Shown here: positions 1 through 64,000 of the stretch, piece after piece
How positions within the stretch are numbered: the first letter of the stretch is position 1
Layout: the number at the start of each line of letters is the position of its first letter
Source: Lepidodermella squamata
Lineage: Eukaryota > Animalia > Gastrotricha
Direction: 5' to 3'
Assembly (NCBI GenBank): GCA_047495785.1
Contig: JBLDXI010000002.1
Location: 496,001 to 560,000 of the forward strand
Length of the DNA stretch: 64,000 nucleotides
Translations under genes and position numbers: made by a program
Notes under the pieces: model-generated
What the model saw: the letters and a program-made list of their open reading frames with translations, nothing else
The model's database searches: none
Told to the model about the DNA's origin: nothing

Positions 1-2
1 AG

Positions 3-206
3 GATCGAAAAGCTTGGATGCATTACGTGATGGGTGAACTTTCTGAAGTTGGCATTAGGCGGACTTATGCTTTTCGACAAGCGCTACAGCGATGCCCAGA
101 ATTCATACCAGCGAGTCGGGTAATGATTGAAATGCACAGCTCAGTTTTGGAAGAACCGTCACAACCTGAACTTTACCTTCCAATAACAGACGAGGATTCA
201 CTGTAG
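3..206 (+). CDS. Nuclear receptor NR-0, last exon only (gene starts left of the window)
   Basis: DRKAWMHYVMGELSEVGIRRTYAFRQALQRCPEFIPASRVMIEM aligns with the last exons of NR-1 and NR-2. AATAAA at 365-370. The 3'UTR resembles that of NR-1 (about 3110-3240). Confidence 0.9.
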   Translation, partial: DRKAWMHYVMGELSEVGIRRTYAFRQALQRCPEFIPASRVMIEMHSSVLEEPSQPELYLPITDEDSL

Positions 207-1738
207 ACCCATTTTGACATCGGACTTGAATATAACCGGTCCATTTTCCCATTTTTTTCGTCGTTGTCTTCATGTGCCAATTAAACTCTCTGTCTTGTCA
301 TATATCTCCTGATTTTTCCATCCGACAGAATACATTAGTGTCAATAACAATTTGAATGTTACGAAATAAAATTGTCCTTGACTATTTTGAAGTGTCCAGG
401 TAATCGACAATGAGGCATGGTTATGCATCTCGAAATTGTTAGAATTGCAAAATAGTTTAAAATGAGGTTTCAGAACTAAAATTGGGGCGTTCGTTGGTAA
501 TTCCGGCAATTTTCTATTCTTGATCGATGCAAATTTTGAAGCTGTACAACACGAATTTCGCCGTGAATCACAATCATATGAAAACATTGAGAGCTTGCAA
601 TTCGCCCCGCCTCAGATTTCAGACCGGAAACGATGCCGAATTTGCAATCAAAATTATTCAGGCTTGCGCGGTTCAATAAGCACGGAAAATCTGATGATTT
701 ACGAATTTTTAATGTTGATTTACTAGCTTTAAAATGCAATTCTATGTTGATCGGCGAAGCTCGGGCTCTCAATAATTCTAAATTCGGAATCTGCGAATAG
801 TACTGCCAAGCTGATCACAATGCGGGCTCTAAAAGTGTATGAAGCCGCGATTTTTTGTCCAGTTCCTTACTGTTTGTCTACGATTTCGGATTATCTAGGG
901 CCAGAATCTAATAATTTGTTCATGGCCCAAACTAAAAGTGTTCGTTACGCTAATACGATAATAGCTGTTGACTTCTATTTCAAACACAAATTTGAGATGG
1001 CCAATTAGGCTCCAGTAGTTAGCAAAATTGAATTAAGCTAAGGTGATCAGGCGGAAATTACAATGGGCGGATCCAGAGTGGGCGATGAGTGAATAAAAAT
1101 GAAGGTCGCGTGCCCACTTTTTCACGTTTTGGTGTGAATTTATGTACTATAGGAAGATCGCTAGTTTCCGATCTGTATAGAGTTGTCTATGCGGCGGAAC
1201 CGATTACAAATTTTCCCAGCTTTGATCGAACTGAAAACCTGGTTTTTGAGATGGAATTTGAGCCAATTTAGCGCGGTGCCCGATCCCAAAAGATTTTGGA
1301 CCGATACTAAGGATGGATTGATTGGATTGATTATTGCTTCACCTCTCATTTTTCGGATTACCCAATTATCGATCGCTCAAGGTTTTATCATTCTTAGCAT
1401 AATAAACATAGGACCGCGGAACTGGTTAGGATCGCAAGAATGAGCTCACCGTATGTACCGATGGAACTGGTTGGGATGATCCCTAAACGAGGATACATAC
1501 ATATGGAAAGTTGAGCACTATGGCGTAGTGAATTCCAATGCATTAGGTGCGTAAAAGGTTAATTCAGATGTCAAGATCGGCTCCAAATAATAAACTGCGA
1601 CATGACTCGCAAGTCAAGCGCTGATGAACTGGAAAGACACTCGGCGAGGATTTCCAGGATAATTAAATGAGTTTTATCGAGCTTCAGATTAAACTTATAA
1701 GCGGCATTCTCAAACCTACGCTCCGATTTGTTGGCGAG

Positions 1739-2999
1739 ATGAATCAGTCAATTTGCCCGGTTTGTTATCAGCCTTCGTTTCTAAATGCTGGTTCCAAGTT
1801 CCAACAATCTATATATTTTGCAGGTTTGCGCAGCCTTCACCGATGGCAAGAAACGCTGTGGCGCTTTGGTTTGTGAAGCTTGCAAAAGATTCTTTTTGCG
1901 GCTAAGAACTTCCCCGGACTGCCTCGACCACATCGAGTGTCAAAAAACGCGAGCCAGACTCAGCAAAAATGGCTCATTGTTTCGCAACTCCTGCAGAAAA
2001 TGCCGGTTTGAACGCTGTATCGAACTTGGTATGTACATGGAAAGCAGGGATAGGCGCCGATGCGCGAAAACCAAGTCTACTAGCATCTTGGCTTACGTTA
2101 GTGTTGGCCTAGTTCCTATGAAGGAACCAAGTCGTCTCGAGATCGTTGGCAACTCACTAGTCAATCAGGCGATTTTCCTAAGGCAGAAAATCAACAGCCT
2201 GCCGTTCCGAAGGCGCGAGTCGCCGGTAGCTATCGATTCCAGTGATGTTCTACGCATGTGGACTATGAGCATGCAGCACAGTAATCAGGTAGCTGTTTTC
2301 CAGAGTGAGTTTATGAGATGTCTACCCGGCTTCCACGAACTCACTTTATCGGACCGCTGCAAATTGTTCGCAAATGCTTACTCAAAAATTAATTCCGTCA
2401 CAACGTGTTGTGAGGGGGTTGCCTACGCTGCTGGTTTCGGTGCGTCTAGATTGAACTCGGAAATATTCATATCGAAAATTCCAGAAAGTTCGGTAAGCAG
2501 AACTGCTCTGAACCTTGAAAATCAAACAAACTCTTTATTCAAGTACGCATTACTTGAGGCAGATCATCTCGGTCGCATTTTCGAAGCTTGGAATCCGTCG
2601 GATTTCGAAATAGCAATTCTGATTGCCATGCTGTTCTATACAAGTTAGTTACAATCTATTGAACTTCTTTTCTATAATTTCGAATTGTTCTCAGGTCTGC
2701 CGTGTTATGCAATGGAGAATCCCAGTGCTCGAGATCGAGCGCTGCAAGAGGTCGAAAGTCTTCATTTCTGCGCGACTGGCGGCAGCGAGGATCGGAAAGC
2801 TTGGATCCATTACGTCATGGGTGAATTTTCGGAAGTTGGCACAAGACGAACTGTGGTCTTTAGCCAACTGCTGCAACGATGCCCGGAGTTCATACCAGCG
2901 AGTCGAGTTATTAATGAGATGATTAACACAGTTTTGGGGGCGCCGTCTCCGTCTGATTCCGATCGTTACCCTCCTTTCCCAGACGAGGACTCATGCTAG
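1739..2999 (+). CDS. Divergent nuclear hormone receptor NR-1 (~364 aa); exons 1739-1759, 1824-2492, 2544-2643, 2695-2999
   Basis: CP|VC..CEACKRFF and CRKCRFERCIELGM (DBD); FMRCLPGFHELTLSDRCKLF (LBD signature); VINEMI (AF-2-like). GT-AG introns of 64, 51 and 51 nt. Confidence 0.93.
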
Positions 3000-3937
3000 A
3001 GTTGATTTGACAACGAACGCTGAATAATCAGTTCTGTTTCCTTATTTATTATTCTCGGCATATGGCCTCCGTGTCCGTGTACCTTTCAATTTCTCTTCCC
3101 CATAGGACTACCAATCATGTCATGTTTCTCCTGATTTATCCATACGTCAGAAAAAATCATTGTCAATAGTCAATAGCAATTATCCTGTGAAATAAAATGG
3201 AGATAGTTTGTGCTATTTTTGAATTGTCTATAATTCATATATCCATACAGGCTCATTTTGAAATTATTAATAGCCAAAGGTTCCTTAACTAAAATTGACG
3301 CCGCCCCATGTCAAAGACATTTTAGGGATTTGTTAGGGTTTATCCCCGACATATTTAGAGCTATTTAGACCAATGTTGGGGTCTTAATTAGTTAGTCTTC
3401 AAGGTTGGACCCAAATAAGGGTACAACAACCCCAACAACACGAATGCCAGCACATATATACAAGGCCAAGCCTAGAGTCAAAGTCGATCCGAATTCTTCA
3501 ATTCGGTTCGGATGTTTAAATTCGTTAACAGGCGAGCGCCGTTTACTTGTTGATATCAACTTTACGGTTTTTTACAGAACTTCAGGAGGATCCACGGCTC
3601 AGTTCCAAGACGGTTAATTCTAGAAAAATAAGGAATGCTCGATTCTGAAGGCAGAAGTATAACTGAGGCTGCGCAAAGTTCGGTATAGAATCGCATCGAA
3701 TCTAGCGCTACAATGGAGCTTTGTGCTTGACCCGAGCTAAATGCGCTAGTTACGCTGAGACGATAATAGATTTCGACGTCTATTTCAAACGGCGACATCA
3801 ATGATTAACATAATTGAATCTAGTCATGGTGATCTGAAAAATGTGAGCTGTCATGTGAACTATCAGCACTGTCTTCACGTGCAGCCGTGGCAAAGCGGAA
3901 TGCTCTGAATTTTGGACAGCCCTCATAATAACGACTA

Positions 3938-5158
3938 ATGGAAACATCATGCCTGGTAAGTAATTTTTGGTCTTTTTGATGCCTCTAGAGAATATTATTG
4001 TTTTCCCAGGTATGCCTTACCTTCACGGACGGCAGGAAACGTTGCGGCGCTTTGGTTTGCGAGGCCTGCAAAAGATTCTTTCTACGGCTGAGAGCTTCAC
4101 CAGAAAGCATCGAACACATCAACTGCCGAAAATCGAAAGCAAGCCTCAGCAAAAATGGTGCATTCTTCCGCAATTCCTGCCGAAAATGCCGGTTTGAGCA
4201 TTGTATCAAAGTCGGGATGTACTTGCAGAGCAGAGATACGCGAAGAGTAGTCAGATTCAAATCAGCAGCAGCTACGATGCCAGAAATCTTTGTTGGCCAA
4301 GTTTCGATAAATGAGCCTATCCGAGTCGAAGGAATAAGCACCTTATTGGTAAATCGAGCCTTGCATTTGAGACGCCAAATCAACAGCCTGCCATATCGAA
4401 GGCGCGAGACGCCGATAATTCTAGATGACAGCGATGTTCTCCGCATGTGGATTGTGAGCATGCAGCACCATGACCAAGTCGCTGTGTACCAACGAGAATT
4501 TCTAAGCGTTTTGCCAGGCTTCAATGAGCTCACTATTTCGGACAGATGCAAGCTGTTTTCGAATTCCTATTCCAAAATTTCTTCGGTCAATACATGCTGT
4601 GGAGGTGTGGAAACTGCTGCCGGGTTCAATGCTTCCCGGGTAAACGCAGAAATATTCATCGCCAAAGTTCCTGAAGCTGCGGTAGAACCTTTCAAATTTC
4701 CCTTTTCAATTCCAATAATCTTCTTTTTTCAGTACGCGATGCTTGAAGCTGATCATCTTGGCCGCATTTTCGAAGCTTGGATGCCGTCAGATTTCGAAAT
4801 AGCAGTCCTGATTGCGATGATATTCTACACAGGTTTACCTGCTCAGCTGATGGAAAATCCTGGAGCTCGAGACAGAGCCCTTCAACAGATCGAAAATCTT
4901 CACTTCTGCGCAACCGGCGGCAGTAAAGATCGAAAATCTTGGCTCTATTACGTCATGGGAGAATTCTCAGAAGTTGGAACAAGGCGGTCTGTTGCTTTCC
5001 AACGAGTTCTACAACGTTGCCCTGAATTCATACCATCAAGCCGAATAATGATGGAGATGGTTGATACCGTTTTACAACGCTCTTCTTCTACTACTTCATC
5101 CGATTGTGAATACAACTCACCTAGCAGTTGCGATTACTACACGTCAGTTCGGCATTGA
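3938..5158 (+). CDS. Divergent nuclear hormone receptor NR-2 (~371 aa); exons 3938-3955, 4010-4681, 4733-5158
   Basis: METSCL|VCLTFTDGRKRCGALVCEACKRFF; LPGFNELTISDRCKLF; IMMEMV. Introns of 54 and 51 nt; the third intron is absent. Confidence 0.93.
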
Positions 5159-5511
5159 TTTCCAGACATTTTTCATCGAGTTACTAGTCTTCATCTTATT
5201 TGTGTCGTATTCTATAGTATGTATTGTGAAGGAATTCCTTGATAGATAAAGTTGCGACATCAATTCACCGTTGAATGGTAATTCAATAAAAGCCCCCGAA
5301 AATGTTACAGAAATGTGTCTGAAACCATGTGAGTGAAGCATCACCTTAAAATTCAAGACTAATTCTAATTCAGCTGCTGTCACAACAGGCGAGGACACTG
5401 AATTAATGTCATGCGACAGTTTTCCTGAGTTCATTGATTTGGTTTTAAATCTACGGGCGAACACCTTTATCAGGCGCATCCTTTTCACAAAAAGAAACTG
5501 GATAACTTGGA

Positions 5512-6863
5512 ATGAAGCGAGAATGTCAGGTCAGTTTCCAGTTTCAAATAAAATGTTTTCTGGAGCTAGCCAGAGTCAACTAGTCAAAGGGTGGACCAGC
5601 TTGTGAATTTCAACATGATTTTTCACGAAATTTTCAAAAGCCCATGCACCCATCATTTGAATATGATAATGTTTCACAGGAAGTTTCTCAAGCTTTCCCT
5701 GTGTATCTAGATTTGTTTCGCTGCAACAGATGGAAAGCGTCGATGTGGGGCTAGAGCTTGTGAAGCTTGCAAACGATTTTTCCTTCGCCATCGGTCGTGC
5801 CCAGGAATCCTACAACACTCAGATTGCTACCAAGCAAGGTCCACGTACAATAAGGCCGGTTCTTGTTTCCGAAACGCGTGCCGAAAATGCAGGTTCGAGC
5901 GATGTCTAGCAGCTGGGATGCACCTCTACGACCGATGTGCTCGAAAGGCAACCCAATTCCCCCTCAGCGTTGAATCAAACCCATCCTGCAGCGAAGCAAC
6001 TCGGCTTGAGATCGATTTAACTACTTTAGTTTCAAACGCTTTGACAATGAAAACCAGAATGGCAAATCACCCTTTGCGACGAAAAGACTCCCCTGCAATC
6101 ATGGATGGGTCGAGCGCGTTGCGAGCGTGGCACGCTGCTATGGATCATCTTAGCTGCAAGGTCGACTATCAACGAGATTTTGTTAAAGCGCTGCCATGCT
6201 ACAAAGACCTCAGCATCAGCGATCGATGTGGGCTGTTTGCCGTAGCCTTTCCCAAGTTGACTACCATTAGTGGTTGCTGCGAGGGTTCATCTCGATCAGC
6301 TGGTTTCGGAGCGTCCCCGGAAAATGCGGAGATTTTCGTAAAAAATATTCCAGAGTTATCGGTAGTTACTTTTAATTATTTTCCTGTTGTATTTATTAAA
6401 CGACTTTTTCAAAAGTATTTGAACGCTGAAGCTACAAACCTTGGACGCCTTTTTGACTCGTGGAAGCCATCTGACATTGAATTATCTGTTTTGATGGCTA
6501 TTCTATTTTTCAATGGTGAGATTTTTTCTATAAATTGATACCTGATATCCACTCTATCCGATAGGACTACCAGCCCATGAAGTAGAAAGACCCAATGTTA
6601 TCAAAGTTGTTATGAAACACCTCGAACGCTTGCATTTCTGTGCTACTAACGGATCAGCGGATCGAAATGGTTGGCTTTGGTACGTTGTCAATGAATTCAA
6701 TGGCCTGGAACAAAGGATTTACCTTGCTCTGAACTACTTATTGAATCGATGCCCTGAGTTTATCCCATCGAGTGGAATCATCATTGAGTCGATGCAGGCT
6801 GCACTTGGAAACGAAATGCTGCCAATGGGAAGCAACTCGCAAAACCTATCGCTAACCAGATAA
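5512..6863 (+). CDS. Divergent nuclear hormone receptor NR-3 (~355 aa); exons 5512-5529, 5711-6361, 6416-6515, 6565-6863
   Basis: MKRECQ|ICFAATDGKRRCGARACEACKRFF..CRKCRFERCLAAGM; FVKALPCYKDLSISDRCGLF. Intron positions match the paralogs. Confidence 0.92.
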
Positions 6864-7255
6864 AGGAATAATTTTTTTGAGAAAATGAAAAATAAATGCA
6901 TCTTCTTGGCTGATAAGTGCCGCACATGAGTCACTGGGCTCACTGATACGGCGAGCGTATGTCAGGAATTTTCCGAATGAGGAAAAAAGAAATAACTGCC
7001 CAACTTCTCCTTTGTCTGAATTTATCGGTTATTGTTTCATTCTTCCTGACCAATTTAATTGGCGTAGCATTTGAGATGTCACGTATAAATTGTGTATAGC
7101 CCTAAATAGCAACAACAGTTCTATGAAATTCGTCTTGTTGAAGACACTGAATTAGTTCGAGTTTGCATGTGTTCAAAGATCAAGTTTTTAATCTATGAGT
7201 AAGCAGATTTTAGACGCAAACTTTTCTAGATACTAGAATAACTGGATATCATAAA

Positions 7256-8618
7256 ATGAAACGAGAATGCCAGGTCAGTTTCAACTAATTTCTGTTTCCT
7301 TCAGCAACACCAGATTCGAAAGTGCGTTGAGTGAAAGAGGATTGAAACCTATCGCTTAATTTTTGGGGCAGCCTATGAATTTTAACCTATTTTTGCGAAG
7401 GTCTCGAACCTATCATTCGAAGCTACAGTCCAAATCATATTTTCTATGGATTTCCATGTGTATCTAGATTTGTTTTGCTGCCACCGATGGAAAGCGTCGA
7501 TGCGGAGCCAGGGCATGTGAAGCCTGCAAGCGATTTTTCCTTCGACATCGCTCGAGCCCAGGCATCCTACAGCACTCAGATTGCTACCAAGCAAGGTCCT
7601 CGTACAATAAAGCTGGTTCTTGTTTCCGAAACGCGTGTCGAAAATGCCGGTTCGAGCGCTGTCTAGCCGCTGGGATGCACCTCTACGACCGATGTGCTCG
7701 AAAAGAAACTCAGTCCACCGTCAGCGTTGCGTCAGAACCATCATGCGTCGAGGCAACTCAGCTTGAAAATGACTTGGCCTCTTTAGTGTCAAAGGCTTTA
7801 ACGATGACAACTAGAATGGCTAGCCATCCCCTACGACGGAAAGACTCCCCTGCAATTCTAGAAGCCTCGAGCGTGCTACGGTTATGGCACGCTGCTACTG
7901 ACCATTTGAGTTCTAAAGTAGATTATCAACGAGATTTTGTCCGAGGATTGCCTTGCTACGGCTACCTTAGCATCAGCGATCGGTGCAAGCTTTTCGCCGT
8001 AGCCTTCCCCAAGTTGACTCTCATTGCTGCCTGCTGCGAGGGTTCATCCCGATCAGCTGGTTTCTGTACGTCCCCAGCAAATGCGGAGATTTTCGCGAGT
8101 AATATTCCAGAATTATCGGTAACATTTCGCAATATCGTTTTAATTTATCAAGTGAGTTGTTATTAGTATTTGAACGCTGAAGCTGCGAACTTTGGACGCC
8201 TCTTTGATGCATGGAAGCCATCTGATGCCGAATTAGCTCTTTTAATGGCTATTCTTTTCTTCAATGGTCAGATGTTAATTAATACAGCCGTAAATATTTC
8301 AAGACTTGTTCTACTTTAGGATTACCAGGCTATCAAACGGAAGGATCGACAGTGATTAGAAGCGTTATGAAGCACCTGGAACGCTTGCATTTCTACGCTA
8401 CGAGGGGTGCAGAGGATCGAAAAGGTTGGCTGTGGTACGCTGTCAATGAATTCAACGGACTGGAGCATCGGCGATATCTAGCTCTCAACTACTTATTGAA
8501 TCGATGTCCTGAGTTTATCCCTTCAAGCAGAATTATCGTTGAATCGATTCAGGCTGCACTAGGAAACGAGATCCTGCCTATCGAAAATAACTCAAAAAGC
8601 TTATCGCTAATCACATAA
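7256..8618 (+). CDS. Divergent nuclear hormone receptor NR-4 (~355 aa, close paralog of NR-3); exons 7256-7273, 7468-8118, 8167-8266, 8320-8618
   Basis: DBD nearly identical to NR-3, with identical exon lengths (18/651/100/299). Confidence 0.92.
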
Positions 8619-9229
8619 TTCTCTAAAAAGATAAATAAATAAATGGACTTCTCCGTTTTCTTTTGGAAATAAGAGAATTAGACTTTGTTTGACTCTGAAG
8701 TGACGAACATATTTTGATTAATAATTTATTTTCAAAGATACATTTTGCGAGCCTATTAGTTGAATATTTCCAATAAAACATAGAAATTAAAGTCACACAT
8801 CAAAAGTACCACTCTGATTTTATCCGAATGCTGGATCTTCCTGACCTATTTAAGGGATGAGGAATTTACCTCCCAACAAGCTGCCATATTCTATCAAATT
8901 TCTCTCATTTTCCCAGGTATTGTCTCAATCTGGAAATTGAATCTCTTAGCTTCCTCCAATTTCCCTTCTACGAATCCTTCACACACCCTTCGTCACATGC
9001 TGTGAGGTACAAAAATTGCCTGTCTCCATAGCGAACAGCAGGAAGAGCAAACCGCCATCAAGGTGCGAACGGGGTTCACTTAACGAGAGATTTGATTCGA
9101 ATCCAAGAAAAGCTCACATGTTAACGGTATCGTATTTCACGTGGGCAGCTGGGCAGCTTTTCTTTCATCAAATGAATAAAGACTTCGTCGAAAATTCAAA
9201 GCTTGAATTTCTCATTGCTCGAGGTAGTA

Positions 9230-10589
9230 ATGAAAGTGAAAAACACGGTGTGTAAAGTTCTGTGCAAGGTAAGAAATGTTTTAACCTAGTTAGGTATTTG
9301 TGATCTTGAGATATTGTCTAGATTTGTGACGTTCCAACGGATGGGAAAACGCGATGTGGAGTCGAGGCTTGTTTAGCCTGCAAGAGATTCTTTTTACGCC
9401 ACCGATCATCGTCGGAGAATTTATTCCACACCTGCGCCCCGTATCACACGCCAACGCATGTGATCAGCAAAACAGGATCGCTACTTCGCAAGGCCTGTGC
9501 GAAATGTCGATATGAAAAATGTATCGTAGTTGGTATGTTAGAAGCTGCGACTTCATCAGTTGATACTGTAACCGTACCTAGTGACGGCGAATCTTCAAAA
9601 ATGGAGCGAGAGATTGGGGCACTGGCTGAGAGTTCAGTCACCCTGCGGACCCGGTTCTCATCAATGCCAATGCGGAGGCGAGCTTCGTCCGTGTCGCTGG
9701 ATACAACAAGTCACGTGACCGCCTGGAATGCGGTTATGAAGCATGCCGAGAGCATGTTCAATTACCAGAGTGAGTTCGTGAAATGCTTACCTGGATATCG
9801 GGACCTGAGCCTGCCGGACCGGTGTCGATTGTTTGCGAACGCCTTCTCGAAGATTGGGCTGGCGGATGGGTGTTCATACAACCCAGCTGATGCTGCAGCG
9901 TTCAACATGTCCCTGAGTAACGCTAACGCTTTAGAGCAAGTTATCCCTGAATTTGGGGTATTATTTGATTTGTTTGGTATTTTTTGGTAATTTTCACGAT
10001 TTTTCAGTACGCATCAGCGGAAGCAAGGCACATTGGTGCTATATTTGACCAATGGAAACCGACTACACTCGAAATGGGGTTCCTTTTTGCTTTTCTATTT
10101 TTTACTGGTTAGTTTCACAATTTCTAAAATTCTTGTCTTAAATTTACTCATTTTACTATCAAAATTAATATATGCAAATGTATGCATAATTTATGCAAAT
10201 TAGCAAAAATTAGAATTATATTAAAATCTTTGATCAATTGGTATGAGAATTCCTTAAATTAAATTATTATTATTTTTTAAATTATGTTTGCAGCTCAGCC
10301 TCGAGAAGAGCTGGACAATGCATTTGCGGTTGAAACGTCGATTGCGTACTTGGAAAGCATGCATCACCGCTACGTCTGCGGAAGCCAGGAGCGAAAAGAA
10401 TGGATGCAATACGCGATTCGAGAATTCACCGGCGTGGAGCAGCGGCGTGGCTTTGCGGTGCGTGACCTACTACTACGCTGCCCTGAGCTACGCCAATCGA
10501 GTCGTGTGGTTTACGAGGCGGTCGAAGTAATCATCGCGCCGTCATCCGCCCCCAGCTCCCGTCGAGGCAGCGTGATTGATGAAAAATGA
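9230..10589 (+). CDS. Divergent nuclear hormone receptor NR-5 (~356 aa); exons 9230-9268, 9322-9957, 10008-10107, 10294-10589
   Basis: LCK|ICDVPTDGKTRCGVEACLACKRFF..CAKCRYEKCIVVGM; FVKCLPGYRDLSLPDRCRLF; VVYEAV. Confidence 0.9.
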
Positions 10590-10883
10590 TACCTCAAATG
10601 ACTTTTTCAGACATTATTTTCGTCTCCTAGCGTGTAATCGCGTTATTTTCGTTGTAATTTCACTGCTTGGTCAATTATACTTATCATCGTTCTCGCTGAA
10701 AACATTTTCACGCTAAAACTACTAAATGAAAAAGTGTGTCTACGGAATACTGAGTCAGATCCCGTCACTTTCAATTTAATTGCAGGATTCTCACGCTTTT
10801 CATTTTGACTGACAAGAAGTACAGTGCTAATCCCGAAGAAAAAAATACAAGAAAATCGATGAAACGTGCTTTTTTCAAAAGAG

Positions 10884-12146
10884 ATGAGTTTGGTTGTATT
10901 CCAAGCAAACCATGGTTCAAAATTATGCAAGGTTTTTCATTTTACGGCTAATTCGATAATTCTTTATAAAATACTCGTCACAGGTTTGCAAAGTCCCGAT
11001 AGACGGCAAGAAAAGGTGTGGAGCTCTGGTTTGCGAGGCTTGCAAGCGATTTTTTCTCCGCCACCGTCGTTCGGGTCAAAACCTGAAGCACTCATCCATA
11101 AAATGCTTAAGTATCGAGCCTGGGAAAGTTCCCGTTGTAACCGATCGCTCTGCCTGCCCGAAATGCCGATTCGATCGCTGTGTATCGATTGGCATGCACC
11201 TCTACGACCGCCTTGAACGGCAAAATATGCCTGAGAAGGCTGTTCATCACATAGTCCTCGACGATGATGTTCGCATGGAGCGAGATTCTGTATCCTTAGT
11301 AGAAAGGACTATTCTACTACAGCTCGGCATTTCCGGGCTACCATTGCGACGAAAAGATTCGCCTGTTTTCATTTGCGAAAACGATTTGGTGGAAGTTTGG
11401 CCGTTGACTATAGCGCATCTTGCGGGTATTGGCGAATGTCAGCGAGATTTTATCAAAAGACTGCCCGGCTTCAGAGATCTCACTTTATCTGATCGTTGCA
11501 TATTGTTCTCTGGGGCTTATTCCAAGATTCTCATTGCGAACTCTTGCTCTTCGAGTTTTGATGAAGCGACGGGTTTCGGAATGTCACAAGCGAACGCCGA
11601 AACAGCAGTAAAGCTGGTCCCTGAACTTAATGCAAGAAAAGATATAGTTTTCGCTTTTCGTGCCTTTACATTCCTATTTCAGTTTGCTTACATGGAAGCT
11701 CGGTACTTCTGGCGAATTTTCGATCAATGGAAACCAACAAAGCTTGAATTAGCTGTTCTCACTGCTATTTCAGTGTACACAGGTAATCCATTACTCTCAG
11801 CCAACGGATGCTAGAATTTCTTTTTCTAGGCTGTAATGCTGAACAACTTTCGAATCCAAAAGCTGTCGAGGATACTCTAAGGTACCTTCAAGGCTTGAGC
11901 TTCACAGCAAGTTGCGGGGATGAAAAACGACAGTCTTGGATGAATTTTGTCCTCAATGAGTTCAAGGATGTCACAATGAGACGCTATGTTGCGTTTCGAT
12001 CAGTTTTTCAACGATGCCCGGCCTTATTAGCGAGGAGCGAAGGACTTCTCGAAGCGATGATATGGACGAAAACTCTATCCACAACTGCTCAAGAACCTAT
12101 AAATGAACCTTCAATAATCGACCCCGGGCAAGACAAAGCCCTGTAA
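10884..12146 (+). CDS. Divergent nuclear hormone receptor NR-6 (~370 aa); exons 10884-10931, 10984-11631, 11683-11782, 11830-12146
   Basis: LCK|VCKVPIDGKKRCGALVCEACKRFF..CPKCRFDRCVSIGM; FIKRLPGFRDLTLSDRCILF. Intron 2 has a GC donor at the homologous position. Confidence 0.9.
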
Positions 12147-12294
12147 CGGGAAGCCTCCTCATCTCACCATCATGATGATTTTATTGCTTATAAATTATTG
12201 AATTTGATTAGGATGAAATGAAAAGAAATTGCGTGAACCTCAAGCAGTAAAGTTTAAAATACTGGTGATGTCGTTGAGCCAAGTTTCGTTACCA

Positions 12295-15200
12295 TCAAAG
12301 CTCAACTGTAAAAGATTCGAACACTGCATGTCTTTGAATCAGGTCTTAAGACTTACTTGTATTTTCCAGCTCATCACTCGAGGATTTGCGAGGTTTCCCC
12401 GCCAAATTTGCTGGCTTAGGAGCTAGAGGCTGTGAAAACAAAACAAAATTAATCTTGAGTAAAAATTTAAACGATTCAAAACTTACTGGTGGTTGTTTGA
12501 CTGAAGAAGGTGGGGATATAGGTCTAACAGTACTTGAAGCATTCCGGTTTCTTGATGGCCGGGGGGAAGGGCGTCTCGAAGGCGGTTTCTCATTGTTCGG
12601 CGTATTCAAGGTGGCGTTAGCTTGCGTCTCAAGGCTCGTATCACTCGACGAAATAGCTAAAGACTGCGGGACTACAGACTGCCTCTGCTTGAGCGTCATA
12701 CGGCTTACACGCCTTTCGTCATCACTCGGCGTGCTTTCTCGAGCTCCTTGCAGCCTCGCCAATACTAAAGCAGTCGCGTCATGGATAAAGTAAAACTGCT
12801 CAACAGTTTGAACCATGCTAATCCTGGCCCGTCGCATATGAGCCACGATGTTAAACAAGCAAGGCGCGTGTCTCGGCAGGTCTGTCAGTCGTTGGTAGGG
12901 ATTCTGACGATGTTTCATGTCAGCAATCAGCCAGGGTCTTAGGGCGATGTCCAAAGCGATGAAAACCCCGGTTCGGCCAACGCCGGCCGAGCAGTGGACA
13001 ACCATGGGGCCTGGTATTTCTCGCCTAGATTTGTTTGGCTGCTCTTGGTTTGTTTGGGACTTCGCAATCAGTTTCAGCAAGCCAATCACGTGGGTGACCT
13101 GAGGGACACTTCGATCTTTCCACTCAAGAAACTGGAAATGCTTGACAATCCTGAAGTGGTTAGTCTTCAAATTTGTGACTCGGAGAAGTGTTTGCCGAAC
13201 TATTTCAGGGGAGCTAATAGATTCGCAATCTGGATCAGGCTCCAAATGTTCGTCTTCGTTATTCGTAATCGGTCCCAAATTCTCGACATCAAACTGCTGA
13301 TCTGACGATAGCTGCATGAAAGTTTGGTGCTGGCCTGGTATAGTAGGGTAATACTGGTCGCACTTAGTCCGCCCGCCCTCTACGAATGAGGTCAGCATGA
13401 TAATGACGTCGGTCTTTTGCTGCCAGATCATGAGCCAGAAGTCACCGGTTGTGTTAGGCTTTGGACCCTGACAGGCGATGTAAGATTGGGAGAGAACTTC
13501 GACGTCCTCTTCCTCAGTTCTGCCAGCTTCGTTAGATGGGGGTTTCGTCCTTATTCCCTTAATATAGGAGGCATTTATGTAGTCAGCAGATGGGTCGGAT
13601 CCAGCAGAGTCCACAACGAGTCTAACTCTGGAGTGGTTGTAAGGTATGATGTCGTTGTAGCGATTTTTAGGTCGAGCCTCGCGAGTCGTTCCATCGGAAT
13701 TCGGCTGGTCCCTCCCGATAGGTGTAAGACCGTGGTATGTATCATGAAGCTCAGCGTACCCGCTTTCTTGAGCTTGCCGCACGTATTCAACAAACTCTTC
13801 CACCGTCATTTCGCTGTTGGAAATAACAGAAATCGACGAGCTGTGGAAATAGAATTAAATTGGAATGTTTAGGGGAATTTCGAAATAATACCTGCGGCGT
13901 TTAGGCTGGGGCTTCAACTCAATCTGCGTTGGTGGAATTTGGGCAGTCGGTTTTGGAACTTCCTCCGTGGCAATTTTGGCCTCCGGTCGTCTTCTCCGTC
14001 TGTAAAAGACGAACCCACCAGCTGCTATTACGAGAAGTAGTAGTACACCGCCAATGGATGCGCACAGTACGATAACCAGGAATAAATCCTCAACTGGCTT
14101 GTAAGAAATCAAAGTTTCAGTCACTGCAGCCGGTTCGTTCCAGAGACCGGATGTAGCGAGAATCTGGTCTGACGATCCCCCGCTCTCAGGCGATGAGGCA
14201 AGGCCAACTCCTACGCTTCCACTCAAAAAAGTTGCCTCATCTAGAACTTCGTTTGAAACCGACATAGGGATCGAATATTGCCCATCTGCCACGGCATGGT
14301 AGAAAGAAGTCAGTTCGGTCCTCTTGAACATTTTTTCCTCCACCACTTTACACGAGTCCATTTCTTTCGACTTGCATGCAAATACTGAGCATTTGTAGCT
14401 GATTCGCTGGCTTTCCGGACAGTTGGTCGTGTCCACGAAGGAGAACAGGACCTCTGTCGTATCGTCATCCAAATTTCTGAACGAAATCGTCACATTTATC
14501 ACATCCTCCGGAGCTGTAAAGTTTTTGGGGACGACTTTAGTCAAATATTTCAAAAAATAAAAACGTACCGATAACAAATTCATTTGAACTGAGGGTTGGT
14601 TCTGATCTCTCGTAAACGTTCTGTGATATCTGCCTGTGTCTCGTAGCAACTTGAGCTCGATAGGAGCAGCCCGGTTTAAGAAGCGACCTCGAAACTATAG
14701 CTGTTAATCGCTGGTCCTTGGTACTCGATATTGAATCCTTCGAATTTATAACGGCATTCGAGCTGTAGCAAGATACATCCTTGAAACTATTCGTTAGAAC
14801 AGATGTGTTACTCTCCCGCTCCAAAATATCGATACAGTGACTCAGATGGTCTCCGCTATCTATACAATTTTTCCGATCCTGCCATGATACGGCTATTTGT
14901 GTATTCGATAGGTTAGCAAAAAGAATGGCCTTGTTCTCCTCTGATTTATCGATCCGAGTCTTGACGCCTTCGACGGGTTCGAAATCAGTTTCATACCGAC
15001 GTTTCAGAGCTTTCGAAGTTTTGCCCTTGCTTGTTTTAGTCGTTGCTTCGACGTTGTAGATGCAGCCACCCATTTTGTACTTGTCGAACGTGACGAGACC
15101 AACTAAGTTATACAGCCTCGTTTCGGGATCTTGCTCCAGCTGGTATCTTACAGATTCACGTTCCTGAATCAGGGATGAAGTCTCACTGCTACGGCCCTCA

Positions 15201-18200
15201 TCGTTTGCTTTATTCCTCTCAGGCGAAAGCTCTGGAGATATCGAAATTGAAAATGTCGGAACAGCTGTTGAGGCGTAGCATGTTGCTGCTGTATTAGCTG
15301 AAACTTTCAGGAAAATATGAGTCTCGTTATCGTCTAGCCACGCAATATCCGGTGGTAGTGGCTGGGTTGAAAAGGCTTGGCGCGACGATACTCTGCTCTC
15401 CCTATATTCACTTTCGCAGTCATTTCCAATTCCAGGTTCATTAGGGTAGGCTTTCAATAAGGTTCGAATGGCGACATTGAAGGTGCAACCAGGGGCAGCG
15501 TTGTCGATATTCATTATCATGGAACCATTTCCCCTGTCAAGGTCGACACTCTGCTGAGCGGATGTTCTGATACTCTTCTGGTTGATCGCGAGCCTATTCT
15601 GATTAGCCAAGTTCTCTGTAGGTTTTGACCAGTCGACGTAATCGACTTGGAAAATAGATACGTCGTACAGCAATGATTCTGATGTTACTTTGAGACAGTT
15701 GCCTCCGTCTTTCCATACCACTTCTACGGTAACATTCACCACCCTATTCTTCTCGAGTATGATTTCTTCAAGCAAGGTAAAATCATCGACTGAAAACGAA
15801 GCAGGGACCGGGTCTGAAATGAAAAGGATTGAAGAGGACATTCAAAAAATTCCATTGTGCTTACCTGTAACTAGAACTAAGGCTTGATCGGTGAAAGAGG
15901 ACGTTGGAACGGTTGATATATCCACGATTGGCCTTGCTTGGACTTTGAAGTAGCAACCAGGTTGTTTGGGTGGTATGTCTAGCTTCGCAATTGGAAAATC
16001 GGTTGAAACCTCAGTCCTGGCAATGACGTCCCCAGTTAGATAACCAACTGCTCTCACTTCATACTTCAAGGGGGAAAACGACCAACTTTCACCATCATTA
16101 AGGTTGGATGAGAAATACTTGTAATGAAACTTCGTATTGATGGCATCGTTAAATCCGATTTGGTACTGCGTTTCGCTTTCTCCCAGAAGCAACGTGACTG
16201 ATCTGTCGAATTTGGGCGCGACTGTGAATGTTTTCACTGTTGAGACGGTTTGTTCATCCGGGCCGAATTTAGCTTTGACATCCAATATTAATCTGTACGA
16301 TAAGCCGGGCGTATCTTTAGGCAGCTGATACTCGGCAAAAGTGATCGTGGTATCAGTTACAACTGGCGTATTGACGGTAGAATCCGACGAGCGTATATAA
16401 ACACTGTAAACTAGTTTGTAATCGAGACCGTCGACAGTCAGGCAATTATAAGGGTCATTCCAAGATACTTGAATAGAACTTGGACCTGATGAACTGTCAA
16501 TAACTTTGATTCTGATTTCATTAATGTTGATTGGAAGGGGAGGAGTCATAACGTTATCGGATCTCACTGCTGTTGCAGATTTCGTGCCACGATAAGATGA
16601 CTCGACTTCGGCGTGATAAATGCATGCTCCCTTCTTGTTGACTGTGGCGACGTAGTCGAAAATGTTCACCTGGCTAGGGGCGAGATGGCCTACGTTCACT
16701 ATATTATCAATCAGAGAAGTCATTTGTCGGTATTTGAAGTCGTAAATCAGGTCTTCCGAGATACGGTTAGCTGTGCTTGAATCCTCGACCGACAGCAAAA
16801 GTTGGCCAGAGTCTTTCCCAGCTGTCGTTAGTAGGACTTTTTGAACTTTAACCGGTCGAACGGGATATTCCTTGCTCACAGCCATAGCACTTGTATATGG
16901 CTGACTTCTGAAAATAGGTTCGACTTTGGCCATGTAAGAAGTCGCTCCGGCAAGGCTCGGCTTCGAGAACTCAACTCTCTTCGCTTCATCGATCCGCCTT
17001 ATCTCCTTGACAAGCGAAGGAACTTCAACACCCGCTGCGTCTGTTATCGAAACTCGATAGCCATCAAGAGCGGCATTTAGCAAATCTTGGCAATTAAGCG
17101 TGTCCTCAAATGTTACTGTTATCTTCGTAGGCGGATTATCTTGCACTGCCATGAGAACATTTGTGACTGGAACTGGCCTCGTGAAGTAGACGTAGTCGTC
17201 GGGAGACAGCCCTTCCTCACCGTCGTAGGTAACCGAAGACTTCATGCGGTATCTACAGGCACCGGGATACGCTGTTGATTTTTCAATCTTAAAAGCTGTG
17301 TAGACGTAACCAGAGAAAATGAATGGCTTGATATCGATTTCCCTCTTTTCCGGCTCTGTTAGTTTGATTTGGTATTTGAACGACTTAAGCGCATTAACAG
17401 GATCTTTCCTGTTGCTCAAATTGATGTCGTCGATAATGGAGAGGGTGAAGTTAGAGTCACTTTCTTCAGCAGTTTCATCAGGGTAGAATAGGGCACTAAC
17501 CGGTTTGGTGGTCAGGAATTTCGAGGCCGCTATAGCCAAAGACCGTTCCTTGCTGGTAATTACTTGGACATGTATTGCATACTGAGTAGCCGGTGCCAAG
17601 TCTAACGGCAAATTCGCCTCTAGGCTTCCGCCGTTGATGATCAAATTTGAGAACGAACGAGGAACTTCGATAGCATTACCCTCCCCAATGACATTGATGA
17701 GGTAACTCATCTCAGCTCGGTTCGATTCGAGGCAATTATTCGAGTCGATCCATTTCACTTTGATGTTATGTGGATTTTTCAAATTGTTGACAGCAACTAA
17801 TTCCGCTGAAACTTCGGAAACAGCCTTTGGGTTTGTTGCAAATGCCTGCCTTTCTGATTCCGCCGGTTTTGCTGAAGTACCTTGATACATTACTGTCGCG
17901 CTGACGTAGTACTGGCAAGCTCCTGCCTTCGGAAAGTTCTTAACTCTATCCACATCGAGTTCGAAGGTAATTTTTCTCGTTGGTAGACCGTTAATAGGAT
18001 CTGTCGTGTAGAACGGAATAACTGCCGCCTGATTCTCGAAAAAATTCAGCTGATAAGTTAGGCCAGTGATATCGCCATTGACTTTGTCTTCAACAACGAA
18101 AGTTAACATGGCACCAATGCTTGAGTGGGCTATGCTTTGAGGAGCAACAGGATTAGTGGTTATCACTGCTTTCTCAGATACCGCACTGTCAGATTCCGAA

Positions 18201-20220
18201 ATTACTTTAACAGCAACTGAGTACCTTGCAGCAGGCAACAACTCGACAAACGCATCGGCGGTGAATGGATCGGCATCCAACATTGGATGGATTTGACTCT
18301 CGATAGAATAATCCCCTTGCCCTTCGCGAGAAATTACGGCAAAGAACTTCAAAAGTTGAGCGCAATTATTCGGGTCCATCCATTTCACTTTGATGTTGTG
18401 TGGATTGTTGAATCCTTCAAAAGGAACAAATTCCGCGGAAACTTCGGATACAGCCTTCGGGTTCGTTGCAAATACCTGCCGGTCTGATTCCACAGGTTTA
18501 GTTGAAGCATCTTGATACAGCACAGTCGCGCTGACGTAATATTGACAAGCTCCAGTCTTCGTAAAGTTACCAATTTCATCCACATCGAGTTCGAAGGTCA
18601 TTTTTCTTGTTGGTAGACCGTTGATAGGGTCTGTTGTGTAGAATGGAACTTCGGTAGTCTGATTCTCGAAGAATTTCAGCTGATAAATAAGGCCGGTGAT
18701 ATCGATATTAATCTCGTCCTCAACGACAAACGTTAACACGGGACCATTGGCTGAGAAGGTGATTCTTTGCGGAGCAACGGGATTTGTGATCAACTCAGCT
18801 CGCACTGCAGAAACCGCATCATCAGATTCCGAAGTTACTCTTACAGCAACTGAGTACCTTGCAGCAGGTAACAAATCGACGAATGCCTCGGCAGTGAACG
18901 GATAAACGCCTAGAATTGGGAAAAGTTGAATCACAACAGGATCACCATCTTGCACTTCTCGTGATAAAATGGCAAAGAAGTTGAGAAGTGGAGCGCAGTT
19001 CGCTGCGTCAGTCCAGCCGATGGATAAGGTATGTTTGCTCCCAACAGCCTTATCGATAGCCACGGAAACGTTTTCAACCGGGTTCGGACGAGTGAGGAAC
19101 CTAACACTTGGGTGCGGCTTAGAAATTAGAGTTGTCGGCCCATCTAACGTTGATCTCCGATAGCGGCGGAATGACTCGGGCTCAGGTTCAACAGGCGGTT
19201 CAGAAGTTGCTGCTTCAGTTGCAGTTGTTTCGGCCTCAGTTGTCGCTTCAGTAGTAGTAGTTTCATCGTTTCCTTCAGTAATATGCTCGGTCACAATCCC
19301 ATCAGTCTCAAGTTCAGTCGTTGTTTCCACGTAGATTGTGGTCGCCTGTGTTGTTGTTGTCGTGAAGGGCTCAATAGTCTTGGTGTATACCGTTGTAACA
19401 TCCAGGTAGAAAGTGCACGCTCCGCTCTCTATGGCGACTTTCTCACTAATTGGTTGTCCATCAGTTGAAGCGGCGACGTACGTTTCCTTGAAAACCGATA
19501 GACCAGTGGTTGTGACTGTTGAAAAGACTAGATGGTAAGTCAGATGAGCTCGATCAAAGTTGAACGGGTCTTCGATGTTGATTTTCGCGATGGATGTACC
19601 TTCGACTTGAACTTCGACTTTTTTCGGTGGAACAGGGGCTAAGAAACAGTTGATGAAAGAACATTTCTATTGAAATCGCAATTGAAGTTTACCTGTCATG
19701 AAGGTGTTGCTTTCGAGTGAAAGATCAACATCGCGACTCGTTTTAGGGATTTCGATCGGCGAAATTTTCAGGCGATGGCTGGAAGACGGTTTCAAACTAA
19801 TGACAAGACTAGCAGTGAATTTCGAGTCTGATTCATTAGATTCCAGCAGCGTCGTGTTCAGTATATATGATGGCGAGTCTTTGTTGTACATTTCCCATTC
19901 TCCATTATTCTCTTGGTATATTTCGGCCTTCACCAATTCATTAAGGCACTTGGACGTATCGTCGCCTCTCGCTCTCTGCCACCATTTTAAATCTATGTGC
20001 TGGAGTTCAGTGAATTCCTGATCGCTTGAAGATGCGTTGACATTCAAGTTTGTTGCCTCAAGGTACCAAGTTTCTAAATTGATGGGAGAATATTAATAGC
20101 AACTCGTAATTTACATGAGCCAAGTGTACCTTTTGGGCAATTTGACAATTCCAGCTCAGCCGTGACATCTTTTGCAACGAACAGTAGTAAAATCGTTGCG
20201 AATCGAAAGGCTAATTTCAT
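12295..20220 (-). CDS. Receptor protein tyrosine phosphatase A (~2516 aa; signal peptide, FN3-like repeats, TM, single PTP domain, R3-like architecture); exons 20220-20130, 20073-19693, 19638-15865, 15813-14569, 14513-13892, 13840-12487, 12429-12357, 12305-12295
   Basis: Signal MKLAFRFATILLLFVAKDVTA; FN3-type LLPAARYSVAVRV and LAPATQYAIHVQV; TM LFLVIVLCASIGGVLLLLVIAAGGFVFY followed by RRRRR; KNRY, DYINAS, YIACQGP, WKD, VHCSAGVGRTG, MVQTVEQF. The last small exon is less certain. Confidence 0.92.
15841..17380. repeat. Near-identical duplicated block shared by PTP-A and PTP-B (copy at about 24226-25765, offset 8385)
   Basis: Identical translation and identical antisense ORFs (16137/24522, 16841/25226, 17087/25472); the adjoining intron is also identical. 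Confidence 0.9.
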
Positions 20221-20961
20221 ATCCCGATAATTTCCAATGAGCGATTCACACACGAAGCTGCCTTTGGCAATATTTGATTACAATTAAGGTGTCGTAGTTG
20301 CTTTACTGCAACGCGGAGAAAAAACAAACAGATAGGAATTTCCAAGAGCTAAGATAAAGTCATTCCCTGAACTGTTTGTCGTAAAACAGGCGTGCCGTTT
20401 GTTATGGGCATGGTCTCACTTCTTTGCAAGTTATCATTACGCCAGTTTATTTTCGTCGTTACACCCTTTTTGTCGCTTTGCTGATTACACTACTTGTAGT
20501 ACAAGAATGTTATATATCTTATCGCATGTTATTTCGACTTTTATGGGGGAACCTAGTCACGGTATCGTTATCACTGCCATGAATCACTCATTCGGCCAGC
20601 CTTAGTTTAAATTACTACTCAGCTAGGCCAGAGGCCAGCGAATACTCCGACTTCTCATATAGGTCCAGTTCAAAAATTCTAAATAGGTACACTGAATGGA
20701 TTTGGCAGCTCCAACCAGTAATAACATGAAAAATCACTGAAAGATTAAAAATCGCGACAAAGTAAGACATTTATTAACAAGAAAAAGAATGACAAAGCAA
20801 GGACAATGCAAATGCATGTATCAAGCCGAATATCTCGATTTTTCACAACACATGGTTTACAATAATTAGCTTTACATTTTGCATAGAAAGACAGAGTGAC
20901 GAAAATATCAACCATTCAACAGTTCAACAGGGTTAATCATTTTGAATCTCGGAGCATTATT

Positions 20962-23900
20962 CTATTCTTCATCCCATTCGGAGTCGCTGTTCTGCAGGGT
21001 GTTATCACACGACGAAGCGGGTAAAGATTGCGCATCGACAGGCGGTGCATTTGCATAAATCGTCCGACTCGCCCGTTCAGCCTCACTTGGGGCGCTTTCG
21101 CGGAACCCTTGAAGCCCTGATAACACAAAGGCTGTCGCTCCGTGGAGGAAGCAGAACTGTTCAACCGTCGGAACCATGCACATCCTAGCCCGTCGCATAT
21201 GCGCGATAATGTTGGACAAAGACGGTGCAAATTTCGGCAGAATAGGCAATGGTTGATGAGGATTTTCACGCCATTTCAAGTCAGCTATCAGCCAATGTCT
21301 GACGGCAATGTCCAAGGCAATGAAAACGCCGGTTCGACCAACGCCAGCTGAGCAGTGCACAACCATGGGGCTTTCGCGGCTTATTTCTTGGTTGATTTGG
21401 CACCTAGCAACCATTTCCAGCAAGTCAATCAGTTGGGTGATTTGAGGGACACTGCGGTATTTCCACTCCAGGAATTGGAAATGTTTCACGATTCTGGACT
21501 GGCCAGTGCTCACGTTAGTGACGCGTAGAAGTGTTTGCCGAATAGTATCCGTTGGACTGGGCCCGATCAAATCAGAACCTGAGGCAGATTCAACATGTTG
21601 ACCCTCGCTCTTCGTAATCGGACCTAAGTTCTCGACATCGAACTGCTGGCCTGATGAAATCTGCACGCAAGTTTGGTGCTGGCCTGTTACAGTTGGGTAA
21701 TATTGGTCGCATTTAATCCGGCCGTTTTCGATGAAAGAGGTTAGCATGACGATTATATCAGCCTTCTGCTGCCAGATCATAAGCCAGAAATCTCCGGTTG
21801 TGTTCGGCTTTGGACCCTGACAGGCGATGTAAGATTGAGATATAATCTCAACATCCTCGGCTCCACCAGCTTTGCTTCCAGCTGGCTTCATTCTTATACC
21901 CTATTGCATGATGTTGAGAAGAGGATAGCCAAGTAGCGTACTATTTACTTACTTTGATATAGGAGGCATTTATGTAGTCATCAGACGGGTTGCTTCCAGC
22001 TGAGTTCACGAAAAGTCTCACCCTCGAATGATTGTAAGGTATGATGTCTTTGTAGCGATTTTTCGGCCTAGCCTCGCGAGTAGTTCCATCGGAATTCGGC
22101 TGGTCTCTCCCGATTGGAGTGAGGGCGTGGTATGTGTCATGAAGCTCAGCGTACCCGCTTTCTTGAGCTTGCCGCACGTATTCAACAAACTCTTCCACCG
22201 TCATTTCGCTGTTGGAAATAACAGAAATCGACGAGCTGTTGAAATAGCATTGAGGATTGTTTAGAGAAATTTCGAAAAAATACCTGCGGCGTTTTGGCTG
22301 GGGCTTCAGCTCAATCTGCGTCGGTTGAATTTGAGCAGTCGGTTTTGGAACTTCCTCCGTGGCAATTTTGGCCTCCGGTCGTCTTCGCCGGCGGTAGATG
22401 ACGAACCCCCCTGCTGCAATTACGAGAAGTAGTAGTACACCGCCAATGGATGCGCACAGTACAATAACCAGAAATAAATCATCTACTGGTTTGTAAGACA
22501 CCAAAGTTTCAGTCACTACAGCCGGTTCGTTCCAGGTACCGGATCCAGCGAGAATATCGTCTGATGTTCCATTACTCTCAGGGGATGAGGCAAGGCCAAC
22601 GCCTACACTTCCACTCAAAAAGGTTGCTTCACCCAGGACTTCGTTTGAGACCAATATAGGGATCGAATATTGCCCATCTGCCACGGCATGGTAGAAAGAA
22701 GTCAGTTCGGTCCTCTTGAACATTTTTTCCTCCACCACTTTACACGAGTCCATTTCTTTGGACTTGCATGCAAATACAGAGCATTTGTAGCTGATTCGCT
22801 CGCTCCCCGGACAGTTGGTAGTGTCCACGAAGGAGAACAGAACCTCTGTCGTATCTTCATCTGAATTTCTGAATGAAATCGTCACATTTGTCACGTCCTC
22901 CGGAGCTGTGAAAAGAAAAAAGTGAATTGTGAAGTCAAACAACAAAAACTTACCTATGACAAATTCGTTAGAACTGAGGGTTGGATCTGACCGCTCGTAG
23001 ACGTTTTGTGATATCTGCCTGTGTCTCGTAGCAACTTGAGCTCGATAGGAGCAACCCGGTTTGAGAAGCGACCGTGAAACAACCAACGTTAACTTCTGAT
23101 CCTTGGTACTCGATATCGAATCCTTCGCATTGATAATGGCATCCGAGCTGTAGCAAGATACATCCTTGAAACTATTCGTTAGAACAGATGTGTTACTCTC
23201 TCGCTCCAAAATATCGACACAATGACTGAGATGGTCTCCGCTATCTATACAATTTTTCCGGTCCTGCCATGATACAGCTATGTATGTATTCGATAAGTTA
23301 GGAAAAAGAATGGCCTTGTTTTCGTCTGATCTATCGATCCGAGTCTTAACGCCTTCGACGGGTTCGAATTCAGTTTCATACCGGCGCTTCATAGCTTTCG
23401 AAGTTTTGCCCTTGTTGGTTTTAGTCGTCGCTTCGACGTTGTAGATGCAGCCACCCATTTTGTATTTATCGAACGTGACGAGGCCAACTAAGCTATACAA
23501 CCTCGTTTCGGGATCTTGCTCCAGCTGGTATTTTACAGAGTCACGTTCCTGAGTCTTGGATGAAGTTTCGCTGCTACGGCCCTCATCATTTGCTTTATTC
23601 GTATCAGGCGAAAGGTCGGGAGCTAGAGAAATTGAAAATGTCGGAACAGCTGTTAAGGCGTAGCAAGTGGCTGCTGTATTGGCCGAAACTTTCAGGAAAA
23701 TATGAGTCTCGTTATCGTCTAGCCACGCAATATCTGGTGGTAGTGGCTGGGTTGAAAAGGCTTGCCGTGACGATACTGTGCTCTCCCTATATTCACTTTC
23801 GCAGTCATTGCCAATCCCTGGTTCGTTGGGGTAGGCTTTCAGTAGAGTTCGAATGGCGACATTGAAAGTGCAACCAGGGGCAGCGTTGTCGATATTCATT

Positions 23901-26900
23901 ATCGTGGAACCATTTCCCCGAACAAGGTCAACACTCTGCTGAGCGGATGTTCTGATACTCTTCTGGTTGATCGCGAGCCTATTCTGATTAGCCAAGTTCT
24001 CTGTAGGTTTTGACCAGTCGACGTAATCGACTTGGAAAATAGATACGTCGTACAGCAAGGATTCGGATGTAACATTGAGACAGTTGCCTCCATCTTTCCA
24101 CACCACTTCTACGGTAACATTCACCACCCTATTCTTCTCGAGTATGATTTCTTCAAGCAAGGTAAAATCATCGACTGAAAACGAAGCAGGGACCGGGTCT
24201 GAAATGAAAAGGATTGAAGAGGACATTCAAAAAATTCCATTGTGCTTACCTGTAACTAGAACTAAGGCTTGATCGGTGAAAGAGGACGTTGGAACGGTTG
24301 ATATATCCACGATTGGCCTTGCTTGGACTTTGAAGTAGCAACCAGGTTGTTTGGGTGGTATGTCTAGCTTCGCAATTGGAAAATCGGTTGAAACCTCAGT
24401 CCTGGCAATGACGTCCCCAGTTAGATAACCAACTGCTCTCACTTCATACTTCAAGGGGGAAAACGACCAACTTTCACCATCATTAAGGTTGGATGAGAAA
24501 TACTTGTAATGAAACTTCGTATTGATGGCATCGTTAAATCCGATTTGGTACTGCGTTTCGCTTTCTCCCAGAAGCAACGTGACTGATCTGTCGAATTTGG
24601 GCGCGACTGTGAATGTTTTCACTGTTGAGACGGTTTGTTCATCCGGGCCGAATTTAGCTTTGACATCCAATATTAATCTGTACGATAAGCCGGGCGTATC
24701 TTTAGGCAGCTGATACTCGGCAAAAGTGATCGTGGTATCAGTTACAACTGGCGTATTGACGGTAGAATCCGACGAGCGTATATAAACACTGTAAACTAGT
24801 TTGTAATCGAGACCGTCGACAGTCAGGCAATTATAAGGGTCATTCCAAGATACTTGAATAGAACTTGGACCTGATGAACTGTCAATAACTTTGATTCTGA
24901 TTTCATTAATGTTGATTGGAAGGGGAGGAGTCATAACGTTATCGGATCTCACTGCTGTTGCAGATTTCGTGCCACGATAAGATGACTCGACTTCGGCGTG
25001 ATAAATGCATGCTCCCTTCTTGTTGACTGTGGCGACGTAGTCGAAAATGTTCACCTGGCTAGGGGCGAGATGGCCTACGTTCACTATATTATCAATCAGA
25101 GAAGTCATTTGTCGGTATTTGAAGTCGTAAATCAGGTCTTCCGAGATACGGTTAGCTGTGCTTGAATCCTCGACCGACAGCAAAAGTTGGCCAGAGTCTT
25201 TCCCAGCTGTCGTTAGTAGGACTTTTTGAACTTTAACCGGTCGAACGGGATATTCCTTGCTCACAGCCATAGCACTTGTATATGGCTGACTTCTGAAAAT
25301 AGGTTCGACTTTGGCCATGTAAGAAGTCGCTCCGGCAAGGCTCGGCTTCGAGAACTCAACTCTCTTCGCTTCATCGATCCGCCTTATCTCCTTGACAAGC
25401 GAAGGAACTTCAACACCCGCTGCGTCTGTTATCGAAACTCGATAGCCATCAAGAGCGGCATTTAGCAAATCTTGGCAATTAAGCGTGTCCTCAAATGTTA
25501 CTGTTATCTTCGTAGGCGGATTATCTTGCACTGCCATGAGAACATTTGTGACTGGAACTGGCCTCGTGAAGTAGACGTAGTCGTCGGGAGACAGCCCTTC
25601 CTCACCGTCGTAGGTAACCGAAGACTTCATGCGGTATCTACAGGCACCGGGATACGCTGTTGATTTTTCAATCTTAAAAGCTGTGTAGACGTAACCAGAG
25701 AAAATGAATGGCTTGATATCGATTTCCCTCTTTTCCGGCTCTGTTAGTTTGATTTGGTATTTGAACGACTTCAAAGCATTATCAAGCTCTTTTCTGTTGC
25801 TCAGATTAATGTCGTCGATAACGGAGAGAGGGAAGTCGATGTCAGTCTCTTCAGCAGTTTCATCAGGGTGGAATAGGGCACCAACCGGTTTGGTTGTCAG
25901 GAATTTCGAGGCCGCTATAGCCAAAGACTGTTCCTTGCTTGAGACAGCTTGAACATGTATTGCATACTGAGTAGCCGGTGCCAAGTCTAACAGCAAATTT
26001 GCCTCCAGGGTTTCGCCGGTGATGATCAAATTTGAGAACGAACGAGGAACGTCGATAGCATTACCCTCCCCAATGACATTGATGAGGTAACTCATCTCAG
26101 CTCGGTTCGATTCGAGGCAATTATTCGAGTCGATCCATTTCACTTTGATGTTATGTGGATTTTTGAACTTGTTGACAGCAACTAATTCCGCCGAAACTTC
26201 GGATACAGCCTTTGGGTTTGTTGAAAATGCTTGCCGTTCTGATTCTGCCGGTTTTGTTGAAGTACCTTGAGTAGCTAAAGTCACCGTAGCGCTGACGTAG
26301 TACTGGCAAGCTCCAGTCTTCGTAAAGTTCTTAATTTGATCCACATCGAATTCGAAGGTAATATTTCTTGATGATTTGCCGATAATAGGATCTGTCGAGT
26401 AGAACGGATCAACTGCCGCGGGATCCTCGAAAAACTTTAGCTTATAGGTTAGACCGGTGACGTCGCCATTGACTTTGTCCTCAACAACGAAGTTCAACAC
26501 CGAACTAATGCTTGAGTATTCGATTCTCTGCGGAGCAACGGGTACAGTCAGCAATTCATTCTTTGCTTTGGAAGTCGCATTTTCGCCAGATTCCAAGGTT
26601 ACTTTTAAAGTAACTGAATACCTTGCAGCAGGTAACAAATCAAGAGAAGTTTCAGCTACAAACGAATTCACATCTTGGCTTGGATGAATTTGCAATTCAA
26701 CAGATTCCCCTTGCCCTTCTCGCGAAAGGATAACAAATGACTTGAGAAGCGGAGCGCAATTATTTGTGTCCATCCATTTCACTTTGATGCTGTGTGGATT
26801 CTTGAAATTTTCAAAACTGATCAATTCCGCTGAAACGTCAGACACAGCCTTCGGGTTTGTTGAAAATGCCTGCCGTTCTGATTCTGCCGGTTTAGTTGAA

Positions 26901-29093
26901 GCACCTTGATACAGCACAGTCGCGCTGACGTAGTATTGGCAAGCTCCTGCCTTCGGAAAGTTCTTAATTAGATCCACATCGAGTTCGAAGGTAATTTTTC
27001 TTGATGATAGACCGTTAATAGGATCTGTCGAGTAGAACGGAACAACTGCCGTCTGACTTTCGAAAAACTTCAGCTGATAAGTTAGACCGGTGACGTCGCT
27101 ATTGACTTTGTCTTCAACGACGAAAGTTAACATTGCACCACTGCTTGAGTGGGCTATGCTCTGAGGAGCAACAGGATTAGTGGTTATCACTGCTTTCTCA
27201 GATACCGCACTGTCAGATTCCGAAATTACTTTAACAGCAACTGAGTACCTTGCAGCAGGTAACAACTCGACAAACGCATCGGCGGTGAATGGATCGGCAT
27301 CAAACATTGGATGGATTTGTGTCTCGATAGAGTAACCCTCTTGCCCTTCGCGAGATATGACGGCAAAGAATTTGAGAAGCGGAGCGCAATTATTTGTGTC
27401 CATCCATTTCACTTTGATGCTGTGTGGATTATTGAAATTTTCAGAACTGATCAATTCCGCTGAAACGTCAGACACAGCCTTCGGGTTTGTTGAAAATGCT
27501 TGCCGTTCTGATTCTGCCGGTTTTGTTGAAGTACCTTGATACAGCACAGTCGCGCTGACGTAGTATTGGCAAGCTCCAGTCTTTGGAAAGGTACCAATTT
27601 GATCTACATCGAGTTCGAAGGTCATTTTTCTTGTTGGTTGCCCGTTAATAGGGTCTGTTGTGTAGAATGGAACTTCGGTAGTCTGGTTCTCGAAGAATTT
27701 CAGCTGATAAATAAGGCCGGTGATATCGATATTAATCTCGTCCTCAACGGCAAAAGTTAACACGGGACCATTGGCTGAGAAGGTGATTCTTTGCGGAGCA
27801 ACGGGATTTGTGATCAACTCAGCTCGCACTGCAGAAACCGCATCATCAGATTCCGAAGTTACTCTTACAGCAACTGAGTACCTTGCAGCAGGTAACAAAT
27901 CGACGAATGCCTCGGCAGTGAACGGATAAACGCCTTGAATTGGGAAAAGTTGAATCACAATGGGATCAACATCTTGCACTTCTCGTGATAGACTGGCAAA
28001 GAATTTGAGAAGTGGAGCGCAATTTGCTGCGTCAGTCCAGCCGATGGATAAGGTATGTTTGCACCCAACGACCTTATCGATAGCCACGGAAACGTTTTCA
28101 ACCGGTTTCGGACGAGTGAGGAACCTAACACTTGGGTGCGGCTTAGAAATAAGAGTTGTTGGCACATCATTCGCTCTGTTCTTCGTGTATACCGCTGTGA
28201 CATCCAGGTAGATTGTGGTCGCCTGTGTTGTTGTTGTCGTGAAGGGCTCAATAGTCTTGGTGTATACCGTTGTAACATCCAGGTAGAAAGTGCACGCTCC
28301 GCTCTCTATGGCGACTTTCTCACTAATCGGCTGTCCATCAGTTGAAGCGGCGACGTACGTTTCCTTGAAAACCGATAGACCAGTGGTTGTGACTGTTGAA
28401 AAGACTAGATGGTAAGTCAGATGAGCTCGATCAAAGTTGAACGGGTCTTCGATGTTGATTTTCGCGACGGATGTACCTTCGACCTCAACTTCGACTTTCT
28501 TCGGTGGACCAGGGGCTGAGAAACACTTAATCAAAGAAAATGTGCTGTAAGCAATTGAAATTTACCTGTTATGAAGGTGTTGCTTTCGAGTGAAAGATCA
28601 ACATCGCGACTCGTTTTAGGGATTTCGATCGGCGAAATTTTCACGCGATAGCTGGAAGACGGTTTCAAACTAATGACAAGACTAGCAGTGAATTTCGAGT
28701 CTGATTCATTAGATTCCAGCAGCGTCGTCTTCAGTATATATGATGGCGACTCTTTGTTGTACATTTCCCATTCTCCATTAATCTCTTGGTATATTTCGGC
28801 CTTCACCAATTCATTAAGGCACTTGGACGTATCGTCGCCTCTCGCTCTCTGCCACCATTTTAAATCTATGTGCTGGAGTTCAGTGAATTCCTGATCGCTT
28901 GAAGATGCGTTGACATTCAAGTTTGTTGCCTCAAGGTACCAAGTTTCTAAATTGATGGGAGAATATTAATAGCAACTCATAATTTACATGAGCCAAGTGT
29001 ACCTTTTGGGCAATTTGACAATTCCAGCTCAGCCGTGACATCTTTTGCAACGAACAGTAGTAAAATGGTTGCGAATCGAAAGGCTAATTTCAT
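20962..29093 (-). CDS. Receptor PTP-like protein B (~2608 aa), predicted catalytically impaired; exons 29093-29003, 28946-28566, 28515-24250, 24198-22954, 22905-22284, 22235-21953, 21900-20962
   Basis: Tandem paralog of A. VHCSAGVGRTG is intact, but the WPD loop reads WKY and the Q loop reads MVPTVEQF. Confidence 0.92.
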
Positions 29094-29349
29094 ATCCCGA
29101 TAATTTCCAATGAGCGATTCACACACGAAGCTGCCTTTGGCAATATTTGATTACAATTAAGGTGTCGTAGTTTCTTTACTGCAACGCGGAGAAAAAACAA
29201 ACAGATAGGAACTTCCAAGAACTAAGATAAAGTCATTCCCTGAACTGTTTGTCGTAAAGCAGGCGTGCCGTTTGCTATGGGCATGGTCTCACTTCTTTGC
29301 AAGTTATCATTACGCCAGTTTATTTTCGTCGTTACAACCCGATATATTG

Positions 29350-29760
29350 TATCAAACGATTTTCAAACACAGTGGCAAAATAGAATTACAATTCATCAAA
29401 TGCAGCGCTTTGCGGCGATTATGAGTATTCACGCAGATAAGAACCGTTCCGTGAAGAGAAGAAAATAGCTTCGACGCTGAGTTTACATCATTTGTTTGGA
29501 CTAGATCAAAGGTCAGACGCTTGTGTTGTCTTATTTTCAGCTTTTTTGTCGTTACACCCATTTGCATGGTTTTTTTGCAATAATTCTCGTTTTATTCTAA
29601 GAAAAGCTTATCTTATCACTTGCGAATTTCCAGGAATAAGCTATCGTAAGTTTTTTCACAGTGACGCTGGAACATTTGGCTGAGCTCCGGCTGCTGAAAC
29701 TCGAAAAATGAATTGAATCCATCTCAATAGTAAAATGAATTGGATTTCAACTTATTCAAG
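29350..29760. repeat. Duplicated upstream region, matching the PTP-C 5' flank at about 37720-38150
   Basis: Shared non-coding text, e.g. gataagaaccgttccgtgaagagaagaaaatagctt and tttattctaagaaaagcttatcttatcacttgcgaatttccaggaataagc through aaaatgaattggatttcaa. Confidence 0.85.
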
Positions 29761-30856
29761 TACCATACTACTGTCACGGTTGGCTCTCTCGGAAATTTTT
29801 TGAAAAATTTGAAAAAATTGGTTTATCCATATTGAGAATTTTCTCTATCCAACGATATAAAATTTGTTGGGTAAATAATTTATATCGATTTTCCGATTTT
29901 TCCGGCCGTGCATATTGGACCACCACGGTCCATCATGAGACCGAGTAAAATGTAAAATAAATAAAATGGGGAGTTGAAGATAAGGGGTGGGACAAGCCAC
30001 GCTAATCCTGGCTTGGGTAATTAAATTAGTAGATAATAAAATCGCTGAAATGTAATGCTGGCACCGGGCCAGTATGTAATTTTAAAGGGTAGTGCTAAAA
30101 GATTGAGAGAAGTTGTAAAAAAATAGAGAAAAAGGCACGTGCAAATAAAAAATTCAAATATAGTCGTGAAAGGAAAGTGCATTGCACTCAGTAACTTCAG
30201 TTCATTTGGTACCAACAACAAGGCATGCATTTTCAGAACGAGAAAATTGCTTCCCCCTTGCATTTTCACAATTTTTAGCTCGCTCAGCTTAATGCTTAAT
30301 TAACCTTCAGTCCGAGCCTTTAATATCTGCGAAGAGCATTAATTAGCGATATATTTACACAGGCACTTCAAAGTTGCTCGATTTCGTTAAGGGTGAACAA
30401 AGAATTCTGCGTCGGCCCAAGTAAGGTAGCATAGAATTCAAATCGGAGCTGCAAAACCTGCGAAATTTCCTGCGCGCTTTCTCAAAATTTTCCGCTAGTT
30501 TTGACCCATTTCTGGCTGCTGTTGCTGGCCTGCTCTAAACAGAAGTCTGGAAAAGCGCGTTGTATCGTCATTTTCTGGAAGTTTTGGAGCTAATTATAGT
30601 TGTAAATCCGAAAAATGCAGCATTTATGCTTTTTATAGCTTTCGAGCGAGGATGAAGCAAGAATGTTTCGAGAAGAATGACAGCTTTAGCCTTGGTTGTA
30701 AAAGAAGTTATTCCAAGATTTAAGATATTTATCCACACTGTTTCAATTCCAACCACTGATTTCGCTCGCGGTGTTACAATTCGTTGTTTCGTAGCATTCC
30801 TGCTCCACAACTATCACTATGTGAGAGGAAAATTCTGAAAGCAAAAAAGTGAGACT

Positions 30857-30900
30857 GAAAGCACCGACTATGAAAGCACCGACTATGAAAGCACCGACTG
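30857..30900. repeat. 15-bp tandem repeat GAAAGCACCGACTAT x3
   Basis: Read directly from the sequence. Confidence 0.85.
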
Positions 30901-31043
30901 GTTTATTTGAACTGAAAAATGCGAGCGACGAATGCGCAAGCGAAAATTTGGATGAATCCCCCTTTCGGCGAAAAGCCTACTTCCTTCACTGATTGGCGTG
31001 TTCAACAAATCAAAATCCACTGACAGGATTTTGCAGCCCCAGT

Positions 31044-31927
31044 CAGGGCCGGATTAACGCATGGGCTTGGAGGGCTGAAGCCCAGGGGCCGCCAGTGTAA
31101 AGGGCCGCCAGCGTAGACTGAAAAGCCAATTTTTACGTACTCATACAATTCGAGACACCCAAGTTTAATAGCTGTGGCCATTGGATATTTTTAGCTCTTG
31201 GAGAAGCTAAATAATCAAAAATTTTGCTCGCTTCGCTCGCGATACTTCTTCATTATTCGATAACTTTCAGGAGCCTAATTCGCCAAATATGTGGCATTTC
31301 TGACAAATCAAATGTTATGGCCCTCATTGCTTGACTTTTATAGCATTTAAAATCCGAGATCTCTACAGTTTCCACGATTACGCAGATACTGTTTGGTATA
31401 GTTGAGTTCACGAGCGCACAAAAATGGGAAATTATGTTTCGAACGCGTCATTTTTAGACAGTTTCTACCTTAAAATCAAAAGAAATATCGTCAGCTAAAG
31501 CTCGCTTCGCTCGCGGTAAAGAATTAACCATAAATAGTGACATGATAATTCGCCGAAACCAGATGCGCGGTTTGCCATTAGGGAGCTTTCCATCGCATTC
31601 ATCTTTGAGCGTTTACTATATTGCTCTAGCTATAATAGTGGCTTAGACTGAAGGCGCCCACCTCAGTGTACCCATTCCCCGCTGAAAAATGTTGAAAAAT
31701 TTAAGCATTACTGATATTTAAAATAAATATTTACGTTTAAACACCAATGTCTTAAGGAAAACAATGCATAACACCAATAACACCAATAAGTAGTCACTAT
31801 TGCTTGGCGAGTGTCCTAAAAATTAAAACTTAAAATTCTACCTTTCATCTTTTTTCAGAAATTCATAAAAAATGGGGCCGCCAAACGTCAAGAGCCCATG
31901 GGCCGCCGGAGGGTTAATCCGGCCCTG
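31044..31927. mobile_element. Non-autonomous hAT-like element (884 bp)
   Basis: 15-bp perfect TIR CAGGGCCGGATTAAC / GTTAATCCGGCCCTG; 8-bp TSD GCCCCAGT (31036-31043, 31928-31935); internal CTCGCTTCGCTCGC motifs. Confidence 0.9.
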
Positions 31928-32229
31928 GCCCCAGTCAGCATATGAATCGCGGACTTCTAAATTATAAAGCTGGTTTTTGGAGGTTCGATTGATTCATCAC
32001 TAGAATGTCAATTTTACTTTATTAGCAACAATAAAAAGAAAGCGATGACTCAGAAATAAGCCTTAGAACTCTCCAAGCTACAAAACAGTGAAAAATAATG
32101 TATCTCAAGCGGAATATCTCACATGATTTACACCGAATAATTTTACACAGAAAGACAGTGTGACGAAAATATCAAACATTCAGCAGTTCAACGAAAAGTA
32201 ATCTTCAGCTTGAATCTCGAAGCCTTAAT

Positions 32230-35200
32230 CTATTTTTCATCCCATTCGGAATCGCTGTTCTGCGGGGTGTTATCACACGACGAAGCAGGTAAAGATTGCG
32301 CATCGACAGGCGGTGCATTTGCATAAATCGTCCGACTCGCACGTAGTTCGGCCTCACTTAGGGCGCTTTCGCGGAACCCTTGAAGCCCTGATAACACATA
32401 GGCTGTAGCTTCATGGAGGAAGCAGAACTGTTCAACCGCCGGGACCATGCTCATCCTAGCCCGTCGCATATGCGCGATGATGTTGGACAAAGACGGCGCA
32501 AATTTCGGCAAAATAGGCAATGGTTGATAGGGATTTTCTCGCCATTTCAAGTCAGCAATCAACCAATGTCTCACGGCAATGTCCAAGGCAATGAAAACCC
32601 CGGTTCGACCAACGCCAGCCGAGCAGTGCACAACCATGGGGCTTTCGTGGCTTATTTCTTGGTTGATTTGGCACTTTGCAACCATTTCCAGCAGGTCAAT
32701 CAGTTGGGTAACTTGAGGGACGCTGCGGTATTTCCATTCGAGGAACTGGAAATGTTTCACGATTCTAAATTGGCCAGTGCTCACGTTAGTGACGCGTAAA
32801 AGTGTTTGCCGTACAGTATCCGTTGGACTGGAACCGATTGAATCCGAACCTGAGGCAGATTCAACATGTTGACCCTCGCTCTTCGTAATCGGACCTAAGT
32901 TCTCGACATCGAACTGCTGGCCTGATGAAAACTGCACGCAAGTTTGATGCTGGCCTGTTACAGTTGGGTAATATTGGTCGCATTTAATCCGGCCGTTTTC
33001 GATGAAAGAGGTTAGCATGACGATTATATCAGCCTTCTGCTGCCAGATCATAAGCCAGAAATCTCCGGTTGTGTTCGGCTTTGGACCCTGACAGGCGATG
33101 TAAGATTGAGATATAATCTCGACATCGTCGGCTCCACCAGTTTCGTTTGGTGGAGGCTTCATTCTTATACCCTATTGCATGAAGTTGAGAAGAGGATAGC
33201 CAAGTAGCGTACTATTTACTTACTTTGATATAGGAGGCATTTATGTAGTCATCAGACGGGTTGCTTCCAGCTGAGTTCACGAAAAGTCTCACCCTCGAAT
33301 GATTGTAAGGAATGATGTCTTTGTAGCGATTTTTCTGCCTAGCCTCACGAGTCATTCCTTCTGTATTGGGCTGTTCCTTTCCAACAGCTGACAGAGTTTG
33401 GTAGACATCGCGGACCTCAGCGTATCCATTCTCTCTAGCTCGCCTCACAAACTCAGGGAATTCCTCAGCCGTCATTTCGCTGTTCGAAATGACTGAAGCG
33501 GAAGAGCTGTATAAAAGAATAAATAAAAATTCTGAATAATTTTGAATAAAATTACAAACCTCCTCCGTATCGTTCCGATTTGATCCAGCTGAATTTCAGC
33601 TGTGGCATTGAAGCCTCCCGCCGGGTACTTAAGTCGCTGTCTTCTTCGGTAAAGTACAAAGCCACCAACTGCTATAATGAGGAGTAAGATGGCTCCACCC
33701 AGTGATAGACAAATAGCAATTATCAAAGATTGGTCGTCATCTGTCTTGAGAGGAATAAGAGCCTCTTGCAGTGCTATTGGGTTGTACCAAAAACTAGATC
33801 CGGCGATAATCTGGCCCTGTGATCCACCGTGAGGTAATGGTGCAAGGCCGACTCCAACACATCCGCTCAGATATTGGGCATCATTGAGGAATCGATTTGG
33901 TACCATAATGTTAGCTTTGTTATAATAATTTAGTTCTGACCTCGTGAATGTTCTTGACTCCACTGCATTGCATGAACCTATAGCACTAGACCTACATGCG
34001 AATATCACGAATTTGTAGCTGACTCGCTGGCTTTGTGGGCAATAGTAATAGTCATTGAAGGAAAACTGGACTTCCGTTTCCTGATCATACATTTTCCGGA
34101 TCGAAATCCTTACAGAATTGACATCCTCTGGAGCTGTAAAGCGTTTGAATAGCATTTATATAATTATTTAGGCTTTGGTATTTTTCAGTCAATAAACCTA
34201 CCAATTACAAATTCATTAGAGCTGAGTGTTGCAGCTGTTTCGTCGTAGAGGCCATCAGAACTCCGCATGCGTCTCGTAGTAACTTGGGCTCGATAACTAC
34301 AACCAGGCTTGGGAGAACCCCTAAATACACTTTCCAGCGACAGATCTTTGGTACTTGATATCGACTCTTGTGTATCGACAACAGCATCAGAGCTGTAACA
34401 CTCCTTGAATCTATCCGTTACTACTGAAACGTCTCCCTCCTGATTAAATATGTCAACACAGTGAACCAGACGTCGTCTATTATCGAGGCAATTATATCGA
34501 TCCTGCCACGCCACTGCTATCGTTGCTGTGGATTTATCGGCCAAAGCGATGACATTATTTTTATCAGCCTTGTTTATCCGGGTCCAAACGCCCTCCACAG
34601 GTCTAATTTCAGTCTGGAATCTACGACTTACAGCTTTCGAAGTTTTGCCATCAGCCGTTCGAGTCGTTGCTTCGACGTTGTAAATACACCCACCCGATTT
34701 GTATTTATCAAACGTGACCTGTCCAGCCAAGCTATATAACTTCGTAACAGGATTTTGCTCCAGTTGGTATTTAATAGAATTACGTTCCTGAATTAGGTTG
34801 CTGCGGCTATTTTCGTTATTCAAATCAGGCCAAAAATCCGGATAAATGGAAATAGAAAATGTCGGAACAGCTGATGGGGTGTAACAGGTTGCCGCTGTGT
34901 TAGCTGTTACTTTCAAGTAAATACCAGTCCTATCGTCGTTCAACCACGCAATCTCGGGTGGCAATGGTTGCGTTGAGAAGGCACGTCTGGAAACTACCTC
35001 ACTCTGCCTGTAATCGCTTTCGCAGCTATTTCCTATACCAGGTTCGTTGGGATACGGTGCTAGCAAAGTTCGAATCGCGACGTTAAAGGCACATCCCGGG
35101 GCAGCGTTTTCAACCCTAACTCCAGCTAAGGCAGTTCCAAGTTGAAGATCCACGCTTTCTTCAGCTGAAATCTTTATTTCTTCCATTTTCCTGGCCACTC

Positions 35201-37690
35201 TTGCCTGGCTTACCGGGTTCTCGGTTTGTTTTGACCAGTCGATGTAATCATTTTGATAAATTGTGATTTCGTACAGAAGGGATTTTGCTACGACCGTGAG
35301 ACAGTTTCCGCCGTCTTTCCAAACGACATCAACCGTAACATTGGCCGCGGCATCATTAGTTATTTCCACCACTTCAAATTCGCCCCCAAGAAAAGAAACA
35401 CCCCTCGGGTCTGAAAATCCATGATTAGATAAATAAAGAGAAAAATGATTTGAAAATACTTACTGGTGATGAGAACTAAGGATTGGACTGTAAAGTTGGA
35501 CGCTTCAGCGGTGGATATGTCCACAATGGGCCTTGCTTGGACTTTGAAGTAGCAACCAGGCTTATTTAACGGTATGTTAAGATACGCAAGCGGCAAATCC
35601 GCAGAAGCTTCGGCCATGGCAATCAAATCCTCAGTTTGATAATCAACGGCTCTCACTTCATACTTCAATGGCGAAAACGACCAAAAATTGCCATTATTGA
35701 CACTTGGTGAGTAATGAAACTTCGCATTGACATCATCCTTTAGCCCGATTTGATACTGCTTGCTCGTTTCTCCCAGAAGCCGCGTGGTCGATCGATCGAA
35801 CTTGGGAGCTATTGTGAATGTCTTCACTACTGAAGCAGTCTGCCTGTCCGTACCGAAGATGGCTTCAACTTCAAGAATCAATCTGTAAGATAGGCCTGGT
35901 TTATCGTCTGGTAGTTGATACTCGACCGTTTTTGCCGCGATTCCGCTCGCAACGATTTTGCTCTCAATAGAATCCGATGGGGCGAGAAAAACGTTGTACA
36001 AAACGTAGAAATCTCGAGAGCTAACCGAATCGCAATTTTCCGAGTCCTCCCAAGAAACGGCAATGAAATATCGTCCTGATGACTTGCTGAATACTTCGAT
36101 TGCAATTGAGCTCAGGCTGATTGGAAAAGGCGGGGTCATAACGATATCGGATTTGACTGTTGTCGCTGATTTTGTGTCAAGGTAAGAAGACTCGACTTCG
36201 GCCTGGTAAATGCATGCACCACTCTTGTTAACCGCTGTGGCGTAGTCGAAAATGTAAACTCGTCCCTGTCCAAGTTTGTCTGCTTTCACCACACTTTCAC
36301 CCTCAGGAGTCAGTTGCAAGAATTGTAAGTCGTAGTTAAGCTGTTCCGAAATTCGTTTGGCAGTGATTGATTCCTCGACCGAAAGCAAAAGTTGGCCAGA
36401 ATCTTTTCCAGCCAGTGTGAGAAGGACTTTCCCAACCTCAGATGGTCGCAAATCGGGATTTGTGATCAACTCAGCTCGCACTGCAGAAACCGCATCATCA
36501 GATTCCGAAGTTACTCTTACAGCAACTGAGTACCTTGCAGCAGGTAACAAATCGACGAATGCCTTGGCAGTGAACGGATAAACGCCTTGAATTGGGAAAA
36601 GTTGAATCACAATGGGATCAACATCTTGCACTTCTCGTGATAAAATAGCAAAGAATTTGAGAAGTGGAGCGCAATTTGTTTTGTCAGTCCAGCCGATGGT
36701 TAAGGTATGTTTGCTCCCAACAACCTTATCGATAGCCACGGAAACGTTTTCTACCGGGTTCGGACGAGTGAGGAACCTAACACTTGGGTGCGGCTTTGAA
36801 ATTAGAGTTGTCGGCCCATCATTCGCTCTGTTCTTCGTGTATACCGCTGTGACATCCAGGTAGAAAGTGCACGCTCCGCTCTCTATGGCGACTTTCTCAC
36901 TAATCGGCTGTCCATCAGTTGAAGCGGCGACGTACGTTTCCTTAAAAACCGATAGACCAGTGGTTGTTACTTTAGACAAGACGAGATGGTAGGTCAGATG
37001 AGCTCGATCAAAGTTGAACGGGTCTTCGATGTTAATTTTCGCGATGGAGGCACCTTCGACCTCAACTTCGACTCTCTTCGGTGGAACAGGGGCTGAGGAA
37101 CAGTTAATTCAAGAATACCTCTCATGAAGAATGGAAATGGAATTTACCTGTCATGATCGTGTTGCTTTGTAGTGAAAGATCGACCTCGCGAATAGTTTTC
37201 GAAATTTCAATCGGCGAAATGTTCACACGGTAACTGGAAGCCGGTTTTAAACTTATGACAAGACTAGAAGTGAATCTCAACACATCCGAATCTGATTCAT
37301 CGGGTTTCAGCCGCTCCGTCTTCAATATAAAGGACGGCGAGCCTTTGTTGTATATTTCCCATTCTCCATTATTTTGTTGGTAAATTTCGGCCCTCGCAAG
37401 ATCTGTAAGGCACTTGGACGTATCGTCGCCGCCCGCTCTCTGCCACCATTTTAAATCTATGTGCTGGAATTCAGTGAATTCCTGATCGCTTGAAGATGCG
37501 TTGACATTCAAGTTTGTTGCCTCAAGGTACCAAGTTTCTAAATTTATGGGAGAATATTAGCAACTCATGAGTATTAAGGTCAAACACAATTTATCCAACC
37601 TTTCGGGCAATTCGACACACCTAACTGAGCAATAACATGTTCAGCAAAGACAAGTAAGACAATCTTTGCGAGTTGACCCTCGAATTTCAT
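32230..37690 (-). CDS. Receptor PTP-like protein C (~1705 aa, shorter ectodomain), predicted catalytically impaired; exons 37690-37600, 37537-37148, 37092-35464, 35410-34202, 34133-33560, 33506-33224, 33171-32230
   Basis: Signal MKFEGQLAKIVLLVFAEHVIA; TM LIIAICLSLGGAILLLIIAVGGFVLY; KNRY, VHCSAGVGRTG, WKY, MVPAVEQF. Confidence 0.92.
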
Positions 37691-38261
37691 AACCCGATAT
37701 GTTTACCTAATTAAAAAATGGGTTTCAATCACACTGGCACGAACGAATGAAAATTCTTGAAGTGCAGAGTTTTTGCGGCGACTTAGCGATAAACATACAG
37801 ATAAGAACCGTTCCGTGAAGAGAAGAAAATAGCTTTGACGATGAGATTACATAATTGTTTGAACCAGAACGAAGATCAGGCGCTTGTGTTGTCTTATTTT
37901 CAGCTTTTTTGTCGTTACACCCATTTGTATGGTTTTTTTGCAATTCTCGCAATTCTTGCAATTCTTTGTAATTCTCGTTTTATTCTAAGAAAAGCTTATC
38001 TTATCACTTGCGAATTTCCAGGAATAAGCTATCGTAAGTTTTTTTCACAGTGACGCTGGAACATTTGGCTGAGCTCCGGCTGCTGAAACTCGAAAAATGA
38101 ATTGAATCCATCTCAATAGTAAAATGAATTGGATTTCAATTTATTCAAGTGTCAAATTGATAACCTTCAACCTCGAAACAGCGACAGCTTTTGATGCTTG
38201 TACAGAAATGCCCGCGGCGTTATATATCAGAAAGGCAGCACGTTATAACTCACTCGATACA

Positions 38262-38799
38262 ATGAACGCAACCACGAAATATCTCAGCTTTTTGTTGATA
38301 GTAACTAGCCTGATCAACAGTTATGGTTAGTTTTTCAATTGCCATTTGATTTTCAAGATGTTTAACGAAGGATTTTTTAACGGCAGATGCGCTAACATGT
38401 ACCCAGCAGGGTTACTCAGCCCGACCAGCGGCGAACTGTAACATAACCAAAGGATTCTGTTACGTATGTTTAGACATAGACAATGTGTAAAGATTCGTAC
38501 ATTTAGGCAGTGCAAAATATTTATTATATTAGCAATTTTATTCGTTATGTATTAAGGAGTGCCTGTCATCTGTATTTCAGAAAACCGTGCAAATACAAAA
38601 TGGCCAGGAGACGGTTTACAAGAGCTGTTCAGCGACCTGTACTGACGGCAAGAACCAATACGCCTATGGCTACTACTACGACGTCTTTTGTTGTAGCAAC
38701 GCTGATTTTTGTAATTCAGCACCGGCTGGATTTTTCGCTGCTTTCAGCTTCATCTCAGCCTCCTTGATCATTAGCTTGAATCTTCCATATTTTTATTGA
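38262..38799 (+). CDS. Ly6/uPAR three-finger protein (~119 aa), signal peptide and GPI-type tail; exons 38262-38325, 38387-38463, 38581-38799
   Basis: MNATTKYLSFLLIVTSLINSY|DALTCTQQGYSARPAANCNITKGFCY|KTVQ..KSCSATC..VFCCSNADFCNSA plus a hydrophobic tail. CCxxxxxCN signature; typical three-exon Ly6 layout; TATA-like run at about 38220; AATAAA at about 38848. Confidence 0.9.
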
Positions 38800-39396
38800 T
38801 ATCTCGTTTTTTCAGTCTAACTATAATTAAGCTAAGGATTGAGGATTAATAAAACCAATAAGTCCTATTTCCTATTCAATTTTTGTTCGTCTCATTTTTC
38901 AGTTCAAGAGGTCTTTGAGTTCAAGTTCAAGGGTGCAGAGGTGATAATTGGCAGGTTTGAAAAATAAATTGTATTTTCCTATTACACTTGGGTGACTTGT
39001 TGTGTAGCATGTAGGTGGCCGTTGGATTCTGTTGACAGCAAAAGGCGTGATATTTCCACGCTAATCGTCATAAAGGCTAACAAGGTGCCAACGGTCGGCA
39101 TAAAAACTATCATCATGGCTTTAGGCCTAATATGAATGAACAATATTATGTTTTATGCGCAATTTAAGACGCGCTTCTTTCAGCTATTTTACGTGGTAAT
39201 GAATAAGTGGCAACATGGATGATGGACATGAAAAGCATTTACAAGCGAGCTTCGACCCGTAAGCAAGCTTTTCTTGGATTTGTCACGACTATTTCAGGGA
39301 TCAGTAAGAAAGCTTCGTAAATTTCTGTTACACAAGGCTACACAAGAAGGAAGGATTTGAAACCTCAAACTCAAGTACCTAGTAATGATAGCATCC

Positions 39397-39529
39397 GGCA
39401 GACCGGCATAACAGCAAATACCCAAAACAGCAAACGTGACATAACAGAAAATTTGTCAACTTGCAACATAACAGCAGAAACACGATGCATCTTTTACATG
39501 GAAAATGTTTGCTGTTTTGTCGCCTTACC
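39397..39529. mobile_element. Degenerate MITE of the same family as 49875-50067
   Basis: Ends GGCAGACCG.. and ..CGCCTTACC, with AACAGC(A/G)AA subrepeats. No TSD seen. Confidence 0.55.
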
Positions 39530-39980
39530 GATCGTAATGGGGCTTGTTTTTCTTTGATTTGAGGCCCCTGCGTTGATTTTAATACTAGTGTAATATCTCG
39601 ACTGTCTCCAGAATAGTCGATTCGGTTGTAATCGGTTGTAATCAGTTGTAAGCCAGTAATCACAAGACGAGCTGCATGGAGGTTGGAAGTCACAACCGGA
39701 AGCAAGAACAAGGATCATTTCAGTCCATCGTTTTGCCGTGTCTCACTTGCTTCTCCATTTTCTTTTCGCTAATTTTCTATGAGGAGCAGCATGCATATTA
39801 TGCGACTTGGCGTTATTTGTAGCTAGAATCATCGATTTATTTGTCAATGTTCTACGGCGGCAATCAATTTTATCGAACTGAGATTGAGGACATTCATCCA
39901 GAATCCAAAATAGAAATGATCACAGAAATGTATTGATATTGACCTGAATTATAAATTATAATAAGAACAGAAAACAGGTA

Positions 39981-41235
39981 TCATTGCACTATAGCTGCCA
40001 TCAGAATTGCATCGACAATAACAGTGATTAAAGTCATGATGCCGAAGAATACACTGTCAACAACCCTAATGAAGGACATCCCACTTTTGATCTCCACCCA
40101 GCATCTAAAAGTCATTTTCTGCTTGAAATACTCAACCCTAGCAAGCTGGCACGACATTTGGCAATACAACGAGCAAATGACACTTGCGCAAAAGTGGAAA
40201 TTTAGAAAAATCGTAATCAAAGGCGTTTCCGCACTTTTTGGCAGCTTCTCGTCTATCGACGATTGAAGAACAGAAAAAGCGAGAACGATTGTCAGAGCTA
40301 TAGAAGATCGTTCAGCCTCTCGTGGCGGCACGAAACCTGTTCCGAGCTGTAGCAACATCAGGCCGAAAGAGGGTACAAAAATCGAAGTGATATACACCTG
40401 AGATTGGCGTCGGTAAAAGAACTGATACGTTATATGATCGTAAGACTCAGGCAGGCCGGCGTAGGTGAGATTGTAAATGATGGCTTCGTAAGAATCGAGC
40501 GTCCATAAACTGCTTTTCTCAATAAAAGTCTCTGGATCTAGTCGAAGAGGTGGCGCGGTGCCATTTGGCGGGAAAATCATTTGAACCCAACTCCGTTCTC
40601 GCCAGCCTTCCACGTGTAGTGTGCAGTTTTGAACATCAAATGGAAATAATCGGTAACTATAGCCAAAATTTCAAACAATTGCTGAAAACTTCAGAGATTT
40701 AACTTTACTTGAATGTGCATTTGTATTCGAATTTTGAATAAATATTCCATTGGAAAGTTCCGTCTCGATTTATGACCACCGTGCTCCGCCGTCCAGTTGG
40801 CATAATGAATTCAGCATCTTCCGCTGCGTTTATGAACAGGAAATTCGGGTACCAGTAGTTGTACATCCAATCTTCAATGGATTCGACCTTATTAGGAAAG
40901 GGGTACGAGTCGTTCCATGACACACATGGATGCTTCCAAGCCATATTAATTTGTCCGACAAACGAAACTCTGGAATGTTCAAATTTTAGAAACGTTGCAA
41001 ATCAGGCAAAAGCTTACATTTCTTCATCGATTCCGCGGAATCCATTTGCGTGAAGAGTTAGAGTGACCGGGACAGTTTCATTGAACTGGGCAGCTGGCCT
41101 CGCTTTCGAGTGTAACGTACAGGATTCTACCAGTGTCCTTAGTACCAGCTCCTCCTCGGGGACATATTTCGGCGAGTAATCGCTAGCTTCGGCCATCGAG
41201 CCAACAGGCAACAAAATCAAGAGGCACACGATCAT
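39981..41235 (-). CDS. Cys-loop (pentameric) ligand-gated ion channel subunit 1 (~384 aa); exons 41235-41018, 40969-40709, 40656-39981
   Basis: Signal peptide; ARP; WYPNFLFIN (loop A); Cys-loop CTFNYRLFPFDVQNC (C-x13-C); four TMs; M2 AERSSIALTIVLAFSVL; LPKS in the M2-M3 loop. Confidence 0.92.
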
Positions 41236-41499
41236 TTTCTATTTCCCGCATAAAATTCGAGAGACGGAAGATGTGCGAAAGCTCCTTTCATCGATTATTT
41301 AATCTCTTTTCAAGAGTTACTCAGCTCGCCGTAGATAGATTCAACACATTTTTAATAGCATTTATTACCTAGAAAAGAGGCTTAATTAAACCAAGATTTC
41401 AAAAGAAGCTTTACTAAATTTGAAAAATGACGGACCACGCTTAAAATACCGGAAGAACACACCATGAAATTCCGACAAGATGAAATAAAATATTGATAT

Positions 41500-42733
41500 T
41501 TAGTCCAGCAACGAGATGATTAATCCAATGTCGACAATCGCCGTTATGACTGATGCTGTGCCGAAAAATAGCAAATCCAGCATCCTTATGGCGCTTAATT
41601 TGCTAGCGGAGAACAATTTTTGCTTGAACATCGACATCCGAGCCAGCTGGCACGAAAGTAGCGTATAGGCGGAGCAAGTCACACTGACGCCGAGTTGGAA
41701 ACTCAGGAAAATCGTGACTAAAGGAATTTCCGAGCTTTTCGGTAGCTTGTCTTCGATTGAAGATTGAAGCACGGCGAAAGCTAAGACGATCGTAAGAGCA
41801 ATTGAAGACCTCTCCGGCTCTCGTGGAGGCACGAATCCCGTCATGAGTTGCAGTATCATCAGCCCGAAAGACGGAACGAAAATCGAAGTGACGTAGACCT
41901 GGGATTCCCGTTTGAAGTAGAATGAGTAGCGAATATGATCGTAGGATTTGGGGAGACCGGCGTAGGTGAGGTTGTAGAGGTCTGCGTCGTAACCAGCCAG
42001 CGACCACAAGCTACTTCTCTCCATGAATCGCTCAGGCTCGATTTGGATAGCGAGGCTCGAATCATTCGTTGGAAATACCATGTTGACCCAATCTCTCTCA
42101 CGCCAACCTTCGACATGTAGCGTACAATTCTGGGTGTCAAATGGGAATTCTCGGTAACTGAAAATTTCGAATTTTTAAGGAGGAATTTTTTCGGATTATA
42201 CTTACTTAAAGAGGCATTTAAACTCGAATTTCGCGTAAACATTCCATTCGAAAGAGCCCGTTCGTCGGATCACTACAGCAGTTCGCCGGCCAGTTGGCAT
42301 GAGGAACACAGCATCATCAGCTGCATTGATGAATAAGAAGTTCGGGTACCAGTAGTTGTACATCCAATCCTCGACTGATTCGACTTTATTCGGGAAAGGG
42401 TAGGTATCATTCCAAGAGACACAAGGGTGCGTCCAGGCCATGTTTATCTGACCAACGAATGACACTCTGTCGGAGTTAAAACCTTCATTGAAATGATTTC
42501 ATGCGCCTGAAAGCTTACATTTCGTCGTCGATTCCTCGAAACCCGAAGGCTAGAAGTGTTAGAGACACTTGCATCGTCTGTTCATAGCTCGCGACTGGTC
42601 GTGCCTTAGAGTAGACGCTACATTCTTTTATGAGCCACTGCAGTATCGCCTCTTCCTCAGGCTCGTAAATCACTGCTAAAGCAGCCGCCAAGATTAAAGA
42701 AGTTGAAAGTGCGAAGAAAATTAAAAAGGCCAT
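41500..42733 (-). CDS. Cys-loop ligand-gated ion channel subunit 2 (~377 aa); exons 42733-42519, 42466-42206, 42157-41500
   Basis: CLFNYREFPFDTQNC; PERSSIALTIVLAFAVL; same intron positions as subunit 1. Confidence 0.92.
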
Positions 42734-43172
42734 TTTGTAAGGTTTTATGCCACTTTTACCAGAGCTCGTAAACCCTACATTGGCCTACAATGTTTGGTCC
42801 TTGGTTTTTTCGATTAGCGTGAGCCTGGACTGCTTTAGGGGAATTCTTTCCCAGAACCTTGAGGGTAATTTCGATTTTTACCCTACAGCGGCAATCACGT
42901 TAATGAGACCCTCAACTCAAACATCATCGTGTGGGGCCAGGCTCTTGATTTCTGTCCTAAAAAATCGAGTCTCAGACCCTCGAGCTAAGCAAAAAAATCA
43001 CGGAGCAAATACAACATTAACCTGAATGATGTGTTTTTATCAATAAATAAATTCCCCCACGAGCAAGCAGAGCTCCGATACTCATAAATCATTTACTAGC
43101 GATTTGCTGGCAAAATCTCGCTTTTATTCGGGAATGTTATTAAGATAGTTAAACTGAAAGTTCTGCTCTCGA

Positions 43173-44413
43173 TCACTGTGCCATTGCTCCGATCAGCCCA
43201 ATGTCGACAAAGAGCGTGACGACTGATATCGAACCGAAAAAGGTAAGGTCCAAGCAGCGAATCGCGGTGAATCTTGTCCGCATGTAATACTTTTTCTCGA
43301 AATATTCCATTCGAGCTAGTTGGCACGATAACAAGCAATAAATCGAGCAGACGACACTGACGGCAAGCTGATAGCTCATGAATATGGTCACCAGTGGAAT
43401 TTCCGAACTTTTCGGTATTTTGTCCTCGATCGAAGACTGAAGAACGGCGAAGGCTAAAACGATCGTCAATGCAATCGAAGACCGTTCGGGTTCTCTTGGT
43501 GGAACAAAGCCCGTGCAAAATTGCAGAATCATCAGACCGAAAGAAGGGACGAAAATTGAAGTGACATAGACCTGAGATTGCCGCGTGAAGTAGAACGAGT
43601 ATCTGATGTGATCGTACGACATAGGGAGACCAGCGTAGGTTAGATTGTAGAGCGCGGCGTCGTAGTCGGATAGATACCAAAGACTGCTTCGTTCCATGAA
43701 ACGTTCCGGTTCAATTTGAATCGCCTGACTTGAGTCATTGTTGGGGAACAACATGTCGACCCAGCCTTTTTCACGCCAATCCTCTACGTGAAGCGTGCAG
43801 TTTTGTGTATCGTACGGAAAGTTTCGATAACTGAAGAACCAACAGAAAATTTCAGATTTTTTAGTCCTATCAAGACTCTTACTTGAATAAGCATTTGAAT
43901 TCAAATTTCGCGTATATGTTCCATTCAAAGGACCCAGTACGCCGAATAACCACTGAAGTTCGCCTACCCATCGGCATGATGAATTCAGCGTCATCAGCTG
44001 CGTTGATGAATAGGAAATTTGGGTACCAGTAATTGTACATCCAATCTTCGATAGACTCGACCTTGTTCGGAAACGGATATGTATCATTCCAACGAACGCA
44101 GGGATGAATCCAAGCCATGTTGATTTGGCCAACAAATGACACTCTGTTGGATAAAAAATTCATGAAAAACATCCGAGCTTATATCACGTTACATCTCGTT
44201 TTCAATTCCTCGAAATCCAAAGGCTAGTAGGGTTAGCGTAACTGGCATAGTCTGTTCGTAACTTGCGGCTGGTCGAGCTTTCGAAAATAGACCGCATTCC
44301 TGTATCAGCCATTGAAGAATTGTTTCCTCCTCGGGAACGTAAGACAGCGCAGATACTGTTACTGTTAGGATCCCCAGCAAGCTAACGACGCAAAAGGTAG
44401 GCGCTATCATCAC
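43173..44413 (-). CDS. Cys-loop ligand-gated ion channel subunit 3 (~379 aa); exons 44413-44193, 44143-43883, 43830-43173
   Basis: CLFNYRNFPYDTQNC; PERSSIALTIVLAFAVL; same intron positions as subunits 1 and 2. Confidence 0.92.
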
Positions 44414-45311
44414 TTCCGCTGGGTAGTAGGTTCGAGAGTGATTTCGCCTCCCTCAACCGACCGTTCTCCGATCGGTTGAAAAAACAAAACAGCGAATAGG
44501 CAATTTTGTTTTCTTAGCTGTTGCGAAGTGCGAGTATAATCATTTCGCCTTGAATAATTTATGAATTCGCAGATTTTGCACCGCGTCTCCTGCGTTACGG
44601 AATCTCGCCCACTGCAGCAGTCATGTAGCATGTAGCCCAAAATTATATCCGATCATAAATACTAAATTCGGATAGGAGGTCTCCAGGTAACAAACCGCGC
44701 TACCCTCGTGAGAAGTGATAAGAGTTGCCCTAATTCCGTGATGTTCGTTCATACTCAACTCATAAAAAACGGTTCGTATTACATGGAACATGGAAAACGA
44801 CGAGATAAGCGATGTATTTCGTCAATTTTATTTGAGCAATTTATCAATGTCTCATCATAGAGAATAGAATTATATTTAAATATTTGAAATTTTCTAAGGA
44901 AATTGGTGAGGAAATATGTTAACTGATTCATTCCATCTTCTCATTGGCAGTAGGCAGTAGGCAGCCAATCCTCTATTCCTTTGAATCAACAAATGACCAG
45001 CAAAAAAAAAGACATATAGTTATCATATTAAAAAATTTGATGTAATACCAAAGATTTGTAGTTAAAAAGAGACGAAGTATTGATACAGAAGCTGCGATGA
45101 AAATGTTAACCCCGTTTTGCAGACATGGCACATAAGGTGTTTGAATTGTGGAACATCTATATGCGTCAGATAATTTGAAAAGCAAACAAATTAGATTACG
45201 ATCTGGATCAACCTGGTGCAGCACACGCTGTTGTTTCACAAGTCGCACGAATCTCAATCTAAAACGGGGTAGGTTCAGTCAAAGTTTTCTTTTCTTTTGA
45301 GAACAGCAATA

Positions 45312-46403
45312 ATGAACATGCTGGTTACCTTCTTCCTAATGGTGGCTGCTCTCGTTCTGTCAGCCAACTCAATTAACTTCAATTCAGTTGTAAGTTCAAT
45401 TCAGACCCGTGGGCCTATAATTTTTGTCCTTATGAAACAGATAGACAACGATCTCGAAGAGCTGTTTGGTCACGCTGATGCTGGTGGTATCAATGGCATG
45501 ATTCAAACGCTGAAGAAAGGCCGAGTTACTATCAACTCTCGTTACGCTCGAGAATTCCCCATCCTGCCCTACAAATGTCCCGGAAAAACTCTTCGAAATG
45601 GCACAGCTCTAGCCCGCGCTGCTCAGTGCTGGCAAAGTGCGTCGGTTCTCAAGAACTACATCGAAATGGGCGCCAATGTGGACGACAAGGACGATGACGG
45701 CTGGGGCGCGTTGATGTTCGCCGCTGATGGCGGAAATCTCGAATCTGTTAAGCTGCTGCTGGAAAAGGGCGCGAAAATTGACATCCGTGACAACAAGAAC
45801 TGGACCGCATTGATGCGAGCTGCTTACCAAGGCCGGGCCCGAGTTGTCAAGTTGTTGTTGGAGAAGGATTCGAGCGATGTTGAACAAGAAAAGGTGAAAG
45901 CGTTGTTTCTAGCTGCTAGCCATGGCCGAACTGAGGTTGTTGAAGAAATGGCCGAATATGGTATTGACTTGAACAGTCGTGATGATGAGAACTGGACGCC
46001 GATGATCCGAGCCGGTTGGAATGGCCATGCTGAGGCAGCGGCTGTTTTCCTGAACAGAGGCGTCGATCCTGATCAGGTCAGCCGCTGGGGCTGGCGGACA
46101 CTTTCTGAAGCTGCGTACCACAACTTGATCGACGTGGCGAAATTGTTCATCAGCCATGGAGCAGAGGTAAATTTCGCCAACGAAAATGGAGTCACCCCGC
46201 TGCAAATGGCGTCGATGAATGGGCATTACGATATGGTTCGAATTCTGGTCTCTGCTGGTGCTGATATCGATGCGAAATCGCCTGTTGCGAACAGTAAGAC
46301 TGCTCTACAGTATGCAGCGGAAAACAGCCATGCTAAGATCGTCAAATTCCTGCTGGCCCGTGGTGCCGATAGAACCGGCTGTGTTTCCTCACTCTGCCGC
46401 TAA
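45312..46403 (+). CDS. Ankyrin-repeat protein with N-terminal signal peptide (~346 aa, ~8 repeats); probable intron 45390-45440
   Basis: MNMLVTFFLMVAALVLSANS leader; repeats GWGALMFAADGG, NWTALMRAAYQG, NWTPMIRAGWNG, GVTPLQMASMNG, SKTALQYAAENS; 51-nt GTAAGT..AAACAG intron. Confidence 0.88.
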   Translation: MNMLVTFFLMVAALVLSANSINFNSVVSSIQTRGPIIFVLMKQIDNDLEELFGHADAGGINGMIQTLKKGRVTINSRYAREFPILPYKCPGKTLRNGTALARAAQCWQSASVLKNYIEMGANVDDKDDDGWGALMFAADGGNLESVKLLLEKGAKIDIRDNKNWTALMRAAYQGRARVVKLLLEKDSSDVEQEKVKALFLAASHGRTEVVEEMAEYGIDLNSRDDENWTPMIRAGWNGHAEAAAVFLNRGVDPDQVSRWGWRTLSEAAYHNLIDVAKLFISHGAEVNFANENGVTPLQMASMNGHYDMVRILVSAGADIDAKSPVANSKTALQYAAENSHAKIVKFLLARGADRTGCVSSLCR

Positions 46404-46755
46404 AGCTCCAGTTTCTCATGTTTCTAAGTTGTTTTTAATATTGAATCGGTTAGCTGAAATCATTGAAATAAAATGTTCTGAGTTGCTTGTAAACGTTTCC
46501 TCGTGAATTCCAGTGTACCCAGTAGGTATGGAAATGCGAAGGGGTCTGGGTGATAACGGCACTCAGCTGATTAGTTGTAGTGATAAAATGTGAAGTACAC
46601 AACGATAAAACGAACTGATAAAGTGCTAATTCATTAGCTTTTGAAAGCGAAAGCACTCATCAACTGTTATTAGTACAAATCATTAATCAAGATTTATTTA
46701 CAATTATTCACGAATATGATTGTCAATCCAATCTTGAATAAAATTCGCTTGGGTG

Positions 46756-49153
46756 TTAATATTCGTCTTCTTCAGGTTCGGCTCTTGGCTTCGGAGTCTT
46801 CTTGGCTGGTTTCGGTCTCACCACGGGCTCTTCCTCGGGTTGCGGACCCATATCCATAAGCTTCCGGCTAACTGGAGCTCGCGAAATTGGCTTGAACGAT
46901 TGGTCATTCATTTTGAAAATTTTCTCGCGAGCCAGCGTGAATTTGGAAATAATGGATTCAAGCTCGTTTCTTCGAGCAACGCTGGTCTCGTCCTCCATAA
47001 AGAGGCGGTCCCTTTCATCCGCGTCAACGATACGCTCGGTCCACAGTTTCAGGAGGCGGGGCATCAACGTGTCACAAACCGCCTCGATCATGTGACGGGT
47101 TACTGATTTCACCATCGCTGATACCATTGGATCACGAACTCGATCCGTATATCGAACAGCTAGGTTGCCTGGATTGAAAGTTTAATAGTAAGTTTGTTAG
47201 AAGAGGTTTTAATAAAAACTTACGGTACGATGCGACAGTCTCTGGGGTAATTCGGCTAATGCCGTCCTTCATCAAAGAATTCTCCTCGAAATCATCGCTA
47301 GCTTCTTGAGCAGGTTCAGGCTCGTGTTCGCTACTGGAATCGTCAATGTCACTTTTATCCTGGTCATCGTCATCGCTTGCTTCATCAGCGACGGGTTGGG
47401 GTTTCTTCAACGGCGCAGGTTGTCTTGGCTTTGGAACTGGAACTTGAGCTCGTCTAGCCGATGGGGCGGCTGAAGTTTCTGACTTGTTATCGTTGACATC
47501 GTCTTCCTTACGTAATTCGTCAAGGTTGATGTGCGCCTGTTGCACTTCGGCCAGTTCCTTCGTGGCTTTCAAAGCCTTCGCCTGCTCCTCATCCAAAATG
47601 TCTCGAGTCATTTTCATAATCTCTCCAGACAGAACCGGCAGACGGTGCATGTTGTGTTCCAACTCTTCATGAAGATCGATGCACTGGCTGACTTCGTTCA
47701 ACATAGCCTGGTGAACAGCCCGAACACACTCTCGGCCGACTGAAACGAAATTCTCCAGCATAAGTTGGACAATGCGTTTGCAGGCTTCGTCTTTGAACGT
47801 AGCTTCGCCAACAACTCCGCTAGCGTTGGCGATGATTGTTTGAATCTGTTCTCCAGTCAACTCGAGGGCAAGTTGTCGAATCCTGGCTGGGAGGGCGTAA
47901 TTGAAGAGCTCACGAATTGCCGTTGAAGCCGTGACTCTTTTAGACACTTTCACTTGATTACCACTGGTTCGAGCTGTTTTGCCAGTTATCGCGTATTGGT
48001 AGGCCTCGGCGTAATCTAGGGTAACATCTACTGCTGAGTGAAGGTAGTCTGCAACATCACGAGTTTCCCCCAACTCTTCCCGCTCTTCTCGATAGGAAGA
48101 CAAGCGCAGAGTGATTTCTTGAATGATTTTTGGGGTCGCCTTAGCGATTTCTGTATGCAGAATCTTGACCAGAGTTTCAGCTAGGATCTTAGAACCGTGT
48201 TTCTTGGCCAGCGCCGGGTTATGGCCGAGGGCTTTTTTGAGTTTGGCTTCCTCAGCCGACCTTGCTCTGTCGAGAGGCACTGCTTCTTCCAAATCTTCGA
48301 TCGATCGATTGATAACCCCGACAATGCCGCGTTTCGCCACCAAAGTCTTCTCCTGAAGCATCTTTTCCAGAGTTTTCGGGTCGACCTTATCCAGATGAGT
48401 CAGGACCACGAGAGTCCGTTCGCCTGTTGGGTCGACACTTCGAGCGATTTGAATGGCTTTATTCGCCTTGTAGTCATCATGGGCTGCGTGGACTAGCACG
48501 ATTATCGTCTCTGGGATGTTGATATACTTCTTCCACATCTTTTCGACGTAGGTCGAGACATCGCGGTGAGAAGCGTCGTCGAAAATGAGACCTGGCAGAT
48601 CGACGAAGGCTAGCGGAACTGTGTTCCTAATGTAAAGCTCCATTGAGATCGGTTTATCGGACAAGCCTCCTTTCGTTGCCGGCGCTAGTTGGGCTGATAT
48701 TTCCATGAGCCTATCAGCAGTTTCGCTTGCTGGAACTTGTTCGACCTGTTTAGAGGCGACCCCTCGCTTATCGACTACTGAATACTCGATTTTCGCCCAG
48801 TCTTGGTCGCTGAATGGGCCTTTCAGCTTGCCGCGCTCGAAGATTTTGATTTCCAAAGGGCTTTTCGTTGACGTTTCCCTGCCTTTTGGCAAAATTTCGA
48901 GGCCGATGAGAGTTTCGACCGTTGAAGATTTGCCATGGCTCTGTAGCCCTATGAAGACTAGCCGAGGAGTTTTGATGGCCTTGAAATCCTTCTGGAAATC
49001 GTCATCGCCCAGCTCGTCCAATATGGCTTGGGCTTCTGTAAAGGCACTCAAACTTGCACTGCTGAGTTGAAGCATTGAGATGTATTGTGTTGATTTTTGG
49101 TTAGACTGGTAAATTGCTTCTAAATTGCGACTTATATAGCCCTGATGGCCCAT
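46756..49153 (-). CDS. Divergent dynamin-superfamily GTPase (Drp1/Vps1/Mx-like, no PH domain; ~780 aa); exons 49153-47224, 47168-46756 (start could be the ATG at 49075)
   Basis: G1 GLQSHGKSS, G2 TSTKSPL, G3 DLPG, VDPTGERTLVVL, G4 THLD, GIVGVINRS; helical middle domain; acidic insert; GED-like C-terminus. Confidence 0.9.
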
Positions 49154-49874
49154 CCTTGTCCGACAGACGGTGACACATCTTGCAAAAAGCAGTTTTAATC
49201 ATAGTATAACCTTGACAAATTATTGTTTGGGAATTTTCTTCTGCAAACAAAGATCAGTTTAATCACACACACTCCCGATGAATTTGTATCTATTTTAGTA
49301 TATTCTGATAAGCTCAGGAGTGCAACTTCTTTTTATCGCTTGTTTGCAAAGCTATTTCCATGGAACGGTGGTGATTCAAATCCCAAGAATGAATTAGGAT
49401 TGTCATCCCAGCTCAAATAGAAAAGCGACCATGCCGTAATTTTCAGGGTAGCTCGGAGTAACATTGTTGTATAATCAGGTGGCGATCTTGGATCCCGGAG
49501 CTGCCGGGGATGGAAAACAATTTTTTTTGCCGTATTTGCCAAAATGACTGGTCATTGCGTTCAAGTCGCGGAAGAACCCACACTTTGGTGATTTTCTATT
49601 TTACAGTATTGCAAAGTACAGTTCTCGCAGCTGTAAATAAATGTTCAGCCGGTTGAAGCTGTACAGTCTTGTACAGTGCGTCGTATGTACTGCATAGTAC
49701 AGCTCAGATCGGCTGTAAAGCTCAGTACAATTCAAAGACAATGTAGTACAATGTACATCTCGAATCGGCTGTAGCGCTTAGTACAGTTCATGACTGTACT
49801 CTTGCGTACAGTGTCGATCGAACTGTAGTCGATTGCACAGACAGAGATCGCCAATACCCAGGATGCAAATATTC

Positions 49875-50067
49875 GGTAGGACGTCAAAACAGCGAATGCG
49901 CAGAACAGCGAAACCGACATAACAGCGAAAGCGACGAAACAGCGAAAAATCCTCCCCAAAATGCTGTGTAATGTCCTATATTAAAATCGCTGTTATGTCG
50001 CAAATTAGATTTTTCGCTGTTTTGTCGTGTTCGCTGTTTCGGGTATTCGCTGCTATGGCGGTCTGCC
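49875..50067. mobile_element. MITE with GG termini (Merlin- or MULE-like)
   Basis: TSD AAATATTC (49867-49874, 50068-50075); imperfect inverted arms built from AACAGCGAA subrepeats. Confidence 0.75.
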
Positions 50068-50608
50068 AAATATTCGGCTTGCGGCATAGAAAATACGTAA
50101 GCCGCGGAACTAGTTGATACTAGCTAATTAAAATTTCTGACAGCTGGGAGGTTTAGTACTTGTTCTTCGTAGGGTTGACCAAGGTGGATAATAGATAATA
50201 GATACCAAGATAGATGACCAAGGCTGGGCATGATGTTTTCACACTTCATTTGCTGTTCAACGTTTATTGTTTATTCAATCGCACGTAAATCATCGTCGCG
50301 CGTCGCGCCAATCGGAGCGCCGAATCGAAGTAACATGTACGCCATTTTGCTCTATATTATACAGTCATTTGAGCTGTACTGAGGGTACGGTTCGTCGGGC
50401 GGTACAACAAGTACAGTTATTTGGACTGTATCTCCCGCTACAGTCAATAATAGCTGTAATTGCTAGTACAGCTAAACGAACTGTACTCGCAGTACAGTAA
50501 AATGAACTTTACCCGCTGTACAGCTCGAGTGGACTGTTCCGTTCGTACAGCATTGGAGACTATTACTAGGATTACAGCCTAAAAATACTGTACTTGAGAG
50601 TACAGGAG

Positions 50609-51066
50609 GATTTACCTGTACTTGCACAAACGATTTTGCACAAAAGCATTTGCACAAATGCAGCTGCACAAAATATTTTGCGCAAACTCCATTTTCATAG
50701 CGGATTTCATCATTCAATGCCTAGAAAAACTGTCTAACGCAAGGGCAGCGCAGTGATAGTAGCAGAAAAAATGGACATGGCATCGTTGATTGATTGATTT
50801 CAGCTTCATTTCTTCAATTCATCATTGCCCTACGTCCGAACGTGAAACTCGCCACCCCTTGTAATTTAAACTCGAATCGGACGCATTAAAATATCTCAGA
50901 AATCAGGATCTTTGATGCTCATGGGCTTTGCCTTCAATCTGGTATATTCAATTTTCTTATTAAACTTGATTCCGCTTGAAAAATGCAGTTTGTGCAAAAT
51001 ATTTTGTGCAACTGCATTTGTGCAAATGCTTTTGTGCAAAATCGTTTGTGCAAGTACAGACATCCC
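50609..51066. mobile_element. MITE (MULE-like) with ~85-bp TIRs
   Basis: TIRs of TGCACAAA subrepeats (ctgtacttgcacaaacgattttgcacaaaagcatttgcac and its inverse); TSD TACAGGAG (50601-50608, 51067-51074). Confidence 0.85.
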
Positions 51067-51611
51067 TACAGGAGTTTTTTGCCTAAAGTGCGGGTTCTTT
51101 TCCGCGACGTGAACGATTTGAACTAAAAACCGAGCGAATCGAGAAAATTTTGAGGATTTCCCACTAAAACAAAGCCTCCAAAGTGGACGAAGCAGTGGGA
51201 TATATTCCTATTTTGTTGTCTGGCCCGGCCGAGCTGGGGGATGTTCCTCCATTCCCCTCCTGAAAGTCGCACACTGTGTATAATCATCAACAAATCATTA
51301 ACAAATTAACATTTGCTTCTTTTCTGTTACCTATTCAATTACAAAATTAAATATCCGACGCATTATCATAGCAACGGTTGCCACGTTGCTAGATCTCCTC
51401 AAGACGTAACGCTCTATCGGATAATTAACTTAACATGCAATAGCAGCGCCATGTTCCTTAATCTGCTTTTCATGTTTTCTCTGTAAAATGCGGAATGTGG
51501 TAAATTCCCCATGGGACCTAAAAGACCAAAAGTAGTTTTTAGTTGTTATCATGATAAATATCATTCATTAATGCGTGAACAATCCATATTTACCCTCTAG
51601 GAAAGTGGGAG

Positions 51612-51680
51612 GTCGTATGATTTAGGCAGGCCGGCATAGGTTAGGTTGTAGAGGTTGGCGTCGTAACCAGCCCGCGACCA
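51612..51680 (-). pseudogene. 69-bp orphan fragment of a Cys-loop receptor gene (loop C region)
   Basis: Translates WSRAGYDANLYNLTYAGLPKSYD versus WSLAGYDADLYNLTYAGLPKSYD in channel 2. Confidence 0.85.
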
Positions 51681-51689
51681 CATAAGGTA

Positions 51690-52215
51690 TAGGTGATAAG
51701 GAAACTCAGCTGATTAGTTATCAAATTTTGAAAGACACCACGATAAAACGACAAGCTCTAAACGTATGTGTGATAGCACTCAGGAGCAACTGTTATTACC
51801 AGGACTGCTCTCATCAATAATCAAGCTTTTTATTTTTAATTATTCACGAATACGCAAGACAATCCAAGCTGGAATAAAATGTGTTGGGTTGTTAATATTC
51901 ATCTTCTTCGGGTTCAGCTCTTGGCTTCGGAGTCTTCTTGGCGGGTTTCGGCTTCACAACGGGCTGATCCTCAGTCTGCGGGACCATATCCATCAGCTTC
52001 CGGCTAACTGGAGCTCGCGACACTGGCTTGAAAGATTGGTCATTCGTTTTGAAAATCTTCTCGCGAGCCAGCGTGAATTTGGAAATAATGGTTTCCAGCT
52101 CGTTTCTTCGAGCAACGCTGGTCTCGTCCTCCATAAAGAGACGGTCCCTTTCATCTGTATCAACGATACGTTCGGTCCACAGTTTTAGGAGGCGTGGCAT
52201 CAATGTGTCACAAAC
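51690..52215 (-). pseudogene. Duplicated 3' fragment (GED end plus 3'UTR) of the dynamin-like gene
   Basis: VCDTLMPRLLKLWTERIVD..EPEEDEY* is near-identical to the C-terminus at 46756-47079; the 3'UTR also matches; there is no upstream GTPase domain. Confidence 0.85.
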
Positions 52216-52617
52216 TAATAGGAACTGAAAGACCAAAAGTAGTTGTTATCATCTCAAACACTCTAAATATCTCATTCATTAATGCGTGAACAATCCATAA
52301 ACATATTTACCCTCCAGAAAAGTGAAAGCGAACAACTTGCTGATGAAGTCAATGGGCTACTTTCGAATAGTTGTTTTAATACCAAAATTCAGAAACTCTT
52401 CTATTGATTGAATATAGGCTTTAAAGACATTTTTCGCGCCTATATTCAGTCGATAGAAAAAATTTTGGTATAAAAACCGCCGGACAATTGGAAAGTAGCC
52501 CTTTGCCGTCATCGCGCGCTGTCCATAAATTACTGATAATTGGGACATGACGCATGCACATACAAGTCGTACTCTTTTACTTTTGCAGCAGGCCAAGCAA
52601 ATGAATCAATATTAACG

Positions 52618-53634
52618 TTAGTTGTCATTAGCATTACCGTTATCAAAGCTGAAATTTGTGCTATCTTTAATCCAATCAATAACACTGCAGACCCGAGTGA
52701 AACTGTACGAGCAACCGCTGGTCGAATCATATTCGTCGAACTTCGCCACAACCGAAGTTATTCCAATCACATACTGCCGATCATCCTTCCAACACATCAA
52801 TGGCCCTCCGGTATCAGCCAAACAGGCCTGGGGCTTGTAGGGTGTCACCTTGATAACCGAATCGTTCTTGCCATCAATCCGAGGATTGCCGCGGTAGAAG
52901 CCAACTGAAGACAGTAAATTCGATCTAGCACCAAGGCCTCGCAATCCCCAGCCGGCTGAAAACATTTCAGAGCCGAGGCAATCTTCGACTCGGCCATCAA
53001 CTGACCGATTTTGTAAGGTCACCCTGCCACACATTGTAAACGGGTGATTAGGTAAACAAATCGGGCGAATGTCCCGCGAAAACTGGTCGATAGATTCATT
53101 CAATTTGATCAGTCCAACATTAAACTCGAAGGTATTTTCGTTGAATAAATGGTGAATTTTGGTTTCGGATGATGATGAAACAAATTGACCGGGTTGGACT
53201 CGTGATTTGTCACTAGCACCCAGGGTGACTGAGATTTTTTCGGGATTTTTCCCGGATTTTTTCAGGCAGGTAGCGGCGGTTAAAATCCAGCTTTTTGTCA
53301 GGATTACTCCACTGCAGATGCTTTGCTCGTCTTCGCCCTCGAATTTGACTGTCAGCCTTGCGATGAAACTAGCCTTATACCAGGATACTGGGTCTAACGC
53401 GCTTGGCCCGATTTTAAATTTTCGACGTAAATTCGAGGCATTTCCTTGGCTGATATCGTCATAAGTCCCGCATGGGTAATAGGAATTAGGCGATGAATTT
53501 GTCGTAGCATTCGAATAGTCAGTAGAAGCAGTGGTGGAATCACTAAAATCTGAAGAGATTAGCTCCTCTCCTGTTGCCAACTGGGATGAAACACAGCTAG
53601 CTGTGATAAAAAGGTAGATTATATGGAATAACAT
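52618..53634 (-). CDS. Secreted trypsin-fold serine protease homolog, catalytically inactive (338 aa, intronless)
   Basis: Signal MLFHIIYLFITASCVSS; CSGVILTKSWILTAATC (His to Thr), FNVGLIKL (Asp to Asn), ACLADTGGPL (Ser to Thr); IRPICLP; GWG; FTRV..DWI. Confidence 0.9.
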   Translation of the reverse strand: MLFHIIYLFITASCVSSQLATGEELISSDFSDSTTASTDYSNATTNSSPNSYYPCGTYDDISQGNASNLRRKFKIGPSALDPVSWYKASFIARLTVKFEGEDEQSICSGVILTKSWILTAATCLKKSGKNPEKISVTLGASDKSRVQPGQFVSSSSETKIHHLFNENTFEFNVGLIKLNESIDQFSRDIRPICLPNHPFTMCGRVTLQNRSVDGRVEDCLGSEMFSAGWGLRGLGARSNLLSSVGFYRGNPRIDGKNDSVIKVTPYKPQACLADTGGPLMCWKDDRQYVIGITSVVAKFDEYDSTSGCSYSFTRVCSVIDWIKDSTNFSFDNGNANDN

Positions 53635-53851
53635 GTTAACATATGCAAGTATTGCTTGAATAAAGAAGAAATTTCAGCAAAAAAGCAAACCCACGTATTA
53701 AAATCCTTACTCGGTAGGCTAAATGAGCTTATTTTCTAAAAAAAATTAAAAAATTTAATTTTGAACTTTGGGAAAATATTTAATTTTGGAATTTTCATGG
53801 ATCGAATTTCCTACCTTTTTAATTAATGACGAAAATTCTATAAATTTGTGT

Positions 53852-54316
53852 CTTATGCCGACAACTGAGACCACGACATCTCAGATCCAAAAACTGAGAA
53901 CGGACAACCGAGACTAAATAAATTTTAATTTTTTTTAATTGGTTAACCGAGACACCGACAACCGAGACCAATTAATTGATAAATTAAATAAATTATTTTT
54001 ATTTTTCTCACGACAACCGAGACCAATAATCGTGAAAATAAAATTTTAACTCGCTCTTAACACGATATCAACGTGGACAAGGCCAGCGATTCTAAGCCAA
54101 AGTCCTAGTTTTACCGTCTATTTTACATTTTCCCATATTTTTGTCTCGGTTGTCCAGGTCTCAGTTGTCGGTGTCTCGGTTGTCGTGAGAAAAATAAAAA
54201 TAATTTATTTAATTTATCAATCAATTGGTCTCGGATGTCGGCATTAAAATTATTTATTTTAATTTTGGTCTCAGTTGTCGTTTTCTCGGATGTCGGATCT
54301 CAGTTGTCGTAGAACC
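53852..54316. mobile_element. MITE with long palindromic arms of CGACAACCGAGAC subrepeats
   Basis: Inverted arms (cgacaaccgagaccaattaattgataaattaaataaattatttttatttttctcacgacaacc and its inverse); TSD ATTTGTGT (53844-53851, 54317-54324). Confidence 0.8.
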
Positions 54317-54749
54317 ATTTGTGTAAAATTTAAAAATAATAAATATTGTGCAAAAATATCATCCTTGAAATGAAAACCATCATTATAATTTTATTAGGAA
54401 AAAATGGGAAAAATAAATAAATTCATTAAAAATCCAAATATCATGGAAATTATTCAAATTCAAATAATTCCAGATTATTCCAGATTGTTTTCCTTTTTTA
54501 TGAAATGTTTAACTTCTACAACAATGCTTCTCAACAGCAGAAATATGTTTATGGGCCCTTTACAAACAAAAATAAACTTCAAAAATTTCACAAACGTTTC
54601 AATTTCAACTGTTTTATTGTTCATTTTCGCAAATCGGAAATTAATTTCACGTAAACAATCTATTTCAAGGTATAAAATAAGCGCCTATGATATGAGCATG
54701 ATATTGACAGTAATAAAACAAGCAGTCCTTTTAATGAAAACCGCATTTT

Positions 54750-57364
54750 TCAAGTTTTGATTGTCGCATTATCGAGGCGTTGCCGCCTGGCCTGCAGAAC
54801 CCGCTCGACCTCCGAAATTCCGGCCGCATTATTTGAGCCATATATCGCATTATCCTTAACACCCTTAATCCTGCCAACAGTTTGAGTTGCCGGGGTTGAA
54901 AAATTGGGCTTCAACTTAGCCCCGGTCGCAGCAGACAATGTCACCGGTTTCAAAGGGAAATTCGGCTTCGCAGTATCAACAACCGGGTCTTTTTTAGAGC
55001 TACCAGTTCGGGAGGGTGTCTCAACATGCCGCAGTTTCACCTCAGCTAAACATGTAGGCTTTTTCGATGGCGGGGGTACAGACGGTTTTTCGACATTGTT
55101 CGACACCTTTTTCAACTTAACCTCGGTCGGTTTAACCGGTTTCGGTACTGAAACTGGTTTTTCGGTAATTTCAACCTTGGTTTCGGGTTCCTTCATTTTT
55201 ACCGGTTTCGGTAATTTCGGAACTGGTTTCTCGGTAATTTCCATTTTGGTTTCGGGTTCAACCGGGGTTTCTGGCAATTTCGCAGGTTCCAGGGCTGGCT
55301 TTGATTGACAACTCGGTTCCAGATATGAAACAACACATCGCTCAGGTTTCGAAGGTTCCTCCTTAATCTCCAGAATTTCAATCGGGTCGATGTAAGTTTC
55401 GAACTCGGAAGAATACCGAACTTGCCCGTCGTCGATTGATTGCTTTTTGGATGCTTTAAACGCGTTAATCGCAGCTGTTCTGTTAGGCGGAACCAGTTCG
55501 TTATGGCTGAGTGATCTTCTCCGCCTGGCTTGGAATTTACTCGATTTTCCACCCCGCAGCTCCTCAGTACTGCTACCGATCGACTCGGGAGGGACATAAT
55601 AAGTGTCCTCAAAACTGAATTTCGATTTTTCAGCCGTGATTTTCGCTGATTTCGGCGGCGATTTCTCGGAGAAAAGAGACGAAGAGCTAGCGGTTGAGCG
55701 CAACGATGCGTGACCCACTTGCCAATAGATGTGGGGTGATTCGGGTGTAGCCGGGGTTTCGGGTGTTATCGGTAATGGAACTGGTAGGAAAGATGCTTTA
55801 GATGACTGGATCGAAGGTTGAGGCACCTTGTTAGTGGGACTTGATGAGGCCGTTTTAGGACTCGGGAGACCAACACTGCTGAACACGCCCACCCAAAAGG
55901 TGAAGGTCATCGGGTCACATACCTAATAAAAATCAGAAATGTTTTAAAAATTAAAAATTATTTTTCCCTGAAGATGTTTCAATTTTGGGGAATTTTAAAT
56001 TTTTTAATTGAATTTTTGTCAATTTGCCTGAATAATTGTTTTTTTTAAATTCAATTACAATTTTCAATTACAATTCGAAAAATCGATTTCTTAATTTTTT
56101 CTGATTGTTTCAAATAAATTAAATTTTTCACCTTGAAATGAACTAATTTGGCATCGATTTTGCTTTTGAAAGAAAAATGGAACTGTCTCAAGTGGTTAGC
56201 TTGCATAGCAGCGTTGTTGCAATAAAACCGGGGATAAAAATCGTAGTCTTCCAACTGCAACGTCGCAATTTCGCCAATATTTCCACTCGATTTTTTGTCA
56301 GCATTCGACCGAAATTCAACCACCCGTAACTGCCAGCTAGATCCATTCTTGCGAATGTGGCACTGGCACATTTGCCATGAAAGCGACGTCTCGGCCGGTT
56401 CATGTTCGAATGTAACGAACAGATGGCTCAACAGCTTCGAATAGGTCGAATCCGCCGATGAGCTGGAATTATTCGATGGAGTTTTCGGATCCAACATGGA
56501 ACCAGCACTTCCAGCCCGTTGCCGCATTTCACTTGAATGCAGCGATGATGTTTTTTCGGTTCGAAGGTCATCGTCCGAATTATGAGTGTCATTATTTGCG
56601 GGTAATAATGCGCCGACGAGGCCGCCTAGGAAGCGTTTTGCCGATTTTTTGTGACTGTTGCTTGATGAGCCGAATTCAGGCGAATTTCGACGGCTTTTAT
56701 CGCTACTGGTCGAGGTTTTCGGAGATCGAATTTCCGAGGGCTAAAATTAATTCATCAAAAATGATTAAAAAATATGGAAACGATTTTCTGAACATTTCAA
56801 ATTTCAAATAAAAGATAATAAAAATTGTGTAACAAAATCTAAAAATCGCCAGAAATGTTCAATAAATTCTTAAAAATTCCCAGAAATTGCATATAAATTC
56901 TCAAATAATTCTGAAAAATCTCATGAATTCCCAGAAATTTTCAAAAAATTCTAGAAAAATTCCCAGAATTTTCCTATAAATTCTCAAAAAAGTCTAGAAA
57001 ATCTCACAAATCCCAGGACTTTCAATAAATTCTCATCGAAATTCTAGTAAATTCCAGGAAGTTTTATGAAATTTACCTTTACTCGGTCCGGGCTTAAATA
57101 GTTGAAATTAAGCTTAGGTTCAGTGCTGGGTGTCCTGATAGCCGTCGGTAAAATTTCGTAGAGCCCATCGTCATCGAATTGAGCAGTCGGCGTCGTAGTA
57201 GTAGTAATAATGCTGGGCAGATGCTGTTTCGTAAATAATTTACCAGCCGCCGGTCGGACGAAATTAATCTCAGGCGCGACGTAAATTGAAGGTACCGGCG
57301 CTTCTTCGTCCTCTCGAATTTCCAACACGTCGACTAAGCCTTTAGTCGACGACTCTTTTTTCAT
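54750..57364 (-). CDS. Adaptor-like protein (~689 aa): divergent PH-like domain, multiple YxxP motifs, Pro/Lys-rich tail; exons 57364-57077, 56740-56132, 55922-54750
   Basis: In-frame GT-AG splicing. LSWQMCQCHIR..HFSFK..VHFK|VCDPMTFTFWVGVF resembles a PH fold ending in the Trp helix. IYVAP, NYLSP, YYVPP, YIDP, YLEP; PSVPPPSKKP. Confidence 0.65.
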
Positions 57365-58306
57365 TCAAATAAATTCGATGGAAAATCTAGAAAAATAAAT
57401 TAATTCTTAATTAATCCTTAACAAAGGACTGTATCTAGTGCCTAAGGTATTTTATTCTTTCCTAGCCAATGCACCGATTACGAGGGTGGATTATAAACTA
57501 AGGGAACCAGGTGTTTTTGTGTATAACACTCAATGCTATGTGTTATCACGATGCTGATGGTACTTGTTCAAAGGTGTAAAAAAATGTGTCCGCAATAAAC
57601 AAGGCTTTTAGATACGATAAATATGCGGTGTTTTTGTACCCGTTGGTTTTTAACAGTAAGGGATGTGGTATGTTATCGGTGTAATAAACCTGGCGCCAGT
57701 CTGAGACAAATAATAATGTCCGATTGATAAAGCATTATTACTGTAATTTAGCATGAATTTGCCAAGGCTGAGGATAAAGGTTAAATTTAATAAAATCGCC
57801 GGAACCTTTCAATTTATTTTGATAAAATCTCACCGTTAATTGGAAAATATGTTTGTCGCGCAAATTTCATAATTTTGCCTGAAAATTTGGTTAGCGACTT
57901 TGACAAGAATCATGTGATGTAAATATTTTGACAAAATGTGATGAATTCAAACAAAATATGGCGTAAGATTTTAATGTTTGAGGTGTGTCATATTCAAAAG
58001 ATAGGGTTGTAATTATGGCCCGTGATTAATTAATTAGGTTAACATGTAATTATCTAGATCATTCTCCATGGATGATTTTTGCGGGTTTATTGCGCGAAAA
58101 CAATTATATCGAAAAATTCAAGCGCAATTATTTACAAATGTGTGTCGGTTGTAGGCGGGAATTTTCAAGGCGTGAAAATCGGTGAAGAATGAGTATAAAA
58201 ACCGCAAATAATTAGGAATTAGCTTTACGACATCACTATGCGTATATAATGTCCAACATTTCCAAATAATTTATATATGGCGCAAGTCGCATTATTGTTC
58301 ACTCTA

Positions 58307-58486
58307 CAGGGTGGCCAAAAAATTCCGCAGAGCGGGAATTCGCTGCGCATCAATTTAATGAGGAGTTTTAAGAAGCTGAAGAATTTCAAGCATTCTTTTG
58401 CCAATTGAACTCCTCAATTTCTTAAAACTCTTCATTAAAATGATGCGCAGCGAATTCCCGCTCTGCGGAATTTTTTGGCCACCCTG
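58307..58486. mobile_element. Tc1/mariner-type MITE (180-bp hairpin)
   Basis: TA|CAGGGTGGCCAAAAAATTCCGCAGAGCGGGAATTCGCTGCGCATCA with an exact inverse at the right end followed by |TA. Confidence 0.92.
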
Positions 58487-58602
58487 TATATGGGGTCGTA
58501 AAATGAGCTAAATATTGATAGGCATTATGAAACAATTAAGAATGGGGTTTTTTTCAATCACAAATTGCTTTGAAAAAATTGCAGGGATGAAGTTATCAAG
58601 GT

Positions 58603-58989
58603 CATGAGACGTACTATAGGACGCCGCGGCTTGCAGAAAATCAGAAAAAGCGTGATATTTTTAATGAGGTCCAAAGTCCAACTCGCCCAATGAATCATCT
58701 CATTACATTTTTTGCAATCATCTCAAGCCTCTTTTTTGCTTAAGATCAACGAGATCAACACATCTTTACACAGCGTCACGCCGATCTTTTGCTGTAAAAG
58801 AATTCTCATCAGTTTTTAATTATTGACATTTAAAAAATTAAAATTTTATAAATTAAAATTTCTTTAATTTCGAAATTACTGGACTAAAATTTAATTCATA
58901 TGCACTTTCCGATATGCACAGTCCGCGGCCTTCAAGAAGCCCATGTAACGGGAGCTTCGAAGCCGCGGCGTCCTATAGTACGTCTCATG
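58603..58989. mobile_element. Non-autonomous element, P-element- or hAT-like (387 bp)
   Basis: 30-bp perfect TIR CATGAGACGTACTATAGGACGCCGCGGCTT; 8-bp TSD ATCAAGGT (58595-58602, 58990-58997). Confidence 0.9.
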
Positions 58990-59329
58990 ATCAAGGTGGG
59001 TTGAAGCTTTTCAAGTCAAAGTTCCAGGTTCAACGTGCAGGTTGAAGTGATCCGATAGAGATGACTCCACTATATCTTGAATCTTGAGTAAATCTAACTA
59101 CCTGGAAACCGTTGCTATGATAAAGCTTCGGTTTAACGTCTTCAATTTCTGCAAGAATAACTGACAAAATCGCACATCCTAAATTTTCTAGGTCAAATTG
59201 TTAGAAGTCCGATTTTTGGGATCACCACGGTGAAATTTTATTATATATAAATTCGCCTAATTTATAATAAATTTATACAGTGCGGTCTGATACTAGTGCA
59301 GGGGGCGAAGTTCATTCATCTTTTAACGA

Positions 59330-60374
59330 CCCAGTCAAAACCCTGTAGGCCTAGGCTGGGCCTATATAGGCTCCCGGTCTCTGGGCCTAGGCTAGGCCTA
59401 AATTTGAGCGATAATCTAGGCCTAGTCTAGGGTTTTAGAGGTAAGTATACCTAACAATAATTAAGTCTGGCTACTGGTCCCTGAGCTCTCAGGTGCCGGT
59501 AACCATGGCAGATCGACTCGTAACATTGTTTGAAAGAATCGAAAGACAAATCGCTCGATGTTGACTTGTGTCGGTGGTTGGAGTCGAACCCGGGTCGCCT
59601 TGCCAAAGAGGTGGACGCGCTACCACTAGACCAGCTGGTCACGCTTATACAGTAAGGGTTAATAGGGGTATATAAGTTTCAAGGTGGTTTTTTTCATTTT
59701 TTTACGCTCATGTCAGAGTAAATAAAGTAGATCGGAGTGCTCACATAGCAGTTGGAAAGAGGCCCATGGTCATCCATGGTCACCCACGGTACCCACAGAG
59801 GGTGCCTGGATCCCAATATCGCGGTCCTATTTGTGGATGACTTATTTTCATTTTTATTTTTTTATTTTTTTTATTTCAAAAACGATTTCTAGTGCAGTTT
59901 TTCACGGGGAATCAATTGGTGCAATCCGTTTTTATATCTGACCCATGGTCATTATTATACAGCCAATTGTGAGAGGCATAGCATTGGGACAAGTAATAAG
60001 GCTGAAATGCCAGACTTTGCAACTATCATTTTTCGAGTTGCATCAACCAACAAACAACATCAATGATATGGCCACAAGATGCAATGATTTCACAAATTCT
60101 TGCGATATGCTCCAGGAATTGTGGGAAATGGACATATCATACACACAAATGATATACGCATGATGCAGTCTACTTCACTCAATTCCTAGGCCTAGTCTGG
60201 GCCTAGAAAATTCATGAGAAAATTGGCTAGGCCTAGACCAGGCCCAGCATTCTCGGGCCATTTTCAAAGCTCTGTTGTTAGGCCTAGCCTAGGCCCAGAC
60301 CTGACCTAGGCTAGTTCAATTAGGCCTACAATAGGCCTAGGAGCCTAGTCTAGGCCTACAGACTTTTGACTGGG
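59330..60374. mobile_element. Non-autonomous CMC/EnSpm-like element (1045 bp)
   Basis: TIRs CCCAGTCAAAA(cc/gt)CTGTAGGCCTAG; 2-bp TSD GA; many AGGCCTAG subterminal palindromes. Confidence 0.8.
59569..59640 (-). ncRNA. tRNA-derived sequence with Pol III A and B boxes (SINE head or tRNA pseudogene) inside the EnSpm-like element
   Basis: A box TGGTCTAGTGG, B box GGTTCGACTCC; acceptor and anticodon stems do not pair properly. Confidence 0.6.
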
Positions 60375-61214
60375 GAGGAGCTTGGAAAAATTGAAGAATT
60401 TCAAGAGTTCCCTTTCCATTGAAAAGATCGATGTCGCAATTCATGAAACACTTCAATTTTTTCAAGCTCCTCATTAAAAGATGAATGAACTTCGCTTAAT
60501 AGATATAATATTGCGCGGAAACATTGTAAACAAACGATAGAAAGGGCATTCTTGAGCTGATAAGGAATCGATAGGATAAAAGTCAGGCTATTTATTCTTT
60601 GAGTAGGAAAATAGGCTGCATATTTTTGAAAATTTCCTGGGTTTACTGATGTCAGGGTTTAGAATGGTGTAATTGATTTTGGTTCCAAGCCAAGATCGTG
60701 GTCAGCAGCTGAAATTGCTGTAAAAAGTTACATGTAGACAGGGTGGTTAAAAATCTCGAAAAAAATCGCCCGATTCCAAGCTATAAAATGAAGCTATTTG
60801 GTATTATTTGGTCCCTAAATCGACTGCAGGAATTTCCGGTCAGGCCATTTCTATCTAAAATGTACAGCTGCTACAACTCGGGCCATATCTCGTATCGCAG
60901 CATATAATAATAATATCGTGTCTAGTATTTTTGCATCTAATTACCGAGTTAGGAAACACGCTACGTTGTAGGTACCTTCACACTGATCACGCAAAGTCTT
61001 TTTTTTGGTAAAAAAAAGCCTGGATTTCCAGCACATCTGCGAAGTTTTTCGAAAAATTCATGAGTCATCCGTGCGTAAAAAAGAACCCTGGATTTTTATT
61101 GATGTAATATAGGTCAAGTTGAGTTAAAGCCAGGGTAGCGGCGTAGAAATTGTTGAAACAATGAACAAATAGGAAACAAACAAGATTATTCAGACTAGTT
61201 CTAGGCTCTTCACA

Positions 61215-63684
61215 TCAAATGTGGCGCCTAGCTTTAGCGGCGGTGGTCGATTCAGTTGTAACCGTAGTTTCAGCCGAGGTTGAAGTTGCGGTCTTTTCGG
61301 TGGTTGTTTCGGTGGTCAAACAAGTTTTTTGGCACTCGGCCTCTTCCTTGAAGAGTTTCAGGCCGCGACGGCAGCCGCCGGACCTGAACACTACGCACTT
61401 TTGGCTTTCAGTATCGAAATAATACCTGTGGCTTGAAAAGAAAAATGATGAAAATTATGTCGTAGTGATAGAAGTTGGAAATTTACATGCGCTTAGCAGC
61501 CCGGCATTTCTCGGGGCTCTTAGCGTCAGGAGCTTTCCAACCAGAGCACTTTTCGGTGCAGTTGAATTCGTCAAAGTGATTGCTGCAGTCGCCGTAGAAG
61601 CCATCGCATCGGTCTGAAACGTAATTGGCAAAAAATGAAAAATCGGCGAAAAAACGAAGATTTTTTAATTTGGTAATTTTTTGTACAAAATTCACCTACA
61701 TTTTTTTCAATTAAAAATAGCGAGAGGATAATCCATCTTTTATCCGCGATTAATTCGAAGAAATAAAAAATTTACCAGAGGAAACCCGGAAAACCCCGTT
61801 ATTGGTAACTGGTTCAGTAATTTTTCGGTATTTTACCCGTTTGGACCAAATTTCTCTGGATTTTGTTATTCATATTTTAAATTTAATAATTAATTTTCGA
61901 ATTTAGATATATTTTTGAATTTGAATTTCGAAAATTAGACAGGGCAAGACAGCAAAGAAAATGCCGACCTCCTCGTGAAAAAAACTAACGACAAACTGGT
62001 TTTACCTGTTTCAAGGAAGACTTTAGTCGATTTGTTGTCATTCGGCTCGCATAGGAACGCCTTGACTTTGAATGAAAATAAATTTTCGTCCAGCAACGAT
62101 TCCTGTTTCGAGTTCTCTAGGCCTGTGATCTGCGGGAGATCGGGCACAACAGCTTTGCGTGGAGCTACTTTCTTGTCGGTTTTCTCATCCGTCTCAGTCT
62201 TAACAACAGTTTCAGCCGTAGTTGAAGCTGCAGCTGTGGTTGTAGTTGCTTCGGTGGTCAGACAAGTCCGTTGGCACTCGGCCTCTTCCTTGAAGAGTTT
62301 CAGGCCTCGAATACAGCCGCCGTAGTTGTACTCTGTGCATTTACCGCTTTCAGTATCGAAGTAGTACCTGTGGCGTGGAGTGGAAAATAGCAAATGCTTT
62401 TTCGGTGAGAACTTGGAAATTTACATGAGAATAGTAGCACGGCAATCCTCGACATCTTTAGCGACAGGCGCTTTCCAACCAGAGCACTTATCGGTGCAGT
62501 TGAATTCGTCGAAGTCGTTTTTGCAGTCGCCGTAGAAGCCATCGCATCGTTCTGAAAACATGAAAGAAATGCCTTGAAACATCAGCAATGTCAATCTAAT
62601 TTAAGTTTCAAAAAATTTTAAATCTTTCTATTTTTTCAAATTTTCAAATTTTCCTGAAATTTTCTGAAATTTCCTATATTCTCAATTTCTTTGTATTTTT
62701 CCTAATTTTTCTGATATTTTCCAAATTTTTCCAATTTTTTCTTGGAATTTAATGGAACTTCAGGAACGTCACCTCGTTTTCATGGAAGAGAACTTTAATT
62801 TAATTAATTAATCAAACAAAGCTGAGTTTGCAATCACTTTAGAAATTCCACGCAATAACTTGGCATATTTCTAAAATTTTATAAAAAATTCTAAATCTTT
62901 CTAAAATTTCAGAAAATATCCTGAATTTCTCCACAATTCAAACACGATTTCTAAATTAATAATTAATTAGTTACTAATCTGTTTAGTTAATTAATTTAAA
63001 ATTTGAAATGAAATGAATTTTTTAAATCAAGCCAACAGGGACATTTCTCCGGGCAAATATTTGCTCGTAATAAATCTTGACTTTTTTGTTTCATGTGAAT
63101 TTTACCTGTGTCAAAAACCACTTCGTGCGACATTGGGTTCTTCGGATTGCAGCGGAACAACTTCTTCTTCTCAACGATAATTTTACCATTTTCGTCCATG
63201 CTCATGACATCCGACATGTCGTCAAAGTCTTCAACAAACACATTCAGGAAATCATCGAGCGAACCTTTGCGAGAAGCTACTTTCCTGTCGCTTTTCTCAG
63301 CCTTTTCATCAGAAGCAGAACTTGTGGCGGTGAAAGTCTCGGTTTTCAAGGTCGTAGCTTCGGTCGTAGTTTCAATATTCTTGACCTCATCAGAGTTGAC
63401 AGCGGAATTCTTAATCTCGTTGGATTCAACCGGCTCCTTGTAGAAGAATCCGTCGCATTCAACCTGGCACTCGTCGGCCGTTTTGAACATGTTCGTGACC
63501 TTGGCACAACCGCCGTACTTGAATTTCTCGCACTTGCCCGATTCGAAGTCGTAGTAGAACCTGGGAATTGAGGCGCGGCATTCGCGGAAATCGTGACGGG
63601 TCGGGTAGCGCCAGCCCTTGCATTTTTCGCGGCAGTTCTTCTCGTCGGCGCCGTTGTCGCAGTCGTACCGGCCATCACAGCGGG
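61215..63684 (-). CDS. 3' part of a protein made of tandem LDLa-Kunitz-Thr-rich units (3 visible; 5' end beyond the window); exons 63684-63106, 62551-62425, 62367-62006, 61613-61487, 61425-61215
   Basis: RCDGRYDCDNGADEKNC and RCDGFYGDCKNDFDEFNC (LDLa); CRASIPRFYYDFESGKCEKFKYGGC..NMFKTADECQVEC (Kunitz). Confidence 0.88.
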
Positions 63685-64000
63685 CTTAAAAGTATTTGAA
63701 AAAAAATTTCACAATTATTTTCTACTTTGGAGTGACAATTTAACGGAATATGCCTAGATTCCTTTATAGGGGAACATATATTTCTGAAAATTCAGAACCA
63801 TCAGGAAATTATTGTGGATATTTTATTCAATTTTTTCTAGGATTGCTGGGGCAAAAGGGTGCTCAGCAGCAGCTTCAACCCCGCATTCAAATTGAAAATA
63901 ATTTAGAAAATTTAAAAATTTGGATTTTAAAATTCCAGCATTTTTTCAATATTTAATGTTATTTAATGTTATGATTTTTACAGTTGGGGCGATTTTAAGT

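What the first reader, a model, noticed from the sequence alone, without database searches (positions are those of the whole stretch)
1739..11200. Nuclear receptor family with a rewired DNA-binding domain: one Cys lost from finger 2, a new invariant Cys in finger 1
Seen in all six complete paralogs. Finger 1 is C-x2-C-x14-C-x2-C (canonical spacing is x13), and the canonical H-Y/F-G turn is replaced by an invariant R-C-G. Finger 2 lacks a conserved D-box Cys pair: only one Cys is conserved before the C-x2-C, always with a His just upstream (HIEC, HINC, HSDC, HSDC, HTC, HSSIKC), and it is followed by a 16-20 residue loop. Established: NR DBDs are C4+C4 with finger 2 C-x5-C-x9-C-x2-C, and the D-box mediates DNA-dependent dimerisation. 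Inference: zinc site 2 is completed either by the His (HCCC) or by the new RCG Cys cross-bracing from finger 1. Either would be an atypical DBD topology, probably with monomeric or altered-spacing DNA binding. The pattern persists while the LBDs are highly diverged, which points to selection rather than decay.
Basis: partly seen in the sequence, partly recalled or inferred. Interest (0 to 1): 0.85.

Follow-up and report, generated by a model that had tools for sequence, protein, structure and literature searches.

The report
Nuclear receptors with a histidine-rebuilt zinc finger
Six neighbouring, expressed genes of a small invertebrate encode hormone-receptor-type gene switches. In their second zinc finger, a histidine sits exactly where a standard zinc-binding cysteine should be. 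This is an unusual but not unprecedented variation on a very well known protein family.

Summary
The window holds six intact, co-oriented nuclear-receptor (NR) genes (1739-12146, + strand), plus the tail of a seventh at the left edge.

- **Finger 1:** C-x2-C-x14-C-x2-C with R-C-G in all six. The first Cys lies in a tiny first exon.
- **Finger 2:** H-x(1-4)-C-x(16-20)-C-x2-C in all six.
- **Expression and selection:** four genes (p2-p5) are covered by spliced RNA-like contigs. The close gene pairs show purifying selection (dN/dS about 0.15 overall; 0.018 in the p3/p4 DBD).

New here: the invariant His lies exactly 11 residues after the FF of CKRFF. That is the position of Cys5 in the nearest relatives (24 of 42) and commonly in the other NR DBDs examined. 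Those relatives are unnamed metagenome proteins. They share x14 and the long loop but keep Cys5-x6-Cys6. So Cys5 became His and the D-box shrank to 1-4 residues, most likely giving a His-Cys3 zinc site.

The R-C-G Cys is not new. It occurs in relatives with an intact C4 finger 2 and in about half of the first DBDs of two-DBD receptors, and it varies (N, M, S, L) in sister clades. Cross-bracing by this Cys is therefore unlikely.

Zinc and DNA binding are untested. A Cys-to-His change in NR finger 2 is published for flatworm HR96b, at a different ligand. Earlier notes of this scan report related arrays elsewhere in this genome.

The parts
1..206 (+). C-terminal LBD end of a seventh paralog, cut by the window edge
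Evidence: ORF 18..206 reads like the p1/p2 C-termini (..RCPEFIPASRV.IEM..).
1739..2999 (+). p1, 364 aa. Exons 1739-1759, 1824-2492, 2544-2643, 2695-2999. His codon 1929, Cys6 1938, R-C-G Cys 1857.
   Evidence: Gene model, codon coordinates. Has an extra Cys three residues before the His (C-x2-H-x2-C). Not covered by the stretch on which reads were laid.
3938..5158 (+). p2, 371 aa. Exons 3938-3955, 4010-4681, 4733-5158. His codon 4115, Cys6 4124, R-C-G Cys 4043.
   Evidence: Intron 4682-4732 (GT..AG, 51 nt) is skipped in an RNA-like contig of run X2. Before Cys7 it has only His plus one Cys. It lacks the last LBD intron that the other five have.
5512..6863 (+). p3, 355 aa. Exons 5512-5529, 5711-6361, 6416-6515, 6565-6863. 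His codon 5816, Cys6 5825.
   Evidence: Both LBD introns are skipped in X2 contigs. Extra Cys at RSCP and GSCF.
7256..8618 (+). p4, 355 aa. Exons 7256-7273, 7468-8118, 8167-8266, 8320-8618. His codon 7573, Cys6 7582.
   Evidence: Gene model. X2 contigs lie on the DBD and LBD exons. The DBD is 97% identical to p3, with dS 0.62.
9230..10589 (+). p5, 356 aa. Exons 9230-9268, 9322-9957, 10008-10107, 10294-10589. His codon 9427, Cys6 9433 (H-x-C). P-box CLACKR.
   Evidence: X2 contigs lie on 9300-9699.
10884..12146 (+). p6, 370 aa. Exons 10884-10931, 10984-11631, 11683-11782, 11830-12146. His codon 11089, Cys6 11104 (H-x4-C).
   Evidence: Intron 11632-11682 would need a GC..AG donor, or it is retained in frame. 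This was not checked with RNA.

Best explanation
This is a tandem array of six (at least seven) expressed, selectively maintained genes of a lineage-specific nuclear-receptor family. Each gene has one DBD and one divergent LBD.

The family's DBD differs from the textbook one in three ways:
- one extra residue in finger 1 (x14);
- a P-box EACKR, with Cys at the usual Tyr/Phe position of H-Y-G;
- a long, probably hairpin-shaped insertion between Cys6 and Cys7 that carries a conserved G-x2-[FW]-R.

In the branch found in this window, the first ligand of zinc module II (Cys5) has additionally been replaced by His, and the D-box has shrunk from 6 residues to 1-4. Module II therefore reads H-x(1-4)-C-x(16-20)-C-x2-C.

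The most likely mechanism is that zinc II is held by His plus Cys6, Cys7 and Cys8 (a His-Cys3 site). The H-x2-C turn would act as an ordinary zinc knuckle, and the rest of the DBD keeps the receptor fold and its recognition helix. Because the D-box is nearly gone, D-box-mediated dimerisation on DNA is unlikely. The proteins would then bind half-sites as monomers, or pair through their LBDs.

**Shown:** gene structure, expression of p2-p5, purifying selection, positional equivalence of His and Cys5, and a receptor-like predicted fold.
**Inferred:** zinc ligation by His, the DNA-binding mode, and the target sequence.
For: - **Gene models.** All six have intact reading frames.
- **Expression.** RNA-like contigs lie on exons only, with GT..AG joints in p2 and p3.
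- **Selection.** dN/dS is 0.154 for p3/p4 (DBD 0.018, dS 0.62) and 0.169 for p1/p2.
- **Position of the His.** It is at index 11 after FF in six of six genes. Cys5 is at index 11 in 24 of 42 nearest relatives. The D-box is 6 residues in 40 of 42 relatives. The Cys6-Cys7 loop is 16-24 residues in relatives and 16-20 here.
- **Common ligand set.** Among residues of finger 2, His, Cys6, Cys7 and Cys8 are the only four-ligand set common to all six. In my reading of the alignment printed, the His is the only invariant residue among linker positions 4-13.
- **Conserved Cys.** The conserved Cys is invariant in all 47 aligned family DBDs.
- **Predicted fold.** The AF2 model of the p2 DBD has mean pLDDT 75. 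It shows helices at the recognition-helix and second-helix positions and a small hairpin in the long loop. All 50 best Foldseek PDB matches are receptor DBDs, with TM 0.47-0.62.
- **Precedent.** A Cys-to-His change in NR finger 2 is published as the CHC2 motif of flatworm HR96b (PMC8363021).
Against: - No zinc, DNA-binding or structural measurement exists.
- The tools gave no model coordinates, so His-to-Cys geometry could not be measured.
- The spacing from His to Cys6 varies (1, 2 or 4 residues), which is loose for a fixed knuckle.
- p1, p3 and p4 carry other Cys residues that could serve instead.
- All six His codons are CAC, so there is no synonymous variation to show independent retention.
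- phmmer against Rev-erb aligned the conserved Cys with Cys5 rather than Cys6. The His = Cys5 reading therefore rests on comparison with the nearer relatives.
- The exon 1 junctions, and p1 and p6 as a whole, are not verified by RNA.
Confidence: 0.62

Rival explanations
1. Zinc site II is completed by the Cys of R-C-G in finger 1, cross-bracing the two modules.
For: The R-C-G Cys is invariant in the six genes, with both TGT and TGC codons in use.
Against: The same Cys is present in relatives that keep a full C4 finger 2 (RCG in 10 of 42), so it predates the loss of Cys5. It is N, M, S or L in sister clades (RNG in 17 of 42). It is also found in 33 of 64 first DBDs of two-DBD receptors, which nearly all keep two Cys before Cys7. 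It occupies the Tyr/Phe position of H-Y-G. From my memory of solved receptor DBDs, that position faces the DNA backbone and the core of module I, not site II.
Confidence: 0.05
2. The fourth ligand differs between paralogs. The extra Cys in p1 (index 8), in p3 (index 5) and in p3/p4 (four residues before Cys7) serves in those proteins, and His or another residue serves in p2, p5 and p6.
For: p1 has C-x5-C with canonical D-box spacing, and p3/p4 have C-x4-C-x2-C.
Against: None of these Cys is shared between subgroups. p1's sister p2 and p3's near-twin p4 lack the respective Cys, yet they are under the same purifying selection. The His is kept in all six genes.
Confidence: 0.12
3. Module II no longer binds zinc with four protein ligands. 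Either three Cys plus water hold the metal, or the site is empty and the long hairpin stabilises the fold. The His is kept for another reason, such as a DNA or partner contact.
For: His-to-Cys6 spacing is variable. Confidence in the model is lowest in this region (pLDDT 62-74).
Against: Cys6, Cys7 and Cys8 are invariant across paralogs whose synonymous sites are saturated, and across 47 family DBDs. That is hard to explain without a metal site. The His sits exactly at the old ligand position.
Confidence: 0.15
4. The copies are decaying pseudogenes or a gene-prediction artefact.
For: Pfam scores are low: zf-C4 at 25-32 bits, and Hormone_recep at or below its cutoff.
Against: There are six intact reading frames with conserved intron positions. 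Spliced RNA-like contigs are present. dN/dS is well below 1. The C-terminus keeps an AF-2-like motif (hydrophobic pair, x, E, hydrophobic pair) in all six, as I read the alignment.
Confidence: 0.02

Closest known systems
Unnamed 'x14 / long second finger' receptor family, known only from metagenome assemblies (e.g. P0001, P0004, P0014, P0029, P0007, P0030)
   Same: Finger 1 is C-x2-C-x14-C-x2-C with T-D-G-x-x-R-x-G or R-I-R-C-G. The P-box is CEACKR or C.ACKS. Cys6 to Cys7 spans 16-24 residues and includes G-x2-[WF]-R-x2-C. The LBD is homologous (best local HMM hit 51 bits). The window's six genes group with the RCG-type members at SH-aLRT 86.
   Different: All 42 members keep a two-Cys D-box, and 40 of them have Cys5-x6-Cys6. 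The window genes have His at the Cys5 position and only 1-4 residues before Cys6. The relatives show no intron inside the first C-x2-C. No relative scores better than E = 5.7e-26, so none is a close orthologue.
First DBD of two-DBD nuclear receptors (2DBD-NR, NR7; Wu and LoVerde, PMC10497141)
   Same: The P-box is EACK[K/R]. Cys occupies the Tyr/Phe position of H-Y-G in 33 of 64 first DBDs, and never in second DBDs or the canonical DBDs retrieved. The LBD HMM scores two-DBD receptor LBDs (about 39 bits) above the canonical receptors retrieved (29 bits or less). A tree constrained to join the family with first DBDs has a higher likelihood than the free quick tree (+38 lnL). Joining it with second DBDs lowers the likelihood (-24 lnL).
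   Different: There is one DBD per protein here. Finger 1 is x14 rather than x13. Finger 2 is not C-x5-C-x9-C-x2-C. The window-DBD HMM favours first over second DBDs by only 3.9 bits on average. The DBD tree does not resolve the relationship.
CHC2 second zinc finger of parasitic flatworm HR96b (PMC8363021)
   Same: It is a nuclear receptor in which one Cys ligand of zinc module II is replaced by His and conserved across a clade. The function of the change is unknown.
   Different: There the His replaces the second Cys of the D-box (Cys6). Here it sits at the first (Cys5), and the D-box is shortened. The receptor lineage is different (HR96, NR1J), and finger 1 there is not reported as x14.

Membership tests
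Nuclear receptor superfamily | DBD matching Pfam zf-C4 above the curated cutoff | tested here: met
   All six score 24.8-32.2 bits against a cutoff of 21.1, covering profile positions 15/16 to 68/69 of 70.
Nuclear receptor superfamily | Finger 1 C-x2-C-x13-C-x2-C | tested here: not met
   Four Cys are present but the spacing is x14 in all six. The canonical x13 spacing is as stated in PMC10497141.
Nuclear receptor superfamily | Finger 2 C-x5-C-x9-C-x2-C (four Cys) | tested here: not met
   The pattern here is H-x(1-4)-C-x(16-20)-C-x2-C. Only three Cys are conserved.
Nuclear receptor superfamily | Receptor DBD fold (two helices packed across two zinc modules) | tested here: met
   The AF2 model has pLDDT 75 with helices at residues 18-28 and 58-68. 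The 50 best Foldseek PDB matches are all receptor DBDs with probability 0.98-1.00. The model lacks Cys1 and contains no metal.
Nuclear receptor superfamily | C-terminal ligand-binding domain (Pfam Hormone_recep) | tested here: inconclusive
   The best Pfam score is 23.2 bits against a cutoff of 23.5, on partial unspliced pieces. A local HMM of the six LBDs matches the LBDs of two-DBD receptors at E about 1e-12. An AF-2-like C-terminal motif is present in my reading of the alignment.
Nuclear receptor superfamily | Binds two zinc ions and DNA response elements | not testable with these tools
   This needs protein chemistry.
2DBD-NR (NR7) | Two DBDs in one polypeptide | tested here: not met
   Each gene model has one DBD.
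2DBD-NR (NR7) | P-box CEACKK in the first DBD | tested here: inconclusive
   The window has CEACKR in five genes and CLACKR in one. CEACKK is found in 47 of 64 first DBDs, and CEACKR in 1 of 64.
2DBD-NR (NR7) | Phylogenetic grouping with 2DBD-NR domains | tested here: inconclusive
   The free quick tree does not join them. A tree constrained to join the family with first DBDs is better by 38 lnL (p-AU 0.945). Joining it with second DBDs is worse by 24 lnL (p-AU 0.216). Only 67 alignment columns were used.
Flatworm HR96b CHC2 type | His replaces the second D-box Cys | tested here: not met
   Here the His is at the first D-box Cys position, index 11 after FF. The description of HR96b is from PMC8363021.
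Unnamed x14 / long-loop receptor family | x14 finger 1, and a Cys6-Cys7 loop of 16-24 residues with G-x2-[WF]-R | tested here: met
Unnamed x14 / long-loop receptor family | Cys5-x6-Cys6 D-box | tested here: not met
   40 of 42 relatives have it, and none of the six window genes does.

The most novel reading that the evidence does not exclude
The His-Cys3 module, the collapsed D-box and the conserved hairpin extension together form a functionally new DNA-binding module. It could be a monomeric reader that uses the hairpin for extra DNA contacts. It could also be a labile, pH- or redox-sensitive zinc site that makes DNA binding conditional. Earlier scan notes report separate receptor arrays in the same genome with C-x-H fingers. 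If those hold, this animal has rebuilt receptor zinc site II with His more than once. That would make it a natural test bed for how the most conserved domain of the receptor family tolerates ligand swaps.
Probability: 0.15. Interest if true: 0.75.

Novelty: new variant of a known kind. Interest (0 to 1): 0.5.

Why it matters
The DBD is the most conserved part of nuclear receptors, and its eight zinc-binding cysteines are treated as defining features. In the papers I could search, only one ligand swap is recorded: the CHC2 motif of flatworm HR96b. That paper describes it as unique.

A second, different swap is found here: His at Cys5, with near-loss of the dimerisation box and a long structured insertion. 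It is kept under selection in an expanding gene array. This shows that the domain is more plastic than the textbook pattern suggests.

It also has a practical consequence. Searches that require C-x5-C-x9-C-x2-C or x13 spacing, as used in published receptor surveys, would miss this family. Receptor counts in small, little-studied invertebrates are therefore probably underestimates.

The proteins are small and easy to express, so zinc stoichiometry and DNA specificity can be tested directly.

Tried and rejected
- **Close orthologues.** The search for homologous proteins with p2 gave one hit, P0001. With P0030 it gave only metagenome relatives. The exhaustive profile search found no hit below E = 1e-30. 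No second example of the His branch could therefore be examined.
- **Cluster look-ups.** These gave no names or accessions.
- **Organism.** The atlas search with a dynamin-like neighbour was uninformative. Rfam found nothing in the window. Run and organism names are coded. Earlier notes guess a rotifer or a gastrotrich, which I did not test.
- **DBD tree.** The quick tree (67 columns) did not resolve the position of the family relative to first or second DBDs of two-DBD receptors. The constrained-tree tests only lean towards first DBDs.
- **Alignment to Rev-erb.** phmmer placed the conserved Cys on Cys5. I rejected this in favour of Cys6. Measured against the nearest relatives, the Cys5 reading needs a 3-residue insertion plus a deletion of about 10 residues. 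The Cys6 reading needs one 4-residue deletion.
- **Model geometry.** The AF2 output gives no coordinates, so ligand distances could not be measured.
- **LBD fold.** Not attempted, because spliced proteins cannot be passed to the tool by reference.
- **Literature.** Searches for an x14 receptor finger, for gastrotrich receptors, for rotifer receptor surveys and for NR1O found no description of this family.


Full report
**1. What is in the sequence**

ORF listing and a motif scan show six receptor-type DBDs on the + strand between 1.7 and 11.2 kb. There are none elsewhere in the window on either strand.

The reading frame of each DBD exon is closed by a stop codon just upstream of a V/I-C, so the first Cys of finger 1 must come from another exon. 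Each gene has a candidate micro-exon 53-194 nt upstream, reading ATG...TG[TC] NNN | GT:
- p1: MNQSICP
- p2: METSCL
- p3 and p4: MKRECQ
- p5: MKVKNTVCKVLCK
- p6: MSLVVFQANHGSKLCK

In p3/p4 this exon is a conserved island in otherwise diverged upstream DNA. The pattern occurs in 6.9% of random 250-nt segments of the window but in six of six upstream regions.

Full gene models have three or four exons, introns of 47-194 nt and products of 355-371 aa. The last 62 codons of a seventh copy lie at 18-206. Gaps between genes are 294-938 nt.

**2. Are the genes real and in use?**

Contigs of run X2 lie on exons of p2, p3, p4 and p5 and are absent from the intergenic bins. Three of them skip GT..AG introns of 51, 54 and 49 nt at exactly the predicted places in p2 and p3. 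X2's RNA status is only a guess on record, but this pattern behaves like RNA. p1 and p6 lay outside the 6-kb stretch that could be laid. The exon 1 junctions were not among the joints listed.

Nei-Gojobori estimates:

| Pair | dN/dS overall | dN/dS in DBD | dS |
|---|---|---|---|
| p3/p4 | 0.154 | 0.018 | 0.74 overall, 0.62 in DBD |
| p1/p2 | 0.169 | 0.19 | 1.44 overall, 0.91 in DBD |

Most other pairs are saturated at synonymous sites; the few with an estimable dS gave 0.2-0.3 overall. Identity between the four subgroups is 49-62% in the DBD and 34-43% in the LBD. In my reading of the alignment printed, the C-termini keep an AF-2-like motif: VINEMI, IMMEMV, IIIESM, IIVESI, VVYEAV and LLEAMI. 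These are working genes, not decaying copies.

**3. The DBD pattern**

- **Finger 1** is C-x2-C-x14-C-x2-C with R-C-G in all six. The P-box is CEACKR in five genes and CLACKR in p5.
- **Finger 2** is H-x2-C in p1-p4, H-x-C in p5 and H-x4-C in p6. It is followed by 17, 17, 17, 17, 20 and 16 residues to C-x2-C.
- **Extra Cys** occur in p1 (three residues before the His), in p3 (RSCP) and in p3/p4 (four residues before Cys7). None is shared between subgroups.
- **Pfam** zf-C4 matches all six above its cutoff, but weakly.
- **Predicted fold.** An AF2 model of the p2 DBD, built on an alignment of 47 family DBDs, has mean pLDDT 75. It shows the recognition helix, the second helix, a C-terminal helix and a short hairpin in the long loop. 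The best 50 Foldseek PDB matches are all receptor DBDs.

**4. Relatives**

A word-indexed search with p2 found a single protein, P0001, from a metagenome contig that carries two such genes in tandem.

An exhaustive profile search of 1.84 billion representatives gave 1110 hits at E up to 1e-3, and none below 1e-30. Parsing the DBDs of the best 150, plus members of their clusters, showed three layers.

- **Nearest layer (window-DBD HMM median 60 bits).** These are 42 single-DBD proteins, unnamed and from metagenome assemblies in every case I looked up. They share x14 and a Cys6-Cys7 loop of 16-24 residues ending in G-x2-[WF]-R-x2-C. They read R-C-G (10), R-N-G (17), R-M-G or other triplets at the H-Y-G position.
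- **Second layer.** First DBDs of two-DBD receptors (median 37.5 bits). Their P-box is CEACKK in 47 of 64, and 33 of 64 have Cys at the same position (YCG, HCG or HCN).
- **Third layer.** Second DBDs and canonical receptors (about 34 bits), which read H-F/Y-G.

The window's LBD HMM also scores the x14 family best (51 bits). Two-DBD receptor LBDs come next (about 39 bits), and the canonical receptors retrieved come last (29 bits or less).

In a quick maximum-likelihood tree, the six window DBDs group with the RCG-type relatives (SH-aLRT 86). The wider position of the family is unresolved. Constraining the family with first DBDs gives a better likelihood than the free tree (+38 lnL, p-AU 0.945). 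Constraining it with second DBDs gives a worse one (-24 lnL, p-AU 0.216). A link to the first DBD of two-DBD receptors is therefore plausible but not shown.

**5. Which cysteine is missing, and what replaced it**

| Feature | Nearest relatives (42) | Window genes (6) |
|---|---|---|
| Residue 11 positions after the FF of CK.FF | Cys5 in 24 of 42 | His in 6 of 6 |
| D-box length | 6 residues in 40 of 42 | 1-4 residues |
| Loop to Cys7 | 16-24 residues | 16-20 residues |

Index 11 is also a common Cys5 position in the second DBDs of two-DBD receptors (22 of 64), in the multi-DBD proteins (18 of 39) and in the canonical DBDs retrieved (11 of 24).

The next Cys in the window genes is invariant in all 47 aligned family DBDs. 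It is followed by a loop that matches the relatives' loop in length and content. For example..ASLSKNGAFFRNSC here compares with ..ELTSKGVIWRHMC in a relative.

The simplest history is therefore: Cys5 became His, four D-box residues were deleted, and Cys6, Cys7 and Cys8 were kept.

The alternative is that the conserved Cys is Cys5 and Cys6 was lost, as in the phmmer alignment to Rev-erb. Measured against the nearest relatives, that needs a 3-residue insertion, a deletion of about 10 residues and no replacement ligand.

In my reading of the alignment printed, the His is the only invariant residue among linker positions 4-13. Among residues of finger 2, His plus Cys6, Cys7 and Cys8 is the only four-ligand set common to all six genes. 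Loss of one pre-Cys7 Cys is rare: 2 of 233 other DBDs.

**6. The R-C-G cysteine**

This Cys is not a novelty of the branch. It is present in relatives with an intact C4 finger 2, and in about half of the first DBDs of two-DBD receptors. It is replaced by N, M, S or L in sister clades. It therefore predates the loss of Cys5 and is dispensable in close kin. This argues against the cross-bracing idea.

**7. Mechanism (inferred)**

- Module II most likely binds zinc through His-Cys3, with H-x2-C acting as a standard knuckle.
- With a D-box of only 1-4 residues, the DNA-dependent DBD dimer interface of canonical receptors is unlikely to exist. The D-box role is as stated in PMC8363021 and PMC10497141.
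- The P-box E-A-C-K-R keeps the Glu and Lys of AGGTCA-reading receptors, so I expect an AGGTCA-like half-site. This rests on my general knowledge of P-box rules and was not tested.
- The conserved hairpin (G50 and R54 in p2 DBD numbering) may add contacts.

None of this has been measured.

**8. Comparison with the literature**

- PMC10497141 gives the canonical patterns, C-X2-C-X13-C-X2-C and C-X5-C-X9-C-X2-C. It also gives the EACKK P-box of first DBDs of two-DBD receptors.
- PMC8363021 reports a CHC2 second finger in parasitic flatworm HR96b. There a His replaces the second D-box Cys. The authors say it is not found in the receptors of any other animal studied, and its function is unknown. 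The window's pattern has the His at the first D-box Cys and a collapsed D-box, so it is a different solution.
- I found no paper describing an x14 receptor finger, this family, or gastrotrich receptors. The rotifer NR1O subfamily could not be read in the library, so I could not compare it.

**9. Earlier notes of this scan (leads, not evidence)**

- The array continues upstream (s1-404912).
- An 'extended second finger' family of about 60 genes, said to look like a one-DBD offshoot of two-DBD receptors, was reported on other DNA of this genome (s1-431974). My arrive at a similar view of the wider family.
- Other arrays with a C-x-H second finger are reported (s1-391734, s1-422703, s1-430056). 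That is a different substitution from the one here, and I did not test those.
- The organism is guessed to be a rotifer (s1-368324) or a gastrotrich (s1-421969). I did not test this either.

**10. Verdict**

The 'new Cys' reading is not supported. This is a new variant of a known kind: a lineage-specific branch of nuclear receptors with a His-for-Cys5 zinc module II. It is of moderate interest, and direct tests are available.

Noticed in passing
P0002, P0010, P0015, P0023, P0141 (hits): Public proteins of 560-880 aa carry four to six receptor DBDs in tandem in one reading frame, for example six in P0010, spaced about 80-105 residues start to start. That goes beyond the published two-DBD class. 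They could be real poly-DBD proteins or run-on gene calls.
   Followed up: no
window 11632-11682: In p6, the intron at the conserved LBD position starts GC rather than GT (AAT|GCAAGA...TTTCAG, 51 nt, in frame). It is either a GC-AG intron or is retained as 17 extra residues.
   Followed up: partly
window 4733-5158 versus the other five genes: p2 lacks the last LBD intron, which the other five paralogs have at the ..F(Y/F)(T/N)G|LP.. position (FFT|AQP in p5, VYTG|CN in p6). This is a recent intron loss within the array.
   Followed up: partly
L001 1414-2073 and 3164-3700: A 5.3-kb metagenome contig carries two tandem RCG-type x14 receptor genes that have no intron in the first C-x2-C. The family is therefore also tandemly arrayed in another, unidentified eukaryote.
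   Followed up: partly
window 12346-37000, - strand: There are three tandem receptor-type tyrosine phosphatase genes with very long repeat-rich extracellular exons (ORFs up to 1435 aa) and near-identical segments between copies. Other readers have noted them (s1-384364, s1-384552).
   Followed up: no
window 39981-44135, - strand: There are three neighbouring ORFs whose membrane-spanning halves resemble Cys-loop ligand-gated channels.
   Followed up: no
window 8123-8163 and 9309-9327: The DNA run X1 shows dense clusters of differences from the window in and near p4 and p5. These are probably a second haplotype or strain. In an array of similar copies, gene conversion is also possible.
   Followed up: no
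P0023 fifth DBD; P0130: These are the only two other DBDs among 233 that lack a second Cys before Cys7. P0023's fifth DBD reads C-N-H, the layout that earlier notes report for other arrays of this genome.
   Followed up: no

What the first reader, a model, noticed from the sequence alone, without database searches (positions are those of the whole stretch)
20962..33171. Two receptor phosphatases look like natural substrate traps beside one active paralog
Seen: PTP-A has WKD (13114-13122) and MVQTVEQ. PTP-B has WKY (21457-21465) and MVPTVEQ. PTP-C has WKY (32728-32736) and MVPAVEQ. B and C keep the KNRY pTyr loop, a perfect HCSAGVGRTG and open frames. Established: the WPD Asp (PTP1B D181) is the general acid and the Q-loop Gln (Q262) positions the hydrolytic water; D181A and D181A/Q262A are engineered substrate-trapping mutants. 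Inference: B and C bind or shield pTyr substrates instead of dephosphorylating them. With near-identical ectodomains on A and B, this would be a paired-receptor system where the same ligand gives eraser versus protector outputs.
Basis: partly seen in the sequence, partly recalled or inferred. Interest (0 to 1): 0.85.

Follow-up and report, generated by a model that had tools for sequence, protein, structure and literature searches.

The report
Two catalytically crippled receptor phosphatase paralogs
Three neighbouring genes of a small-intron animal encode cell-surface tyrosine phosphatases; one keeps the catalytic residues, while two intact, selectively maintained copies have lost exactly the two residues that chemists remove to make substrate traps, so they probably bind rather than remove phosphate, as known receptor pseudophosphatases such as human PTPRU do.

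Summary
Three tandem minus-strand genes (A 12346-20220, B 20962-29093, C 32230-37690) each encode a signal peptide, an FN3-like repeat ectodomain, a TM helix and one classical PTP domain.

- **Catalytic residues.** A has WKD and MVQT. B and C have WKY and MVP(T/A). All three keep KNRY and HCSAGVGRTG. The Tyr and Pro replace two residues invariant in 60 active PTP domains.
- **Not pseudogenes.** The roughly 2600- and 1700-codon frames are open with conserved 48-68-nt GT..AG introns. B versus C gives dN/dS of 0.16-0.22 (p about 1e-9). cDNA contigs cover the WKY-type exon.
- **B is a recombinant.** It is A-like (93% aa in the ectodomain, with a 1670-nt identical tract) up to the KNRY codons and C-like (94% aa) after them.

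So catalytic impairment is well supported by homology. "Substrate trap/protector" and "paired receptor" remain untested inferences. The principle is already known (PTPRU versus PTPRK, IA-2, D2 domains, EGG-4/5). No orthologues were found in any database, and the organism was not identified.

Another first-stage note (s1-384552) described the same mosaic on this stretch. Unchecked notes report other PTP pseudophosphatases elsewhere in this genome.

Verdict: a real, moderately interesting new variant of a known kind.

The parts
12346..20220 (-). Gene A, 2535 aa. Exons 20220-20130, 20073-19693, 19638-15865, 15813-14569, 14513-13892, 13840-12346. Signal peptide, FN3-like repeats, TM 14005-14085, one PTP domain 12745-13809 in a single exon.
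   Evidence: ORFs; splice model; Pfam PF00102 E=6e-59; AF2 model pLDDT 85.5; Foldseek to PTPRO/VE-PTP/DEP-1/PTP1B
13114..13122 (-). A: WKD, with the general-acid Asp kept and Lys in place of the WPD Pro
12796..12816 (-). A: Q-loop MVQTVEQ, both Gln kept
20962..29093 (-). Gene B, 2608 aa. Exons 29093-29003, 28946-28566, 28515-24250, 24198-22954, 22905-22284, 22235-21953, 21900-20962. TM 22397-22477. PTP domain 21106-22204, interrupted by intron 21901-21952. AATAAA at 20770-20775.
   Evidence: intron 22236-22283 is spliced out in a cDNA contig
21457..21465 (-). B: WKY, with Tyr (TAC) in place of the general-acid Asp
21157..21177 (-). B: MVPTVEQ, with Pro (CCG) in place of the Q262-equivalent Gln; second Gln kept
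21328..21357 (-). B: intact P-loop HCSAGVGRTG
22040..22076 (-). Recombination switch in B at the KNRY codons (22052-22063). Informative sites are A-like upstream and C-like downstream.
24102..25771 (-). 1670-nt tract of B identical to A 15717-17386 (ectodomain exon plus an intron): a recent gene conversion
32230..37690 (-). Gene C, 1705 aa. Exons 37690-37600, 37537-37148, 37092-35464, 35410-34202, 34133-33560, 33506-33224, 33171-32230. Shorter ectodomain. TM 33652-33729. PTP domain 32377-33475 with intron 33172-33223. AATAAA at 32018-32023.
32728..32736 (-). C: WKY
32428..32448 (-). C: MVPAVEQ, with Pro for Gln and also Ala for the invariant Thr
32599..32628 (-). C: intact P-loop HCSAGVGRTG

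Best explanation
A, B and C are a lineage-specific tandem family of single-domain, FN3-type receptor tyrosine phosphatases. A keeps every catalytic residue and is probably an active enzyme. B and C carry a derived cytoplasmic domain in which the general acid (Asp to Tyr) and the Gln that positions the hydrolytic water (Gln to Pro) are gone. The nucleophilic Cys, the P-loop Arg, the KNRY pTyr-recognition loop and the second Gln are intact. By homology to PTP1B, their phosphotyrosine turnover should be reduced by orders of magnitude while the phosphate pocket survives. They are therefore receptor pseudophosphatases that act by binding, either by competing with A-type enzymes for pTyr substrates or by regulating A in mixed dimers, and not by hydrolysis. 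B arose by recombination that joined an A-type ectodomain, TM and juxtamembrane region to a C-type dead domain. The locus therefore encodes one ectodomain type with either a live or a dead cytoplasmic module. Shown: the sequences, gene models, mosaic structure, purifying selection and presence in cDNA contigs. Inferred: loss of activity, substrate binging and competition, and shared ligand.
For: Motif positions and alignment to LAR D1. Among 92 columns conserved at 80% or more in 60 active PTP domains, A keeps 70, B 66 and C 65. Of the 100%-invariant columns that separate B and C from A, only the catalytic Asp and Gln differ, plus Thr in C. None of 354 homologous domains has Tyr at the acid position. 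Complete spliced ORFs with conserved splice sites. B versus C in the PTP core: Nd 20 against Sd 32 on 684 and 195 sites, dN/dS 0.16-0.22, binomial p = 1.2e-9. The BC-type stem is about twice as long as the A branch, 0.325 versus 0.15, consistent with a functional shift followed by constraint. A versus BC differences sit preferentially in low-confidence loops (36% versus 19%), and the active-site blocks are unchanged. A run that carries a SMART cDNA adapter and a spliced-out intron covers the WKY-type exon at 90% identity or more, and its cover stops near the poly(A) signal. Mosaic structure. Literature: D181A lowers kcat about 1e5-fold and Q262A about 100-fold, and the double mutant is the preferred trap (PMC10267100). 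The pseudophosphatase PTPRU binds PTPRK substrates (PMC7320164). 'Grab and hold on' is an established view of pseudophosphatases (PMC8269279). Replacing the WPD Pro is activating in PTP1B and SHP2 (PMC13714419), so WKD does not argue against activity of A.
Against: No enzymology or binding data exist. Tyr and Pro are not the Ala of the engineered traps: a bulky Tyr could block loop closure or the pocket, abolishing binding as well. PTP1B D181A/Q262A still turns substrate over slowly and has a peptide off-rate close to wild type (PMC10267100). Some proteins classed as pseudophosphatases from sequence (HD-PTP) have been reported active (PMC8269279). The RNA evidence is from assembled contigs of a run only guessed to be RNA, and it cannot separate B from C or show the level. 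No orthologues were found, so conservation rests on one paralog pair. A's activity is itself unproven, given Lys for Pro in WPD, Tyr for Trp in KCxxYWP and several insertions.
Confidence: 0.6

Rival explanations
1. B and C are still working phosphatases with a changed mechanism or substrate. Possible substrates are phosphoinositides or other small phospho-esters that need no general acid. Alternatively, they are slow, long-lived phospho-enzyme 'timers'.
For: The Cys, Arg, P-loop and second Gln are perfectly kept and the domain is under purifying selection. The closest structural neighbours are R3-type receptors. From my own knowledge, that class includes PTPRQ, which has WPE and acts on phosphoinositides. 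Sequence-defined pseudophosphatases have sometimes proved active (PMC8269279).
Against: Both steps of the classical mechanism are hit at once. There is no acidic residue next to the Tyr (WKYRSVP) to take over. D181A and Q262A each cost orders of magnitude in kcat in PTP1B (PMC10267100).
Confidence: 0.15
2. The dead domain of B and C acts like a D2 domain supplied in trans. B pairs with A through the shared ectodomain, TM and juxtamembrane region, and it modulates or inhibits A without engaging substrates itself.
For: TM to KNRY is 97.6% identical between A and B, and the ectodomain 93%. From my own knowledge, most receptor PTPs carry an inactive D2 with the acid replaced (WPE in 100 of 354 domains here). 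The best sequence matches of A include both D1 and D2 of LAR.
Against: D2 domains typically also lose the KNRY Tyr and keep the Gln, whereas B and C do the opposite. C has a different, shorter ectodomain and TM (58-66% identity), yet carries the same dead domain. No dimerisation data exist.
Confidence: 0.15
3. B and C are young pseudogenes, or assembly duplicates of one decaying copy.
For: They are tandem paralogs with ongoing recombination. B carries more private amino-acid changes than C, 11 versus 3.
Against: 2608- and 1705-codon frames are open with all splice sites intact. dN/dS is 0.16-0.22 with p about 1e-9. There are 52 nucleotide differences between B and C in the core, distinct flanks and poly(A) signals, DNA contigs of an independent run across B, and cDNA cover of the exon.
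Confidence: 0.04

Closest known systems
Human PTPRU versus PTPRK (R2B receptor PTPs; PMC7320164)
   Same: A receptor-type paralog whose membrane-proximal PTP domain is catalytically dead but still binds the substrates of its active paralog. It is proposed to compete with the active paralog. The ectodomains are homologous.
   Different: PTPRU keeps the canonical residues and is inactivated by structural rearrangements. It has tandem D1-D2 domains and is an old vertebrate paralog. Here there is a single domain, the two catalytic side chains themselves are replaced, and the pair was built recently by recombination inside a tandem array.
Engineered PTP1B D181A/Q262A substrate trap (PMC10267100)
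   Same: The same two positions are altered, with Cys215 and Arg221 retained.
   Different: The natural residues are Tyr and Pro, not Ala. The Pro of WPD is also Lys. The binding behaviour is unknown.
D2 domains of tandem receptor PTPs and IA-2/PTPRN (own knowledge; D2 states seen)
   Same: PTP fold kept, acid residue replaced, non-catalytic regulatory roles.
   Different: D2 domains mostly have WPE with the Gln kept, and often lose the KNRY Tyr. IA-2 also alters the P-loop. B and C keep KNRY and a perfect P-loop.
C. elegans EGG-4/EGG-5 PTP-like pseudophosphatases (cited in PMC8269279)
   Same: PTP-like proteins that hold a phosphotyrosine-containing partner without dephosphorylating it ('grab and hold on').
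   Different: They are cytoplasmic and not receptors. No sequence relationship beyond the PTP fold was tested here.
R3-type receptor PTPs (PTPRB/VE-PTP, PTPRJ/DEP-1, PTPRO, PTPRH, PTPRQ)
   Same: FN3-only ectodomain plus one PTP domain. These are the top Foldseek matches of the A model.
   Different: Only 26-31% identity. There are four lineage-specific insertions in the domain. Orthology is not established.
Immune paired receptors (KIR, LILR, SIRP and similar; own knowledge)
   Same: Neighbouring genes whose ectodomains are homogenised by gene conversion while their signalling parts give opposite outputs.
   Different: Those use ITIM versus adaptor-coupled tails, not a live versus dead phosphatase. 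No ligand or immune role is known here, and ectodomain dN/dS is below 1 throughout.

Membership tests
Classical Cys-based PTP domain (Pfam PF00102) | Profile match above the gathering score | tested here: met
   A 199.9 bits; B 155.3 + 32.8 bits on its two exons; C 156.1 bits; cut-off 20.9
Classical Cys-based PTP domain (Pfam PF00102) | HCX5R P-loop and KNRY pTyr loop | tested here: met
   HCSAGVGRTG and KNRY are present in all three
Classical Cys-based PTP domain (Pfam PF00102) | PTP fold | tested here: met
   AF2 model of A: pLDDT 85.5, pTM 0.88. Foldseek TM 0.80-0.88 (normalised to target) to PTP1B and R3 receptors. B and C were not folded, because no single reference spans their intron.
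Catalytically competent classical PTP | General-acid Asp in the WPD loop | tested here: not met
   Not met for B and C (Tyr). Met for A (WKD)..
Catalytically competent classical PTP | First Gln of the Q-loop (PTP1B Q262) | tested here: not met
   Not met for B and C (Pro). Met for A..
Pseudophosphatase | PTP fold with catalytic residue(s) substituted, yet maintained by selection | tested here: met
   Substitutions; dN/dS 0.16-0.22, p = 1.2e-9
Pseudophosphatase | Measured lack of phosphatase activity | not testable with these tools
   Needs recombinant protein assays
Substrate trap (D181A/Q262A-like) | Both trap positions altered with Cys and Arg retained | tested here: met
Substrate trap (D181A/Q262A-like) | Stable, vanadate-competed binding of pTyr substrates | not testable with these tools
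   No binding data. Tyr and Pro may behave differently from Ala.
Paired receptors | Shared ectodomain kept similar by recombination, with divergent signalling part | tested here: met
   A versus B: ectodomain 93.1% aa identity with a 1670-nt identical tract, against 70.9% in the PTP core. The switch is at 22040-22076.
Paired receptors | Same ligand, opposite output, co-expression | not testable with these tools
   Only assembled cDNA contigs were available. B also has an extra repeat module and A a unique insert.
R3-type receptor PTP | Signal peptide, FN3-only ectodomain, one TM, one PTP domain | tested here: inconclusive
   The signal peptide, TM and single PTP domain are clear. The FN3 match is weak (PF00041 E=4e-10 summed, no single stretch above threshold). 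Orthology is not shown.

The most novel reading that the evidence does not exclude
The locus is a phosphatase-based paired-receptor system built by recombination. The same ectodomain (A and B) is coupled either to a live eraser domain or to a dead, pTyr-holding domain. One extracellular cue could then either remove or protect phosphotyrosine on the same substrates. Selection keeps the two cytoplasmic modules apart while the ectodomains are repeatedly homogenised.
Probability: 0.2. Interest if true: 0.7.

Novelty: new variant of a known kind. Interest (0 to 1): 0.45.

Why it matters
Receptor pseudophosphatases are known, but how they arise and what they do is poorly understood. Here nature appears to have made the textbook double trap substitution in a single-domain receptor and kept it under selection. 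By one recombination at the KNRY codons, it then placed that dead domain behind the ectodomain of an apparently active neighbour. If the biochemistry holds, the trio would be a compact natural system for testing the idea that pseudophosphatases compete with their active paralogs, since the live and dead forms differ in only one exchangeable module. If B and C instead prove active, they would show that a classical PTP can work without the canonical acid and Gln.

Tried and rejected
**Orthologue searches**
- Word-indexed search with A's domain: best hits 29-35% identical, all generic RPTPs.
- Exhaustive HMMER search with B's last exon against 1.84 billion representatives: nothing above 49% identity, and none of the best hits I inspected carries WKY.
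- Exact look-up of the B and C exon products: not on record.
- Metagenome scan: only distant PTPs.
- Conservation in other species could therefore not be assessed.

**Organism identification**
- A dynamin-like gene (47132-49153) gave one 62% hit in a Logan assembly (ERR10802333) and no name.
- Names of the best PTP hits are scattered over fish, bivalve, amphipod, hydrozoan and chytrid.

**Technical failures and limits**
- IQ-TREE failed once and then timed out. FastTree was used instead.
- The ESM Atlas was busy twice.
- The complete B and C PTP domains could not be folded, because they span an intron with a stop and have no single reference. Only A was folded.
- Read laying allows one call, so only B (20500-26400) was laid. 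C and A were not, and B and C transcripts cannot be told apart at the 90% threshold used.

**Readings considered and rejected**
- WKD makes A inactive. Rejected because substitutions of the WPD Pro are reported as activating (PMC13714419).
- B and C are pseudogenes. Rejected on frames, splice sites, dN/dS and cDNA cover.
- Positive selection on the ectodomain. Rejected because dN/dS is below 1 in every informative 150-codon window; the one window above 1 (1.38) rests on 5 changes.
Full report
**1. What is there**

The minus strand between about 12.3 and 37.7 kb carries three head-to-tail genes. I call them C (37690 to 32230), B (29093 to 20962) and A (20220 to 12346), in their order of transcription. 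The long ORFs are linked by very short GT..AG introns of 48-68 nt with TTTCAG-like acceptors. These occupy the same positions in the three copies. Joining them gives uninterrupted proteins of 2535 (A), 2608 (B) and 1705 (C) residues.

Each protein has:
- a signal peptide
- an ectodomain of repeated FN3-like modules, recognisable by recurring W.D..NC and GAC.Y motifs, with a weak Pfam fn3 match
- one TM helix
- a short juxtamembrane segment
- a single classical PTP domain, PF00102
- a Ser/acidic tail

tblastn finds only these three PTP domains in the window. One intron, at YIK|GIR inside the PTP domain, is present in B (21901-21952) and C (33172-33223) but absent from A.

**2. The observation**

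The Asp of WKD is therefore the general acid.

I aligned the three domains with 60 active domains (WPD, HCSAG, QT..Q) taken from the retrieved homologues. In 92 columns conserved at 80% or more, A keeps the consensus in 70, B in 66 and C in 65. The WPD Asp and the first Q-loop Gln are 100% invariant in the outgroup and kept in A. In B and C they are Tyr and Pro, and C also has Ala for the invariant Thr. All three share Lys for the WPD Pro, Asn for the Asp of PYDxSRV, and Tyr for the Trp of KCxxYWP.

Among 354 PTP domains (D1 and D2 types) in the fetched proteins, none has Tyr at the acid position. Only two, both degenerate D2-type domains, have Pro at the Gln position. The codons are GAT (A) versus TAC (B, C), and CAA versus CCG.

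**3. Are B and C live genes?**

- **Frames and splice sites.** All frames and splice sites are intact.
- **Selection.** Between B and C, the PTP core after KNRY has 32 synonymous and 20 non-synonymous differences on 195 and 684 sites. This gives dS of 0.15-0.19 and dN/dS of 0.16-0.22. The deficit of replacements has a binomial p of 1.2e-9. That is the same level of constraint as between A and B/C (0.13-0.20).
- **Branch lengths.** In a FastTree of the domain, A, B and C form one clade on a long stem. The BC stem (0.325) is about twice the A branch (0.15). This fits a burst of change after the catalytic residues were lost, followed by constraint.
- **Where the changes lie.** Differences between A and the BC type are enriched in the low-confidence insertion loops of the AF2 model (36% versus 19% of positions). 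The blocks containing QGP/DFW, the WPD-loop flanks and the P-loop are unchanged.
- **Transcription.** One public run (X2, 2015), listed only as "RNA?", has three marks of cDNA. It has a loose end equal to the SMART cDNA oligo. It has a contig that skips exactly 22236-22283 with GT..AG ends. Its cover drops to zero just beyond B's AATAAA. Its contigs lie on 20894-21878, the WKY-type exon, at 90% identity or more. The A-type exon is only about 75% identical there and cannot account for this. C is about 93% identical and could, so the evidence is for B and/or C. Contigs say nothing about level.

**4. The mosaic**

Sliding-window identity of the three genomic copies and informative sites show the pattern. 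B is A-like from its promoter through the ectodomain, TM and juxtamembrane segment up to the KNRY codons. It is C-like from there to the 3' UTR. The switch lies within 22040-22076.

| Segment | A-B aa identity | B-C aa identity |
|---|---|---|
| Ectodomain | 93.1% | 65.8% |
| TM to KNRY | 97.6% | 58.5% |
| PTP core after KNRY | 70.9% | 93.6% |

A 1670-nt stretch, including an intron, is identical between A (15717-17386) and B (24102-25771). At the 7-9% divergence of its flanks this can only be a recent conversion. The gene order C-B-A is what a single unequal crossover between an ancestral C and A would produce (inference). Another first-stage note (s1-384552) described this mosaic, and my analysis agrees with it.

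B is not a perfect copy of A outside the cell. It has one extra repeat module, and A has a unique Thr/Glu-rich insert ending in FRRYRRS.

**5. How it most likely works**

Established enzymology of PTP1B, as summarised in PMC10267100, gives the following:
- D181A lowers kcat about 10^5-fold.
- Q262A lowers kcat about 100-fold by slowing hydrolysis of the cysteinyl-phosphate.
- The double mutant is the preferred trapping reagent.

B and C lack both side chains but retain everything that forms the phosphate and phenyl pocket. The best reading is therefore that they are receptor pseudophosphatases. They would be strongly impaired in turnover and selected for a non-catalytic function that still needs an intact PTP fold and pocket.

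The Lys that replaces the WPD Pro in all three proteins is not a sign of inactivity. P180A in PTP1B and most Pro424 substitutions in SHP2 are activating and favour the closed loop (PMC13714419). A is thus plausibly active. B and C may be biased to a closed, substrate-retaining state (inference).

The sequence cannot tell whether B and C hold substrates, or instead modulate A in mixed dimers. The latter is possible because TM and juxtamembrane regions are 98% identical. Three cautions apply:
- Tyr could sterically prevent loop closure.
- PTP1B D181A/Q262A has a peptide off-rate like wild type and still turns over slowly (PMC10267100).
- Some sequence-defined pseudophosphatases have been reported active (PMC8269279).

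**6. Comparison with what is known**

The A model superposes best on R3-type single-domain receptors (PTPRO/CRYP-2, VE-PTP, DEP-1, PTPRH) and PTP1B, at 26-31% identity. Sequence searches place it equally near LAR and PTPRA-type D1 domains. The architecture is R3-like, but orthology is not shown.

Functionally the nearest precedent is human PTPRU. Its dead D1 binds PTPRK substrates and is proposed to compete with active paralogs (PMC7320164). D2 domains, IA-2 and C. elegans EGG-4/5 ("grab and hold on", cited in PMC8269279) are further precedents. Three things differ here:
- the particular residue solution (Tyr plus Pro, with a perfect P-loop and KNRY)
- the single-domain receptor context
- the recombinational coupling of the dead module to the ectodomain of a live neighbour

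Unchecked notes of this scan (s1-379740, s1-430161) report other PTP pseudophosphatase families elsewhere in the same genome. Such losses may therefore be common in this animal.

**7. Limits**

No orthologue was found in 5.8 billion clustered proteins, 1.84 billion representatives or the metagenome contigs. The organism was not identified. Only B was laid with reads, and the B/C domains could not be folded as single references.

**8. Verdict**

It is a new variant of a known kind, the receptor pseudophosphatase paired with an active paralog. It is of moderate interest and is readily testable by standard enzymology.

Noticed in passing
B 21040-21060; C 32308-32328: The B and C C-terminal tails carry IYANAPP, a YxN motif. 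From memory, it resembles the C-terminal Grb2/Src-SH2 docking tyrosine (YANF) of vertebrate RPTP-alpha. A's longer, Ser/Pro-rich tail lacks it. It may be a docking site specific to the dead-domain receptors.
   Followed up: no
A 19151-19330: A alone has a Thr/Glu-rich, mucin-like insert of about 60 aa in the N-terminal ectodomain. It ends in FRRYRRS, a possible furin-type cleavage site. B has a short unrelated segment there, and B has one extra repeat module of about 210 aa further on (7 versus 6 W.D..NC motifs).
   Followed up: partly
A 13560-13570 versus B 21901-21952 and C 33172-33223: The 52-nt intron at YIK|GIR inside the PTP domain is present in B and C but precisely absent from A. This is an intron loss or gain that marks the two cytoplasmic-module lineages.
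   Followed up: partly
18778-19144, 27802-28212, 36454-36820: A stretch of about 370-410 nt near the 5' end of the ectodomain exon is 95-99% identical in all three genes, although C is otherwise about 65-75% identical. This is a further conversion tract shared by the whole array.
   Followed up: partly
29361-29761 and 37723-38150: The far-upstream region of B resembles the upstream region of C (86%), while the proximal 250 nt upstream of B's ATG is A-like (97%). The promoter region of B is therefore itself mosaic.
   Followed up: no
39981-44342: Three or more tandem, diverged (72-82%) copies of Cys-loop ligand-gated ion-channel gene segments lie on the minus strand (Pfam Neur_chan_LBD and Neur_chan_memb).
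   Followed up: no
47132-49153: An intron-less 673-aa dynamin-family (Mx-like) ORF. Its only close relative in 5.8 billion proteins is a 62% identical ORF in a Logan assembly (ERR10802333). All other hits are 28% identical or less.
   Followed up: partly
45297-46403 (+), 52618-53634 (-), 46679-47079 / 51813-52215: An ankyrin-repeat ORF, a trypsin-like serine protease ORF, and a dispersed repeat of about 400 nt at 88% identity flanking the dynamin-like gene region.
   Followed up: no
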